From the NCBI GenBank assembly GCA_963666565.1, contig OY762911.1, forward strand, positions 352,001-416,000: a stretch of 64,000 bases of DNA. Direction: 5' to 3'. Positions 1 through 64,000 of this stretch are shown here, piece by piece. Positions within the stretch are counted from its first letter, which is position 1, and each line of letters opens with the position of its first letter. Origin of the DNA: Thermoanaerobaculia bacterium (lineage in GTDB: Bacteria > Acidobacteriota > Thermoanaerobaculia > Multivoradales > Multivoraceae). A program made the translations under genes and the position numbers. The notes under the pieces were generated by a model. It did no database searches and was not told the origin of the DNA. It saw only the letters and a list, made by a program, of their open reading frames with translations.

Positions 1-80
1 ACGGGTCAGGCACCCGGGTGGCGTGTTTCACGCCAGCCGTGAACCAGTCCACGCGCCCGTCATCGGGCGCGTGGATGGCA

Positions 81-138
81 GACCCGCGCACCCAGTGGGC
101 GTCAGTCGGCGGGCGGGTCAGAGGACCCGCGCACCCAG
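81..138 (-). repeat. REP-like palindromic element: one full copy (113-138) and one half copy (81-95)
   Basis: Reverse complement of 113-138 is CTGGGTGCGCGGGTCCTCTGACCCGC, the same motif seen at 32.9, 39.5 and 58.2 kb; lies just 3' of the sigma-54 activator gene. Confidence 0.8.
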
Positions 139-151
139 TGGGGTTCGACGG

Positions 152-1660
152 TCAGTAGCCGCCGCGGGTCAGGGTGCGCCGGTTGACGCCGAGCAGCTTG
201 GCGGCGGCGCTCTTGTTGCCGCCCGTCATGCCGATGACGCGGCGCACGTGGCGCCGCTTGACCGTGTCGAGATCGAGCGGCTCCGGGCTCTGGGGACCGA
301 CCGCGTCCCCCATCAGCGACTGCACGAGCGACGCGTCCACGGCACCGTCGGCAAGCGAGACCGCGCCCTCGACGATATTCTGCAGTTCCCGCACGTTGCC
401 CGGATAGTCGTGCGCCAGCAGCAGGTTGAGCGCCGCCCGGTCGAACTGGGGCAGCTCGATCGACTCCCGCGCGCAGAACCGCTCGCCGAAGTGGCGGATC
501 AGGTGCGGAATGTCGCGCCTCCGCTCCCGCAACGGCGGCAGTTCCACGCTGATGCCCTTCAGGCGGTAGTACAGGTCCTCCCGGAAACGGCCCTCCTCGA
601 CCAGCCGTTCGAGCGGCTGGTGGGTCGCCGCGACGACGCGCGTGTCGACCTCGATCGGCCGTTGGCCGCCGACCCGGACGATCTCGCGCTCCTGAAGCGC
701 CCGCAGCAGCTTCACCTGGAGCGCCACGTCGAGGTCGGCGACCTCGTCCAGGAACAGAGTGCCGCCCGCCGCGAGTTCGAAGCGGCCCAGGCGCGCCCGC
801 ACGCCGGTCGCCACGCCGCCCTCGATGCCGAACAGCTCGCTCTCCAGGAGGGTCTCGGGGAGCGCGGCGCAGTTGACCGCCACCAGCGGCCCCGCGCGCT
901 CGGAGCGCTGGTGCAGGAACGCCGCCATGAGTTCCTTGCCCGTGCCGCTCTCCCCGCGCAGCAGGACGCTCACGCCCCGCGGCGCGACCCGGTCGATCAC
1001 CTCCAGGATGCGGCGCATGGCCGGCGCGTGCGCCACGATCCGCCGGCCGCCGACCTCCGCCAGGTCGTCGAGGCGCTCCTTGAGCAGCTTGTTCTCCTCG
1101 GCCAGCCGCTCCCTCGAGACGACCAGCCGCTCCACTTGGCGCAGGCCGTCGAGGGCGACGCCGGCCAACGCCGCCACGGACCGCAGGAAGCGCCGGTCGC
1201 CGTCGCTGAAGCCGGGCTCGCTGCTGCCGCGCGCCTCCTTGTCGAGCACCGCCACGAAGCCCAGCACGGCGTCGCGCGACTTGAGCGGCGCCGCCAGCAG
1301 GGAACGGAACTCGCGGCCGGCCAGCGAGCCGCCGCTGCGCGCCAGGACGTCGTCCCGCGCCAGGAGGTCGTCCCACAGGGGTCCGGCGAGCAGCGTCCCG
1401 GAAGCCGGCGAACCGCTGGCGAAGCCGACCGTCGAGACCGACCGCGCGGCGCCGAAGCGGTCGCGGGTGACGGCCGCCGCCGCCGCCGGGTCCACCGCCG
1501 CGCAGAGCCGCTGCAGCAGGTCGTCCAGCAGGCCCTGCTCGGATTCGTGCGAGTGCAGCGCAACGACCAGGTCGTAGAGCGTCTCGAGCTGCAGCCGCTG
1601 GCGGCGGCCGGCGAGGTCGGCGGACGCCTTCCGGAAGCGAGAGGATTCGCCGGCGGTCAC
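152..1660 (-). CDS. Sigma-54-dependent transcriptional activator (N-terminal GAF-like domain, AAA+, Fis-type HTH)
   Basis: GESGTGKE Walker A, VNCAAL, ESELFG, GTLFLDEV, FREDLYYRL, YPGNVREL, C-terminal GNKSAAAKLLGVNRRTL; GTG start at 1660 chosen just downstream of the uvrA stop. Confidence 0.9.
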   Translation of the reverse strand: MTAGESSRFRKASADLAGRRQRLQLETLYDLVVALHSHESEQGLLDDLLQRLCAAVDPAAAAAVTRDRFGAARSVSTVGFASGSPASGTLLAGPLWDDLLARDDVLARSGGSLAGREFRSLLAAPLKSRDAVLGFVAVLDKEARGSSEPGFSDGDRRFLRSVAALAGVALDGLRQVERLVVSRERLAEENKLLKERLDDLAEVGGRRIVAHAPAMRRILEVIDRVAPRGVSVLLRGESGTGKELMAAFLHQRSERAGPLVAVNCAALPETLLESELFGIEGGVATGVRARLGRFELAAGGTLFLDEVADLDVALQVKLLRALQEREIVRVGGQRPIEVDTRVVAATHQPLERLVEEGRFREDLYYRLKGISVELPPLRERRRDIPHLIRHFGERFCARESIELPQFDRAALNLLLAHDYPGNVRELQNIVEGAVSLADGAVDASLVQSLMGDAVGPQSPEPLDLDTVKRRHVRRVIGMTGGNKSAAAKLLGVNRRTLTRGGY

Positions 1661-1670
1661 GTCTCGGCCC

Positions 1671-4531
<2,861 letters not shown>

Positions 4532-4535
<4 letters not shown>

Positions 4536-5053
4536 CGCAGGTCCTCCGAGGCGTCGGCGCGCAGCCGGCGGCGGCCGCGGAACACCTCGCCGGCCTCCCG
4601 GTCGAGGGTCCGCTCCCGCTCCCGCTCCCGCTTGTCGTGCAGCTTCCTGCCCTCGGCCAGGGCCAGTTCGACCTTGATCCGGTTCCCCTTCAGGTAGACC
4701 GACAGCGGCACCACCGTCAGGCCGCGGTCGCGGGTGCGCCCGAACAGGCGGTCGATCTCGCGCCGGTTCAGCAGCAGCCGCCGGGGCCGCTCGAGGTCGT
4801 GGTTCTCGCGGTTGCCGTGGCTGTAGGCCGAGACGTGGGAGTGCAGCAACCACGCCTCGTGGTCCCTGAAGCCGACGTAGCTGTCCCGCAACTGGATCTT
4901 GCCGCTCCGGATCGACTTGACCTCAGTGCCCAGGAGTTCGATGCCGGCCTCGAACCGCTCCAGCACGCGGTACTCTCGCCGCGCCTTCCGGTTCACCGCC
5001 AGGGCCTGGCCGCCCGCGAGGGACCGCTGCTTCTGTTTGCTGCGCCTGGCCAT
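4532..5053 (-). CDS. smpB: SsrA-binding protein
   Basis: [45 protein letters not shown]. Confidence 0.97.
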
Positions 5054-5245
5054 CGGTGTTCATTTTCGGCGTAGGGTGCATCTTCCCGGCGAGCGCCGCG
5101 ACGTTCCCGCCGCGGTCGGAAACGGACGCCCTGACGAGTCTACTCTCCGGGCCTCCCCGGCCTTCGCGGGCGCCTGCGGGGCAAAACCGGGCGCGTTGGC
5201 GTCCTCGCCAGCTTCCGCGCCTTCTCCCGCGCGAGGGCGCCGGGA

Positions 5246-5285
5246 TGCGGCCGGGGCGCCACAGAGATGTGGCAAAAGCGCCACA
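5246..5285 (+). promoter_or_regulatory. Tandem inverted repeats TGYGGC-N6-GCCACA, candidate enhancer (UAS) for a sigma-54 activator
   Basis: TGCGGC-CGGGGC-GCCACA at 5246-5263 and TGTGGC-AAAAGC-GCCACA at 5268-5285, 22 bp apart, about 100-140 bp upstream of the predicted start site. Confidence 0.6.
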
Positions 5286-5317
5286 CAACGAGCCGCCAAT
5301 GACTCTCCGGTCCTCCC

Positions 5318-5330
5318 GAAATCGTTGAAA
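5318..5330. promoter_or_regulatory. Possible IHF binding site
   Basis: GAAATCGTTGAAA matches YAANNNNTTGATW with 2 mismatches, in an AT-rich patch between the UAS and the -24/-12 element. Confidence 0.4.
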
Positions 5331-5357
5331 GCAAAGAACTTGCGAAGGAAGCCGCGC

Positions 5358-5373
5358 TGGCACGAAACGTGCT
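5358..5373 (+). promoter_or_regulatory. Sigma-54 (-24/-12) promoter of lpxC
   Basis: TGGCACGAAACGTGCT: GG-N10-GC spacing, one mismatch to TGGCACGNNNNTTGCW. Confidence 0.8.
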
Positions 5374-5387
5374 GGAGTACCGCTCCG

Positions 5388-6380
5388 ATGGCAAGTAGCG
5401 CCAACGGAACGGGCGGCAGCCTCGACCGACGGTCCAGCGACGTCCGCGACCGCCTGTTCCGCCAGCAGACGATCCGTCGGCCGACGGCCATCTCGGGCGT
5501 CGGCATTCACACCGGCAGGCAGACGAACCTGCGGATCCTGCCTGCGCCGGCCGGCGCCGGCATCCGCTTCCGCCGCACGGACGCCGGCGCCGTGGAGATC
5601 CCGGCCGACCTCGGGAGCGTCAGTTCCCTCGAGCTCGCCACCACCCTGGGCCGCGACGACGTCACGGTATCGACGGTCGAGCACCTGCTCGCCGCCGTCT
5701 ACATCCTCGGCATCGACAACCTGACGGTCGAGATGGACGGCCCCGAAGTGCCGATCCTCGACGGCTCGGCGAGGCCCTACCTGCTGCTGCTGCAGGCCGC
5801 CGGCGTCCGGCGCCAGAACGCCGCCCGGCGGATCGTCGCGATCACGTCGGCGCTCGAGATCGACCGCGACGACAAGTGGCTGCGCGCCTCGCCGTATCCG
5901 GGGCTCCGCCTCGACTACACGATCGACTTCGAGGGTTGCGCCGTGGGGCGGCAACGATTGCAGATCGACGTCGACGCGCGGACCTTCGAGCGGGGTCTGG
6001 CGCCGGCGAGGACCTTCTGCCGGCAGATGGACGTCGAGCAGATGCAGAAGGTCGGGCTGGGACTGGGCGGATCGGTGGACAACTGCATCGTGTTCGACGA
6101 GAACGGCGCCGTGAACACGGACCTTCGCTTCCCGGACGAACCGGTCCGGCACAAGGCGCTCGACGCCGTGGGCGACTTCACCCTGCTCGGAGCGCCGATC
6201 TGGGGCCACTTCGAGGTCCTGCGAGGCGGCCACCAGCTTCACTACGAACTGCTCCGCGAACTCGCCGCCAACCCGACGTGCTGGACCTGGATGCGCGGCG
6301 ACGAACTGCCCCCCGAGGTGGACTTCCCCCTCGATGGCGACCGGCCGCCGGCCTGGCTGCCGGGCCTGGCCGCTTCGTAA
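5388..6380 (+). CDS. lpxC: UDP-3-O-acyl-N-acetylglucosamine deacetylase
   Basis: QQTIRR...GVGIHTG, TVEHLLAA, EVPILDGSA, APARTF, RFPDEPVRHKALDAVGD, GGH. Confidence 0.96.
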   Translation: MASSANGTGGSLDRRSSDVRDRLFRQQTIRRPTAISGVGIHTGRQTNLRILPAPAGAGIRFRRTDAGAVEIPADLGSVSSLELATTLGRDDVTVSTVEHLLAAVYILGIDNLTVEMDGPEVPILDGSARPYLLLLQAAGVRRQNAARRIVAITSALEIDRDDKWLRASPYPGLRLDYTIDFEGCAVGRQRLQIDVDARTFERGLAPARTFCRQMDVEQMQKVGLGLGGSVDNCIVFDENGAVNTDLRFPDEPVRHKALDAVGDFTLLGAPIWGHFEVLRGGHQLHYELLRELAANPTCWTWMRGDELPPEVDFPLDGDRPPAWLPGLAAS

Positions 6381-6429
6381 GGCGGCGCCGTGCGGCGGCG
6401 CGGGCGGCGAACGCTGGTAGTGTCGCCGC

Positions 6430-7044
6430 ATGGGAGTCCCGCGGGCGGGACGGCTGATCTGCGCGCTCAGCCTGTCGAGCGTTCTGGGCGGCGACGCACT
6501 CGCGGCCCAGCCGCCGCGAGAGGACGCCGGCCGGTCCGGCAGGGCCGCGATCGCCGGGCTCTCCGCCGTGCGCGAGGGCGCGGCCCTGCTGGTGAGCTTC
6601 CGCCTCGACCGGGCGCTTGACGAGCGCACCTGGGAGAAGATCGAGAGCGGGCTCCCGACCGGATTCACCTACGACATCGAGGTCCGTCGGATCCGGCGGC
6701 GCTGGTTCGACAAGGCCGTCGTCGCCACCCGGCTGCAGGTCGTGGCGATGTACAACGCCCTCACCCGGGAGTACCTCGTCAACTTCAAGCGCGACGGCGA
6801 GCTCTACGCCAGCCGCGTCGTGACGTCGCAGGAAGACCTGGAGCGGGCGCTGACCACCTTCGAGGAGCTGCCGTCGGTCGAGTTCGCCAACGAACCGCCG
6901 GGGCGGCTGGTGCTGCGCGTGCGCGCGGAACTGCGAACCCGGACCCGGCTCGGCCTCATCCCGGACCGCGTCCACACCGCCTGGGCGCAGACGGCGCCCT
7001 TCCGCCCCACCCAGCGCCGGATCGCCGGCGAGACGGCCGAATGA
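6430..7044 (+). CDS. DUF4390-family periplasmic protein
   Basis: Signal peptide; SGLPTGFTYDIEV..R.RWFD and YNALTREY motifs; usual position upstream of ntrY; ATGA overlap with the kinase. Confidence 0.8.
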   Translation: MGVPRAGRLICALSLSSVLGGDALAAQPPREDAGRSGRAAIAGLSAVREGAALLVSFRLDRALDERTWEKIESGLPTGFTYDIEVRRIRRRWFDKAVVATRLQVVAMYNALTREYLVNFKRDGELYASRVVTSQEDLERALTTFEELPSVEFANEPPGRLVLRVRAELRTRTRLGLIPDRVHTAWAQTAPFRPTQRRIAGETAE

Positions 7045-9323
7045 AGCCGCTTCTCACACCGCCCCGCACGCCGGTGCGGGAGCTCATCAAGACGAACCGC
7101 TTCCTGGTCTGGCTCCTGGTTCTCTCCCTGGCGGCGCCGACGGCCGGCTACTACGCGCTCCAGCGCGGGCGCGAGATCGACCCGACGGTGCTGAACAACA
7201 GCATCCTGCTGTTCGCGCTGCGCAACCTGAACGTGGTGCTGATCCTGATCGTCGCCTTCGTGCTCGTCCGCAACCTGACCAAGCTGTGGATCGAGCGCCG
7301 GCGCCAGCGCCTGGGCGCCAAGTTCCGCACGAAGCTCATCCTGACCTACATCGGGCTGTCGCTGATCCCCGGACTCGTCCTGTTCGCCTACGCCACGGAA
7401 CTGCTGCAGGGCTCGATCGACCGGATGTTCCGGACCGACATCGACGACCTGCTGGCGCCGGCGAACCAGGTCTCCCAGGCCCTGACCTCGACCCAGCAGG
7501 ACCAATTGCTGCGCGACGCCGAGCGCTTCCTCGCGGACACCGAGAGCCTGGACCTGGACAGCCCGCGCGGGCGCGGCAGGCTGGCGGGGGCGCTGGGCGA
7601 GGCCCTGGCCGAAGCCGATCTCGACTACCTGGCGGTCTACCGGGACACCGTCTTCCTGCAGGCCACGGTCAACTCGCAGGCTCTCTCCGAGGTGCCCGAA
7701 CCGACCCGCGGCATGCTGCTCGAAGCGGTCCGCACCGGCGCCGCCCGCGCGATCGGCGAAGTGGCGGGCAGCGAGGAGCGCCTGATCCTGGCTGCGGCGG
7801 CCCGAGAGGGCGACGGCGCCGAGGCGGCGGGGGACGGCGCCGAGGCGACGGTCGCCGTCGCCGGCCGGCTGCTCGACGCCGAACTCGCCGGCAGCACGGA
7901 AACCCTGATCGCCGCCTACCAGTCCCGGCGGCAACTGCACGCGCAGCGGGACGAGATCCGCGCGGCGTACTGGCTCCTGTTCCTGACGGTGACGCTGTGC
8001 ATCCTGCTCGTCTCGTGCTGGGTCGGCCTCTACCTCGCCGGCCGGGTGACCGGTCCGATCGAGGCGCTGGCGGACGGCACCCGCCGCATCGCCGGCGGCG
8101 ACCTGGAGCACCGGGTCGAGGCGGCCGCCGACGACGAGGTCCAGGTGCTGGTCGACTCGTTCAACCGGATGACCGACGCGCTCCAGGAGTCGAACCGCGA
8201 CCTGGTGGCGACGAACCGGCGCCTGGACGCCGAGCGCGCCCGCATCGAGGCCGTGCTCGAGAGCGGCCCGGCCGGCGTGCTCTCGCTCGACCGCGACGGC
8301 CGCATCCTGACCTGCAACCGCGCCGCGATGGAGATGCTGGGGCTGCCGGAGCGCGTCTCGCTCGCCGGCGCGCCGCCCGAGGCCCTGAGCGAACTGCTCC
8401 CCGACAAGGGCGTCGAAGCCGTGTTCGCCGACCTGCCGGATTCGACCGTCCGGGGAGCGGGGGGCCCCCGCAGGCCGGCGTCGGCCCCGGCCCGCCGCGA
8501 GGTCAGCCTCGGCGGCCGGGACGACTGGAAGACGCTGGAGGTCAAGACCAGCCCGCTGCGCGCCCCCGACGGCAAGGGCGGCTTCGAGCTGCTCGGCCAC
8601 GTCCTCGTCATCGAGGACCTGACGGCGCTGCTCGACGCCCAGAAGGCCGCGACCTGGACGGAGGCGGCGCGCCGGATCGCCCACGAGATCAAGAATCCGC
8701 TGACGCCGATCAGGCTCGCTTCGGAACGGCTGCTGCGGAAGGCGCGGAACAACGACGCGAGCCTCGGCGCCGCGGTCGAGGAGGGGGCGCGGATCGTCGT
8801 CCGCGAGGTCGGCAACATGCAGAACCTCGTCGACCAGTTCGCCCGCTACGCCCGCATGCGGCGCCCCCAGCCGCGCGAGGTCGACATGGCGAGGCTGATC
8901 GGCGAGACGGTCGACCTCTACCGGGAGTCGAAGCCGGGGGTCGAGGTCGAGGCGCGCATCGAGGCGGGTGAGAACGGCCTCCACGCCAAGCTCGACGGCG
9001 ACCAGATGCGCTCGGCCCTGTCCAACCTGCTCGACAACGCGATCGCCGCCACCAGCGCGCCCGGCCAGGTGACGGTCCGCGCCGGCCGCAGCAACGGCGT
9101 CTTCGACCTCTCCGTCACCGACACGGGCGCCGGGGTGCCGGAGGGAGTCCGGGAGAAGCTCTTCCTGCCGTACTTCTCGACCAAGGGACGCGGTTCGGGG
9201 CTGGGCCTCGCCATCGTCCAGCGCATCGTCAGCGACCACAACGGATCGATCCGGGTCCGGCACCACGACCCTCGCGGCACGACCTTCGCGATCGCGCTGC
9301 CGCAGTCCGAGGCGCAGCAGTAG
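7041..9323 (+). CDS. ntrY: NtrY-like sensor histidine kinase (TM, HAMP, PAS, HisKA, HATPase)
   Basis: GAKFRTKL motif, HAMP (DEVQVLVDSFNRM), H-box ARRIAHEIKNPLTPI, NLLDNA, DTGAGV, YFSTK, GSGLGL. Confidence 0.88.
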   Translation: MKPLLTPPRTPVRELIKTNRFLVWLLVLSLAAPTAGYYALQRGREIDPTVLNNSILLFALRNLNVVLILIVAFVLVRNLTKLWIERRRQRLGAKFRTKLILTYIGLSLIPGLVLFAYATELLQGSIDRMFRTDIDDLLAPANQVSQALTSTQQDQLLRDAERFLADTESLDLDSPRGRGRLAGALGEALAEADLDYLAVYRDTVFLQATVNSQALSEVPEPTRGMLLEAVRTGAARAIGEVAGSEERLILAAAAREGDGAEAAGDGAEATVAVAGRLLDAELAGSTETLIAAYQSRRQLHAQRDEIRAAYWLLFLTVTLCILLVSCWVGLYLAGRVTGPIEALADGTRRIAGGDLEHRVEAAADDEVQVLVDSFNRMTDALQESNRDLVATNRRLDAERARIEAVLESGPAGVLSLDRDGRILTCNRAAMEMLGLPERVSLAGAPPEALSELLPDKGVEAVFADLPDSTVRGAGGPRRPASAPARREVSLGGRDDWKTLEVKTSPLRAPDGKGGFELLGHVLVIEDLTALLDAQKAATWTEAARRIAHEIKNPLTPIRLASERLLRKARNNDASLGAAVEEGARIVVREVGNMQNLVDQFARYARMRRPQPREVDMARLIGETVDLYRESKPGVEVEARIEAGENGLHAKLDGDQMRSALSNLLDNAIAATSAPGQVTVRAGRSNGVFDLSVTDTGAGVPEGVREKLFLPYFSTKGRGSGLGLAIVQRIVSDHNGSIRVRHHDPRGTTFAIALPQSEAQQ

Positions 9324-9333
9324 AGCCCGGAAG

Positions 9334-10701
<1,368 letters not shown>

Positions 10702-10717
10702 GCGGGAGCGCGAGCGA

Positions 10718-10737
10718 GCGCGGGTCTTCCGGCCCGC
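10718..10737 (+). repeat. Degenerate REP-like palindrome
   Basis: GCGCGGGTCTTCCGGCCCGC between ntrX and selB. Confidence 0.6.
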
Positions 10738-10771
10738 GGAGACGAAACCGCGCCGACCGCGGGAGCGGTCC

Positions 10772-12700
10772 GTGACCGGGGCCGCCGCCAAGCGGTTCGT
10801 CGTCGGCACGGCCGGCCACGTCGACCACGGCAAGACCCGCCTGGTGCATGCCCTGACCGGCGTCGACTGCGACCGCTGGGAAGAGGAGAAGCAGCGCGGC
10901 ATCACGATCGACCTCGGCTTCGCGTCGATGGTCGAGGACGGCTGGCAGATCGGCTTCGTCGACGTGCCGGGCCACGAGCGGTTCGTCCACAACGCGCTCG
11001 CCGGGCTGGGCGGGATCCAGATGATGGTGCTGGTGGTGGCCGCCGACGAGGGGGTCATGCCGCAGACCCTGGAGCACCTCGCGATCTGCTCCCTGCTGCG
11101 GATCCCGGCGGGCCTGGCGGTGCTCTCGAAGACGGACCTGGTTTCGGCCGACCTGGTGGAACTCGCCGAACTGGAGCTCGAGGAGGCGCTTGAGGGAACG
11201 CCCTTCGCCGGCGCGCCGATCCTGCCGGTGTCGGCCGAGACCGGCGAGGGCCTCCCGCGGCTCCGGGAGAGCCTGGTGGAGCTGGCCCGCTCGGCGGCGC
11301 CGATCGACCGGCACCGCGGGCTGCCGGCGCGGCTGCCCGTCGACCGCGCCTTCCACCTGCGCGGCCTCGGCGTGCTGGTCACCGGCACGCTGGCCCGCGG
11401 GACAGTGAGCGTCGGCGAGGAGCTCGACATCCTGCCCGCCGGCGGCCGCGCCCGCGTGCGCAGCATCGAGATCCATGGCGACCGCCGCGAACGGGCCGAG
11501 GCCGGCGAGCGGACCTCGCTCCAGCTCGTCGGCGCCGGGCTGGAAGAGGTCGCCCGCGGCCACGAACTGACCGCCCCCGGCGTCTACCGCGCCACGACCT
11601 CCCTGCTGGTGCGGTGCCGGCTGCTCGCGGAAGCGCCCGAGCCGATCGAGGGAAGCTGCCCGGTGCGGGTTCACGTCAACGCCGCGCAGCGGATCGGCAG
11701 GCTGCGAGCGCTCGAAGCCGAGCGGCTGGCGCCCGGCAAGGAGGCGGTAGCGGAGATCAGGCTCGACGAGCCGCTGGTGGCGGTCCGCGGCGACCGCTTC
11801 GTCATCCGCCGGCCCTCGCCCCAGACGACCCTCGGCGGCGGCGAAGTTCTCGACCCGTCCTGGCGGCGTCCGCGCGGCAGGGCGCTCGGAGCGGCGATCG
11901 ACGCGCTGGGTTCCGGCGACGACCGGGCGGCCGCCGTGCAGTGGGCCGTGGACGGCCGCGAGGCGGGGCTGGCGGCAGGCGAACTCGCCCTGCGGCTGGG
12001 CGTCGTGCCCGAGAATGCCGAGGAGGTTCTCAACGGCGCCGCGAAGGACGGCCTGCTGCTGCGAACCGGCGCCGGCGGCCGGTACGTCGCCGCCGCCGCC
12101 GTCCGCCGCGTCACGCGCCGCGCCCGCCGCCTGGTCGAGGCGCACTTCGCCGCCGACCGCCTCTCCCGCGGCATGCCGAAGGCCGAACTGGTGCGCCGGC
12201 TGCTCGGCCCCCGCGCGGGCGACCTCGCCCCCGCCTACCTCGACTGGGCGAGCCGCGGCGGCAAGGACGAGGCCATCCAGGTCGAGGGCGAACTCGTGAG
12301 GCTCCCCGGCCGCGCCAGCGAACTGACCGGCGCCGAGTCGAAGCTGGCGCGGGACATCGTCGAAGGCTTCGAGAGTCAGGGCCTGACGCCCGGCTCGCCC
12401 GAGGAACTCTGCCGCGGCCTGGGCGCCAAGCCCCAGCTCTTCGACGGCGTGCTCCGCTACCTGGTGGACCGCGGCAAGCTCGTCAGGCTGCCGAACGGCC
12501 TCCTGCTGGCCGCGGCGTCCCTGGAGCGGTTCCAGGCCGACCTGCTCGCCAACGGCTGGGACACCTTCACCGTCGCCGACTTCAAGGACCGCTTCGGCCT
12601 GACCCGCAAGTGGGCGATCCCGCTGCTGGAGCACCTGGACCGCCAGCGGCTGACGCGGCGGGAAGCGGACCGCCGGCGGATCCTGCGGCCACGGGACTGA
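10772..12700 (+). CDS. selB: Selenocysteine-specific translation elongation factor
   Basis: GTAGHVDHGKT, EEKQRGITIDLGF, DVPGHERF, MPQTLEH; C-terminal winged helix FKDRFGLTRKWAIPLLEHLD. Confidence 0.96.
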   Translation: MTGAAAKRFVVGTAGHVDHGKTRLVHALTGVDCDRWEEEKQRGITIDLGFASMVEDGWQIGFVDVPGHERFVHNALAGLGGIQMMVLVVAADEGVMPQTLEHLAICSLLRIPAGLAVLSKTDLVSADLVELAELELEEALEGTPFAGAPILPVSAETGEGLPRLRESLVELARSAAPIDRHRGLPARLPVDRAFHLRGLGVLVTGTLARGTVSVGEELDILPAGGRARVRSIEIHGDRRERAEAGERTSLQLVGAGLEEVARGHELTAPGVYRATTSLLVRCRLLAEAPEPIEGSCPVRVHVNAAQRIGRLRALEAERLAPGKEAVAEIRLDEPLVAVRGDRFVIRRPSPQTTLGGGEVLDPSWRRPRGRALGAAIDALGSGDDRAAAVQWAVDGREAGLAAGELALRLGVVPENAEEVLNGAAKDGLLLRTGAGGRYVAAAAVRRVTRRARRLVEAHFAADRLSRGMPKAELVRRLLGPRAGDLAPAYLDWASRGGKDEAIQVEGELVRLPGRASELTGAESKLARDIVEGFESQGLTPGSPEELCRGLGAKPQLFDGVLRYLVDRGKLVRLPNGLLLAAASLERFQADLLANGWDTFTVADFKDRFGLTRKWAIPLLEHLDRQRLTRREADRRRILRPRD

Positions 12701-12753
12701 CGGCTGAAACGGGCACTCCCCAGCAGTGCCGCCACCGCTGGGTGCGCGGAGCA

Positions 12754-12782
12754 TTGACGCCGCACCCCTCACCGCCTATCTT
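12754..12782 (+). promoter_or_regulatory. Sigma-70-type promoter for the defence operon
   Basis: TTGACG-N17-TATCTT, ending 76 bp before the helicase start. Confidence 0.6.
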
Positions 12783-12858
12783 CTACCGTCGTCCTTGAGA
12801 AGCAGTCGCCCCTCGTACGAGGCTGGTCCAGGGTCACGCAGCCAGGATCGCCAGCACG

Positions 12859-15800
12859 TTGAACACCGAGGCCACCATCCGCGAAGGGCAAGTGCTGACC
12901 GGCCCGCTGTTCAGCGAGCCGATGCGGGTCGAGACCGTCCGGCCGAACGGCCCCGGCGTCTGGGTGGCCGGTCTCGTTGGCCAGCAGAGCGAGCAGTTCC
13001 GCCGCGTCACGCTCACGCCGGACGACATCGCCACCCTCGACGTGGCCGACGCGTCCCTCTCCTACGACGGCGACGGGCGGTTGCTGCGCCTGGGTCTCCA
13101 GGCCTACGCGCTCGGCATCGCCTACGAGTTCGACCCCTACTTCGGGCTGTCGATCTCGCGGGTGGATCCGCTGCCGCACCAGTTGGAGGCCGTCTACGAC
13201 CACCTCCTCAAGCTGCCGAGCGTGCGGTTCCTGCTGGCCGACGACGCGGGCGCCGGAAAGACGATCATGGCGGGGCTCCTGCTTCGCGAGCTCAAGCTCC
13301 GCGGACTCGTCGAGCGCGTCCTGGTCGTCTGCCCGGCGAACCTGGCGTTCCAATGGCAGCGCGAACTGAGCGAGAAGTTCGACGAGAAGTTCATCGTCCT
13401 CAAGGGCAGCGACATTCGCGACCAGTTCGGCGTCAACCAATGGATGGAGCGGAACCAGATCATCACCTCGCTCGATCTGGCGAAACGCGACGAGATCCTG
13501 CCCGGGCTCGAACAGGTCCACTGGGACCTGGTGATCGTCGACGAGGCGCACCGCATGTCGGCGCGGGACGAGAGCCACAAGAGCCTCCGCTACAAGCTGG
13601 GAGAATTGCTCCGCGACCGCGCGGACCACATCCTGCTGCTGACCGCGACGCCCCACAAGGGCGACGCGAAGAACTTCAGCCTGTTCCTTCAGCTACTTGA
13701 TCGGGACGTCTACGCCGACGTGACGTCGATTCGAGCCGCCATGAGCCACCGCCGCGCGCCGTTCTACCTCCGCCGCACGAAGGAGGCCATGGTCTACTTC
13801 CCCGAGCGGCAGGAAGACGGTTCATGGGCGGCCAAACCCGTGTTCACGAAGCGCATCCCGCGCACTGCCGACTTCGCCATCGACGGACCGGAATTCGACC
13901 TCTACGACCGCGTGACGCGGTTCGTGAAGCGCCAGAGCCGCCTAGCCGCGGCCCGTGGCGACGATCCCAGGGCGCGCGCCGTCGGCTTCCTGATGGCGTT
14001 GTACCAGAGGCGTCTCGCTTCGAGCACCTACGCCATGCGCCGTTCGCTCGAGAACCGTGCCGCGCGGCTGGAGAAGGCGCTCGCGGAAGCGGAAGACCTC
14101 GTGGTGGCGGCGCCGCCGATTCTCCCCACCGCCGAGGAGCTTGAAGAGTTCGAGGACGCCGCACGCGAAGAACTGGAGCGGCTGCTCGAAGCGATCACGC
14201 TGACCGGCAACGCCGAGCAGGTGCGCGAGGAGATCGACGAACTTCGCCAACTGGCCGACGAGGCGGCGGCTGTCGAAAGCGCGGGGAACGAAGCGAAGCT
14301 GGGACACCTGAGGCAGGTACTGCGGGACGAGGGGTTCTTCGACCGGCCCGACCAGCGGCTCCTGGTCTTCACGGAGTTCAAGGACACCCTGGATCACCTC
14401 CTCGATCACCTGAGAGCCTGGGGCTTCAGCGCCGGCTGCATCCACGGCGGCATGAAGCCCGGCACCCGCGACGAGCCCGGGACGCGGCTCTACACCGAAC
14501 AGCAGTTCCGGGAAGGCGCGATCCAGGTCCTGGTCGCCACTGAGGCGGCCGGCGAAGGCATCAACCTCCAGTGCTGCCACATCCTCTTCAACTACGACAT
14601 TCCGTGGAACCCGAACCGGCTCGAACAGCGAATGGGCCGCATCCACCGCTATGGGCAGAAGCGCGACTGCCTGATCTTCAACTTCGTGGCCACGAACACG
14701 ATCGAAGGCCGGGTGCTCCAGCGGCTGCTTCAGAAGCTCCAGAAGATCCGCGACGCGCTGGACGACGACGCGGTGTTCAACGTCGTCGGCGAGATTCTGC
14801 CGTCGGCCCATGTCGAGCGGACGCTGCGCGACTACTACGCCGGCAAGCTCGGCGATGCCGACCTCGAAGACCGGCTCCTCAGGAACGTGGACGAAGGCCG
14901 CTTCCGCGACATCTGCCAGACGGCGCTCGAAGGACTCGCGTCCAGAAAGCTCAATCTCGACATGCTCATCGAGCGCCAAGCCAGGGCGCGGGAGCGCCGC
15001 GTCGTGCCCGAGACGATCGCCCGGTTCATCGGCGAATCGGCTCGCGACGCCAACCTACCTCTCAGATTCGTCGCCAGCCTGCCGCACACCTTCGACGCCG
15101 GACGTACGCCGCCCGATCTGAAGAGGTACGAGCGCCGGCCCGGTTGGAGACGGCCCGAGCTGGCGGCCCGCTATCCGCGCCTGTCCACGGATCGCGAGAC
15201 GGCGGAACGGAACGACCTCGAATGGGTGACGCCCGGCCACCCGCTCTTCGAGGCCCTGCGGCTACACAGCCTCGACCACGGCCAGGATTCCCTCGCCAGG
15301 GGCGCATGCTTCCACTCCATCGCCCACGAGGCGCCGACGCGCCTCGAGTTCTACCGGGCCCGAGTCGTGGACGGCCTCGGCAAGGTGATCCACGAGCGCC
15401 TGTTCGCTCTGGAACTCCAACCCGACGGTTCCCCCCGGCTTCGGGGGCCGGACGCGCTCGGCAACCTGACGCCTGCGCCTTCCCCGGAATCGCTCCCGGC
15501 AGCGGCGTTCCTCCCGGAGGCCACAGCCTGGCTGGACGAGAACGCGCTACGCCCGTTCCTGCGCGAAGTCCGGGACGAACGCCGGGAAGAAGTCGAGCGG
15601 ATCGCCGAGCACGTCGACCTCTCGCTGACCGCCGCCATCCAGCGAACCGACGACGAGATCGGCCACGCGGCCCAGGAGACGCAGGACGACGTGCAGGGCG
15701 CCCAGGGCCGCCTGGCCCGGGCCGAGAACCGCCATGCCGAGTTGCTGACCCGGCGAGACCAACGCCGAGACGAACTCGACCGGCAGCGAGCCGTGACCCT

Positions 15801-16308
15801 GCAGGCGGTGGAACGCCTGGCGAGCGCGCTCATCCTGCCCCACCCCGACAGGGACGCGCCCGACCTCAGGAACCTCCGCCCCCACCCCGAGACCGAAATG
15901 ACCGCCATGCGGATCGTCATCGAGCACGAAGAGGCGCGGGGCCGCCACGTCGAGGACGTTCACCAGCAGAACCTCGGCTACGACATCACCAGCCTCGACC
16001 TGGAATCGGGTGAACTCCGCCTGATCGAGATCAAGGGCCTTGCGGGCCGGACTGGCAGCATCCTGCTGACACCGAACGAGCGGCGCGTGGCGGAGGATCG
16101 GCGGGACTGCTACTGGCTCTACGTGGTCACCGACTGCGCGACGGAGCCTCAGCTACAGGAACCCGTTCACGACCCCGCCCGGTTTCCGTGGCGCGACGTC
16201 ACGAAGGTGGACCACTACTATCTGGACGTGAACGCGCTCAGAAAACCCATGGAACTGCGGGAGCGCGGCGGTCGCCGCGACGGCCGGAGTTGGGGGCAGT
16301 CGACATGA
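12859..16308 (+). CDS. SNF2-family helicase with C-terminal DUF3883 (PD-(D/E)XK-like) nuclease domain
   Basis: PLPHQLEA, LLADDAGAGKT, DEAH, LLLTATPH, EGINLQ, PWNPNRLEQRMGRIHRYGQ; C-terminal GYDITS...RLIEIKG...LTPNE. Confidence 0.9.
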   Translation: MNTEATIREGQVLTGPLFSEPMRVETVRPNGPGVWVAGLVGQQSEQFRRVTLTPDDIATLDVADASLSYDGDGRLLRLGLQAYALGIAYEFDPYFGLSISRVDPLPHQLEAVYDHLLKLPSVRFLLADDAGAGKTIMAGLLLRELKLRGLVERVLVVCPANLAFQWQRELSEKFDEKFIVLKGSDIRDQFGVNQWMERNQIITSLDLAKRDEILPGLEQVHWDLVIVDEAHRMSARDESHKSLRYKLGELLRDRADHILLLTATPHKGDAKNFSLFLQLLDRDVYADVTSIRAAMSHRRAPFYLRRTKEAMVYFPERQEDGSWAAKPVFTKRIPRTADFAIDGPEFDLYDRVTRFVKRQSRLAAARGDDPRARAVGFLMALYQRRLASSTYAMRRSLENRAARLEKALAEAEDLVVAAPPILPTAEELEEFEDAAREELERLLEAITLTGNAEQVREEIDELRQLADEAAAVESAGNEAKLGHLRQVLRDEGFFDRPDQRLLVFTEFKDTLDHLLDHLRAWGFSAGCIHGGMKPGTRDEPGTRLYTEQQFREGAIQVLVATEAAGEGINLQCCHILFNYDIPWNPNRLEQRMGRIHRYGQKRDCLIFNFVATNTIEGRVLQRLLQKLQKIRDALDDDAVFNVVGEILPSAHVERTLRDYYAGKLGDADLEDRLLRNVDEGRFRDICQTALEGLASRKLNLDMLIERQARARERRVVPETIARFIGESARDANLPLRFVASLPHTFDAGRTPPDLKRYERRPGWRRPELAARYPRLSTDRETAERNDLEWVTPGHPLFEALRLHSLDHGQDSLARGACFHSIAHEAPTRLEFYRARVVDGLGKVIHERLFALELQPDGSPRLRGPDALGNLTPAPSPESLPAAAFLPEATAWLDENALRPFLREVRDERREEVERIAEHVDLSLTAAIQRTDDEIGHAAQETQDDVQGAQGRLARAENRHAELLTRRDQRRDELDRQRAVTLQAVERLASALILPHPDRDAPDLRNLRPHPETEMTAMRIVIEHEEARGRHVEDVHQQNLGYDITSLDLESGELRLIEIKGLAGRTGSILLTPNERRVAEDRRDCYWLYVVTDCATEPQLQEPVHDPARFPWRDVTKVDHYYLDVNALRKPMELRERGGRRDGRSWGQST

Positions 16309-16634
16309 GCCGGCGACGCACCGTCGACCAGGAGACGCTGGACGAGATCGTCCGCCGGATCGTGGAGGCGGTCGAACCGGAACGGATCATCCTGTTCGGG
16401 TCGGCGGCGCGATGCGAAATGGGCCCGCACAGCGACATCGACCTGCTGGTCGTCAAGGACTGCGAGAGTCCCCTGAAGGCCATGCAGGAAATCTACAGGC
16501 ACCTCTGGGGCCTCGGCGTCGCGGTCGATGCCCTCGTCGCGTCGCCAGCCCGCGTGGAGCGCTACCGCGACAGCCATCCGCTCGTCTTCAAGCCGGTGCT
16601 GAGGGAGGGGCGCGTGATCTATGAAGCCGCCTGA
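16305..16634 (+). CDS. Minimal nucleotidyltransferase (MNT; antitoxin-type)
   Basis: IILFGSAAR...SDIDLLVV (GS-x10-DxD), 109 aa, ends REGRVIYE; ATGA overlap with helicase. Confidence 0.88.
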   Translation: MSRRRTVDQETLDEIVRRIVEAVEPERIILFGSAARCEMGPHSDIDLLVVKDCESPLKAMQEIYRHLWGLGVAVDALVASPARVERYRDSHPLVFKPVLREGRVIYEAA

Positions 16635-16758
16635 GTCTCTGCCGCTGGACGATCCGCGCTCATGGTTGCACCACGCCCACAGCGATCTGTGGATCGCCAA
16701 GGCCGACGCCGTCCAGATTGCCGTGAGCGTCGTCCGACGGGGCGACGAACGCCTGTGA
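16621..16758 (+). pseudogene. Internally deleted HEPN-domain gene (45 aa)
   Basis: Translates MKPPESLPLDDPRSWLHHAHSDLWIAKADAVQIAVSVVRRGDERL*; resembles HEPN first helix (DDPRxWLxxAxSDL) fused to last helix (AVxIAxxVVR); overlaps MNT end and MTase start; absent from the ORF track because it is short. Confidence 0.65.
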
Positions 16759-19742
16759 TCCCCCGCGAGTGCAAGCGCCTCGCCGAGGTCGACTTCCCAA
16801 TCGCGGACGTTTCTCGACACGCGGTGGGAGAGAACTCAGGGTCCGCCGGTCACCCAGCAACGCTGCACAAGTGGTGGGCACGACGACCGCTAGCCTCCTC
16901 TCGGGCCCTGCTCATGGCACTCCTCTTGCCCGATCCTTGCGACCCGCAGTGCCCTCCGCGTTTCGCACAACAGGCCAAGTCACTCCTTGCAGGAACATCT
17001 GGTCTTCCCAGGAAATGGGACCACGCAGCCCGTTCCAACGAGGAACTTCGGACAGCTCTGCTCCAGTTCACCGCAGAACTCGCTCGCTCCGACAACCTAG
17101 CCGTTGCAAGAGACGACCATGTCCGCCTCGGGCGGGCCCTGGTCGAAGCCGCCTACGGCACCGAACCGCCTCTTGTAGTTGATCCGTTTGCTGGCGGCGG
17201 GTCCATTCCCTTGGAGGCCCTGCGACTCGGCTGCGATGCCTTCGCCAGTGACCTGAACGCCGTTGCATGCTTGATCTTGAAGGTCCTGCTTGAAGACATA
17301 CCTCGTTCTGCCTCCTCCCTGAGAACAGATTTGCTACGAGCCGCCAAGGCGCTCAACAGGCACATCGAACAACAACTCACCTCAATTCATCCGTCACCCG
17401 CGAGCGGACGAGTCCCCCTTGCCTACCTTTGGGCCCGAACCGTGACCTGCGAATCGCCCCAATGCGGCGCGGAGATGCCACTTCTGCGTTCCTTCTATCT
17501 CAGCGACAAGCGGAGTGTGGCTCTCCGCCACTCGATCAAGCGGTCCGACAGAGCTCCTGCCCTCACCTTCGACATCTTCGAACCCACATCCGGCGACACG
17601 GTACACGCAGGAACTGTCTCCTACGCGAAAGCCACTTGCCTATGCTGCGGATCTGTCTTGCCCCCAGAGCGCCTGAGAGCCCAGCTCACTCAGCAGCGAG
17701 GCGGTGCGGATGTCACATTCGACGAGGCTGGTAATCGTACAGGCGGAGCACTTCTCCTTGCCACTGTCGCCCTGAACCCCGACCGTAAGACGCGACACTA
17801 TCGGCTACCGACAGCGGCAGACTACCGTGCGGTGCGACTCTCGCAAGTTCGACTAGCTGAACTGCTGGACGAAGAACGGCCCTTAGGCACCTGCCCTGTG
17901 CCCAACGAACCACTACCGCTGATGAGCGGCACGTTTAACGTGCCTCTCTACGGAATGAACTCATGGGGAGACCTCTTTACCGCGAGACAGAAGTTGACCG
18001 GAGCGCTTCTCTGCGACGCGGTTCGGAACTTGGTCGCCGATCCGAAAGTCCAACTACTCCTTGCGTTATCGTTAGGAAAGCTCCATCGCCACTGCAACGC
18101 AGTCAGCAAGTGGCATCGAGGTAGCGAAACGGTGGCCGGCGCTTTCGCGCTACAGGCACTTCCGATGGCTTGGGACTTCCCGGAGATGCACCCCTTGGCG
18201 CCCTACGCGGGCGGACTAACGCACAGCATCGAGGCCGTGGCGGGCATTCTCGACAAATGGCCTCGGGGCTCGGCCGCGCCCAGGCTTGGGCAAACGGAGA
18301 ATGCGAGCGCGCTCAGGCACCCGCTTGGCGACGAGACCGCCGACGTCTGGTTCACCGATCCACCGTACTACTTTGCCGTGCCGTACGCTGACCTTTCGGA
18401 TTTCTTCTTTGTTTGGCTGAAGCGAGCAGTACCCGAGGAAGTGCTCTGGTCGCACTCACGCTTCTTAGAAGACTCGCTCACGGCCAAGAGCGACGAGCTT
18501 TGCGAGATGGAACGGTGGGACTCTAGGCGGTATGCGCACAAGGACAAGCAGTTCTTCGAGGACGGAATGGCTGCAGCGTTCTCGGAGGGTCGTCGGGTTC
18601 TCCGGCAGAACGGTGTCGGGTCCGTCGTCTTCGCCCACAAGACGACAGAGGGCTGGGAGGCTCTTCTTTCCGGCATGATCCGGGGCGGCTGGACCATCAC
18701 GGGCTCGTGGCCTCTCGTGACAGAGCGGAATGCGCGCCTGCGAGCCCGCGAATCTGCTGCCCTCGCGACAAGCGTCCACTTGGTGTGCCGCCCACGCGCC
18801 GAGGACGCGCCGATCGGCGACTGGGCCGAAGTCCTGCGCGAGCTTCCCGGCCGGGTAGCCGAGTGGATGGAGCGCCTCCAGGGCGAAGGCATCCGCGGCG
18901 CCGACCTCGTGTTCGCCTGCATTGGTCCGGCGCTTGAGATCTTCAGCCGCTACCGCGCCGTCGAAACGGCCGAAGGCCGTACCGTCGAACTCGGAGACTA
19001 TTTGGAGAAGGTATGGGAAGTCGTGGGCCAAGCGGCTCTCCGGCAGGTGCTCGGTGCCGCCGAGGGAGTGACGCAAGATGGCCTTACAGGGCCGCTGGAG
19101 GAGGACGCCCGACTTACCGCGCTGTTCCTGTGGACGCTCCAGAGCACGGAGGTGCCGCCCGAGAGCGGCAACGCTGCCGACGATGCGACCGCCACAACCC
19201 AAGCCGCCGCCAAGAGCTTCACCCTGCCGTTCGACGTCGTGCGGCGCTTCGCCCAGCCGATGGGCGTCGACCTCGACGCCTGGACCGGCCGCATCGTTGT
19301 CCAGAAGAAGGGTGTTGTACGCCTGCTGCCGGTTACGGAGCGGGCCGACGAGCTCTTCGGCGACGAAGGTGCCGCCACCGTTGCCGCCGTCATCGAGCGC
19401 GACCCCATCGGAAGTCTTCAACAGGTTCTGTTCCCGGAAGCGGCCGCCCCGCCGTCCTCTCGGCGAGGCCGCCAGAAGGCCGGCAGCCGCCGTGGCAGGC
19501 AAGTGCGGCTGGACGCCGACCCGAACCTCGACCCGACAGGCGCCACGACGCTAGACCGCGTCCATGCCGCGATGCTGCTGCAGTCCAGCGGCCACACGGC
19601 CGCCCTAAGACGGCTGCTTGAAGCCGAGCAGGAACGCGGCCCCGACTTCCTGCGCCTCGCCAACGCCCTCTCGGCCCTCTATCCTCGCGGCTCAACCGAG
19701 AAACGCCTCCTCGACGCCATGCTGCTGGCGGCGCCAAGGTGA
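16755..19742 (+). CDS. DUF1156 adenine-specific DNA methyltransferase
   Basis: IPRECKRLAEVDFPI start, TLHKWWARRPL, SAM-binding DPFAGGGSIPLEA, Cys-pair zinc ribbon, catalytic TDPPY, VFAHKTTEGW. Confidence 0.9.
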   Translation: MIPRECKRLAEVDFPIADVSRHAVGENSGSAGHPATLHKWWARRPLASSRALLMALLLPDPCDPQCPPRFAQQAKSLLAGTSGLPRKWDHAARSNEELRTALLQFTAELARSDNLAVARDDHVRLGRALVEAAYGTEPPLVVDPFAGGGSIPLEALRLGCDAFASDLNAVACLILKVLLEDIPRSASSLRTDLLRAAKALNRHIEQQLTSIHPSPASGRVPLAYLWARTVTCESPQCGAEMPLLRSFYLSDKRSVALRHSIKRSDRAPALTFDIFEPTSGDTVHAGTVSYAKATCLCCGSVLPPERLRAQLTQQRGGADVTFDEAGNRTGGALLLATVALNPDRKTRHYRLPTAADYRAVRLSQVRLAELLDEERPLGTCPVPNEPLPLMSGTFNVPLYGMNSWGDLFTARQKLTGALLCDAVRNLVADPKVQLLLALSLGKLHRHCNAVSKWHRGSETVAGAFALQALPMAWDFPEMHPLAPYAGGLTHSIEAVAGILDKWPRGSAAPRLGQTENASALRHPLGDETADVWFTDPPYYFAVPYADLSDFFFVWLKRAVPEEVLWSHSRFLEDSLTAKSDELCEMERWDSRRYAHKDKQFFEDGMAAAFSEGRRVLRQNGVGSVVFAHKTTEGWEALLSGMIRGGWTITGSWPLVTERNARLRARESAALATSVHLVCRPRAEDAPIGDWAEVLRELPGRVAEWMERLQGEGIRGADLVFACIGPALEIFSRYRAVETAEGRTVELGDYLEKVWEVVGQAALRQVLGAAEGVTQDGLTGPLEEDARLTALFLWTLQSTEVPPESGNAADDATATTQAAAKSFTLPFDVVRRFAQPMGVDLDAWTGRIVVQKKGVVRLLPVTERADELFGDEGAATVAAVIERDPIGSLQQVLFPEAAAPPSSRRGRQKAGSRRGRQVRLDADPNLDPTGATTLDRVHAAMLLQSSGHTAALRRLLEAEQERGPDFLRLANALSALYPRGSTEKRLLDAMLLAAPR

Positions 19743-19746
19743 CCCC

Positions 19747-20958
19747 ATGACTGGCCCGGTCCTGAATCGACTTCTTCTTCACCGCTTTCGGAGCCTGTTC
19801 TCCGAAGAAGTGGTCTTCGGCAACCCGATGTTCGTTGCCGGCAGGAATGGCTCGGGCAAGAGCAATTTCGTGGACGCCTTCGCCTTTCTGGCGGAAGCGA
19901 TGGCGACACCGCTCCAAGCCGTGCTCGACCATCGCGGCGGGTTCAGCACCGTCAGCAACCGCGCTTCGGCCCGAGGGCGACCGTCGAATCTGGGGCTCGG
20001 TGTCGTCCTCGAGGCACCGGACTCGCTTACCGCACGGGCGCGCTACGCCTTCGAGTTGCGCGCAGTGAAGGGGCCCGGCTTTGAAGTCGTTCGCGAGCAG
20101 TGCATCGTCGACGCCACCGACGGGATGAGCCATTGGTTCGACCGGCGAACCGTCCGCGGCGAAACGCAGTGGAAGAGCAACGACTCCATCGAACCCGGCG
20201 TCGCATCGAGCGCACTAGCGCTTCCGCTAATCGGAGGGGATCTGCGCTTCAGACCGGTCCTGGAGTTCGTTGCCAACATCCGGGTCTACCGCATCGAGCC
20301 TGCGGCGCTGCGGTCGATGCAGGACCCGGACGGCGGCACGCGCCTGAAGGCCGACGGCGCCAACACGGCGAGTGTGCTGCGAGCGATCCAGCGCGAGTCG
20401 CCCGACGATTGGAACCGCATCCTGGAGCTCCTCGCCACGATCGTTCCAGGCGTCGTCGACGTCAAGCCCAAGCGTCACGCCAACAAGCTGACCCTCCAGT
20501 TCACCCAAGACTGGCAACAACGCGAGCCCGTGAAGTTCGACGCCTTCAGCATGTCGGACGGGACGCTCCGCGTCCTCGGGCTGCTGACCGCGGTCTACCA
20601 GCGACCAGCTCCGTCGCTCCTCGTCATCGAAGAACCGGAAGCGACGATGCACCCGGGAGCCCTCGGGGCGATTCTGGACGTCGTGCGCCATGCGGGACGC
20701 ACGACGCAGATCGTCGCAACGACGCACAGCCCGGACGTGCTGGACGCCGACTGGATCCGGGACGAACACCTCAGAATCGTCAGTTGGGACCGCGGAGTAA
20801 CCCGGATCGCCCGAATCTCCCGCTCCGCGCGCAAGGCCCTTGCCGAGCACCTGATGGGCGCGGGCGAACTGTTGCGTTCGAACGCCTTGACGCCCGTGGA
20901 GCTCTTCACGGACGACCCGCGGCAATACGAGCTCTTCCTGGACGGTGAACCGCTGTGA
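19747..20958 (+). CDS. ABC-type (AAA_21/SMC-like) ATPase, copy 1
   Basis: FRSL, GRNGSGKSN, signature MSDGTLR, Walker B LLVIEEPE..MHP, TTHSP. Confidence 0.88.
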   Translation: MTGPVLNRLLLHRFRSLFSEEVVFGNPMFVAGRNGSGKSNFVDAFAFLAEAMATPLQAVLDHRGGFSTVSNRASARGRPSNLGLGVVLEAPDSLTARARYAFELRAVKGPGFEVVREQCIVDATDGMSHWFDRRTVRGETQWKSNDSIEPGVASSALALPLIGGDLRFRPVLEFVANIRVYRIEPAALRSMQDPDGGTRLKADGANTASVLRAIQRESPDDWNRILELLATIVPGVVDVKPKRHANKLTLQFTQDWQQREPVKFDAFSMSDGTLRVLGLLTAVYQRPAPSLLVIEEPEATMHPGALGAILDVVRHAGRTTQIVATTHSPDVLDADWIRDEHLRIVSWDRGVTRIARISRSARKALAEHLMGAGELLRSNALTPVELFTDDPRQYELFLDGEPL

Positions 20959-21596
20959 GAATCCAGCCCATCGTGGAGGGCCACGGCGAGGTGGCCGCGC
21001 TGCCTGTGCTTCTTCGCCGCCTCCGCGACGAAGCGGAAGCCTGGAGCGTCGATATCGCACGGCCGATTCGCCGAACCCGCCACCAGCTAGGGCGGGCACC
21101 GGACGTCGAGCGTGCCGTCCGTCTGGCGCTCCTGCAACCGGCCTGCGCCGCAATCCTGATTGTCTTCGACGGAGACCGTGATTGTCCAGCGACCTTGGGC
21201 CCCGAGGTTCAGGCATGGGCCGTCGCGGCGGCGGCTCATGTACCCTGCCAGGTCGTCATCGCGCACCGCGAGTACGAAGCGTGGTTCCTGGCCGCCGTCG
21301 AGTCGCTGCGCGGACAGGGCCTTCGCGACGATGCCCAGCCCCACCCCGAACCGGAAGAGCCACGAGGCGCGAAGGAGGAGCTTGAACGGCTGATGCCGAC
21401 GGGCTCAAGCTACCTTGAGCGCATCGACCAGCCGGCCTTCAGTCACAGATTCAGTCTGCCGACGGCGCACCGGCGCTCCAGGTCCTTTCGCAAGCTGGTC
21501 AAGTCGTTCGGGAACTTGATCCGCTCGATGGACCAAGAGATCGCCGTCTGGCCCCCCGCGTCTTGGTCAGACCTGCATGGAGAGGACCTGGCGTGA
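20955..21596 (+). CDS. DUF4276-family (TOPRIM-like) protein, copy 1
   Basis: PIVEGHGE, DGDRDC, EYEAWFLA, PEEPRGAK, SFRKL; GTGA overlap with ATPase. Confidence 0.8.
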   Translation: MRIQPIVEGHGEVAALPVLLRRLRDEAEAWSVDIARPIRRTRHQLGRAPDVERAVRLALLQPACAAILIVFDGDRDCPATLGPEVQAWAVAAAAHVPCQVVIAHREYEAWFLAAVESLRGQGLRDDAQPHPEPEEPRGAKEELERLMPTGSSYLERIDQPAFSHRFSLPTAHRRSRSFRKLVKSFGNLIRSMDQEIAVWPPASWSDLHGEDLA

Positions 21597-22720
21597 CGGA
21601 TCGAGTCCAGTTGAAGCGCGTTCGAATCCAGGGCTTCCGTTCCCTGGCTCAACTGGAGTTGTCGGACCTTCGCCCAGCCACGGTGCTCATCGGCGCCAAC
21701 GGATCGGGGAAGTCGAACTTCATTCGCTTCTTCGAGATGCTGAGCTGGATGCAGGGGCCGCAACGCCTCGGGGAATTCGTCCAGATGAACGGCGGCGCCG
21801 ACGATCAACTCCACGGCGGCAGCGAGACCACGACGCGGATCGAAGCCGAAGTCTCGCTGAGCACCGGAGCGGGCCGGAACGACTACCGGTTCGTGCTCTC
21901 GCACGCCCACCCGGATCGTCTGCTCTTCACGGAGGAATATCTCCGGTTCCAGAGCAAAGCACTGCCCACCGAACCGGAGTGGCAGCCTCTCGGGAGCGGC
22001 CACGCGGAGACGGAAATCGGCCGAGCGGCCCACGGCGAGTACCCAAACGTCAACCCCACGACGGCCAGGACCATCAGATACCTGCTCCGCACATGCTCGG
22101 TCTTCCAGTTCCATAACACGTCCCGCACCTCCAGCTTCCACAAGAGTTGGGACGCACAGGACACGGCCTACCTTCGCTCCGACGCGGGGAACCTCCCGGC
22201 GGTACTTCGATGGCTCGAAGAAGACGACCTGGCCCGCTACGAGACGATCTGCGACCACATCGGCAGAGTTCTCCCCACCTTCGACAGATTCCAGCTCGCG
22301 GAACGCTACGGCAAGGTATCGCTGCGATGGAAGACCAGGCAGTCGAACAAGACAGTCGGCTCGCATCTCACGTCCGACGGTTCGCTCCGGTTCTTCGCGC
22401 TGGTGACGCTCCTGAATCTCCCGCCCGAGATGCTGCCGAACGTGCTTCTGTTGGACGAACCGGAACTGGGGCTTCATCCGGCTGCGGTGACGCTCGTCGG
22501 AAGCATGCTGAAAGCGGTGGCGAAGGAAAAGCAGGTCGTTGTGGCCACTCAGTCGCCCCTCCTCGTGGACGAGTTCGCCCTTGACGAGATCATCGTGCTC
22601 GAGCTGCGGGACGAGCGGACTGAACCCCAGCGCCTGGACCCGGATCAGTACAGCAGTTGGCTCGAGGAGTTCGCCACCGGCGAGCTCTGGCAGAAGAACC
22701 TCCTCGGAGGCCGCCCTTGA
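21593..22720 (+). CDS. ABC-type (AAA_21) ATPase, copy 2
   Basis: IQGFRSL, LIGANGSGKSN, TSDGSLR, LLLDEPELGLHP, ATQSP, ends GELWQKNLLGGRP. Confidence 0.88.
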   Translation: MTDRVQLKRVRIQGFRSLAQLELSDLRPATVLIGANGSGKSNFIRFFEMLSWMQGPQRLGEFVQMNGGADDQLHGGSETTTRIEAEVSLSTGAGRNDYRFVLSHAHPDRLLFTEEYLRFQSKALPTEPEWQPLGSGHAETEIGRAAHGEYPNVNPTTARTIRYLLRTCSVFQFHNTSRTSSFHKSWDAQDTAYLRSDAGNLPAVLRWLEEDDLARYETICDHIGRVLPTFDRFQLAERYGKVSLRWKTRQSNKTVGSHLTSDGSLRFFALVTLLNLPPEMLPNVLLLDEPELGLHPAAVTLVGSMLKAVAKEKQVVVATQSPLLVDEFALDEIIVLELRDERTEPQRLDPDQYSSWLEEFATGELWQKNLLGGRP

Positions 22721-23385
22721 ACCGCTTGGCCGTGACCGTGGAAGGCGGCACCGAAGAAGAGTTCGTCAAGCGCGTTCTCGCGGATCACCTGCGCACCGCG
22801 GGTGTCGAGCCCACGCCGATTCTCCTCGGCCGCGCCCGCAGTCGCTTCGGAGGAGGTAACGTCTCTGTCGAGCGACTCGTCTCGGAAATGGTCGAACTGT
22901 CCCGGTCGTTCGACGCCGTCACGTCGTTCGTGGACTTCTACGGTTTTCGCCGCAAGGGCCAGCAGTCCGCGGACGACCTTGAGAACACCCTCGGCCAGCG
23001 GCTCCGCGAGCGAATGGGAGATCGCTGGCGACCGTCGCGCGCGATTCCGTACGTACAGCGGCATGAGTTCGAGAGCCTGCTGTTCTCGAACGTGGACGCC
23101 TTCGGGCGAGTGCTAGGGGCGGCGCCGGAAGCCGTCGGAGAACTGCGGGCGGTCCGCGCGGAGTTCTCGACTCCCGAGGACATCAACGACAGCACCCAGA
23201 CCTGCCCCAGCAGGAGGATCGAGCGCTGCTTGCCCTCGTACGGCAAACGCCGGGACGGGCCGCGTGTGGCCGAGGACATCGGCTTGGCGACGATGTGCGC
23301 CGAGTGTCCCAGATTCCGCGTCTGGCTGACGAGCCTAGAGTCGATGGGAAGCAGTACACCGGCCGGCCACGGGGAGAGAAGATGA
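22717..23385 (+). CDS. DUF4276-family (TOPRIM-like) protein, copy 2
   Basis: VEGGTEEEFV, DFYG, PYVQRHEFESLLF, PEDIND...PSRRI, CPRFRVWL; TTGA overlap. Confidence 0.82.
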   Translation: MNRLAVTVEGGTEEEFVKRVLADHLRTAGVEPTPILLGRARSRFGGGNVSVERLVSEMVELSRSFDAVTSFVDFYGFRRKGQQSADDLENTLGQRLRERMGDRWRPSRAIPYVQRHEFESLLFSNVDAFGRVLGAAPEAVGELRAVRAEFSTPEDINDSTQTCPSRRIERCLPSYGKRRDGPRVAEDIGLATMCAECPRFRVWLTSLESMGSSTPAGHGERR

Positions 23386-23401
23386 CCGGGAGAAACAAGC
23401 C

Positions 23402-26167
23402 ATGGCGCTAATGCCCTGGTACAAGGTCGTGACCCCGCGGCGCGAGGTCCGCGAAGGCCGCTCGTTCAGCCCGGACGAGTTCGCCATCGCGCTGGAGCAG
23501 GTCGTCGCCGGCACGGCGCCGGAGGACTACCGGAATCCGGAGCAGTTCTTCTCGCGGACCTGCTTCACGCGCGCGCTCAGGGAGCACGCCGGCATGGCGC
23601 TTCGCCGGCTTGCCGGCGAGACGGGCAACACGGCGCCCGTGCTCACGCTGATCACGCAGTTCGGCGGCGGCAAGACGCACACGCTGACGGCGCTCTACCA
23701 CCTGGCCAGGGCTGGCTCGAAGGCAGCCGAGCTTCCCGGCGTGCCGGAGCTTCTGCGCGATGCCCGGATGGCGTCAGCACCGGAGGCCCGCGTCGGCGTG
23801 TTTGTCGGCAACGCCTGGGATCCCTCGGAAGGGCGCGAAACGCCCTGGATCGACCTCGCGCGCCAGTTGGCGGGCGCCGAGGGAGTCGACGCTCTCGGCA
23901 CTTCGGCACGAACGACTCCGCCCGGCACCGAGGCGCTGGGCCGAGTGTTCGACGCCGCGGGCGGCCCCGTGCTGCTGCTCTTCGACGAAGTGCTGAACTT
24001 CGTCAACCGGCACCGCGGCATGGCGGACAGCTTCCACGCCTTCCTGCAGAACCTGACGGTCGCTGTAACCGGCAGGACGGGCACGGTCGCCGTGATCAGC
24101 CTGCCGCGAAGCCAGGTCGAGATGACGGAGTTCGACCAGGAATGGCAGAACCGGATCACCAAGATCGTCCGGCGCGTCGCCCGCGACCTGATCGCGAACG
24201 ACGAGGCCGAGATCGGCGAAGTCGTCCGGCGACGGCTCTTCGAGCACCTCGGCGGCGAACGCATCCGAAGGAGGGTCGCCGGCGCGTACGCCGAGTGGTG
24301 CTTTGAACGCTCCGCCCGTCTACCGTCCGAGTGGCTGAAGGTAGACACCGCAACCCGTCCAACGAAGGCGAGAGAGTTCCTCAAGAGCCGCTTCGAGGCC
24401 TGCTACCCGTTCCATCCGGCCACACTCTCCGTGTTCCAGCGCAAGTGGAGCGCGCTGCCGCAGTATCAGCAGACCCGCGGCACGTTGGCCATGCTGGCGC
24501 AGTGGATCTCCTGGGCGGCCCGCCGGCAATTCGCTCAGGCGCGGACCGAGCCCCTGATCACGCTCGGATCCGCACCGCTCGACGTTCCGGAGTTCCGAGC
24601 CGGCGTCCTCGGCCAGTTGGGAGAGGCGCGTCTCGGCGCAGCGATCAAGTCCGATCTCGCGGGAAGCACGGCGCACGCCAAAGCCCTCGACGCCGACACG
24701 AGGGGCCCGCTCCGCGACATTCACCGGCGGGTCGGCGCCGCCATCCTCTTCGAGTCGTCAGGCGGGCAGGTGGACAAGGTGGCGCACCTGCCCGAACTGC
24801 GGTTCGCGCTAGGCGAACCGACGGTCGAGACGACGAGCGTGGACAACGCCGCGAGCGCGCTCGAAGCGTCGAGTTTCTTCCTCCGCACCGTGGGAACGGA
24901 CGGCTACCGAATCCACCACCAGGCGACGCTCCGGAAAGTCGTCAGCGACCGGCAGGCGTCGCTCGACGAGGAGACCGAGGTCAAGCCCGCGATCCGCTCC
25001 CTGGTCGAGTCCGAGTTTCGGACCGGGGCCGAACTGCCTCTCGTCCTGTTTCCGGCGGACAGCGCCGCAGTCCCGGATTCTCCCCGGTTGACCGTGGTAG
25101 TGGCCGATCCCGACGCGGGAGCGGGCGACGAGGAGGCGCTCAAGACGATCGAAAGATGGACCGTCGAACGGGGCAACTCGCCGCGTCTGTACCCCGGCGC
25201 TCTGGTCTGGTGCGCCAAGAAACCGGGGCGCGAACTTCAGTCGAAGGTCGAAACCCTGCTGGCATGGCAGCGGGTGGCTCGCGAAGTCGCGGAAGGCGTC
25301 CTCGGCGCCGAGTATGATCGGGCCGACCGGCAGCGAGTCCAAGCCACGGTCAGGGAAGCTCGCGACGCGGCCAAGGACGAGATCTGGGCAGGCTACCGCT
25401 TCGTCACCTTGCGCGACGGCCGGGAGAAGCGCCTGAAGACGATCGATCTCGGCGCCGGCCACGCCAGCGCCAGCGAATCGCTCTGCGGCCGAATCGTCGG
25501 CACCCTGCGAGCCGAAGCGTTACTCAGCAACTCGGTCGGGGCCGGCTACATCGAACGTCACTGGCCGCCGGCCCTGGAGGCGGATGGGGCCTGGCCGCTG
25601 CGAGGTTTGCGTCAGAGCTTCCTCGACGGCGCGTTGACCCGGCTGATCGACCCCGACGCCGTCTTGCGCCGCCAGATTCTCGAATTCGTCGCCCGCGGCG
25701 ACTTCGGCCTCGGATCCGGAAAGGAGAACGGCGCCTTCCGCCGGCTCTGGTACGCGGAAGCAGTGCCGCCCGAAGAGGTGGCTTTCGAGCCAGACGTCTA
25801 CCTCGTGGCAAAGTCGAAGGCGGATGCGCTGCGAACGGCGCCGCCGGTCGGCCCATCGCCGGAACCGACGTCGCCGCTCGAATCCGAACCACCCAGCGCG
25901 CCGCCGAGTAAGCCCGACGCGAAAGGCCACCAAGCCGCGCAGAAGGTCACGCTTCGCCTTGTGGGCGACGTGCCGCCGGAAGTCTGGAACCGGCTTGGCA
26001 CGAAGCTGCTCACCAAGCTCCGCACGGGAAGCGACGTGCGGGTTGGAATCGAGTGCCAGGTTGCGGTCGATCCGGCGTTCGCCGAAGCGCTGGCAAGCGA
26101 CCTGCGGCTGATCCTGGACGATCTCGGACTGACGGAGCGGGTGCGCATCGACCGAACCCCGAGCTGA
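23402..26167 (+). CDS. DUF499 AAA+ ATPase
   Basis: PWYKVVTPRREV, FFSRT, TQFGGGKTH Walker A, LLLFDE Walker B, VVRRRLF, YPFHP, QQTRGTL. Confidence 0.9.
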   Translation: MALMPWYKVVTPRREVREGRSFSPDEFAIALEQVVAGTAPEDYRNPEQFFSRTCFTRALREHAGMALRRLAGETGNTAPVLTLITQFGGGKTHTLTALYHLARAGSKAAELPGVPELLRDARMASAPEARVGVFVGNAWDPSEGRETPWIDLARQLAGAEGVDALGTSARTTPPGTEALGRVFDAAGGPVLLLFDEVLNFVNRHRGMADSFHAFLQNLTVAVTGRTGTVAVISLPRSQVEMTEFDQEWQNRITKIVRRVARDLIANDEAEIGEVVRRRLFEHLGGERIRRRVAGAYAEWCFERSARLPSEWLKVDTATRPTKAREFLKSRFEACYPFHPATLSVFQRKWSALPQYQQTRGTLAMLAQWISWAARRQFAQARTEPLITLGSAPLDVPEFRAGVLGQLGEARLGAAIKSDLAGSTAHAKALDADTRGPLRDIHRRVGAAILFESSGGQVDKVAHLPELRFALGEPTVETTSVDNAASALEASSFFLRTVGTDGYRIHHQATLRKVVSDRQASLDEETEVKPAIRSLVESEFRTGAELPLVLFPADSAAVPDSPRLTVVVADPDAGAGDEEALKTIERWTVERGNSPRLYPGALVWCAKKPGRELQSKVETLLAWQRVAREVAEGVLGAEYDRADRQRVQATVREARDAAKDEIWAGYRFVTLRDGREKRLKTIDLGAGHASASESLCGRIVGTLRAEALLSNSVGAGYIERHWPPALEADGAWPLRGLRQSFLDGALTRLIDPDAVLRRQILEFVARGDFGLGSGKENGAFRRLWYAEAVPPEEVAFEPDVYLVAKSKADALRTAPPVGPSPEPTSPLESEPPSAPPSKPDAKGHQAAQKVTLRLVGDVPPEVWNRLGTKLLTKLRTGSDVRVGIECQVAVDPAFAEALASDLRLILDDLGLTERVRIDRTPS

Positions 26168-26205
26168 CGTTCCGCACCTCCACCAGCTCGAACCATGTAC
26201 TCGAT

Positions 26206-26217
26206 TCCCGGCAAGGT
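26206..26217 (+). repeat. Left copy of a 12-bp direct repeat TCCCGGCAAGGT flanking the RT gene
   Basis: Identical 12-mer at 26206-26217 and 29193-29204. Confidence 0.6.
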
Positions 26218-27178
26218 TCCGAGTCGGTGGCGCTCTTGACAACTCCTCCATGCCTACCCAAGTAACCACTGGACGCGGCCTATCACCAGCTGCGGCCTTC
26301 ACCGGGCTCGTCGACCATGGCCTCTTCAGCGAGAAACTCCCACCCTGCTTCACCTCCGAGGGGCTCTCCACGTGTATTCCTCCCGCGCTTCTGCCGGTCG
26401 CCACCGAGGTCGATCCGAAGAAGCTGTGGAAACTCCTTAAGGGCAGGACACACAACTACATCCGATACAGCCTCCTTCGCGACAGCAACGTCCCGCGCCA
26501 ACTCGGCGTGCCGCACCCAGAGAGCTACTTGGCCCAGTGTCTGGCGATTCAGCGCCTCTTCCCCGCCATCAAGAACCACTGCGCGAAGCCGCACCCACCC
26601 GTGAGCCGTATCTTCGTCCGCAGCACGGCCGGGAAACGCGTGTTCCAGATGAACTACCAAGGACGAGAACGCTTCGACAACACCGAACTCGACTTGCCAC
26701 ACATGACGGGCGCCGCCTACGTCGCTAACTCCGATATCTCGAGTTGCTTCCCTTCAATCTACACGCACTCGATTCCCTGGGCTCTCCACGGAAAGGCCAA
26801 CGCCAAGAAAGGCCGCTTCGACTTCTCTGCGGGCAACTTGCTGGACCGCGCCACCCAATGCACTCAGGACGGACAAACGAACGGACTCCTTATCGGGCCA
26901 CACTCGTCCAACCTGCTAGCAGAGATCATCCTCACATCCGTTGACGAGAGAATCCTGAAAAGGGGTTACTCCCGGGTCGTTCGTCACATCGACGACTACA
27001 AGTTCTACGCGAAGACACACGAGGAGGCTGAGCGCTTCCTTCGCGAGCTTTCACTGGAGATGCGCAAGTTCGAGCTGGTACTCAACGACCGGAAGACACG
27101 AATCCTCCGAATGCCCCGTCCCCTCGACAGTGAATGGGTCAGGCAACTCACCGGATCTCAACTGGCGCGAAGCAGAGG

Positions 27179-28517
27179 GGGTCTTCAGGCTGTTGTGTGG
27201 GCAAGAGCGGCGTGTATGGCCGCCCATCGGCCTTAGACTGGCGGGATGAAGAGTGCCAGGACGTTCGAGAGGTTGTTGGGGATCAAGCCGCCTTGGCGGG
27301 TGCGGGAGGTGGTGCTTCGGATGGACGAGCCGCATCCGCGCCGCCGCGGTCCGGTGGTGGGCGGGACGGTGGAGATCCACGTCGAGCATCGCGGGGAGAC
27401 CCGCTGTCCCGAGTGCGGCGTGGCGTGTCCGGGCTACGACAGCAGGCATCGCCGCTGGCGTCATCTGGACACGATGCAGCACCAGACCCGGGTTCACGCC
27501 GAGGTGCCTCGGGTGCGCTGCGCCGAGCATGGCGTTCACCAGTTGAAGGTACCTTGGGCGGACGAGGGTTCGCGGTTCACGGCGCTGTTCGAGGCGGAGG
27601 CCATCGAGTGGTTGCGAGAGGCGAGCGTTCACGCCGTGGCGCGCCGCATGGGCTTGAGCTGGGATGAGACGGCGGGGATCCAGCGTCGCGCCGTGGAGCG
27701 TGGTCTCGCGAGACGCCGGCTGGAGCCGCCTCGGCTGTTGGGCGTGGACGAGACGTCGTTTCGGAGGCGCCACGAGTACGTGACGGTGGTCAACGATCTG
27801 GAGCGTGGCGTGGTGACCCATGTGGCCGACGGTCGCGGCCGGTCGGCCATCGACGGCTACTTCGAGGAGCTGGGCGAAACGAAGTGCGCGGGCATCGAGC
27901 AAGTGGCGATGGACATGTGGCCGGCCTACATCTCTTCGGTGGAGGAGTACACGGACGCGGACATCGTTCATGACCGATTCCACATCGTCGCGCACCTGAA
28001 CCACGCGGTGGACCTGGTTCGGCGCGCCGAGCAGCGGGAGTTGCTCGAAGCAGGGGATCCGAGTCTGAAGCGGAGTCGCTACCTGTGGCTGATGGGGAGT
28101 GGGCGCATGACCCGTTCGCAGCAGCGGCGCTTCGCCGCTCTTCGCGCGAGCCACCTTCGCGTGGCCCGGGCCTGGGCGATCAAGGAGATGGCGCGGGACT
28201 CGTGGGGCTACATGCGCCGCGGGTGGGCCGAGCGGCGCTGGACGCGCTGGTACAACTGGGCGATTCGCAGCCGGCTGAAACCGATCAGGAAGGTGGCCAG
28301 GATGATCAGGAGCCACTGGGACGCCGTCATCAACGCCGCCGTGTCCGGCATCTCCAGCGCCAACGCCGAGGGGATCAACGCGACGATCCAGAAGATCAAG
28401 CGAAGAGCGCACGGCTATCGAAACCGAGAGCACTTCCGGCTCGCCATCTACTTCCATCTCGGCGGACTCGACATGGCTCCCGAGTCACTCCGTGCCCACA
28501 CATAACCCGGAAGCGCC
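27179..28517 (+). mobile_element. ISL3-family insertion sequence, 1339 bp
   Basis: Imperfect 25-bp terminal IRs (GGGTCTTCAGGCTGTTGTGTGGGCA vs GGCGCTTCCGGGTTATGTGTGGGCA, 19/25) and 8-bp TSD AGCAGAGG at 27171-27178 and 28518-28525. Confidence 0.95.
27246..28505 (+). CDS. ISL3-family transposase
   Basis: Zinc finger CPECG...PRVRCAEHG, LGVDET, VAMDMW, DRFHI, AEGINATIQKIKRRAHGYRN; intact ORF. Confidence 0.95.
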   Translation: MKSARTFERLLGIKPPWRVREVVLRMDEPHPRRRGPVVGGTVEIHVEHRGETRCPECGVACPGYDSRHRRWRHLDTMQHQTRVHAEVPRVRCAEHGVHQLKVPWADEGSRFTALFEAEAIEWLREASVHAVARRMGLSWDETAGIQRRAVERGLARRRLEPPRLLGVDETSFRRRHEYVTVVNDLERGVVTHVADGRGRSAIDGYFEELGETKCAGIEQVAMDMWPAYISSVEEYTDADIVHDRFHIVAHLNHAVDLVRRAEQRELLEAGDPSLKRSRYLWLMGSGRMTRSQQRRFAALRASHLRVARAWAIKEMARDSWGYMRRGWAERRWTRWYNWAIRSRLKPIRKVARMIRSHWDAVINAAVSGISSANAEGINATIQKIKRRAHGYRNREHFRLAIYFHLGGLDMAPESLRAHT

Positions 28518-29192
28518 AGCAGAGGGAGGGTCGGAATCGGACCACCGCGCGCCCTCCTCGATCTGGCGTTGAAGCTGGCCCAAGAGAACGGCACGTCCGC
28601 GGTCTTGAACTACGCGATCAAGATGGTCCCGGCGCGTTTGTATCCCAGGGCTCGGCCTCTCTTCGTCCGACAGGTGGTCAACCTTGCGCTTCAGTACCCA
28701 TACCTGGCAACCCTTCTCGACGTCCATCTCTTCCAGAAACACCGCTACGACGGCATCGAGACCATTATCCGGGAGTTCAGCGACGAGCTCGTTGTGATCG
28801 GCACGAGGCGGCTCTTCTCGGACGCGATCTGCCAAGCTCTGTATCTTGCACTGAAGTACGGGTTCGACATCCCCTCTCTTGATGAGCAGCGCGCCAAGCA
28901 GATTCTCGACATGAACGACTGTCTGTCGGACGTTCTTCTCTTCTCCTACTCAGGGCGTCATGGACTCCGACAGACGCGAGGACGCCTTCGGCACCGCGCG
29001 AAACAGCTACGGGGGCACCCGCTTGAGCAGCAGGATCGGTTCTGGCTCCTGCTGTACGAAGTGTCGACTCCGCAAGCTCTGAGGCGGGCGGACCAGGAGT
29101 TCCTTGCGGACTTGAAGGACGGTGGATTCCGCTTCGTGAGGTTCGAGTGAATCTGCGGCGCAGAACGCGGTATGGCCCTCTGGGCCCTGGAG

Positions 29193-29204
29193 TCCCGGCA
29201 AGGT
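29193..29204 (+). repeat. Right copy of the 12-bp direct repeat TCCCGGCAAGGT
   Basis: Matches 26206-26217. Confidence 0.6.
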
Positions 29205-29442
29205 CTGGGCCGCCTGCGGAGTGCCGCGAGGCTGGCGCTGTTGGAGCTTCTCCGGCACGCGACCACCCCACTGCTGCAGGACAGACGCCACGTTCAGAGC
29301 GACAAAGACGGGAAACCGGGCTAGCTGGCGCATCTGGAGGCGATACGATCACACACTGGACGACCCTAGGAGGCCTCCAGCGACCGCGTAGCGCGTACTG
29401 AGCCGGGCATCGCAGTAGCTGGGAGCGGAGAAAAACCGCGCC

Positions 29443-30630
29443 ATGAACCCTGAATCCAGTCCGTTCAGTCCAGGACAGCCGGTGCCCGCCGAGTTTTTCG
29501 TCGGCCGCACGGCGGAGATCGACTGTCTGCGGGGCATGGTTCGGGGCAGCGCCGAAGGCCGGTTCCGTGTCGGCTTCATCAGCGGCGAGCGGGGCATCGG
29601 GAAGAGTTCGATCGCGGCCTTCGTCCGCCGGCTCGTGGAGCAGGAAGGCGACGCCGTCGGCTGCCACGTCTTCCTGGGAGGAGTGCAGGGCCTTCCGGAG
29701 ATGCTGCGCCGGACGTTCGACCGTCTGCTCAAGGAGAGCATCGACCGGCCGTGGCACGATCAGCTCAAGGGCTACTTCGGAAACCGCGTCAGACAGGTCG
29801 GCCTCTTCGGCGTGACCCTCGAGCTGGATCTCTCCGACGAGGAGTTCTCTACCGTTCAGCACGACTTCGTGCCGGCGATCCGGCGCCTCCTGGACAAGAT
29901 CAAGGACCACAGGAGATCCCTGTTCCTGATCCTCGACGACATCAACGGGTTGGCCCGGTCGGCGGACTTCGCCAACTGGCTCAAGAGCTCGGTGGACGAG
30001 ATCGCCACGTCGGAGCCACCGACGCGGCTTTGCCTCCTCGTGGTCGGGCTGGAGGAACGTCGCGCGGATCTCATCGCCCGCCAACCTTCGCTGGCCCGGG
30101 TGTTCGATCTTGTCGACATCGCGCCTTGGTCGGACGACGAGGCGCGCGAGTTCTACCGCAACTCGTTCGCGGTCGCGGGAGCGCACATCGCCGGGCGGGA
30201 ACTCGATTTGCTGGTCCGCTTCACCGGCGGCCTTCCCGTTCTCGCCCACGAGATCGGCGACGCGGTGTGGCGTGAGTCGAGGACGCGCGAGATCCGATCG
30301 GGCGACGTTGTCAGAGGCGTGGCGGCTGCCGCCGAGGTCATCGGCAGGAAGCTGCTCGAGCCCCGGATCTTCAAGGCGGTTCGCAGCGAGCGCTATCGGT
30401 CGATCCTCCGCCGGATCGCGGAGGAGCCCAGGACCCGTTTCACCCGCGCGGAACTCCTGGAGCGGTTACCGGGCAAGGAGAGGAAGGCGCTCGACAGCTT
30501 CCTGCGGCGCATGAAGGAACTCGGAGCGATCGAGTCCGACCCGGAGGTGAACGGCGGGTACCGATTCCCCAACCGGCTGCACGCGCTGTACTTCTTCACC
30601 GAGGCACAGACGCACCAAACCAGGATCTGA
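29443..30630 (+). CDS. P-loop ATPase of AAA_16/archaeal-ATPase (STAND-like) type with probable C-terminal winged helix
   Basis: SPFSPGQPV...FVGR, ISGERGIGKSS Walker A, LILDD Walker B, TGGLP, GGYRFPNRL. Confidence 0.8.
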   Translation: MNPESSPFSPGQPVPAEFFVGRTAEIDCLRGMVRGSAEGRFRVGFISGERGIGKSSIAAFVRRLVEQEGDAVGCHVFLGGVQGLPEMLRRTFDRLLKESIDRPWHDQLKGYFGNRVRQVGLFGVTLELDLSDEEFSTVQHDFVPAIRRLLDKIKDHRRSLFLILDDINGLARSADFANWLKSSVDEIATSEPPTRLCLLVVGLEERRADLIARQPSLARVFDLVDIAPWSDDEAREFYRNSFAVAGAHIAGRELDLLVRFTGGLPVLAHEIGDAVWRESRTREIRSGDVVRGVAAAAEVIGRKLLEPRIFKAVRSERYRSILRRIAEEPRTRFTRAELLERLPGKERKALDSFLRRMKELGAIESDPEVNGGYRFPNRLHALYFFTEAQTHQTRI

Positions 30631-30638
30631 GTCACCCG

Positions 30639-31739
30639 CTACGGCGACGTGAACTCCAGCCCGTGTGCGTCGGCGACCGCCTCGTGCGTCACACGCCCAT
30701 CCACCACATTGACGCCCCCGGCCAGGGCCGGGTCGCGTTCGGCCGCGGCGCGCCAGCCGCGGTCGGCGATCTCCAGGGCGTAGGTCATCGTGGCGTTGGT
30801 CAGGGCGTAGGTAGAGGTGTGCGGGACGGCGCCGGGCATGTTCGAGACGCAGTAGTGGATCACGCCCTCCTCGACGTAGCGGGGGTCGCGGTGCGTGGTC
30901 GGACGGCTGGTCTCGGCGCAGCCGCCCTGGTCGACGGCCACGTCGACGAGAGCCGAACCCGGCTCCATCAGCTTGAGATGCTCGCGGGTGACGAGGCGCG
31001 GCGTGCGCGCGCCGGGGATCAGCACGGAGCACACGACCAGGTCGGCCGAGGCGACCGCGCCTTCGATGTTCGCGGCGTTCGACATGAGGGTCGTCACGTG
31101 GCCCTGGACCACGTCGCGGACGTAGCCGAGGCGCTGGGGATCGATGTCGAGGATCGTCACGTCGGCGCCGAAGCCGACGCCGACGACGCAGGCGTTGAGC
31201 CCCACGACGCCGGCGCCCAGGATCGTCACCCGGCCGCGGCGGACGCCCGAGACGCCCGGCAGGAGCAGGCCCTTGCCGCCGGCGAGACACTCCAGCGAGG
31301 CCGCCCCGGCCTGGATCGAAAGCCGGCCCGCGACCTCGGACATCGGCGCGAGCAGCGGCAGCGAACCGTCGGCGAGCTGGACGGTCTCGTAGCCGATGCC
31401 GACTATGCGCCGATCGAGCAGGCTCGCCGTGAGTTCCGCCGACGCCGCCAGGTGGAGGTAGGTGAAGAGGATCTGGCCGCGCCTCATGCGCTCGAACTCG
31501 GGTTCGAGCGGCTCCTTGACCTTGAGGACCATGTCGGAGCGTTCCCACAGTGCGTCCGCGCCTTCGACGACGATGGCGCCGGCGGCCTCGAAGGCGCCGT
31601 CCGGGAACGCGCTGCCGGCGCCGGCGCCCGCCTGGACCGCCACCTCGTGGCCACGCGCCACGAACGCCGCAACGCCGGCCGGGGTGATCGCCACCCGGTG
31701 CTCGTCCGTCTTGATCTCCGTGGGAATGCCGATTTTCAT
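30639..31739 (-). CDS. ald: Alanine dehydrogenase
   Basis: MKIGIPTEIK..EHRVAITP, KVKEP, FTYLHLA, PLLAPMSEVAGR, DVAVDQGGC, NMPGAVP.TSTYAL. Confidence 0.96.
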   Translation of the reverse strand: MKIGIPTEIKTDEHRVAITPAGVAAFVARGHEVAVQAGAGAGSAFPDGAFEAAGAIVVEGADALWERSDMVLKVKEPLEPEFERMRRGQILFTYLHLAASAELTASLLDRRIVGIGYETVQLADGSLPLLAPMSEVAGRLSIQAGAASLECLAGGKGLLLPGVSGVRRGRVTILGAGVVGLNACVVGVGFGADVTILDIDPQRLGYVRDVVQGHVTTLMSNAANIEGAVASADLVVCSVLIPGARTPRLVTREHLKLMEPGSALVDVAVDQGGCAETSRPTTHRDPRYVEEGVIHYCVSNMPGAVPHTSTYALTNATMTYALEIADRGWRAAAERDPALAGGVNVVDGRVTHEAVADAHGLEFTSP

Positions 31740-31837
31740 CGTGCCCTCGCTTCCGCCGCCTGACGGCCAGCCGACAAACCGGACATTAGCGAACGCGCGC
31801 CGCCGCCGCCCCGCCGCCCCGCTGGTAGCCTTCGTCA

Positions 31838-32863
31838 ATGAGCGACTCCAACCAGATGTCCTTCGGTGTGGTGCTCCAGCCGGACCCGCCGATCTCCCGC
31901 GTCGTCGAACTCGCAACGATCGCCGAGGCACGCAGCTTCGACCACTGCTGGCTGTTCGACTCCCACGTCCTGTGGCCCGAGCCGTTCGTCATCTTCTCGC
32001 AGATCCTGGCGAGGACGGAGCGGATGGCGGTCGGCCCGATGGTGACGAACCCCGGCACGCGCGACACGACGGTGCTGGCGTCGCTGTTCGCGACGCTCGA
32101 CTCGATGTACCCCGGCCGGACGAAGTGCGCGATGGGCCGGGGCGACTCGGCGCTGCGTTACATCGGGCGCAAGCCGGAGTCGCTGGCGGCCTCGGTGGCG
32201 GCGATGGACCTCATCCGCAACCTGTTCGCGGGCCGGGAGGCGGATTGCCACGGAACAGCGGTGCGGATCCCCTGGCGCGAGGAGGGCGGCGCGGAACTGC
32301 CGGTGTGGTTCGCGGCCTACGGCCCGAAGGCGCTGGACACCGTGGGCCGCCACGCCGACGGCTTCGTCCTGCAACTGGCGGACCCGAAGATCCTCGAGTG
32401 GACGCTGGCGGCGGTGCGCGATGCCGCCGAAGACGAGGGCCGCGACCCGGACGCCATCTCGGTCTGCGTGGTCGCCCCGGCCTACGTCGGCGACGACCTG
32501 CCGCACCAGCGCGACCAATTGCGCTGGTTCGGCGGCATGGTCGGCAACCACATCCACGACCTGGTCATACGCTACGGCGAGGACGACTCGAAGGTGCCGC
32601 ACGTGCTGGCCGAGTACATCCGCCAGCGGCAGGGGTACGACTACTCCCACCACGGCCGCAGCGGCAACCCGGACACCGAGTTCGTGCCGGACGGCATCGT
32701 CGACCGGCTGTGCGTGCTCGGGCCGGCGGAGGCGCACATCGAGAAGCTGCGGGAGCTGAGGTCCCTGGGGGTCGATCACTTCGCCGTGTACCTGATGCAC
32801 GACGACAAGGAAGGGACGCTCGCGGCGTACGGGGAGACGGTGATTCCGGCGTTGCGGGGCTGA
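31838..32863 (+). CDS. LLM-class F420-dependent oxidoreductase (TIGR03842-like)
   Basis: FGVVLQPDPP, FDSHVLW.EPF, MVTNPGTRD, GRGDSA, LQLADP, WFGGMVGNH, YDY.HHG..GNP, YLMHD. Confidence 0.85.
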   Translation: MSDSNQMSFGVVLQPDPPISRVVELATIAEARSFDHCWLFDSHVLWPEPFVIFSQILARTERMAVGPMVTNPGTRDTTVLASLFATLDSMYPGRTKCAMGRGDSALRYIGRKPESLAASVAAMDLIRNLFAGREADCHGTAVRIPWREEGGAELPVWFAAYGPKALDTVGRHADGFVLQLADPKILEWTLAAVRDAAEDEGRDPDAISVCVVAPAYVGDDLPHQRDQLRWFGGMVGNHIHDLVIRYGEDDSKVPHVLAEYIRQRQGYDYSHHGRSGNPDTEFVPDGIVDRLCVLGPAEAHIEKLRELRSLGVDHFAVYLMHDDKEGTLAAYGETVIPALRG

Positions 32864-32883
32864 TCCCGCTGGGTGCGCGGATC

Positions 32884-33041
32884 GGTGCGGCGGGTGTCGG
32901 TGCGCGGGTCTTCTGACCCGCCCGCGGGCGAGCCGCGGAGCGGCGCAGCCCGGACAACAGGGCCGCCGGCCGGCGACGATTCTCTCGGCCGGCTACGCCG
33001 GCAGCGGGTCGGAAGACCCGCGCACCGACACCCGCCGCACC
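32884..33041. repeat. REPIN-like doublet: two extended REP copies in inverted orientation
   Basis: 32884-32921 and 33004-33041 are 38-bp inverted repeats with one mismatch, between convergent LLM and polA genes. Confidence 0.85.
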
Positions 33042-33048
33042 CAGCCTT

Positions 33049-35775
33049 CTATGCCTTCGCTTCGTACCAGTCGGTGCCGGAGTCGATGTCGACGACCAGG
33101 GGAACGCTGAGGTCTGCGACTCCCTCCATTTCTTCGCGCACCAGGGACATCAGCGCCTCGATGTCCGCGGCGGGCGCTTCAAGCACGAGTTCGTCGTGGA
33201 CGGTCAGGAGCAGCCGCGCCGCCCCGAGTTCCGCCCGCAGCCGCCAGTCGACGGCGATCATCGCCAGCTTGAGCAGGTCGGCGGCGGTGCCCTGGATGCG
33301 GGCGTTGACGGCCATCCGGCGGGCGTTCTCGCGCACCGCCCGGTTGCGGCTCTTGAGGTCGGGGATGTAGCGAACGCGGCCGTACAGCGTCTCGACCTGG
33401 AGCGTCTCCTCCGCGCTGGACAGGGTCCGCTCGGTGTAATCGCGCACCCCGGGGAAGCGCTCGAAGTAGGCGTCGATGAACGCCTGCGCCTCGCCGCGGG
33501 CGATGCCCAGCGCGCGGGCCAGACCGAAAGCGCTCATGCCGTAGATGATCCCGAAGTTGATCGTCTTGGACGCCCGCCGCTGCTCGTCGGTGACCAGGGC
33601 GGGCGCCACGCCGAACACGGTCGCCGCGGTCGAGCGGTGGATGTCGCCGCCGTGCCGGAAGATGTCGATGAGCGCCTCGTCCTCCGAGATGTGGGCGAGC
33701 ACGCGGAGCTCGATCTGGCTGTAGTCGGCGACCAGCAGCCGGTAGCCGTCGCGGGCGCGGAAGGCGCGGCGGATCCGCCGCCCGACCTCGGTGCGGATCG
33801 GGATGTTCTGCAGGTTCGGGTCGTGCGAGGACAGGCGGCCGGTGGCCGCCACCGCCTGGTGGTAACGGGTGTGCAGGCGGCCGTCGGCGGCCACCAGGCC
33901 CGGCAGCGCATCCACGTAGGTCGACCTGAGCTTCGTCAGCTCCCGGTACTGGAGCACCTTGGCCGGCGCGTCGTGACCCTGCCGGGCGAGATGTTCCAGC
34001 ACGTCGGCGCCGGTCTTGTACTTCTTCGTCTTGCGCGTTCGGCCGGGCGCGGGCAGGCCCATGTGCTCGAACAGGACGACGCCCAACTGCTGCGGCGACA
34101 GGATGTTGAACTCCTCGCCGGCAAGCTGGAAGATCTCCTCAGCGAGGGCGCCGGCGTCCCGCTGCAGCCGCCGCGACATCTCGGCGAGCACGCCGGCGTC
34201 GAGTTCGATGCCCTCTTCCTCCATCGCCGCCAGCACCGGCAGCAGCGGCGCCTCGATCTGGCCGTAGACCTTGCGCGCCCCCGGCGACTCGCTCCACTGG
34301 TCGGCGAGCGCCTCGAAGATCAGCGCCGGCAGCACCGCCTGCTCGGCGGCGTAGAGCCGCAGCCCGGCGTCGTCGCCCAGAGCCGCCGCCTGGCCGCCGG
34401 GTTCGCCCAGCCCGGCGTCCGCCGGCGTCGTCGCCTGGTAGAACAACCGGTCGAGCGCGACGGTCGCCAGCCCGAAGCTGCGCACGGCGGAGTGGACCAG
34501 GTAGGCCATCAGCATCGTGTCCACCAGGCGAGCGGCGACCTCCGGCCGGCCCTCGCGGTGCGGGCAGAGCCGGACGACTTCCTTGAGGTCGTGGCCGACC
34601 AGCTCCACGCCCGGGTCGGCAAGCCAGGCCCGCAGCGTCGCCGCCGCCGCCTCGCGCATGCCCGGCGTCCGGAAGTCAGCGAAGCGCGCCTGGCCGATTT
34701 TCGCTTCGCCAGCCGCCGTCTCGTCGCCGGATGCGCCCCCCGAGTCGCGGTCCGCGGCAGCCGCCGCGCCGTCGAGCGGCGCGAACGACAGCCCCACCGG
34801 TTCGCCGCCGCGCCGGAAGACGACGCCGACGGCGATCCGGGATCCCATCTCGTTGGCCGCCGCCTCGAACGCCTCGACGGACTCCAGGACGGCGGCGGGC
34901 TCGATCTCCGGGCCGCCGCTCTCGCTTTCGAGTTCCTTCAGCAGGCTCCAGAACTCGAACTCGCGGCACAGATCGGCCAGCGCCTCGTAGTCCGGGGATT
35001 CCATCTTCAGCGCCTCGGGCTCGAACGGGACGTCGAGGTCCGTGTGGATCGTGACCAGGTCCCTGGACAGCAGCGCCTGGTCGGCGTGATCCCGCAGCCC
35101 CTCGCGATAGGCCTTGCGCTTGAGTTCGGGCGCGGCGTCCAGCAGCGCCTGGAGGTTGCCGTACTCCCTGACCAGGGTCTGCGCGCCCTTCTGGCCGATT
35201 CCGGGCACGCCCGGCACGTTGTCCACCTTGTCGCCGACCAGGGCGAGCACGTCGACCACCTGGCCCGGCGGCACGCCGAAGTCCTGCTCGACCAGCGCCG
35301 GGTCGTAGGTCTTCTCGCGCCCGGTGTGAAGCAGCGAGACGCGATCGCTCACCAACTGGAACAGGTCCTTGTCCGCGCTGACGATCGTCACCTCGTAGCT
35401 GGCCTCCTCGGCCTTCCGCCCCAGCGTGCCGATGACGTCGTCCGCCTCGTAGCGTTCCAGTTCGAGGATCGGGATGCGGAAGGCCTCGATCGCGCGGCGG
35501 ATCGCCGGCATCTGCGCCCGCAGATCCTCCGGCATCGGCGCCCGGTTCGCCTTGTACTCGGCGTACGCCTCGGTGCGCACCGTGGCCCGGCCGACGTCGA
35601 GGGCGATGCCGAGCAGCGGCGGCTCCTCCTCGCGCAGCAGCTTGCGCAGCATGTTGATGAAGCCGTAGATCGCGTTCGTCGGCTCTCCCGTCGACGTCGA
35701 GAGGCCGCGGATCGCGTAGAAGGCGCGGAAGATCGTCGAGTAGCCGTCGATCAGGTAGAGGCGCTTCGCGGTCAC
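33049..35775 (-). CDS. polA: DNA polymerase I
   Basis: LYLIDG...RAFYA, YEADDVI, SADKD, GDKVDNVPGVPGIG, TGRLSSHDPNLQNIP, ADYSQIELR, KTINFGIIYG, TVHDEL. Confidence 0.97.
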   Translation of the reverse strand: MTAKRLYLIDGYSTIFRAFYAIRGLSTSTGEPTNAIYGFINMLRKLLREEEPPLLGIALDVGRATVRTEAYAEYKANRAPMPEDLRAQMPAIRRAIEAFRIPILELERYEADDVIGTLGRKAEEASYEVTIVSADKDLFQLVSDRVSLLHTGREKTYDPALVEQDFGVPPGQVVDVLALVGDKVDNVPGVPGIGQKGAQTLVREYGNLQALLDAAPELKRKAYREGLRDHADQALLSRDLVTIHTDLDVPFEPEALKMESPDYEALADLCREFEFWSLLKELESESGGPEIEPAAVLESVEAFEAAANEMGSRIAVGVVFRRGGEPVGLSFAPLDGAAAAADRDSGGASGDETAAGEAKIGQARFADFRTPGMREAAAATLRAWLADPGVELVGHDLKEVVRLCPHREGRPEVAARLVDTMLMAYLVHSAVRSFGLATVALDRLFYQATTPADAGLGEPGGQAAALGDDAGLRLYAAEQAVLPALIFEALADQWSESPGARKVYGQIEAPLLPVLAAMEEEGIELDAGVLAEMSRRLQRDAGALAEEIFQLAGEEFNILSPQQLGVVLFEHMGLPAPGRTRKTKKYKTGADVLEHLARQGHDAPAKVLQYRELTKLRSTYVDALPGLVAADGRLHTRYHQAVAATGRLSSHDPNLQNIPIRTEVGRRIRRAFRARDGYRLLVADYSQIELRVLAHISEDEALIDIFRHGGDIHRSTAATVFGVAPALVTDEQRRASKTINFGIIYGMSAFGLARALGIARGEAQAFIDAYFERFPGVRDYTERTLSSAEETLQVETLYGRVRYIPDLKSRNRAVRENARRMAVNARIQGTAADLLKLAMIAVDWRLRAELGAARLLLTVHDELVLEAPAADIEALMSLVREEMEGVADLSVPLVVDIDSGTDWYEAKA

Positions 35776-35785
35776 GGCGGCGACT

Positions 35786-35795
35786 ACTCTAGAGT
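35786..35795. promoter_or_regulatory. Palindromic bidirectional -10 element ACTCTAGAGT
   Basis: Reads TAGAGT on both strands inside a 33-bp gap between divergent start codons. Confidence 0.55.
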
Positions 35796-35808
35796 GTCGA
35801 GTCGAGTC

Positions 35809-38800
35809 ATGCCTCGAAACCTCCCCGCCCTTCTTCTTCTCGCCGCGTTCGCCCCGGCTGCGGCGCTCGCGCAGCCGACCGAGGAGCAGGTGCGGCTCCA
35901 CGGCATCGGCTACGCGCAGCTTGAGAACGAACGGGAAGTCGAAGCCGAGGGCACGTACCGGGAACTCGTCGACCTCATGCCCGACGAGCCGCTCGGTCAC
36001 GCCAACCTGGCCGTCGCGCTGCTGCGGCAGGACCGGAAGGACGAGGCGCTCGCCGCCATCGAACGCGCTCTGGAACTGGGCGGCGCCCGTGCCGATCTGC
36101 TGCTGATCCGCGCCGACATCCTGCAGTGGACGAGCCGCAACGAGGAGGCGTTGGCGGACTACCGCCGGGCCGCCCGCGCCGCGCCCGACGATCCCGAAAC
36201 GCAGTACGCCCTGTTCCGGCACACCGAGATCATGAGCGGACCGGAGGCCGAAGCCGACCGGCGGACCGCGGTCGACCGGCTGCGGCGCCTGCGGCCCGAC
36301 AACCTCGTCGTCCTGCTGCTGAGCGGAGAGGCCGCCCTCGCGGACGGCGACCGCGGCAGCGCGAGCGACGACTACCTCCGCGTGCGGGAGCTGATCTGGC
36401 AGGCCCAGCCGGTCGCCGAACGGGTGGTCGAGGAGGTCCTCGACGCACTGGAAGCGGACGACCCGGATCGCGCCCGCAGCCCCGCCCGCAGAGTCACGAA
36501 CGTCATGAAGGGGACCTCCGCCTGGACCAGCAGCCTGGCCGAGGTCTATACGAACATCCAGGGCATTCCCGTCGAGCGCTTCGAGGACGAGTCGCCGATC
36601 GAGGACTTCGGGCTGGCGCTGCCGGTCCGTTTCCGGGCTACCCGCATCGACAACGCGCCCGCCGCGGGGCGAGCGCTCGAGGTAGCGGACTTCGACGGCG
36701 ACGGCCGGCCCGACATTGCATGGGGGGTCGCCGGGGAGGGCGCGGAGCCTCCAGTTGCGCGGGTCGCAGCCGGCCAGCGGGAAGACGCGCCGGACCCGAA
36801 CGAGGACGCGGACCCGTCATCGGGCGCGCGGCTCGAGTTGCGGCGCGCCTCCACCGGCCTCGCCGCGCCGGGCGACGCCCCGGAAACGAACGCCCGGCTG
36901 CTGGTCGCCGGCGACGCCGACAACGACCGGCGCCTCGACCTGGTCGCCGTCGGCGATCCCCTCGCCGTCTGGCAGATCGATGCCGCCGCCGAAATCCCCC
37001 GGTTCGCCGACGCGAGCGACCGCTTCCTGACGCAGCCGTTCGCCGCCTCCGCGGCCGACCTGATCGACTTCGACAGCGACGGCGATCTCGATCTCGCGGT
37101 GGTGCGGACCGGCGGCGGGCCCGATCTGCTGCGGAACGTCTCCGGCGAGGGGGTGTTCGAGGGTCCGCTCGAGGCCATGGGCCGGGAGTCGCTGCCCGAG
37201 CTCGAAGCGCGGCCCTACCATCACCTCCAGGCCACCGACGCCGACCGCGACGGCGACACGGACCTGCTGCTGGCCCACGACGCCGGCGTCCTGTGGCTGG
37301 ACAACCTGCGCCAGGGACGGTTCGGCGAGAGAACGCCTCCCGCGTCCGGCGGCAACCTCCTGGGCCGGCTCGTGGGACGGCTGCTCGGAGACGACGCCGA
37401 GTCCGCGCTCGCGACCGGGACCCCGGTGCGCGTGGTCCGCACCGCCGACCTCGACCGCGACGGGATGCCCGAGTTCGTAATGGCCGGCGACTCCACGGTC
37501 GTGCTGAGGGCCGACGAGGACGGTGCGCTCGCCCCCTTCCCGCTGACGCCGGAGTCGGTCGGCCTTCCCGCCGGCGCGACCGACCTGGCCCTGCTCGACG
37601 CGGACAACGACGGCCGGCGGGACCTCGCCTTCGTCGCCGGCGGCGAGATCCGGGTGCTGACCCAGACCTCGGAGTCGGGGCCCGAGGCGCTCGAGTTCCG
37701 GCTCGCCCGGCTCAGCGGCCTGCCGCGGGACGCCGGCTTCACCGCGGTGCGGGCCGACGATCTCGACGACGACGGAGACCAGGACCTGGTGGCGGCGGGC
37801 GCCTCCGGCCTCTACCGGATCGAGAACCTGGACGGTTCCGAGAACAACTGGCTGCGGGTGCGCCTGGTCGGCCTCGACATCGGCAACCAGAAGAACAACG
37901 TCTTCGGCCGCGGCACGACGATCGAGGTCAAGTCGGAGCGCGCGTACCAGTACATCGAGGTCGACCGGCCGGTGACCCACATCGGGCTCGGCAACCGGCG
38001 GCGGCCCGATCTGGTCCGCGTCGTTTGGGCCAACGGCGTTCCGCAGAACCGGCTCAATCCGGGCCGGAACCAGACGATCGTCGAGGAGCAGGTGCTCAAG
38101 GGAAGCTGCCCCTTCCTCTACGCCTGGGACGGCGAGAAGATCGCGTTCGTCACCGACCTGCTGTGGGGCGCTCCGCTCGGCATGCCGCTGGCCGACGGGG
38201 TCTGGAACGGCTACGACCCGGACGAACTGGTGCGGGTCGACGGCGCCCGGACCCGCGACGGCTTCTACGACCTGCGGATCACCGAGGAGCTGTGGGAAGC
38301 CGCCTACATCGACCGGGTGCGGCTGTGGGTGGTCGACCACCCGCGGGACGTGGAAGTGGCGAGCAACCTGCGGATCGTCCCGGGCCGGGGACACGTCGGC
38401 CGTCCGCCCGACGACGTCGTCTCCAGTGCCGCCGTCCGCCCCGTCGTCCACGCCGCAGACGGCCGCGGCCGCGACGTGACGGAGCGGGTCCGCGCCCGCG
38501 ACGAGGTCTACGCAGACGGCTACGAGCGCTCGCGCTTCCAGGGCCACGCCGCCGAGCCCTGGACCTTCACCTTCGATCTCGGCGAGGCGCCCGAAGCGCC
38601 CGTCAGGCTCTGGCTCGACGGCTGGGTGTTCCCGGCCGACGCCAGCCTGAATCTCGCCATCGCCCAGGCGGTGGAGCACGGCGGCCTGGAAATGGTCATG
38701 ACGCGGCTCGAGGTCGAGACGGCCGACGGCTGGCGGACGCTGCTCGACCCGATGGGCTTCCCGCCCGGCAAGACGAAGATGATGGTCGTCGACACGCCGC

Positions 38801-39516
38801 CGCTGCCCGCGGGCGCCCGGAGGCTGCGGATCGTGACGACCCGCTGGCTGCACTGGGACCGGGTCGCCTGGAGCACGGACCTGGGCGGCGCGGACGGAAC
38901 GGGCAGCGCGAGCGGCGCGAGCGGCGAAGGCCGCGTGGCTAGCACAGGCGGAGCGGGTAGCACGGCCGGCACGAGCGACAGGAGCGCCGCCGACGCGGGC
39001 GCCGTCGTGCAGGCGCGGCTGGACGCGGCGAGCGCGGACCTCTCGTACCGCGGATTCTCGGCGCCGACCCGGCCGGCCCCGAACGGTCCGCACCTGTTCG
39101 ACTACCAGCGCACCGGCACGGAATCTCCCTGGCTGCCCTTCCCCGGCCGCTACACCCGCTTCGGCGACGTTCGCGAACTGCTGACCGACATCGACGACCG
39201 CCAGGTCGTGATCGGCCCGGGCGACGAGATCCGCGTCCTGTTCGACGCCCGCGAGCTGCCGCCGCCCGCGCCCGGTCACGTCCGCACCGTGTTTCTGGAG
39301 AGCTTCGGCTGGGACAAGGACGCCGACCGCAACACCTGGGAGGCCGACAGCAACCTGCCGCTGCCATTCCAGGCGATGTCCGGCTACCCGTTCGCGCCCG
39401 GCGAGACGTATCCGCGGACGCCGAAACTCGACGCCTACCGCGCCGAGTGGCTGACCCGCGTCGTCGGCCCCGCGACGCCGTTCAGCCCCGCCGCACTGGG
39501 TGCGCGGGTCTTCTGA
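35809..39516 (+). CDS. Secreted TPR + FG-GAP/VCBS repeat + ASPIC/UnbV (CRTAC1-like) protein
   Basis: Signal peptide MPRNLPALLLLAAFAPAAALA; TPR-like helices; repeated DxDxDGxxD motifs; HIGLG...VRVVWANGV; KGSCPFLYAWDG domain; ATG 35809 in frame with ORF 33196-39516. Confidence 0.85.
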   Translation: MPRNLPALLLLAAFAPAAALAQPTEEQVRLHGIGYAQLENEREVEAEGTYRELVDLMPDEPLGHANLAVALLRQDRKDEALAAIERALELGGARADLLLIRADILQWTSRNEEALADYRRAARAAPDDPETQYALFRHTEIMSGPEAEADRRTAVDRLRRLRPDNLVVLLLSGEAALADGDRGSASDDYLRVRELIWQAQPVAERVVEEVLDALEADDPDRARSPARRVTNVMKGTSAWTSSLAEVYTNIQGIPVERFEDESPIEDFGLALPVRFRATRIDNAPAAGRALEVADFDGDGRPDIAWGVAGEGAEPPVARVAAGQREDAPDPNEDADPSSGARLELRRASTGLAAPGDAPETNARLLVAGDADNDRRLDLVAVGDPLAVWQIDAAAEIPRFADASDRFLTQPFAASAADLIDFDSDGDLDLAVVRTGGGPDLLRNVSGEGVFEGPLEAMGRESLPELEARPYHHLQATDADRDGDTDLLLAHDAGVLWLDNLRQGRFGERTPPASGGNLLGRLVGRLLGDDAESALATGTPVRVVRTADLDRDGMPEFVMAGDSTVVLRADEDGALAPFPLTPESVGLPAGATDLALLDADNDGRRDLAFVAGGEIRVLTQTSESGPEALEFRLARLSGLPRDAGFTAVRADDLDDDGDQDLVAAGASGLYRIENLDGSENNWLRVRLVGLDIGNQKNNVFGRGTTIEVKSERAYQYIEVDRPVTHIGLGNRRRPDLVRVVWANGVPQNRLNPGRNQTIVEEQVLKGSCPFLYAWDGEKIAFVTDLLWGAPLGMPLADGVWNGYDPDELVRVDGARTRDGFYDLRITEELWEAAYIDRVRLWVVDHPRDVEVASNLRIVPGRGHVGRPPDDVVSSAAVRPVVHAADGRGRDVTERVRARDEVYADGYERSRFQGHAAEPWTFTFDLGEAPEAPVRLWLDGWVFPADASLNLAIAQAVEHGGLEMVMTRLEVETADGWRTLLDPMGFPPGKTKMMVVDTPPLPAGARRLRIVTTRWLHWDRVAWSTDLGGADGTGSASGASGEGRVASTGGAGSTAGTSDRSAADAGAVVQARLDAASADLSYRGFSAPTRPAPNGPHLFDYQRTGTESPWLPFPGRYTRFGDVRELLTDIDDRQVVIGPGDEIRVLFDARELPPPAPGHVRTVFLESFGWDKDADRNTWEADSNLPLPFQAMSGYPFAPGETYPRTPKLDAYRAEWLTRVVGPATPFSPAALGARVF

Positions 39517-39603
39517 CCCGCTCCCGCCGCACTGGGTGCGCGGGTCTTCCGACCCGCTCCCGCCGCACTGGGTGCGCGGGTCTTCTGACCCGCTCCCGCC
39601 GCA
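39487..39603 (+). repeat. Tandem array of 3.25 x 36-bp REP-containing units
   Basis: CCCGCCGCACTGGGTGCGCGGGTCTTCYGACCCGCT at 39487, 39523 and 39559, no spacers. Confidence 0.9.
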
Positions 39604-39732
39604 GGCGGCCAGACGAAACGCGCCGCGAAGCGGCGACCGGTCTCGTCCGCGCCCAACCGACTCCGCTACGCTAGCCGCTGGCCGGCGACGCGATGCGCCG
39701 ACGCCAACCAGGAACACACCGGGAGAACAGAC

Positions 39733-41142
39733 GTGGCAAACGGCTCCAGCGGACGCGGCAGGTTCGGTCAACTCGGGTTCATCTTCGCCGCCGTCGGCTC
39801 GGCCATCGGCCTCGGCAACATCTGGAAGTTCCCGTACATCACGTACGCCAACGACGGCGGCTCCTTCGTCCTCGTCTACCTGCTCGCGATCGCCCTGATC
39901 GGCCTGCCGATCATGATGGCCGAGCTGGTCATCGGGCGGCGCACGCGGCAAAGCCCCGTCGGCGCGTTCCTGCGGGCCGCGAAGGACATCGCCGGCGGCC
40001 GCGCCTGGAGGGCGGTCGGCGCGCTCGGCGTCACCGGCAGCTTCATCCTGCTCTCGTACTACGCCCTGATCGCCGGCTGGACCGTCTACTACTTCGGCCA
40101 GTGCCTGAGCTGGTCCGTGCGAGGCTTCGACGTGGAGGGTCAGGCGCTGGGCGAGAGCTTCGGCGCGTTCCTCGCCAACGGGCCGCTCCAGATCGGTTTC
40201 CACGCGCTGTTCATGGCCGTCACGATCGGCGTCGTCGCGCTGGGGGTGCGCGAGGGCATCGAACGCGTCACCCGGCTCCTCATGCCGATACTCGGCGCGA
40301 TCCTGATCCTGCTCGTCGTCAACTCGTTCTGGAGCCCCGGCTTCGGCGAGGCGATGCGGTTCCTGTTCCACGTCGGGCCGATCACCGCCGACGGCCTGCT
40401 CGAGGCGGTCGGGCACGCCTTCTTCACCCTCTCCGTCGGCATGGGCGCGATGGTCACCTACGGCTCCTACATGAGTTCGCGGCAGTCGATCCCGAGGAGC
40501 GCCGTCACGATCAGTTTCCTCGACACGCTGATCGCGATCATGGCCTGCGTCGTGATGTTCTCCATCATCTTCAGCGTCGACGCCGCCGAGCGGGCGACCA
40601 CCTTCGGCAAGAGCGCCACGATCCTCTTCACGACGCTGCCGCGGATGTTCTACGAGATGCCGCTCGGCGTCGTCCTGGCGCCGATGTTCTACCTGCTCGT
40701 CGGCTTCGCGGCGCTGACGTCGACCATCTCCCTGCTCGAGACGGTGGCCTCCTACCTGATCGACCGCCGCGGCTTCAGCCGGCGGAGCGCCTGCCTCGTC
40801 ACCGGCGGCGCGATCTTCGCCTTCGGCATCCCCTCGGCGCTGTCGCTCGGCGCCAGCGGCGCGCTCTCGTCCTTCGCTCCGTACGGCGAGCGCACGGCTG
40901 GCTTCTTCGACACGATGGATTACACCGTCTCGAACTGGATCCTCCCGCTCGGCGGCCTGCTGATGGCCGTCTTCATCGGCTGGTTCCTGAGCAGCCGCGA
41001 GTCGCGCGCCGAACTCGGCGAGGGCCACGGCGACGTCAGCCGCTGGTTCTTCGTCTGGCGCGGCGTGCTGCTGCGGTTCGTGTGCCCGGTGGCGATCCTG
41101 TGGATCATCTGGGCCGTGATCGGAGGGCGGTCGTTCGCGTAG
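39733..41142 (+). CDS. Sodium-dependent transporter, NSS/SNF family
   Basis: GSAIGLGNIWKFPY, GGSFVLVYL, EGIER, AFFTLSVGMGAMVTYGSY, AALTSTISLLE; many TM helices. Confidence 0.93.
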   Translation: MANGSSGRGRFGQLGFIFAAVGSAIGLGNIWKFPYITYANDGGSFVLVYLLAIALIGLPIMMAELVIGRRTRQSPVGAFLRAAKDIAGGRAWRAVGALGVTGSFILLSYYALIAGWTVYYFGQCLSWSVRGFDVEGQALGESFGAFLANGPLQIGFHALFMAVTIGVVALGVREGIERVTRLLMPILGAILILLVVNSFWSPGFGEAMRFLFHVGPITADGLLEAVGHAFFTLSVGMGAMVTYGSYMSSRQSIPRSAVTISFLDTLIAIMACVVMFSIIFSVDAAERATTFGKSATILFTTLPRMFYEMPLGVVLAPMFYLLVGFAALTSTISLLETVASYLIDRRGFSRRSACLVTGGAIFAFGIPSALSLGASGALSSFAPYGERTAGFFDTMDYTVSNWILPLGGLLMAVFIGWFLSSRESRAELGEGHGDVSRWFFVWRGVLLRFVCPVAILWIIWAVIGGRSFA

Positions 41143-41169
41143 AAACCGCCGGCGCCAGCCCGCGGCCGG

Positions 41170-42111
41170 TCAACCTGCCGCTTCGCGGAAGCGCTCGAAC
41201 CGCCAGTCGAGAAACTCCCGGTCCGGACGATCCTCGGGCCGGACCGGGAGACGCAGCCGCGCACCGTCCAGTCCTTTCAGATTGTCGAGCAAGGGACCGT
41301 CGCGGCCATCGCGGACCGACCTCGCCACATGGATGCGGCAACTCGTATCCACGCCAATCAGGTTCGCGTCGAAGGCGGTGTGGTGGAGGGTCGACATGCA
41401 GATGCCGTTGGTCACGGTCGCCGGACCGTCGTCGGCGTCCGGCAGGATGTGCGCCCCCACCAGCAGGCGCGACAACGTCAGTCCGCTGAAGGCGCAGCGA
41501 TGGCCGTACGCCGACTTTGTCCGGCTGCTGAACCAGGCCTGGTGGTTGCGCTTCTTCGCGGCGACGAGCGAGTAGGACCGCTCCCGCAGCTCGTTGGAGG
41601 CGACGCCGGATTGCGCGGCCTCGATCGAGCTCATCGTCGGGTTGAGGGCGTCCGCGGCGGCCAGCAGAACGCGACCTGCATCGAACTCCAGATCCGCCAC
41701 CCAGACCGGCGCAAGGGGCTCGTAGACTGCCGGCGAATCGGCGACAAAGTAGATCAGGGGCGCGCCACGGTACCGGGCCTCATCGAGCGCCCGGTTCGTG
41801 GAATCGTCTCTGCCGCCGTGGGCGAGATCGTAGGCAAGCAGTCCCGTCCGATAGTCGGGCTCGCTCATCTGGTCCCGATACCAGATTCTCCGACCCGCCC
41901 GCGGCGCCACCGTCCGGATGCTGAGCGCCGCGCTCATCTGTCTCGGTTTGAAGATGCCGACGGCGCGGCCAGCGAAGTGGACCTTCTCGCCACCGAAGCG
42001 GAAGCCTTGGTCGATCACGCTCCAAGGCAACTTGGGGCCATGCGCGAAGCGGAGTCTGTCCAGTTCAGCAAACGCAGCCGCTCGAATCGCCGCGTCGGGA
42101 TCGGGGCGCAT
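41170..42111 (-). CDS. HNH endonuclease with N-terminal putative DNA-recognition domain (predicted restriction endonuclease)
   Basis: R.HQ..F...AYGHRCAFSG, LLVGAHI, NGICMSTLHHTAFD; N-terminal GIFKP..ALSIRT. Confidence 0.8.
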   Translation of the reverse strand: MRPDPDAAIRAAAFAELDRLRFAHGPKLPWSVIDQGFRFGGEKVHFAGRAVGIFKPRQMSAALSIRTVAPRAGRRIWYRDQMSEPDYRTGLLAYDLAHGGRDDSTNRALDEARYRGAPLIYFVADSPAVYEPLAPVWVADLEFDAGRVLLAAADALNPTMSSIEAAQSGVASNELRERSYSLVAAKKRNHQAWFSSRTKSAYGHRCAFSGLTLSRLLVGAHILPDADDGPATVTNGICMSTLHHTAFDANLIGVDTSCRIHVARSVRDGRDGPLLDNLKGLDGARLRLPVRPEDRPDREFLDWRFERFREAAG

Positions 42112-42126
42112 TGAACCGAGACCAGC

Positions 42127-42435
42127 CTAAAGCCCGGAAGAAGCGGTCGCCCGGAGCCTCGCCCGGTCACCGCGCTGGTCCCAGACGCGGAGAACCTCGA
42201 TCCGGTCATCGACGACGCGGTAGACGAAGGAGAACGGAGTCCGTGGAATCAACAACTCTCGAACACCCGGCAAGTCCATGACGGGCCGTCCCAAGGCCGG
42301 ATGATCTCGGAGCACTTCACGAGTACGAAGGTAGCGCTCGGCGGCGCGTGTTGCACCATCCGGAAACACTCGGGCGTAGTAGCGGCGCATCCACGCCAGG
42401 TCGGCGCGGGCCGACGGCAGGAAGACGAGTCTCAC
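42127..42435 (-). CDS. ParE/RelE-family toxin
   Basis: VFLPSARADL, LRDHPALGRP, VRELLIPRTPFSFVYRV, IEVLRVWD. Confidence 0.88.
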   Translation of the reverse strand: MRLVFLPSARADLAWMRRYYARVFPDGATRAAERYLRTREVLRDHPALGRPVMDLPGVRELLIPRTPFSFVYRVVDDRIEVLRVWDQRGDRARLRATASSGL

Positions 42436-42722
42436 CGACCGCGTGAACCGATAAACACATCGGGCTCAGGGGGCGGCGTCTCAGCGTCGGTTCCCCAAGA
42501 GGACACCCAGTCGTCCATCGCGGCCTGCGAAACGAACACGCCGGCTTCAGCCTCCCGGAGCGCGGCCTGAATGGCCGCTCGCTTCTCGGTGCAGTTGCGC
42601 AACATGACCTCGATCGCCTCGCCGGCAAGATGCGACGCGGAACGATGCTGACGCTTGGCCTCGATCCGGAGGCTCTCGAGGAGGTCGGCGTCTATGCGCA
42701 AGCTCGCTTGCTGCGTGGTCAT
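42432..42722 (-). CDS. CopG/RHH antitoxin
   Basis: SLRID...RSASHL..EAI, EAEAGVFVS...WVSSWGT; AGGAG RBS; GTGA overlap with toxin. Confidence 0.85.
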   Translation of the reverse strand: MTTQQASLRIDADLLESLRIEAKRQHRSASHLAGEAIEVMLRNCTEKRAAIQAALREAEAGVFVSQAAMDDWVSSWGTDAETPPPEPDVFIGSRGR

Positions 42723-42817
42723 GGTGTTGATCTCCTGTAGCCGACTGCTCGCGCGTCGAGCAGCGGAGCGCACAACATCCTATGACGGCTGCCTGCTCCC
42801 TGACCGACGCTTGGCAC

Positions 42818-43834
42818 TTAACCCCGTAGCCGGCCGCCGAGCCAACGCAGGGACTCTTCATCCATCCGCGCTTCGATCCTGAGTTCCAGGAGCGGCGGCG
42901 CGCCTTCAGAAAAGCGGCCCCGGAGCTTGACGGCGTCCTTGGACGTCGTGACGACGGCGTCGCAGCGGTGGCGGGCGCAGGCGGCTTCGATCGTGCGGAG
43001 GGAGCGCGGCGGATAGCGGTGGTGGTCGGCGAAGCGGAGGTGGTGCACGCAGTCCAGCCCGGCGGCGGCCGCGGTGCGGGCGACTCGCTCCGGACGGGCG
43101 ACGCCGGTGACGAGCAGCGGTCGGCTCGGCGACGGGGCGGCGGCGAGGTCGGCCTGGATGCCGGAGGCGGCGAGTTCCGCCTGGATGCGCGAGGTAAAGA
43201 CGCGGCCGGCGAAGCCGTGTCGGCGCAGGGTCGGCTCGAAGTCGGCCGGCGGTTCGGCGTCCGCTTCGAGGCCGGTGAGCACCGCGGCGTCGGCGAAGCG
43301 CGCGTGCTCCAGCGGCTCGCGCAGGCGGCCGCCCGGCAGGAGCAGGCCGCCGGCAAACGGGTCGGCGGCCGGGAAGGTCAGGATCTCGACGTCGCGGCGC
43401 ACGCGGAGGTGCGAGAAGCCGTCGTCGAGCAGGAAGACGTCGATGTCGGGCGTACGCTCCAGAGCCAGGGCGGCGGCCGCCCGGCGGTCGGCGCCGACCG
43501 CGACGACCGCGCCCGGCGCCTGTTCGGCGATCATCAGCGGCTCGTCGCCGCCCTCGGCGACCGTCGCCAGCGGCCCTTCGCCGAGGCTGACGATCAGAGG
43601 CAGCTTGCCGCGGCGACGGTAGCCGCGCGACAGCACGGCCACTCGCAGGCCGCGGCCGGCCAGCCCGCGCGCCGTCGCGATGACCGTCGGCGTCTTGCCG
43701 CTGCCGCCCCAGTGCAGGTTGCCGACGCTGACCGTGGGACGACCCAGGCTCTCCGCTCTTGCCGCCCAGTACCGTCGCCGCCGGCCATGCGCCCAGCCGT
43801 AGAAGCGCTGCCAGGGACCGCGGCGACGGCTCAC
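42818..43834 (-). CDS. lpxK: Tetraacyldisaccharide 4'-kinase
   Basis: SVGNLHWGGSGKTP, LSRGY, GDEP, LDDGFSH, LPGGRLREP, FADHH, TTSKDAVK; start may be 43897. Confidence 0.93.
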   Translation of the reverse strand: MSRRRGPWQRFYGWAHGRRRRYWAARAESLGRPTVSVGNLHWGGSGKTPTVIATARGLAGRGLRVAVLSRGYRRRGKLPLIVSLGEGPLATVAEGGDEPLMIAEQAPGAVVAVGADRRAAAALALERTPDIDVFLLDDGFSHLRVRRDVEILTFPAADPFAGGLLLPGGRLREPLEHARFADAAVLTGLEADAEPPADFEPTLRRHGFAGRVFTSRIQAELAASGIQADLAAAPSPSRPLLVTGVARPERVARTAAAAGLDCVHHLRFADHHRYPPRSLRTIEAACARHRCDAVVTTSKDAVKLRGRFSEGAPPLLELRIEARMDEESLRWLGGRLRG

Positions 43835-43904
43835 GTGCGTCCCGCCGGGTGATCCGAACGCCCCGAACGGCGCCGGCCGGGAACGAAGACGCGCCACGCC
43901 GCCT

Positions 43905-45278
43905 TCATTCCAGGTCCACCAGTTGACCGAGCAACTCGACCGACCGCTCGACGGCGCCCCGGTTGCGGTCGACCATCTCCCGTGCCCGCCTGCCCTGCTC
44001 CGCCGCCTCGAGGGGCCGGTCGATCAGCCGCCGCCAGGCCGCGGTCAGGGCCTCGCCGTCACGGACCACGGTCAGGGCGTCGGCGGCCTCGAAGTCTCGG
44101 GCGACGCGCCGGAAGTTCTCCATCGACGGGCCGACGACCGCCGGTACCCCGAAGCGCGCCGCCTCGATGGGGTTGTGGCCGCCGGTCGGCACCAACGAAC
44201 CGCCGATGAAGGCAGCCGCCGCCAGCCGGTAGATGGACGCGAGTTCGCCCAGGGAGTCCAGCAAGACGACCCGGACCTGCGCTGTCGGCTGTTGGCCACC
44301 CCCAGACTGTTCCGTCGACTCGGACCCCAAGTCGGTGTGCTGCCGACCAGCGAAGGGGCGCTCCGCGAGGCGATCGCCGGCGCTGTCGGGCAGCCTGAGA
44401 TTCTCCATTCGGCTCCGCCGCATCGCCGGCAGCGAGCGCTCCTCCACCTCGCGCCACGCCTCGTCGAAGCGCTGCGGGTGCCGGGCCGCCAACACCAGCA
44501 TCGCGTCGCGCTCCAGCCGCTCGAAGGCGTCCAGCACGATCGTCTCTTCGCCGGCCATCGTCGAGCCGGCGACCAGGATGGGCCGGCCGCCCGCCAGGCC
44601 GCGCAGCGCCGCCTCCAGACCCTCAACCGGCGTCGGTTCCGGCGTGTCGAACTTGAGGTTCCCCGTCAGCGCCACCCGCTCCGGCGCCGCCCCCAGGCTC
44701 ACGAGCCGCTCTTCGTCCTGCGGGCTCTGCGCGCCGAAGCGACCGACCGGGTCGAACAGCAACCGCCGGCACAACCGGCGCGCCGGGCGCATCCGCGCGT
44801 AGCTCCGGTCGCTGACGCGCGCGTTCAGCACCGCCGCCGGAATCCCGCGACGGGCGCAGTTCCGCAGGATCAGCGGCCACAGCTCGCTCTCCACCAGCGC
44901 CAGGGCCCGCGGCGAGTAGCGGTCGAGGAAGCGCGACACGAGCGGCGCCAGGTCGAACGGCAGATAGGTGACGACGACGCTGCGGCGGCCGGCGGCCAGC
45001 GGCCCGAACAGCCTCTTCGCCTCCGCCTGGCCGGTGGGCGTCACCGTCGTCACCAGCAGGTCGAGGTCCGCCGGCAGCGCCCGGGCGAAGGCCGCAGCCA
45101 CCGCGGTTTCGCCCACCGATGCCGCGTGCAGCCACAGCGGCCGCGATCCTCCGGGCTCCGGCAACCGCCCCAGCCGGGCCGGAAGGGTCTGCAGGTAGTG
45201 GCGGCCGCGCCGGGCCAGCAGGACCGGCGCCGCCACGCACAACCCCGCCGCCATCGCAAGCTGGTAGAGGAACCACAT
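43905..45278 (-). CDS. waaA: 3-deoxy-D-manno-octulosonic acid transferase
   Basis: WLHAASVGE, YLPFD, ESELWP, NARVSDRS, TGNLKFD, AGST, ARHPQR, DSLGEL, GGHNPIE. Confidence 0.95.
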   Translation of the reverse strand: MWFLYQLAMAAGLCVAAPVLLARRGRHYLQTLPARLGRLPEPGGSRPLWLHAASVGETAVAAAFARALPADLDLLVTTVTPTGQAEAKRLFGPLAAGRRSVVVTYLPFDLAPLVSRFLDRYSPRALALVESELWPLILRNCARRGIPAAVLNARVSDRSYARMRPARRLCRRLLFDPVGRFGAQSPQDEERLVSLGAAPERVALTGNLKFDTPEPTPVEGLEAALRGLAGGRPILVAGSTMAGEETIVLDAFERLERDAMLVLAARHPQRFDEAWREVEERSLPAMRRSRMENLRLPDSAGDRLAERPFAGRQHTDLGSESTEQSGGGQQPTAQVRVVLLDSLGELASIYRLAAAAFIGGSLVPTGGHNPIEAARFGVPAVVGPSMENFRRVARDFEAADALTVVRDGEALTAAWRRLIDRPLEAAEQGRRAREMVDRNRGAVERSVELLGQLVDLE

Positions 45279-45376
45279 AAGTGACGGCCGGAGTCCGGCC
45301 CGCCGGGCGCCCGGGCCTCCGACCCGCTGCCGCCGGAGGCGGCCGCGAGGCGCCGGCCGGACCGTATCGACGCCCG

Positions 45377-45384
45377 AGTATAAT
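45377..45384. promoter_or_regulatory. Overlapping divergent -10 elements (TATAAT on +, TATACT on -)
   Basis: AGTATAAT in the waaA/ECF-sigma divergent intergenic region. Confidence 0.6.
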
Positions 45385-45474
45385 TCCGCCGCCTGCTGGC
45401 GGAGGCCGTTCCGGTCACTACGAAGCGCGGCCTCTTGGACGCTTTGCTCCGGGCCTCCGTATCAACAGCGAGGC

Positions 45475-46182
45475 ATGAGATCCGCGCAAGCCATCCGCAT
45501 GGAACCGCCACGCGAAGATCCTCCCCGGAGCGGTCTGACGATCGCGTACTCCCGCCATCGACGCCGGATGGCGTGGGCCGACGCGCCCGACGCCGAGCTC
45601 CTGGAGGGCATGCGCGGCGACGACGAACTCGCGCTCGACGAGCTGATGCGCCGCAAGACGGCCCCGCTCGTGCAACTGGCCACCCGGCTGGTGGGCGACC
45701 GGGAGGACGCCCGCGACATCGTCCAGGTCGCCTTCCTGCGGATCTGGGACTCGCGGCGCCGATTCGACCGCCGCTTCAGCCCGAACACGTGGATCTACCG
45801 GATCGTCTCGAACCTCGCGATCGACCACCTGCGTTCCCGCTCCTCCCGGCTCCGCTCGCTGCAGAGCTTCCAGTTGCACCAGGAACATCTGGCCGGCGAG
45901 AGCGCCCCGCGGCAACTCGATTCGCTCTCCGCCCGCGAAGTCCGCGCCGTGTTTCAGGAACTCGCCTCCACCCTGAGCGAGAAGCAGCGCGCCGTCTTCG
46001 TGCTGCGGGAGATGGAGGGTCTGAAGGGCAGAGAGATCGCCGCCATCCTCGGCATCCGCCCCTCGACCGTCCGCAACCACCTGTTCAACAGCCGCAGGCT
46101 GCTCCGCGAGGAACTGCTCAAGCGGTATCCCGAGTACGCCCGGCGCGCCGGCGCCCGCCGGGAAGGAAGGGAGCGCCCATGA
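45475..46182 (+). CDS. ECF RNA polymerase sigma factor
   Basis: DAELL, DARDIVQVAF, TWIYRIVSNLAIDHLR, LSEKQRAVFVLR, EIAAILG..STVRNHL; start uncertain (45475/45499/45568). Confidence 0.9.
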   Translation: MRSAQAIRMEPPREDPPRSGLTIAYSRHRRRMAWADAPDAELLEGMRGDDELALDELMRRKTAPLVQLATRLVGDREDARDIVQVAFLRIWDSRRRFDRRFSPNTWIYRIVSNLAIDHLRSRSSRLRSLQSFQLHQEHLAGESAPRQLDSLSAREVRAVFQELASTLSEKQRAVFVLREMEGLKGREIAAILGIRPSTVRNHLFNSRRLLREELLKRYPEYARRAGARREGRERP

Positions 46183-46805
46183 CTTCTCTCTGCCCCGACT
46201 GGGCCGTCCTCGCGCGCGAGCGCGAACAGGCGGAACGCCGTCCCGAGATCGGCGACGCGAACGTGGACGCCCTCTGGCAGGACGCTCTCCGGCACCGCGA
46301 GGGCTGCGACCGCTGCCGCGCGGCCTCCCTCGACGTCGATCCCCTGCTGCTGTTCAGCGGCGCCTTCGCCGGCGGCGAGGACGAGGACGACCGCGCCGGC
46401 GAAGTCGACGCGATCCGCCGGCGCGTGCGGCTCGAACTCGACGGGCGGGCCACCGAGCGGCGCCTGAACGAGGCGCGGAGCGCCCGCCGGCGCCTGCCCA
46501 TGGCCTCGCTCCTGGCCGCCGGCGTCGCCGCCGCGGCGCTCGGCGCGAGCCTCCTGCTGTGGCGGGCCAACGCGCCGTCCCCGGCGGAGGTCGCCGCCGC
46601 AGGGGCGCCCGGCGCCAATCCCCCGATCGGGCTGGAGGACGCGCCGGCGACGCTGGCGATCGCGGACGCCGCGCTCGCGCTGCCCGACCACATCGCGATG
46701 GCGCCGCTGGTCGAGCCGCTCGGCGACGAACCGCTGCAGGTCTACCAGGTTCCCGGCAACGGCAACGGCGCCGACCTCGACGTCGTCCTGGTGGTGGCGC
46801 CGTGA
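46179..46805 (+). CDS. Probable zinc-binding anti-sigma factor, single TM
   Basis: HREGCDRC (HxxxCxxC ZAS motif), one hydrophobic segment, ATGA overlap with sigma. Confidence 0.65.
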   Translation: MTSLCPDWAVLAREREQAERRPEIGDANVDALWQDALRHREGCDRCRAASLDVDPLLLFSGAFAGGEDEDDRAGEVDAIRRRVRLELDGRATERRLNEARSARRRLPMASLLAAGVAAAALGASLLLWRANAPSPAEVAAAGAPGANPPIGLEDAPATLAIADAALALPDHIAMAPLVEPLGDEPLQVYQVPGNGNGADLDVVLVVAP

Positions 46806-47557
46806 GAGCTCCAAGCGCCGCGCGCGCCCTCCGCCGGGTCGTGGCTCTTGTGGCCGCCCTGCCGCTCCTGGCCGCCGCCGGCCTGTCGCCGTCCGTTCTC
46901 GCGCAGCCGGCGGGCGGGCAGCAGGAGGCCGAGACCCAGATCCGCCACGCCTTCACGCTCCAGCACCAGCGCGCCGACGACGCCCTGGAGTGGATGCAGA
47001 ACGAGATGTCGCCCCAGGGCACGATCGAACTGCAGCGCGCGACGAACACCCTCGTGCTGAGGGACCGAAGCAGCGTGCTCGAGCACCTGCTCGCCCTGCT
47101 GCGCGACTTCGACCACCCGCGCCGGCAGATCGAGTTCGAGATCTTCATCCTCGAGGCGTCGCGCCGCGGCAGCGGCGACCCGCGCTCCGAGCTGCCGGCG
47201 CAGCTCACCGACGAGCTGGGCAACTGGCTGGCCTTCACCAGCTACCGCCTGCTCGGCGAGGGCCGGTTCGAGGCGACGGAGGGCGAGGACGTCCGCTACG
47301 AGATGGGCGCCGAGTTCCGGCTCAGCTTCCGGGTCGGCACCGTGCTGCTCGACCGCCGCCTCAAGCTCTACGGGGTCGAGATCGAACGCAGCCGCAGCGC
47401 CGTCCTCGACGAGCGCGTCTTCAACGGCCACCTGAACGTCTGGGTCGGCAAACCGCTGGTCCTGGCGCTCCCCTACCGAGGCTCCGACGCCAGCGGCCTG
47501 GTGGTCGCCGTGACCGTCCGGTCTCCCCGGGAAGACGGCCTGAGCGCCGCCGACTAG
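46802..47557 (+). CDS. Exported protein with secretin N-terminal (NolW-like) domain
   Basis: Signal peptide; FTLQHQRA...TNTLVLRD...LLRDFDHPRRQIEFEI. Confidence 0.65.
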   Translation: MRAPSAARALRRVVALVAALPLLAAAGLSPSVLAQPAGGQQEAETQIRHAFTLQHQRADDALEWMQNEMSPQGTIELQRATNTLVLRDRSSVLEHLLALLRDFDHPRRQIEFEIFILEASRRGSGDPRSELPAQLTDELGNWLAFTSYRLLGEGRFEATEGEDVRYEMGAEFRLSFRVGTVLLDRRLKLYGVEIERSRSAVLDERVFNGHLNVWVGKPLVLALPYRGSDASGLVVAVTVRSPREDGLSAAD

Positions 47558-47571
47558 GAGCGAATCGGGTC

Positions 47572-48810
47572 ATGCAGTTCGTCTGCCGGCTGGGCACCGC
47601 CGACGGTCGCATCGTGGAACGGATCCACGAGGCGCCGGACCTCCGCACCGCGCGCCGCGAGATCGAACGCCGCGGGCTCCACGTCTTCGAGATCAGGCGC
47701 CGCGGACTGCAGCACCTCTTCGGGTCGCTGGTGGGCGGGAGTTCGGCCGCCGCCGGAGGCGGCCGCAAGGCGGCGCCGGCCCAGGAGTTCCTGATCTTCA
47801 ACCAGCAGTTGGCGGGCCTGCTCGGGGCGGGCCTGCCCCTGCTCCAGTGCCTGGACCTGCTCTGCGAGCGGCAGCGCGACGCCGCCTTCAAGGAGGCGCT
47901 GGGCGAGATCCGCAACCGCGTCGAGAGCGGCGAGGAACTCTCCGAGGCCTTCGCGGCCGCCGAGAGGGCCTTCCCGCCGATCTACAGCTCGATGCTCAAG
48001 GCCGGCGAGCAGAGCGGCGGCCTGGAACGGGTCATCCGCCGCTACGTGCGCCAGCTCAAGCTGGTCACGAGCTCCCGCAAGCGGGTGGTCAGCGCGTTCT
48101 TCTACCCGGCGCTCCTGATCTGCCTGTCCGTCGGCATCGTGGCGGTGATGATGTTCTTCGTCATGCCCCGCTTCGAGGAGTTCTACGTGGCGCTCGACCT
48201 CGACCTGCCCTGGCTCACGCGGGCTCTCCTCGTCACGTCCGACGTGCTCCGCAGCCCGACCACCCTGGCGCTGCTCGCCGTCGCGTCCGTGGCGGGCTGG
48301 GCGGCCTGGAGGCTGGGCAGGAGCGGCCGGCTCGGTGCCCTGGTCGACCGGCTCAAGCTGCGGCTGCCGATCGTCGGGCCGATCTTCCACCGCTTCGCGC
48401 TGTCCGAGTTCTGCCGCTCCCTGGCCACCCTGCTGCACGGCGGCCTGCCGCTCGCCGCGGCGCTCGAAACCGCGTCGTCGGCGGTGACGAACCGGTTCCT
48501 GCACCAGCGGGCGGCGGCGCTCGGACCGCGGATCCGCGAGGGCGAGGCTTTCCACGTCGCCCTCGAGGAATCGGGCGTGTTCACCGACCTCGCCATCGAC
48601 ATGGTCAAGGTCGGCGAGGCGACCGGCGCCCTGGACGAGATGGTGAACAGCGTGTCCGACTTCCTGGACGAGGACGTCGAGACCCGTACCGAGCGCCTGC
48701 TCTCGCTGGTGGAGCCGGTGATGCTGGTCGTCATGGGCTGCACCGTCGCCCTGCTCGTGCTCTCGATGTACCTGCCGCTGTTCAGCGTGCTGGGACAGGT
48801 GCAGGGCTGA
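47572..48810 (+). CDS. T2SS/T4P platform protein GspF/PilC
   Basis: AGLPLLQCL, VESGEELSEA, AGEQSGGL, YPA, VGEATGALD, LVEP, MYLPLF. Confidence 0.92.
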   Translation: MQFVCRLGTADGRIVERIHEAPDLRTARREIERRGLHVFEIRRRGLQHLFGSLVGGSSAAAGGGRKAAPAQEFLIFNQQLAGLLGAGLPLLQCLDLLCERQRDAAFKEALGEIRNRVESGEELSEAFAAAERAFPPIYSSMLKAGEQSGGLERVIRRYVRQLKLVTSSRKRVVSAFFYPALLICLSVGIVAVMMFFVMPRFEEFYVALDLDLPWLTRALLVTSDVLRSPTTLALLAVASVAGWAAWRLGRSGRLGALVDRLKLRLPIVGPIFHRFALSEFCRSLATLLHGGLPLAAALETASSAVTNRFLHQRAAALGPRIREGEAFHVALEESGVFTDLAIDMVKVGEATGALDEMVNSVSDFLDEDVETRTERLLSLVEPVMLVVMGCTVALLVLSMYLPLFSVLGQVQG

Positions 48811-50495
48811 TGGTCGTCCACGAAGATAGCGCCGCGGCGCGCAACCGCCGGCTGATCGCGGAGGGCGTGTCGGACCTCGAGGGCCTGCGGGTGGCGAGCG
48901 ACGACGAGGACCGGCTCGGCCGGGAACGGGCCGAGGCCGACCGGCTGGCCGAGCAGTTCGGCCTCGAGGTCGCGGACCTGGCGAACTTCCGCATCGACAA
49001 CGACCTCTTCCGGCACATTCCGTTCGACCTCATGCTCCGCTACGGCTTCATCCCGGAGCGGCAGTTGGAGGGCCGCCTGGCGGTCGTCATGGCCGATCCG
49101 ACGGACGTGGTCCGGGTCGACGAACTGGAGCTGCAGCTCGGGCAACCGCTCGAACCCCGCATCGGCGTCCGGTCCGAGATCGAGGACCTGCTGCAGAAGT
49201 CCGAGAGCGCTCAGCGCGTCCTCGACGAGGCGACCGAGGACTTCAAGATCCAGCTCGTCCAGGAAGACGAGGACAGCGGCGAGGTGCTCTCGATCGACCG
49301 GATCTCGGCCGATCAGAGCCCGATCATCAAGCTGGTCGACTCGACGCTGTTCAACGCCATCCAGCGCCGGGCCTCGGACGTCCACATCGAGACCCGCGAG
49401 CACGAGGTCGTCATCAAGTACCGGATCGACGGCGTGCTGTACCAGGCGATGGAGCCGATCGACAAGCGCCATCACCAGACGATCGTCAGCCGGATCAAGG
49501 TGATGTCCGAACTCGACATCGCCGAGAAACGGGTTCCCCAGGACGGCCGCTTCAAGGTCCGCGTGAGCGGCCGCACGATCGACTTCCGGGTCTCCGTGAT
49601 GCCCTCCGTCCACGGCGAGGACTGCGTGATCCGCATCCTCGACAAGGAGTCGATGAACCAGGAGTTCCGCAACCTGCGGCTCGACGTCCTCGGCCTCGAC
49701 GGCGAGACGATGGGCAAGCTCCGCAAGTTCATCCGCGAGCCGTACGGCATGGTCCTGGTCACCGGCCCGACCGGCTCCGGCAAGACGACCACGCTCTACG
49801 CCTGCCTGTCCGAGATCCAGTCCAGCGAGGACAAGATCGTCACGATCGAGGACCCGGTCGAGTACCAGCTCGACGGCATCACCCAGATTCCGGTCAACGA
49901 GAAGAAGGGGCTGACGTTCGCCCGCGGACTCCGCTCCATCCTCCGCCACGACCCGGACAAGATCATGGTCGGCGAGATCCGGGACGAGGAGACGGCCCAG
50001 ATCGCCATCCAGTCGGCGCTGACCGGCCACCTCGTGTTCACCACGGTCCACGCGAACAACGTGGTCGACGTCCTCGGCCGGTTCCTGAACATGAACGTCG
50101 ACCTGTACAACTTCGTCGCCGCCCTGAACTGCGTGCTGGCCCAGCGGCTGGTGCGCCGCATCTGCAACCACTGCCGCGAGCCGGCGAAGGCCACCGACGC
50201 CCTGCTCGAGGAGAGCGGCCTCGGCTGGGACGACATCGCCGGCTGGGAACTCTTCGAGGGCCGGGGCTGCATGGAATGCAACGGCACCGGCTTCTTCGGA
50301 CGGATGGCGGTGTCCGAACTGCTCGACCTGTCCGACCCGATCCGTGAACTGATCCTCGACCGGCGCCCGGCGTCGGAAATCCGCCGCGCCGCCGGCGCGG
50401 AGGGAATGCGTTTCCTGCGCCAGAGCGCGCTGGAGAAAGTGCGCGAAGGAGTGACCACTCTCCGTGAGATCAACAAGGTTACCTTCGTGGATTGA
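48810..50495 (+). CDS. T2SS/T4P assembly ATPase GspE/PilB
   Basis: ASDVHIE, DIAEKRVPQDGRF, TGPTGSGKTT, TIEDPVE, LRHDPDKIMVGEIRD, TGHLVFTTVH, CxxC pairs. Confidence 0.95.
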   Translation: MVVHEDSAAARNRRLIAEGVSDLEGLRVASDDEDRLGRERAEADRLAEQFGLEVADLANFRIDNDLFRHIPFDLMLRYGFIPERQLEGRLAVVMADPTDVVRVDELELQLGQPLEPRIGVRSEIEDLLQKSESAQRVLDEATEDFKIQLVQEDEDSGEVLSIDRISADQSPIIKLVDSTLFNAIQRRASDVHIETREHEVVIKYRIDGVLYQAMEPIDKRHHQTIVSRIKVMSELDIAEKRVPQDGRFKVRVSGRTIDFRVSVMPSVHGEDCVIRILDKESMNQEFRNLRLDVLGLDGETMGKLRKFIREPYGMVLVTGPTGSGKTTTLYACLSEIQSSEDKIVTIEDPVEYQLDGITQIPVNEKKGLTFARGLRSILRHDPDKIMVGEIRDEETAQIAIQSALTGHLVFTTVHANNVVDVLGRFLNMNVDLYNFVAALNCVLAQRLVRRICNHCREPAKATDALLEESGLGWDDIAGWELFEGRGCMECNGTGFFGRMAVSELLDLSDPIRELILDRRPASEIRRAAGAEGMRFLRQSALEKVREGVTTLREINKVTFVD

Positions 50496-51474
50496 GCGCC
50501 TCGCCGGCCTCGACGACCCTCGGGGACCGGCGTCGGTGTTCCTGCTCGACGAGCGCGAACTCGTCCTGGCGCACTTCGTCCGCCAGAGCGGCGCCGCGCC
50601 CGAGCTGCGGGCCGTCCGGCGGCGCGCCCTGCCGGCCGAGACGTTCCAGGAGGGCGCGCTCGGCGGGCCGCTGCGGGAGCCCGCCCAGTTCCACGACGTG
50701 GTCGACGAACTCCGGCAGGCCGCCGACACGGCCACCGGGGGACCGGTGACCGCCGCCGCGCTCGTGCTGCCCGACCGCTGGCTGCGCCTGACCTTCGCCG
50801 AGCTCGAGGCCGTGCCCCGGAACGCGCGGCAGCGCGAGGAGGCGCTCCGCTTCAAGCTGCGCAAGCAGGTCCCCTTCCGGGTCGAGGAACTGCGCGTCCG
50901 CGGCGCCCGGGCCGGGAGCAACGGCGCCGGCGACTCCAACCGGTTTCTGATCGCCTTCGGCGTCGAGCGGGTGCTGGCCCAGATCGAGGATTCGTTCCGG
51001 CGCGCCGGCATCCACATCGGCATGGTGACGAACGCGAGCCTGGGGGCGGCGCAGGGCATCCGGCTGGCGCACGACGCCGAGGGGGCCTTCCTGCTCCTGC
51101 TCGCGCACCGCGACGGCTACTCCCTGATGGCGCACGCGGAGGACGGCCCGGCGCTCTACCGCTACAAGAGCTTCGACCCGGCCCTCCCCTCTCCGGTCGC
51201 TTCCCGGCTGGCCGTGCGGGAACTGCGGCTGACCCGGAGCTTCATCGAGAAACGCGGCCTCTTCGGCCCCGAAGGGGCTCTGCCCGGGCAGGTCCTCATG
51301 CTGGCCGCCGAGGCCTCCCGCGCCGTCTGGCGCGAACGGCTGGAAGACGGCCTGGGGCTCGAGGCGCGGGTGCTCCGGGACGGCGGCGCGCCGGGTGCCG
51401 GAACGGGGGCCGGAGAACTCGAACTCGACCGGGCGCTGCCGATGCTGGGCGCCTCGCTGGCGGTGAGCAGGTGA
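50464..51474 (+). CDS. PilM/GspL-like cytoplasmic assembly protein
   Basis: Position after the ATPase; ALVLPD, LRFKLRKQVPF. Confidence 0.6.
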   Translation: MRSTRLPSWIERLAGLDDPRGPASVFLLDERELVLAHFVRQSGAAPELRAVRRRALPAETFQEGALGGPLREPAQFHDVVDELRQAADTATGGPVTAAALVLPDRWLRLTFAELEAVPRNARQREEALRFKLRKQVPFRVEELRVRGARAGSNGAGDSNRFLIAFGVERVLAQIEDSFRRAGIHIGMVTNASLGAAQGIRLAHDAEGAFLLLLAHRDGYSLMAHAEDGPALYRYKSFDPALPSPVASRLAVRELRLTRSFIEKRGLFGPEGALPGQVLMLAAEASRAVWRERLEDGLGLEARVLRDGGAPGAGTGAGELELDRALPMLGASLAVSR

Positions 51475-52193
51475 GCACGCTCCTCAATCTCGCCGCCCGG
51501 CCGTTCGTCAACCGCCGCCCGTGGCGCCGGCTGACGCTGCTGCTGTGGGCGCTCGGCCTCGCCCTGCTGACCCTGAACGCGGTGCTCTACTGGGGCTATC
51601 TCACCGGCTCCGCCGACGCCCGCGCCGAGCTCGCGGGGCTGCGGGAGCAGCTTGCCGGAGACCGGAGGGAGCTCGACGGGCTGAGGACGGAACTGGCGCG
51701 TCTCGACGTGGAGGCGCAGAACCTCGAGGTCGCCTTCCTGAACGAGCGCATCGCGGACCGCCGCTTTCCGTGGGGCCGGCTCTTCAACGACATCGAGCAG
51801 GTGCTGCCGTGGAACACGCGCCTGCGCAGCTTGGCGCCGCAGCGCGGCGACCGGAACCGCCGGCGGCGCGCGGCGCTCCGCTCGGGCGACGAGTCGCGGG
51901 TGGTCCTCGACCTCACCGGGGAAGCCCGGGACGACCAGGGGCTGCTCGGCCTGGTCGACGCCCTGTTCGAGCATCCCGCCTTCGACGACCCGAAGCTGCT
52001 GCAGGAGAGCCGGCAGGACGCCGGCCCGCTCGACTTCACGATCGCGGTCGTCTACCTGCCGGACGCGGCGGCCGGCGACGCGGAGGAGGCGGCGGACGCC
52101 GACGCCGGCGGCGCCGCGGACGCGACCGCGGACGTGGCCGGCGCGGAAACCCCGGCGGCCGGCGCGGCAGCGCCCGCGGAGGCCCGGCCGTGA
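51471..52193 (+). CDS. PilN-like protein
   Basis: N-terminal LNLAARPF, TM helix, coiled coil, WGRLFNDIEQVLP. Confidence 0.75.
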   Translation: MSTLLNLAARPFVNRRPWRRLTLLLWALGLALLTLNAVLYWGYLTGSADARAELAGLREQLAGDRRELDGLRTELARLDVEAQNLEVAFLNERIADRRFPWGRLFNDIEQVLPWNTRLRSLAPQRGDRNRRRRAALRSGDESRVVLDLTGEARDDQGLLGLVDALFEHPAFDDPKLLQESRQDAGPLDFTIAVVYLPDAAAGDAEEAADADAGGAADATADVAGAETPAAGAAAPAEARP

Positions 52194-52771
52194 GCCGCCG
52201 GCGGCGCGGCTGGCGCCTGCGCATCTGGTTCTGGGTCGGCGTGGGCCTGTTCGTCGTCAACGCCGCCCTGCTGTCGACCTACCGCGGCGTCTACGCCGGC
52301 CGCTTCCAGGCGCTGGAGGACGAGATCGCCCAGGTCGAGAACCTGCGCACCCGCGCCAGCCAGGAGGCGGCCCGCCGCGAAGGCCAGGTGACGACCGTGG
52401 AGGCGACCCGCAGCCAGGTGCGGACCCTTTACCGCGAGGGCTTCGCGACCGAGCGCGAACGGTTGACCGACCTGATCCGCGAGGTGAAGGAACTGGCCGA
52501 CCGCTCGGGGCTCCGCCCCGGTTCCATCTCCTACCCGGAGGCGACCCTGGAGCAGTACGGCCTGGTCGAGAAGTCCATCGCGTTCACGGTCGAGGGGAAC
52601 TACAGCCAGTTGCGGGGGCTGGTCAACCTGCTGGAGGTCACCGACACCTTCGTGACCCTCGAGTCGATCAGCCTGAGCGAAGCGACGCCGAACCTGCGCA
52701 TCGACCTCCGGCTGTCGACCCTGTTCTCGGGCGGCGAGCCCGCCGCAACCGAACCGGAGGCGGGCGGATGA
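52190..52771 (+). CDS. PilO/GspM-like protein
   Basis: N-terminal TM, coiled coil, VEGNYSQLRGLVNLLE; GTGA overlap. Confidence 0.7.
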   Translation: MSRRRRGWRLRIWFWVGVGLFVVNAALLSTYRGVYAGRFQALEDEIAQVENLRTRASQEAARREGQVTTVEATRSQVRTLYREGFATERERLTDLIREVKELADRSGLRPGSISYPEATLEQYGLVEKSIAFTVEGNYSQLRGLVNLLEVTDTFVTLESISLSEATPNLRIDLRLSTLFSGGEPAATEPEAGG

Positions 52772-53370
52772 GCGCCGCCCGGACCGGCGCCAGCCGGCCG
52801 AACCCGCTGCTGCTGGGCCTGCTCGGCGTCGTGGTGGCGGTCGCCGCCTGGCGCTTCCTGCCGTCCTTCGGCGGCGGCCCCGGCTTCACCCGCACGGAGT
52901 CCGGCGACCTGCGGTCGACGACGATCGACGTCGTCGAACTCGCCGCCTACACCCTCGACGAGCCGCCGCCGCCCAGCCGGCCGGCGCGGGACCCCTGGTC
53001 GTTCGGAAGCCGTCCCGCGCCCGAGCCGGCGGCGCCCGCGACCGCGGCGCCGCCGCCTCCCGAACCCGCGCGGCCGGCCGTTCCGGAAACGCCGGCGCCG
53101 ACGCCGGAACCCCCGGCGCCCAAGCCGGTCGGGCCGAGCCCGCCGCCGGTCGACGTCTTCTACATCGGGTCGTTCGGGCGGAACGACAATCCGATCGCCG
53201 TCTTCGTCGACTCCGAGAAGTCCATCTACAACGCATTCGAGGGCGACCTCGTCAAGGAGGCCTTCGAAGTGCAGAACATCGGCTACGAGTCGGTCGACCT
53301 GCTCTTCGTGGGCTTCCCCGACGAACCGCCGGTACGGCTCGCCATCGGCGGCCGGCCCAGCGGCAGCTAA
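52768..53370 (+). CDS. PilP/GspC-like membrane-anchored protein
   Basis: TM anchor, RDPW motif, Pro-rich linker, FYIGSFG beta domain; lies between PilO and secretin. Confidence 0.55.
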   Translation: MSAARTGASRPNPLLLGLLGVVVAVAAWRFLPSFGGGPGFTRTESGDLRSTTIDVVELAAYTLDEPPPPSRPARDPWSFGSRPAPEPAAPATAAPPPPEPARPAVPETPAPTPEPPAPKPVGPSPPPVDVFYIGSFGRNDNPIAVFVDSEKSIYNAFEGDLVKEAFEVQNIGYESVDLLFVGFPDEPPVRLAIGGRPSGS

Positions 53371-53383
53371 GGACCTGAACCAC

Positions 53384-55840
53384 ATGAACGAACACGATCC
53401 ACAGCCACGGCAGCGGCGGCGGCACGGTCTCCCGCTGGGACTGGCGCTGCTCCTCATCCTCGCTTCCTGCAGCGGTTACCGGAGCTTCCGGGAGGCGCAG
53501 CACGCGGAGCTCTCGGGCGACTGGGACACGGCCGTCCTGCGCTACATGGAACTGGTCACCGAGGACCCGGCGGACCTGCGCTACCGGGCCGGCCTGCTGC
53601 GGGCCAAGACCCAGGCGGCCCACGCCCACTTCGAGGCGGGCCGGAAGCTGCAGGAGGCCGGCCGCGACCGGGACGCGATGCTCGAGATGCAGCGGGCCGT
53701 CCAGCTCGATCCGACCAACCAGTACGCGCTTACCGAGCTGGAGAAGATCCGCACGAAGATCGAGACCAGCGGCCTCCAGCCCAGGACGATCTCCGAGATG
53801 AAGGACGACGCCCGCGCCGCGGAGCCGATGCCGCCGACACTCAGTCCGCTCTCGAGCGAACCGGTCAGCTTCGATTTCCCGAACGCGACCTTCATGGAGG
53901 TCTACCGCGCGATCGGGCAGGCCTTCGGGATCAACATCGTCTTCGACACGAGGCTGCGCGACGCGCCGGTGGGCCCGGAGGGCATCGAACTGCGCGACGT
54001 GACGGCGATCGAGGGCCTGGAGATCCTGATGCACAGCCTCGGCCACTTCTACCGCGTGCTCGACGAGCAGACGATCATGATTCTCCAGGACAACCAGCAG
54101 AACCGCCAGCGGTTCGAGGACCGGATCATCCAGACGTTCTTCCTCTCGAACTCGGACGTGAAGGACGTGATGACCATCCTGCGCAGCCTGCTGAACACGA
54201 GGTTCATCGCGACCAACGAGCGGCTGAACGCGATCGCCATGCTCGACAGCGTGGAGAAGGTCAAGATCGCGGAACGGCTGATCCAGCAAAACGACAAGGC
54301 GAAGGCGGAGGTCGTCGTGGACGTCGAGCTGCTCCAGATCAACACCTCGAAGCTGCAGCAGCTCGGGCTGTCGCTGGACACGAACCGCCTCGGCATCAGC
54401 CTCGACATCGGCGGCGAGGACGTGCCGCTCAGGATGTCGGACGTGGAGTCGCTGAACCAGAACAACTGGGTGCTGTCCGTGCCCGGCTTCCTGTTCGACT
54501 TCGTCAAGAACGCGACCGACGCGCAGACACTGGCCAAGCCGCAGGTGCGGATCACGGAGGGCGAGGAGGCCTCGTTCTCGATCGGCGACCGGGTGCCGAT
54601 CCCGGTGACCAGCTTCAACACCGCGAACACGGCCGGCAGCAACATCGTGCCGATCACCTCCTACCAGTACCAGAACGTCGGCATCGAGGTCGACATCACC
54701 CCGCGGGTGCATCACAACGAGGAGGTGTCCCTCGACCTGACGATCGAGGTCAGCAACATCAGCGGCCAGATCGAGAGCCAGCCGATCATCGGCAGCCGCA
54801 ACATCCAGACCAGCATCCGGCTGCGCGACGGCGAGACGAACTTCCTGGCCGGCCTGATCCGCACCTCCGAGACGAACGTCCAGGGCGGCATCCCCGGGCT
54901 GTCCGAGATTCCGGTGCTGGGCCGCCTGTTCTCGCGGCGCTCGACCGACAACGAGCGCACGGACATCGTGCTGACGCTGACTCCGCACATCATCCGGCGC
55001 GCGGACATCCGCGAGGAGGACCTCGCGCCCATCTGGGTCGGCACGGAGACGAACGTCCGGTACCGCGGATCGAGCCCGCGGATCGACTCCGGCGTCGACG
55101 GACCCTTCGACGAACCGGAAGAGGGCGACGCGCGCGACGAACTCCAGGACCGCCTGCCGCCGGGCCTGCGCGACGCCGCGCCGGAAGGCGAGCCGCCGCC
55201 GGGCGAGGAGGACGAGGGACCGCCGCTGGGCGTCGAGCTCGTGCCGCCGCCGCCGAGCGATCCGCCGCGCAACGCCGCCCTCCTCGACGGCCCCGGAGGT
55301 CGGCCGCTCGATCCCGGGCACGCGCTCGACCGTCTGCCGCGCGTCGTGCCGGCGGCGCTCCAGGCGCTGGCGGCGAGCGGTCCGGCCGGCGTCGAACTCA
55401 CCTTCGCACCGGAGGCGCTGCGCGCCGGCGTCGGCGACAGCTTCGAGGTGCGGCTCGACGTCCGGTCCCTCGCGCCCATCTCGCACCTGCCGCTGCGGCT
55501 CCGGTTCGACCCGGCGCTGATCGCGGTGACCGCGGTCCGGGCCGGGTCCTTCCTGGGCGGCGAGGAGGAGGTGTCGCTGATGACCGACGAGTCCTCTCCG
55601 GGCACGGTCGTCGTGGGGCTGAGCCGGCTGGGCGAGCGGCCCGGCGTGGCGGGCAGGGGACGCCTGCTGGCGCTCGAGGTGGAGGCCACGGGGCCCGGCC
55701 GCGCGACGATCGCCGTCGAGCGCGCAAGACCCAGGGGCCCGGCCCTGGAAGAGCTGACGCCGCCGGATGTCCGGCCGCTGGAGATCGAGATCCGGGACGA
55801 CCGGGTTCCGGACGACGAACCGGCGGAGACGGTTGCATGA
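53384..55840 (+). CDS. Secretin (GspD/PilQ family) lipoprotein with TPR-like N-terminus and C-terminal cohesin-like domain
   Basis: Lipobox LASC, FFLSNS, LAKPQVR, IGDRVPI, YQYQNVGI..ITPRVH, IPGLSEIPVLGRLF, LTPHIIR; C-terminal LRFDPAL...GSFL. Confidence 0.9.
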   Translation: MNEHDPQPRQRRRHGLPLGLALLLILASCSGYRSFREAQHAELSGDWDTAVLRYMELVTEDPADLRYRAGLLRAKTQAAHAHFEAGRKLQEAGRDRDAMLEMQRAVQLDPTNQYALTELEKIRTKIETSGLQPRTISEMKDDARAAEPMPPTLSPLSSEPVSFDFPNATFMEVYRAIGQAFGINIVFDTRLRDAPVGPEGIELRDVTAIEGLEILMHSLGHFYRVLDEQTIMILQDNQQNRQRFEDRIIQTFFLSNSDVKDVMTILRSLLNTRFIATNERLNAIAMLDSVEKVKIAERLIQQNDKAKAEVVVDVELLQINTSKLQQLGLSLDTNRLGISLDIGGEDVPLRMSDVESLNQNNWVLSVPGFLFDFVKNATDAQTLAKPQVRITEGEEASFSIGDRVPIPVTSFNTANTAGSNIVPITSYQYQNVGIEVDITPRVHHNEEVSLDLTIEVSNISGQIESQPIIGSRNIQTSIRLRDGETNFLAGLIRTSETNVQGGIPGLSEIPVLGRLFSRRSTDNERTDIVLTLTPHIIRRADIREEDLAPIWVGTETNVRYRGSSPRIDSGVDGPFDEPEEGDARDELQDRLPPGLRDAAPEGEPPPGEEDEGPPLGVELVPPPPSDPPRNAALLDGPGGRPLDPGHALDRLPRVVPAALQALAASGPAGVELTFAPEALRAGVGDSFEVRLDVRSLAPISHLPLRLRFDPALIAVTAVRAGSFLGGEEEVSLMTDESSPGTVVVGLSRLGERPGVAGRGRLLALEVEATGPGRATIAVERARPRGPALEELTPPDVRPLEIEIRDDRVPDDEPAETVA

Positions 55841-56307
55841 GCACGGAGCGCGCATGGCGCCGGGCCGGCTACACGCTGGTCGAGCTGGTCACGGTGAGCG
55901 CCGTGATGCTCGTCCTGGCCGCCGTCGCCCTGCCGACCGCGACCTTCACGAACAAGCGGATCAAGGAGGCGGAACTGCGCTCCCACCTGCGCAAGATGCG
56001 CAACGCGATCGACGAACACAAGCGCTACAGCGACATCGGGCTCATCCCCATCGAGATCGGCACGGACGGCTATCCCGCCGAGCTCGAGAAGCTGGTGGAG
56101 CCGATCCAGCTCATCGGTCAGGCCGAGGGCGAGATCCGCTTCCTCCGCCGCATCCCCGTCGACCCGATGACCGGCGAAGAGGACTGGGGCCTGCGGAGCT
56201 ACCAGGACGACCCGGACGACAGCTCCTGGGGAGGCGAGAACGTCTACGACGTGTACTCGCTGAGCGACGGCGTCGGCCTGAACCGCGTGCCATACGAGGA
56301 GTGGTGA
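55837..56307 (+). CDS. Pseudopilin (GspG-like)
   Basis: Class III signal G|YTLVEL, KEAELR, RRIPVDPMTG, VYDVYS. Confidence 0.88.
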   Translation: MSTERAWRRAGYTLVELVTVSAVMLVLAAVALPTATFTNKRIKEAELRSHLRKMRNAIDEHKRYSDIGLIPIEIGTDGYPAELEKLVEPIQLIGQAEGEIRFLRRIPVDPMTGEEDWGLRSYQDDPDDSSWGGENVYDVYSLSDGVGLNRVPYEEW

Positions 56308-56308
56308 C

Positions 56309-56824
56309 ATGAAGGAACGCATCTCGGCGGCCCATGGCGAAAGTCGCGCTGCATTCGAGGGACCACGCATCCCGCCCGGCATCGTCGCTCTTCGGTCGAC
56401 CATGACCCGCCAGCGCGGCATGTCCCTGCTGGAACTCATCATCGTCATGGCGATCATCGGCATCCTGGCCGCGGTCGCCGTGCCGCTGCTGAAGAACGCG
56501 CCGCGCCGCGCGCAGGAGGCGGCGCTCAAGCAGAACCTCCGCGTCATGCGCGACGCGATCGAGCAGCACCACGCCGACAAGGGCCACTACCCGCCGAGCC
56601 TGCAGGCGCTCGTCGAGGAGGAATACCTGCGGGCCATCCCGCCCGACCCGATCACCCGCAGCCCCGAGACCTGGGTCGAGGTCTTCGCCGAGTACCCGTC
56701 CGCTGCCGACGAAGACCCCTGGGCCGAGACCGACCTGTCGCCCTTCGGGGATCCCGGCATAGAGGACGTCCACTCCGGTTCGGAGGAGAATTCGCTGAAC
56801 GGGGAGGCCTATGCCGACTGGTGA
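56309..56824 (+). CDS. Pseudopilin (GspG-like)
   Basis: G|MSLLELIIVMAIIGILAA, DKGHYP.SL..LV, YLRAIP.DP; true start may be 56402. Confidence 0.88.
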   Translation: MKERISAAHGESRAAFEGPRIPPGIVALRSTMTRQRGMSLLELIIVMAIIGILAAVAVPLLKNAPRRAQEAALKQNLRVMRDAIEQHHADKGHYPPSLQALVEEEYLRAIPPDPITRSPETWVEVFAEYPSAADEDPWAETDLSPFGDPGIEDVHSGSEENSLNGEAYADW

Positions 56825-57539
56825 CCGGGCGGCGCGCAGCGAGCGGATCCCGGTCCGCGATGCGGAGGCCGGCTACAACCTGGTGGCGCTCGCCGTCCTC
56901 ATCACGGTGATGAACATCGCGGTGGCGGCGGCCCTGCCCTACTGGAGCAGTTGGGCCCAGCGCCAGAAGGAGGAGGAGCTCGTCTTCCGCGGCCTGCAGT
57001 ACGCCGAGGCGATCCGCATCTTCCGCGTCCGCCAGGGACGCCTGCCGACGGCGCTCGAGGAGCTCGTCGAGGTGCAGCCGCGGGCTATCCGCCAGTTGTG
57101 GACGAACCCGATGGCCGAGGACGGCCGCTGGGGCCTGCTGATGCAGGGCGCGCCGGCCGGCGCCGGCGAGGGCCGCGCCAGGAGCGGCGGCGCCCAGCCG
57201 GCGACGAATGCCGCGGCAGCCGCCGCGGCCGGCGTCGGCGGATCGATGACCGCGGTGCCTCCGCCGAACGAGGAGGAAGGCGAAGGCCCCGTCGTCGGAC
57301 CCATCCTGGGGGTCTACAGCGCCACGCCCGGTCCCTCCATGAAGGTGTGGAACGGCCAGGAGGACATCGAGAACTGGTACTTCACCAGCGAACTGATCCA
57401 GCTCCGGCCCGGCAACGCCGCCGACGGACGGCCGCCGCCGCGGCTCACCAGCGAGTGGATCGGCAAGCCGTTCCCGCCGGGCGTGCTCGGCGGTCCGGAA
57501 ACGCAGGACGGTTCGGCCCCCGGCGCGGAGGGCCGTTGA
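56811..57539 (+). CDS. Minor pseudopilin lacking Glu5
   Basis: G|YNLVAL hydrophobic helix, [22 protein letters not shown]. Confidence 0.75.
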
Positions 57540-57618
57540 GCGGACGGGACGACTCGGTGCCGGGCGAGGAGAGCCGCGGGGCGGGCAGGACGGCTCGGCT
57601 GCAGGTGGCGGGGGGCCG

Positions 57619-57760
57619 TTGAGCGAGCACGACGGCTCGGCTGCCGGCGGCGGGAAGCCGTTGAGCGAGCACGACGGCTCGGCTGCCGGCGGCGGGAAGC
57701 CGTTGAGCGAGCACGACGGCTCGGCTGCCGGCGGCGGGGGGCCGTTGAGCGAGCAGGACG
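57619..57760 (+). repeat. Tandem 42-bp repeat, 3 units plus a partial fourth
   Basis: TTGAGCGAGCACGACGGCTCGGCTGCCGGCGGCGGGRRGCCG at 57619, 57661, 57703; partial at 57745. Confidence 0.9.
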
Positions 57761-58209
57761 CCGTCGACGTCCGGGTTCGCCTGCTGCCGCACGCGGCCGG
57801 CCTGCCGGAGCGGGCTTCCGCCGGGAGCGCCGGCTACGACCTGCGCGCCGCGACGTCGGAGCCGGTCCGGATCGAGCCCGGCACGCGCCGCCTGATCCCG
57901 ACCGGGCTTGTCCTCGGCCTGCCGCCGGGCCACGAGGCGCAGATCCGGCCGCGCAGCGGCCTCGCGTTCCGCCAGGGCCTCACCGTGCTGAACGCCCCCG
58001 GCACGATCGACAGCGACTACCGGGGCGAGGTGAAGCTGCTGCTCGTCAACCTGGGACACGAACCCATCACCGTCCAACGCGGCGAGCGGCTGGCGCAGAT
58101 GGTCGTCGCCGCCGTTCCCGAGATCGCGTTCCGCGAGGACGACGCGCTGGGCGCGCGGCCGGCGGCGGGAGGCCGGAACGACGGCGGTTTCGGCTCCACC
58201 GGCACCTGA
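57745..58209 (+). CDS. dut: dUTP diphosphatase
   Basis: [46 protein letters not shown]; alternative in-frame TTG starts at 57619/57661/57703. Confidence 0.95.
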
Positions 58210-58213
58210 CTGG

Positions 58214-58239
58214 CTGGGTGCGCGGGTCTTCCGACCTGC
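58214..58239 (+). repeat. REP-like palindrome
   Basis: CTGGGTGCGCGGGTCTTCCGACCTGC right after the dut stop; 3' flank TGCCGCCGGAGGCGGCCG is shared with a degenerate copy near 45305-45345. Confidence 0.75.
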
Positions 58240-58332
58240 TGCCGCCGGAGGCGGCCGGAAAGACGCGCCGGCCTTTGGCCGGCGGCCCTGTCGTCCGGTC
58301 CCTCAACTTCTGGTGCGCCATCTCGCCCACGA

Positions 58333-60492
58333 TCACGGTTCCCTCGGGCGGCACGCCTCGCGAAAGGCGGACGTATCCTGGAAGGCATCGGGCTCGCCCG
58401 GCGCCTTCGCATAGCGGCGTTCCACACCCGTTCGCACATCGTGCACCACCAGGTCGAGTTGAAGGTCGGTCGCGGAAGCCGCGGAAACCCAATGGTGGCC
58501 GTTGACTTCGCAGCCGTTCAGCACCTTCACCAGCACCTCCCAGTTCGCCGCCGTGAAGAAGGAGAAGACACCGGCTTCCGCTGTTCGTGCGTCGGAAACG
58601 AGCGCGGCGGCGCTTCCGCCGTCCGGCGCCGACCAGTCGAGCGTCACGCGATAGCGACCGTCCTGCAGGCACAGCGCGGTCGGCGCCGGCTCGCAAACCG
58701 GCCCCGCCGGCCGCGACTCGTAACTCCGGATGGCCGCGACCTGGAGTTCCCAGCGGCTCGCGGGCGCTTCCCGCATGCTGAGGCGCTTCGGACCAAAATG
58801 GTCCAGAACCCAATCGCGGCCCGCAGCGTCGAACGGCATCCACACATCGGGAGCGACCCGAAGGGCATACGCGCCCCGCGCGAGAGCCTCTTCTTCCCTG
58901 GTCGCGGATGGAAGCACCATGATGTTCACGCCACGCTCCTCAAGGACGTAACCCGGCGGCGGCGTTCGGTCGTGGGCCATCAGTCGCTCGCTGTTAGGCC
59001 GCACCACCGGGTTGCGCGCCACCACCCCGTCCACCAGACCATGTCCGTCCACGACCCTCAGATCCGGCAGGTAGTAGGACTGGATGCCCAGGGCGCCGGT
59101 CGCCGTCACGGCGTCCGCTGGAAACGCGCCCCGTTCCAGGTGGCGGTAGTCCGCCCATTCCTTCAGCTTGAGTTTGGCGGCCTCCCGGTGTTCCGCGAAG
59201 CGCAGTCCCACCAGTTGCCGCGTCATTCGGCCGCGAAGCTCGTTCGAGATCGAGGCGAGAACCCTCATGCCGGGTGCCGCCAGCAGCCAACCCGCGTTCT
59301 CTGGATTCACTTCCGGGTGGAACCGCTCCTGATAGTCGCCGATGCCAGCGCCCTGGAACAGCAGGTGGCCCTGCAGCGCACCGGCGTAGAAGAGTGTCGG
59401 TACGAACAGGACGACGGCACAGACGCCGGGAACCGGCCGCAGGTTCATGGCCCGCGCCGACCGGATCCGGCGCAGCAGGTCTGCCGCCGCGGAACCGAGA
59501 TGAACGATCCCCGACGCCGCCGGAACCGCCAGCAGCGGCCAGTAGAAGTCCAGTGGCCGGTACTCGAAGTAGTCCCCGCCGAGCCGGAACACGTAGGCCA
59601 TGTGCGGCAAGATGCATGCGAACGGTAGTGCGAGGCGAAGATCGCCGCGCTCCCGCCACGCGCGTCGCATGGCCACGACCGCCAGCGGCATCAGCAGATA
59701 GAGCCCGGTCTCTATCGCCGCGGCCCACAGGTAGTTGAAGCCGGACTCGTACCAGGGCCGAACGTGTTTGGCGTAGTAAGTGTTCGGCAGCCACTCGCCG
59801 TAGTAGCCGTACCGGAACAGGAACTGCGCCCCGACGAAGGCGACGAACGGCAGGATGAGCCAACCCAGCTCCCTGAGAGCGACCCGGGACCGTTCGGCAG
59901 CGAGGCTCCGCTGCACCACGAACCAGCCGAAGCAACAAGCTGCGATCAAGAGTCCCTCCGGCCGCGTGTACGCCGCTGCCACGAGGCTGAGCGAAACGCC
60001 CAGCAGCCCCCGGCGACTGTCGGAGCGGACGCTCAGGAACACGACCGCCAGCACGACGAAGAAAGTGAACTGCCGCGTCTCCAGTCCGCCGCCCGAAGTC
60101 CACACCGCAAAGGTGGCACTGGTGCACAGGAGGCCCAGCGCCATCCAGATCACGAGTCCGCGCCGCCGGAGTCCAGGGAGCAAGGCCGTCCACCAGGCGG
60201 TTGCCGCCAGCGTGCCGATCGTGCAAAGCACGGACAGCCAAGGCGCGACATGCTCGGGGCGCAGCCCGAAGACCTTCCAGAGGGCCGTCAGCTTGAGCAC
60301 CCACAGGAGGTTCGTGTAGCCCTCCACCCGCTCTCCGGGATTGAAGACGAGGCCGCGTCCCTCCACCAGATTGCGGACGTACCGAAAGCTGATGAAGGCG
60401 TCGTCGCACAAGAACCAGGCCGCCGACGCCAGCCAAGCCAGCAGCACCAGCCAGAGCAAGTTGCCGCCGAGAAGCGCAAGCCTCCGCGCCAT
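58333..60492 (-). CDS. Polytopic GT-C-type glycosyltransferase (arabinofuranosyltransferase-like) with C-terminal Cys-containing beta domain
   Basis: DDAFISFRY..NL..G.GLVFNPGERVEGYTN.LW, GLET, TRPEG, YYGEWLPNTYYAK, GGDYF..R, DGHGLVD; start may be 60501 or 60522. Confidence 0.75.
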   Translation of the reverse strand: MARRLALLGGNLLWLVLLAWLASAAWFLCDDAFISFRYVRNLVEGRGLVFNPGERVEGYTNLLWVLKLTALWKVFGLRPEHVAPWLSVLCTIGTLAATAWWTALLPGLRRRGLVIWMALGLLCTSATFAVWTSGGGLETRQFTFFVVLAVVFLSVRSDSRRGLLGVSLSLVAAAYTRPEGLLIAACCFGWFVVQRSLAAERSRVALRELGWLILPFVAFVGAQFLFRYGYYGEWLPNTYYAKHVRPWYESGFNYLWAAAIETGLYLLMPLAVVAMRRAWRERGDLRLALPFACILPHMAYVFRLGGDYFEYRPLDFYWPLLAVPAASGIVHLGSAAADLLRRIRSARAMNLRPVPGVCAVVLFVPTLFYAGALQGHLLFQGAGIGDYQERFHPEVNPENAGWLLAAPGMRVLASISNELRGRMTRQLVGLRFAEHREAAKLKLKEWADYRHLERGAFPADAVTATGALGIQSYYLPDLRVVDGHGLVDGVVARNPVVRPNSERLMAHDRTPPPGYVLEERGVNIMVLPSATREEEALARGAYALRVAPDVWMPFDAAGRDWVLDHFGPKRLSMREAPASRWELQVAAIRSYESRPAGPVCEPAPTALCLQDGRYRVTLDWSAPDGGSAAALVSDARTAEAGVFSFFTAANWEVLVKVLNGCEVNGHHWVSAASATDLQLDLVVHDVRTGVERRYAKAPGEPDAFQDTSAFREACRPREP

Positions 60493-60612
60493 GACGTGCA
60501 TGCTCCGTCGACGGCTTCGCAAACTGACCTCGCGAGAACTCCGCAGGATGCCGTGCGACCCTATCGATTCGTACGAACCAGAACCACTGCCGTTTTCGCG
60601 TCAATGCCGAAG

Positions 60613-62187
60613 TCAGATTCTCCCTGTGCAGAGTTCTGCCACGCCGACACCTCGGTTAGGCGACAAACCAAGCCGCGATTCCGCCCTCTGTGCCGACGAA
60701 ACTGCCGCTACATCCGGTTCCAACCAGCCGTGCTTCTCCAGAATGCGGCGAGCCTTCGGGAATCGCTCCGTCGACCAGAACTCGAACACGCCATCGAGAA
60801 TGCCGCGAGAAACAGTGTCCAGCCGCTCCACTAGAGCGAGAGTCTCCTCTAATTCCTCGCCAATCGACGAAATCAGACGTCGAGCCCGTAGCGCCGCATC
60901 GGACGAGCCTCCTGGAACCGACGCGACATCAACATCGAACCGCGCCAGAACGCCGCACTGAAGTTCCACTTCTTCCACCAGCCCGGCGAGCGACTTCAAC
61001 ACGCGCGCACCGACATCCGCCTCGATCGAACGCAAGGACGGATCGTCCGGCCCGGCATACAGCAGATTCAGTTTCTCGAAACAGGCGCCCTCGAGCGACC
61101 CACAGTAGAGGTCGAAGACCCGCCTCCCGGTTTCCTCGGCCAAGGGCCGCTCATTCGCCAAGAGCGCCACTGCAGCCTCAAAGCCGTCGGAAGGGGGACA
61201 CGGCCCGGGCCGGCAGATGTCACGAGGCCCAAGCTCCGTCGTCGCTTCTGCCGTCAGAGCCAAGGCCACGCGCCGAACCCCGAGCGGGAGTACTCGGCCC
61301 TCGACCGGAAGACCGGACTCGCCGAGTTCATAGCGCGCTATGCCCATACCGAACAGGTTCCAAGGTGCCTCGACCCCAACCACCTCCGCCGGAAGACCTC
61401 GAGCCTCCCGGACCTTCACCCAGTTCGCCCAAGCCGCTGCACGCGTCTCTTCGGTGCCCCACTCCTTCTGCAAGAAGGCGAGGCCTTGAAGGAGTAGGCC
61501 GAGCACTTCATCGGAACCGATCGTGCCCGCACGCCGCCTTCGGTCGTACTCTTCCTCCAGGATCTCGGGCAAAGCCGCCTGGACCCGCCTCATCTGACTC
61601 GCGAACACGAGTGCCAAGCGCCTAGCCTCGTTCTCCGTCACGGATTCCGGCAACTCGGCGAGCAGTCCGTCGCCAGCTGCCCTGCTGCGTAGAGTCTCCA
61701 TGGTCGGAATCCAGTCCTCAAAGTTGCCGAGCAAGCCCTGAAAGGCACCCTTCACGTCTTCTGCGGACCTGTGAGTTTCCGCCGCGAACTCGATCCTCTC
61801 CGGGCTTGGGTAGAGCGGGATCAAGAACACGACAAACTGGCTAACGGCCTCACGTGCTTCAGGACGGCCCCTCGCCAGAACTTCCGTAAACCACGCTGCA
61901 ACGTCCACGTCCTCTCGAAAGAACGCTCCGACCGAATCGACCGGCCACTCGCCATCGAACGGACCGTAGAGCGCGGTCCCCAGCTCCCGCAAGGCCGCCT
62001 CCACGGTCGCCGCATCCTCGGATAGAACATCCCGGAGCACCCACTCGCTAGCCGCGGCACCTCCTGGCGAAGGCGTCATGGACGTCAACAGGACGACCAT
62101 TATGACCTCACGTATCCATGCACGCCTGGGCACCCTCAGGCCAGCCCATGACCCCCGCCGCAGACTCCCTTCTATCGTTGGCCACAT
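60613..62187 (-). CDS. Hypothetical, probably exported, helical protein
   Basis: Long ORF with atypical codon usage; AAGGAGG 6 nt before ATG 62187; signal-peptide-like segment; overlaps the end of the upstream gene. Confidence 0.65.
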   Translation of the reverse strand: MWPTIEGSLRRGSWAGLRVPRRAWIREVIMVVLLTSMTPSPGGAAASEWVLRDVLSEDAATVEAALRELGTALYGPFDGEWPVDSVGAFFREDVDVAAWFTEVLARGRPEAREAVSQFVVFLIPLYPSPERIEFAAETHRSAEDVKGAFQGLLGNFEDWIPTMETLRSRAAGDGLLAELPESVTENEARRLALVFASQMRRVQAALPEILEEEYDRRRRAGTIGSDEVLGLLLQGLAFLQKEWGTEETRAAAWANWVKVREARGLPAEVVGVEAPWNLFGMGIARYELGESGLPVEGRVLPLGVRRVALALTAEATTELGPRDICRPGPCPPSDGFEAAVALLANERPLAEETGRRVFDLYCGSLEGACFEKLNLLYAGPDDPSLRSIEADVGARVLKSLAGLVEEVELQCGVLARFDVDVASVPGGSSDAALRARRLISSIGEELEETLALVERLDTVSRGILDGVFEFWSTERFPKARRILEKHGWLEPDVAAVSSAQRAESRLGLSPNRGVGVAELCTGRI

Positions 62188-64000
62188 GAGTATCCTCCTT
62201 GGGGATGTTCGATGCACTCAAAGCGCCCTCTCTTGTTCTTTGGTGGAGTCAAGCACGCCAAGATCCGGGCCGGACTCTCTAATGTGTCGGCTGGCGGAGC
62301 CCAACTATACGCCGGTGTTCCTTCGATGTAGAGCTCGAAGGCAGGCATGCAGTCGTGGGCTATCTCGCCGTCGATGACCAGCCCCTCCGTGGCAGATGTC
62401 CGAAAGTCCAGTTCCACGCTGGCATTGATGTCCGGCGAGAACACAAGAGGATTTCCGCCCGCGAGTTCCAGGGCCAAGGCGGCCCCACCCGTCAAGGTTG
62501 TACTCCCCAACGTCCCGCTAAGCCGTTCCGCTCGGTGAAGACGATGACAGTCCCGTTCTTCGTCGTAGTCGTTGTCGTCGATAAGGCCATCAGCCAGAGT
62601 CGTTGCCTTGTGGAACAGTGTAGTCAGGCCCGCCCAGTAGGCCTCGCCCAGTAGCTGCAACGCGGACTCCTCAGAAGGCGGCACCAGAGCCAGCACCGCC
62701 TGAAGCCGGTAGGGATCAAGCGTCTTAACTGGATTCGTCGGCACGATTCGCGTCGGCGGACCCGCTGAGGGACCGCGATCGTCCCCACCGAAGATCATGG
62801 AAGCACCCCGACAAGTCGGCGACCGTACCGAGGGAACCCAGGCCGACGGAATGTAGGCCCGCAGGACGACGTCCAACCGTTCTGGCGGCCGAGACGGCGG
62901 TGGAGGTGGCGGCGGAGGCGGTGGAGGTGGCGGCGGTGGAGGTGGAGGCGGTGGTGATATCGGTTTGTCCGTAACGGTGATCTCGTCCTTGAAGACCAAG
63001 ATGCCGTCCACACAGTCCTGATCCTCCGATAGCTCAGTGTCGTCGTCGCAGCTTAGCACCTCGGTCTCGCCTCCAAGGGCCGGGATCGGTCCGGACGGTC
63101 GATCCGGCACGACGTACCGATAGCAGGCGCCGCGAAACGCGAAGTGGCCCGCGGGGCAGTTGACTATCGCGGCGACGGTCCAGGTACCCGTTCCTCCGAA
63201 GAAAGGATACACCCGCACGCTGTGCGACCCGGTCCCCAGTTCGCCGCTCCAGTGGTCGTCCTTCGTTCCGCTGCGATTTGAGCAGACGGAGCCACTGACG
63301 GAACAGTCGATGTCCTGGTCCATGCCGGTCAGCGAGACGTTCACGGTCTGGCGAGACGCCAACGTGAACGAGTAGGTCCGCGCGGCACTCTTGGTTTCGC
63401 TCGCATACACAAGCCCGACCCGCGTCTCCAGTTTGCGTCGCACCGGCTTCTGCGGCGGCGGTGGTGGCGGTGGTGGCGGTGGTGGCGGTTTCGCCGCCGC
63501 GGCCACAACGACGGTGAACGTCACCGAAGCCCTCGCTTTGTCCCGGTCGGAGGCCGTGTACGTGCTCAGGTAGGTCGTGTCGACTGGCACGGTCGGGAGC
63601 GTTCCTCTCGCGCGCCGCGTCGACGGGGTGAACGCGATCCCCGGCGGAAGACCCGACACGCGGTAGCTGTAGGGCGATCTGCCGCCAGATGCCGCCGGGA
63701 ACGCCGTGTCGATGACCCCGCCCGACGGCAGACGGAAGTCGGGAATGCTCGGCACGGACAAGGGCGGCGGCGCAGCTGCGGCAGCCACAACGACGGTGAA
63801 CGTGACCGAAGCGGCGGCGCCGTTCCGGTCCGAGACGGCGTACGCGACCAGGTAAGTGGTGTCGACCCACACCGTCGGCAGCGTTCCTCTCGCACGCCGC
63901 GTCGACGGGAAGAACGTGATCCCCGGCGGCAGACCGGACACGCTGTAGCTGTAGGGCGGCCTGCCGCCCGACGCGGCCGGGAACACCGTGTCGATGGCCC
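62172..64000 (-). CDS. Surface/secreted protein (5' partial): He_PIG-like Ig repeats, poly-Pro linkers, PPC-like domain, C-terminal DUF3238-like domain
   Basis: Two 94-aa repeats with GG..PYSY.VSGLPPGI.F; TYSFTL...VSLTG..DID PPC pattern; RAYIP..FGGDDR..NPL..PDI..HD.MPAFELY; frame is open to the window edge. Confidence 0.75.
   Translation of the reverse strand, partial: AIDTVFPAASGGRPPYSYSVSGLPPGITFFPSTRRARGTLPTVWVDTTYLVAYAVSDRNGAAASVTFTVVVAAAAAPPPLSVPSIPDFRLPSGGVIDTAFPAASGGRSPYSYRVSGLPPGIAFTPSTRRARGTLPTVPVDTTYLSTYTASDRDKARASVTFTVVVAAAAKPPPPPPPPPPPPQKPVRRKLETRVGLVYASETKSAARTYSFTLASRQTVNVSLTGMDQDIDCSVSGSVCSNRSGTKDDHWSGELGTGSHSVRVYPFFGGTGTWTVAAIVNCPAGHFAFRGACYRYVVPDRPSGPIPALGGETEVLSCDDDTELSEDQDCVDGILVFKDEITVTDKPISPPPPPPPPPPPPPPPPPPPPSRPPERLDVVLRAYIPSAWVPSVRSPTCRGASMIFGGDDRGPSAGPPTRIVPTNPVKTLDPYRLQAVLALVPPSEESALQLLGEAYWAGLTTLFHKATTLADGLIDDNDYDEERDCHRLHRAERLSGTLGSTTLTGGAALALELAGGNPLVFSPDINASVELDFRTSATEGLVIDGEIAHDCMPAFELYIEGTPAYSWAPPADTLESPARILACLTPPKNKRGRFECIEHPQGGYSCGQR

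Follow-up and report, generated by a model that had tools for sequence, protein, structure and literature searches.

A probable type 4 defence reverse transcriptase (DRT4) split by an ISL3 element at the end of an Hma/HEC-01 island

The reverse transcriptase (RT) gene at positions 26250-29150 of the window, by which we mean the whole analysed stretch of 64,000 nucleotides, very likely encodes a DRT type 4 (UG15) protein that sits at the end of an Hma/HEC-01 island and has been split by an ISL3 insertion sequence (IS). The DRT4 gene is the last gene of this 16.7-kb island, which is built around a DUF499-centred, BREX-related Hma system and lies between selB and a gene for an AAA_16 ATPase (Table 1).

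Table 1. Features of the island, its flanks and the interrupted RT gene (positions in the window).
Feature	Position	Strand	Evidence
selB (selenocysteine elongation factor), conserved left flank, outside the island	10772..12700	+	Pfam GTP_EFTU, Beta-barrel_SelB, SelB-wing_3
hmaA (SNF2 helicase with NOV_C)	12859..16308	+	PADLOC HmaA 5.9e-167; Pfam SNF2-rel_dom, Helicase_C, NOV_C
hmaB (DUF1156 N6-adenine methyltransferase)	16662..19742	+	PADLOC HmaB 3.6e-95; Pfam DUF1156
Two tandem HEC-01 pairs between hmaB and hmaC (ORFs 19618-20958, 20955-21596, 21563-22720, 22657-23385)	19618..23385	+	PADLOC HEC-01A 4.6e-107 and 2.7e-117, HEC-01B 1.5e-64 and 2.6e-60; Pfam AAA_21 and DUF4276
hmaC (DUF499 AAA+ ATPase)	23402..26167	+	PADLOC HmaC 1.1e-93; Pfam DUF499 8.7e-12
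Probable DRT4, 5' part (RT fingers and palm, codons 1-307, and linker)	26250..27179	+	PADLOC Drt4 PDLC02178 1.1e-96 (profile 12-296 of 506); Pfam RVT_1 1e-8; PDB UG15/DRT4 chain 21ou_A 6.9e-35 (phmmer)
Target duplication, left copy, AGCAGAGGG (8 bp duplicated, 9 bp identical)	27171..27179		Sequence
ISL3-family insertion sequence, 1339 bp	27180..28518	+	Ends, transposase, copies elsewhere
ISL3 transposase, 419 aa, apparently intact	27246..28505	+	Pfam DDE_Tnp_ISL3 8e-73 (profile 1-240 of 240), HTH_Tnp_ISL3, Zn_ribbon_ISL3
Target duplication, right copy	28518..28526		Sequence
Probable DRT4, 3' part (alpha-Rep helical domain, 210 codons and stop)	28519..29150	+	PADLOC Drt4 PDLC02178 4.2e-35 (profile 311-501 of 506); PDB DRT4 match 9.5e-6; predicted model
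Spacer containing the island's right boundary	29151..29442		No family or RNA match
AAA_16 ATPase, conserved right flank, outside the defence island	29443..30630	+	Pfam AAA_16 1.1e-14; no PADLOC match

The interruption was evident from the sequence and from the ORF track, in which the locus appeared as two ORFs, 26250-27236 (328 aa) and 28569-29150 (193 aa), the first of which continues into the IS. Upon deletion in silico of the IS together with one copy of the repeat, which joined 26250-27171 to 28519-29150 by script, we obtained 1554 nt containing 517 codons and a stop, with zero internal stops. The reconstructed protein aligned with three homologues of 516 aa (P0002, P0003 and P0004) over residues 1-516 with 0 gaps, and with the uninterrupted gene from the same genus (G029, loci L004/L013; positions 10001-11551 of L013) over residues 1-517, again with 0 gaps and with 92.3% identity. 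This intact allele belongs to a sister species. The sequence-only reading had proposed an RT that an ISL3 insertion had inactivated and that could be fully reconstructed; the first point was borne out by the 8-bp target duplication, the intact transposase and the split ORFs, and the second by the end-to-end alignment, in which all 517 residues were paired without a gap. The motifs DIS..FPSIYTHSIPW, LIGP and HIDD were all found in the RT sequence.

Classification of the RT was based on PADLOC models, a sequence search of the PDB and a fold search. The intact allele matched the PADLOC Drt4 model PDLC02178 with 458.9 bits (residues 11-515 against profile positions 12-501 of 506), and its two top PADLOC models were both Drt4 (458.9 and 414.6 bits). 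The phmmer search against the PDB placed UG15/DRT4 first, as the best of 11 matches (6.9e-35). The predicted model of the intact allele (pLDDT 84.5) contained helices over residues 315-508, mostly at a pLDDT above 85, which form a C-terminal alpha-Rep domain in place of a thumb; Foldseek matched this model full-length over 532 columns to the DRT4 chain 9vdo (8e-26, TM 0.77/0.80), and also to the UG15 chain 9l9s. E. coli DRT4 (9vdo, 9vdv, 9l9s and 21ou) was the best HMM, sequence and fold match, and both proteins combine RT fingers and palm with a C-terminal alpha-Rep domain in one polypeptide and lack a thumb. These PADLOC, PDB and fold matches agree with the earlier assignment of the gene to the defence-type Abi/UG class 1 RTs with a helical C-terminal domain. 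AbiK and Abi-P2 (7r06 and 7r08), which are known for protein-primed, untemplated DNA synthesis, share this class and the alpha-Rep domain, but were much weaker matches (60 bits, TM 0.65-0.72), and their priming tyrosine is located in the fingers loop, not in the palm (PMC12783706).

The palm priming tyrosine, the three catalytic aspartates and the His/Asp RNase pair of E. coli DRT4 all had counterparts in the RT. Y136, within an MNY motif, aligned with E. coli Y125, the palm priming tyrosine that is reported to be absolutely conserved in 174 DRT4 systems (PMC12783706). The catalytic residues D162, D248 and D249 were present, D162 corresponding to D149 of the E. coli set (D149, D240 and D241), and H173 and D199 aligned with H160 and D192, the RNase 'HD' pair of the E. 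coli enzyme (bioRxiv 10.64898/2026.10.21.760695). Among 114 homologues, Y136, D162, H173, D199 and D248 were invariant, and D249 was kept in 113. The proteins nevertheless differ in several respects, with identity at only about 26% in the fold alignment and a length of 517 aa here versus 540 aa in E. coli. The YxDD motif, YIDD in E. coli DRT4, where its tyrosine (Y238) is reported to stack on the 3' base of the primer, reads HIDD here. Because the same His occurs in 71 of the 114 homologues (Tyr in 37), we read it as a trait of the clade and not as a defect. The E. coli C-terminal domain (CTD, residues 508-540) is flexible and senses phage SSB, whereas the C-terminal tail of the present protein could not be aligned with it: phmmer on the C-terminal part aligned E. 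coli residues 318-444 only, and roughly 70 C-terminal residues had no sequence match to the CTD. Since these residues cannot be aligned with the E. coli sensor, the trigger may differ from that of E. coli DRT4. The homologue consensus showed that the tail is conserved and aromatic within the clade.

The RT had earlier been described as an uncharacterised DRT-like gene. That description no longer holds, as the DRT4/UG15 class was characterised in print in 2025-2026 by cryo-EM, with identification of its priming residue, its phage triggers and an RNase effector activity (Wang et al. 2025, PMC12783706; bioRxiv 10.64898/2026.10.21.760695 and 10.64898/2026.10.27.754916). It is improbable that the RT is instead a DRT6 (UG12) or belongs to an uncharacterised sister clade of UG15, to which the biochemistry of DRT4 could not simply be transferred. 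In the phmmer search against the PDB, E. coli DRT4 scored 124.2 bits and 9wy8_A, which is DRT6 by its Foldseek label, came close with 114.1 bits; the fold of 9wy8 is the same (TM 0.77/0.80, with 0.77 for both DRT4 and DRT6), the motif is HIDD and not YIDD, and the protein, which has 23 aa fewer than the E. coli enzyme, carries no alignable CTD. On the intact allele, however, the PADLOC Drt6 model scored 304.2 bits, which is 155 bits below the better of the two Drt4 models, and the palm priming tyrosine and H/D RNase pair of DRT4 were invariant in the homologues. Moreover, DRT6 is reported to be a structural homologue of DRT4 and to respond to the same phage protein (PMC12783706), so the mechanism would hardly change. 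Assignment to DRT4 thus remains the favoured reading. The RT also had the character of a stand-alone, single-gene system: no Rfam match to a non-coding RNA was present in 25900-29700 at E values up to 1, the neighbouring genes varied over 59 loci, and the downstream ATPase was ruled out as a partner, as described below.

For the intact form, DRT4 activity and phage defence are predicted from its homology with the E. coli enzyme. The protein would form a hexamer (a dimer of trimers), in which the alpha-Rep domain would replace the thumb and build the trimer interface, and, with its own Y136 as primer, it would synthesise purine-rich ssDNA without a template. Binding of an SSB-like phage protein and/or a rise in dNTPs would then switch on the RNase site H173/D199, and infection would abort. 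In the present allele, the ISL3 element has jumped in at codon 307/308, in a linker of low conservation that connects the RT palm to the alpha-Rep domain, with duplication of 8 bp. The predicted products are an RT fragment of 307 aa with an IS-encoded tail of 21 aa, and a separate alpha-Rep fragment that lacks a proper start. The split gene is almost certainly inactive, because the alpha-Rep domain is expected to build the trimer interface and deletion of 38 C-terminal residues abolishes UG15 immunity (PMC9226505). The remainder of the island looks intact.

It is very unlikely that the split gene is still useful, either with the IS as a reversible switch that is thrown by precise excision or with the two fragments acting in trans. 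The perfect target duplication and the intact transposase would suit such a role, neither half has decayed further, and the N-terminal fragment retains the priming tyrosine, the catalytic aspartates and the RNase pair. Against this, no start is present at the junction for the 3' fragment, whose first listed in-frame start is the TTG at 28569, and the 38-residue C-terminal deletion cited above abolishes UG15 immunity; likewise, the substitution F140A at the interface of palm and alpha-Rep ends oligomerisation, polymerisation and defence (PMC12783706). No IS-free joint at the IS ends was seen in the contigs of the three allele-bearing runs, which is weak evidence in that contigs drop rare variants. 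Elsewhere, DRT4 genes have been disrupted by stops, frameshifts, deletions and different kinds of IS, a pattern that resembles plain loss. The timing of the loss was approached through a branch comparison, coarse in that it used parsimony on 4 sequences and left 47 sites undecided: the branch of the window carried 24 synonymous and 17 non-synonymous changes, and that of the intact L013 allele 20 and 15. By these counts the split gene showed no additional decay, and for this reason the insertion looks recent; the proposal that the gene was recently silenced is thus compatible with the data, within the coarseness of the test. Precise excision and a fitness cost of the DRT4, which had also been raised, can be conjectured. 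A broad literature search on IS-inactivated defence RTs returned general papers only, among the sources it reached.

The island itself conforms to published Hma systems, also termed Type-1 BREX-related DUF499 systems (PMC12839542), in which defence genes are embedded (Payne et al., 10.1101/2024.01.29.577857). The HmaA helicase, HmaB DUF1156 methylase and HmaC DUF499 ATPase were identified on one strand by PADLOC and Pfam, and between hmaB and hmaC lie the HEC-01 genes, each pair consisting of an ABC ATPase and a DUF4276/TOPRIM-like protein, exactly as described for these systems. As the sequence-only reading had noted, the RT follows directly behind the DUF499 gene (hmaC). The DRT4 is thus appended and not embedded, and in this position, as in being split by an IS, it differs from E. 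coli DRT4. In the portions of the literature that our search covered, DRT4 was nowhere mentioned together with Hma or DUF499, and UG15 and DUF499 did not occur within one paper; of the suggestion that the RT might fall in an already characterised clade with the same context, the part concerning the clade was confirmed, and the Hma context was not found in print. Flanking direct repeats of the island were not found above chance within the window. A scan of 25900-29600 returned no promoter-like site and a single terminator-like one (minus strand), a count below the shuffle mean; both counts are uninformative for a genome of 70% GC.

The AAA_16 ATPase downstream, with or without the spacer at 29151-29442, was considered as a partner of the RT in a two-gene system and was rejected. 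It lies on the same strand, 292 bp downstream, and has STAND-like ATPase domains. In an island-free genome of the same genus (G011, locus L078), however, selB is followed after 128 bp by the ATPase gene (79% identical), and the RT homologue of that genome is on a different contig. Additionally, the match of the G029 island to the window ends near 29155, at the stop codon of the RT; by tblastn, an ATPase homologue was present at 0 of 58 other DRT4 loci, the decayed syntenic locus L018 excepted; and no PADLOC model matched the ATPase. Within the spacer, the ORF 29147-29401 had no Pfam match, and the spacer had no Rfam match. A partnership therefore has very little to recommend it, and the ATPase is better described as a conserved chromosomal flank that is unlinked to the RT in other genomes.

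Elements of the ISL3 family are typically about 1.3 kb long, have terminal inverted repeats and produce a target duplication of 8 bp. The present element shares the DDE_Tnp_ISL3, HTH and Zn-ribbon domains of the family and, compared with the family as a whole, showed no notable difference from it. The octamer GCAGAGGG at 27172-27179 is repeated at 28519-28526, and the exact repeat is really 9 bp (AGCAGAGGG). The IS can be placed at either 27180-28518 or 27179-28517, both of which give 1339 bp and are compatible with an 8-bp duplication. The terminal inverted repeats are imperfect (27183-27203 and 28493-28513; 21 nt, 81% complementary). A second full-length copy with the same ends was found in the same genome (94.8% identity), where it lacks a recognisable target duplication, and full-length copies were found in five further genomes of the genus (G031, G026, G023, G028 and G065; 81-91% identity, query positions 1-1338 or 1-1339). 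The IS is a genus-resident ISL3 element.

Contigs from three public runs (X21-X23, dated 2023, 2024 and 2025) crossed both IS junctions with 0 differences, although the assembly may itself have been built from these runs, which hence offer no independent support. A contig of 411 nt from a run of an unrelated study (X1) joins 27174 to 28523; relative to the exact empty site it has a net gain of 1 nt, either a frameshift or a contig error. Empty sites were also found in relatives, at L013, where the gene is intact, and at L018, which has a single copy of the 9-mer. An assembly artefact is scarcely credible as the origin of the insertion. In favour of one, the element is repetitive, with a second copy that is 95% identical, and depth is raised over it. 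Against it, the target duplication is exact, the contigs of the three runs lead on either side out of unique RT sequence and into the IS, and the loose junction ends agree with the sequences that flank the second copy and a right-end remnant, which means that those copies were resolved separately.

A survey of 59 DRT4 loci, in which neighbours were picked as the longest ORFs, showed that this DRT4 clade is often found inside or beside methylation-based restriction systems and is repeatedly found broken. Upstream neighbour ORFs came from Hma, Type I or Type IIG systems in 22 of 57 cases, and 7 loci of the survey had Type I genes on both sides. Approximately 9 of the 59 copies were visibly broken. 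The Hma-DRT4 unit was present in at least three species of the genus, at different genome sites. One might go further and suppose that the clade is no free-standing gene and rides habitually with Hma, Type I R-M and Type IIG/PglX-like systems as a co-transcribed, functionally coupled second-line layer of abortive infection, with breakage reflecting selection against self-toxicity when the first line suffices; we regard this as speculative and rather unlikely. If it were true, the Hma-DRT4 unit would be a composite two-layer system.

The IS-split DRT4 is a real but ordinary event in an enzyme type that is already well studied, and taken alone it is a minor one, adding one more IS-inactivated defence gene in an uncultured environmental bacterium. 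The divergent DRT4 branch to which it very likely belongs, with its low identity to the E. coli enzyme, HIDD motif and different C-terminal tail, together with the intact allele of the sister species, would allow the generality of the SSB/dNTP-triggered RNase model to be tested. Furthermore, the survey supplies naturally occurring loci in which to study the reason for the association of abortive-infection RTs with restriction-type systems and the pace at which these RTs disappear.

Two ORFs of the RT gene, on the same strand in the ORF list, enclosed a transposase ORF (see the table). The latter matched DDE_Tnp_ISL3 over the whole profile (8e-73), together with HTH_Tnp_ISL3 and the ISL3 zinc ribbon, and, judged by its sequence, it is a complete ISL3 transposase. 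The raw sequence revealed GCAGAGGG twice; the exact repeat was in fact 9 bp (AGCAGAGGG), and the element was therefore 1339 bp long with ends ambiguous by one base, the 8-bp duplication being compatible with either placement. We also found a second full copy in the window's genome (94.8% identity), which had no recognisable target duplication and whose flanks could be seen as loose ends bordering the IS in public runs, and a 144-bp remnant of the right end. Full-length copies in five further genomes of the genus (G031, G026, G023, G028 and G065; query 1-1338 or 1-1339, 81-91% identity, at most six copies per genome) fixed the ends of the element independently of the window. The sequence-only reading that an ISL3 element splits the RT gene was thus borne out.

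Positions of the features in the window and in the compared loci
Feature	Sequence	Positions	Size	Remarks
Hma/HEC-01/DRT4 island	window	12701-29442	16.7 kb	between selB and AAA_16 ATPase gene
Two HEC-01 pairs	window	19618-23385		in tandem within one Hma system
5' RT ORF	window	26250-27236	328 aa	
Transposase ORF	window	27246-28505	419 aa	
3' RT ORF	window	28569-29150	193 aa	
8-bp duplication	window	27172-27179; 28519-28526	8 bp	
Exact repeat	window	27171-27179; 28518-28526	9 bp	
ISL3 inverted repeats	window	27183-27203; 28493-28513		imperfect
AAA_16 ATPase gene	window	29443-30630		
Large ORF	window	33196-39516	2106 aa	TPR, FG-GAP, ASPIC/UnbV repeats
Second ISL3 copy	window's genome	G000:C1:4118509-4119848		
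Empty site	L078 (G011:C89)	10027-10155	128 bp	
Decayed island	L018	5424-13571		
DRT4 in Type I systems	seven loci	about 10001-11540		
Broken DRT4	L028	11374-13367		
Broken DRT4	L029	11374-12966		

The gene was reconstructed by a script that joined 26250-27171 to 28519-29150, and the product was as predicted from the sequence alone: 1554 nt, comprising 517 codons and a stop, with no internal stops. As a check, it was aligned with intact homologues and matched three 516-aa proteins of the protein collection over residues 1-516 and the uninterrupted gene of G029, a genome of the same genus (L004/L013), over residues 1-517 (92.3% identity), in all cases with no gaps. The DNA of the window and G029 was 91% identical from within the island as far as the RT stop codon, where the homology ended. 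The IS had entered the RT gene where the protein is least conserved, at residues 301-319, in the segment that joins the RT palm to the helical domain. The 9-mer occurred once only at the insertion site in L018, the decayed island of a relative, and a 411-nt contig from an unrelated metagenome (run X1), derived from a relative about 97% identical, bridged the site from 27174 to 28523 with one net base more than an exact empty site; this base lies in an A-run and stems either from a frameshift in that allele or from an error in the contig. Contigs from three runs (2023, 2024 and 2025), which may be the assembly's own source, spanned both IS junctions with no differences.

The RT had been taken for an uncharacterised DRT-like protein, which proved incorrect. 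Both halves matched the PADLOC Drt4 model PDLC02178 (5' half, 1.1e-96, profile 12-296 of 506; 3' half, 4.2e-35, 311-501 of 506), and the intact sister allele from G029 scored 458.9 bits for Drt4 versus 304.2 bits for Drt6. The top match of 11 in a PDB sequence search was a UG15/DRT4 chain (6.9e-35). Modelled with AlphaFold (pLDDT 84.5, pTM 0.86), the sister allele was closest to the solved DRT4 and UG15 structures (TM 0.77-0.80), followed by DRT6 and then AbiK. HMMER alignment with E. coli DRT4 paired Y136 with Tyr125 (priming), D162 with Asp149, D248 with Asp240 and D249 with Asp241 (catalytic), and H173 with His160 and D199 with Asp192 (RNase pair); all were invariant in 114 of 114 homologues except D249 (113 of 114). 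The first residue of the YxDD motif was His in the window, as in 71 of the 114 homologues (Tyr in 37), and is therefore a trait of the clade. No further DRT4 copy was found in the window's genome. The gene thus belongs to a known, mechanistically characterised class.

According to PMC12783706, DRT4 is a single-gene system that forms a dimer of trimers and synthesizes random, untemplated, purine-rich ssDNA primed on Tyr125; its trigger is a phage DNA-binding/SSB-like protein. Two October 2026 preprints (bioRxiv 10.64898/2026.10.21.760695 and 10.64898/2026.10.27.754916) describe a dNTP- or dGTP-dependent RNase activity, the His160/Asp192 site at the trimer-trimer interface, and activation by phage SSB via the C-terminal subdomain and by phage NrdAB. 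Removal of 38 C-terminal residues reportedly abolished UG15 immunity (PMC9226505), and a palm/alpha-Rep interface mutant lost oligomerisation, synthesis and defence (PMC12783706). By analogy with these two losses, the ISL3 insertion, which severs the whole alpha-Rep domain, should yield an inactive protein.

Upstream of the RT, hmaA, hmaB, two HEC-01 pairs and hmaC were all on the + strand, and DRT4 followed hmaC after 82 bp, in agreement with the proposal that the RT is appended to a DUF499 system. This arrangement matched the Hma architecture with embedded cassettes described by Payne et al. (10.1101/2024.01.29.577857); Hma has since been renamed the Type-1 BREX-related DUF499 system (PMC12839542). 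The two HEC-01 ATPases had different best PADLOC HEC-01A models, and only the second pair was still intact in the sister species (L013). The left flank contained a sensor kinase, a sigma-54 regulator and selB. In G011, an island-free genome of the same genus, 128 bp separated selB from a homologue (79% identity) of the AAA_16 ATPase downstream of it; therefore, the island extends from about 12.7 to 29.44 kb, and the ATPase, previously considered a candidate part of the RT system, is chromosomal flank. A search of the window for repeats flanking the island found none. The large ORF downstream of the island is unrelated to the RT. At the same site in a relative, L018 carried a decayed form of the island in which hmaA and hmaB were lost, hmaC was a fragment and the RT had lost two internal segments; some 770 bp from the 3' end of selB occurred twice, once on each side of the remnant.

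DRT4 homologues were present in 6 of 36 other genomes of the genus. Among the five top-scoring of these six, which were searched for HmaC, DRT4 lay directly behind hmaC in three (L013, L014 and L015). Because the sequence downstream of DRT4 differed from that of the window in each of the three, Hma and DRT4 travel together as a unit. The unit was decayed in L016 and L018. A wider survey covered 65 loci from one-genome-per-species contigs, 59 of them DRT4 relatives (L013-L071). As the neighbour on either side of the RT we took whichever ORF within 2.5 kb was longest, a crude choice that makes the counts lower bounds. At least 29 of 57 upstream ORFs matched PADLOC models (E ≤1e-8): at least 13 Type I R-M (6 S, 6 M and 1 R), 6 Type IIG/PglX-like directly upstream of the RT, 3 HmaC, 2 mad3, 1 HEC-01B and 4 others. 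At least 8 of 51 downstream ORFs were Type I restriction subunits (scan at E ≤1e-40). In at least seven loci (L034, L036, L044, L045, L051, L052 and L060), the RT lay between methylase/specificity genes and a restriction subunit, and was thus embedded in a Type I system. DRT4 was also broken by deletions (L018 and L070), frame changes (L055, L056, L058 and L063; possibly long-read assembly errors) or an in-frame stop (L061); of the six loci other than L018, some come from long-read chromosome assemblies, in which sequencing error is possible. L028 and L029, paralogues in a single Latescibacterota genome, were cut near the C-terminus, one by a DDE_Tnp_1_4 and the other by an rve/IS3-like transposase gene, and are independent IS hits on DRT4.

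Recent silencing was compatible with the branch counts, obtained by parsimony with two outgroups, a coarse test with 47 RT sites unresolved. For the RT, the window branch carried 24 synonymous and 17 non-synonymous changes and the intact-allele branch 20 and 15, versus 47/15 (window) and 68/29 (other branch) for hmaC. By this comparison, constraint did not appear to be relaxed in the split RT gene in particular, which fits a recent insertion.

In our literature search, no paper linking UG15 to DUF499 was found; such cases may be listed in the figures or supplements of the preprint by Payne et al. The RT observation was correct and well described. The class was already known, and for such a gene to be inactivated by an IS is nothing unusual. 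That DRT4 lies behind Hma, and that this clade tends to occur in restriction-type systems, adds a little to the embedding concept already published, with which both observations agree.
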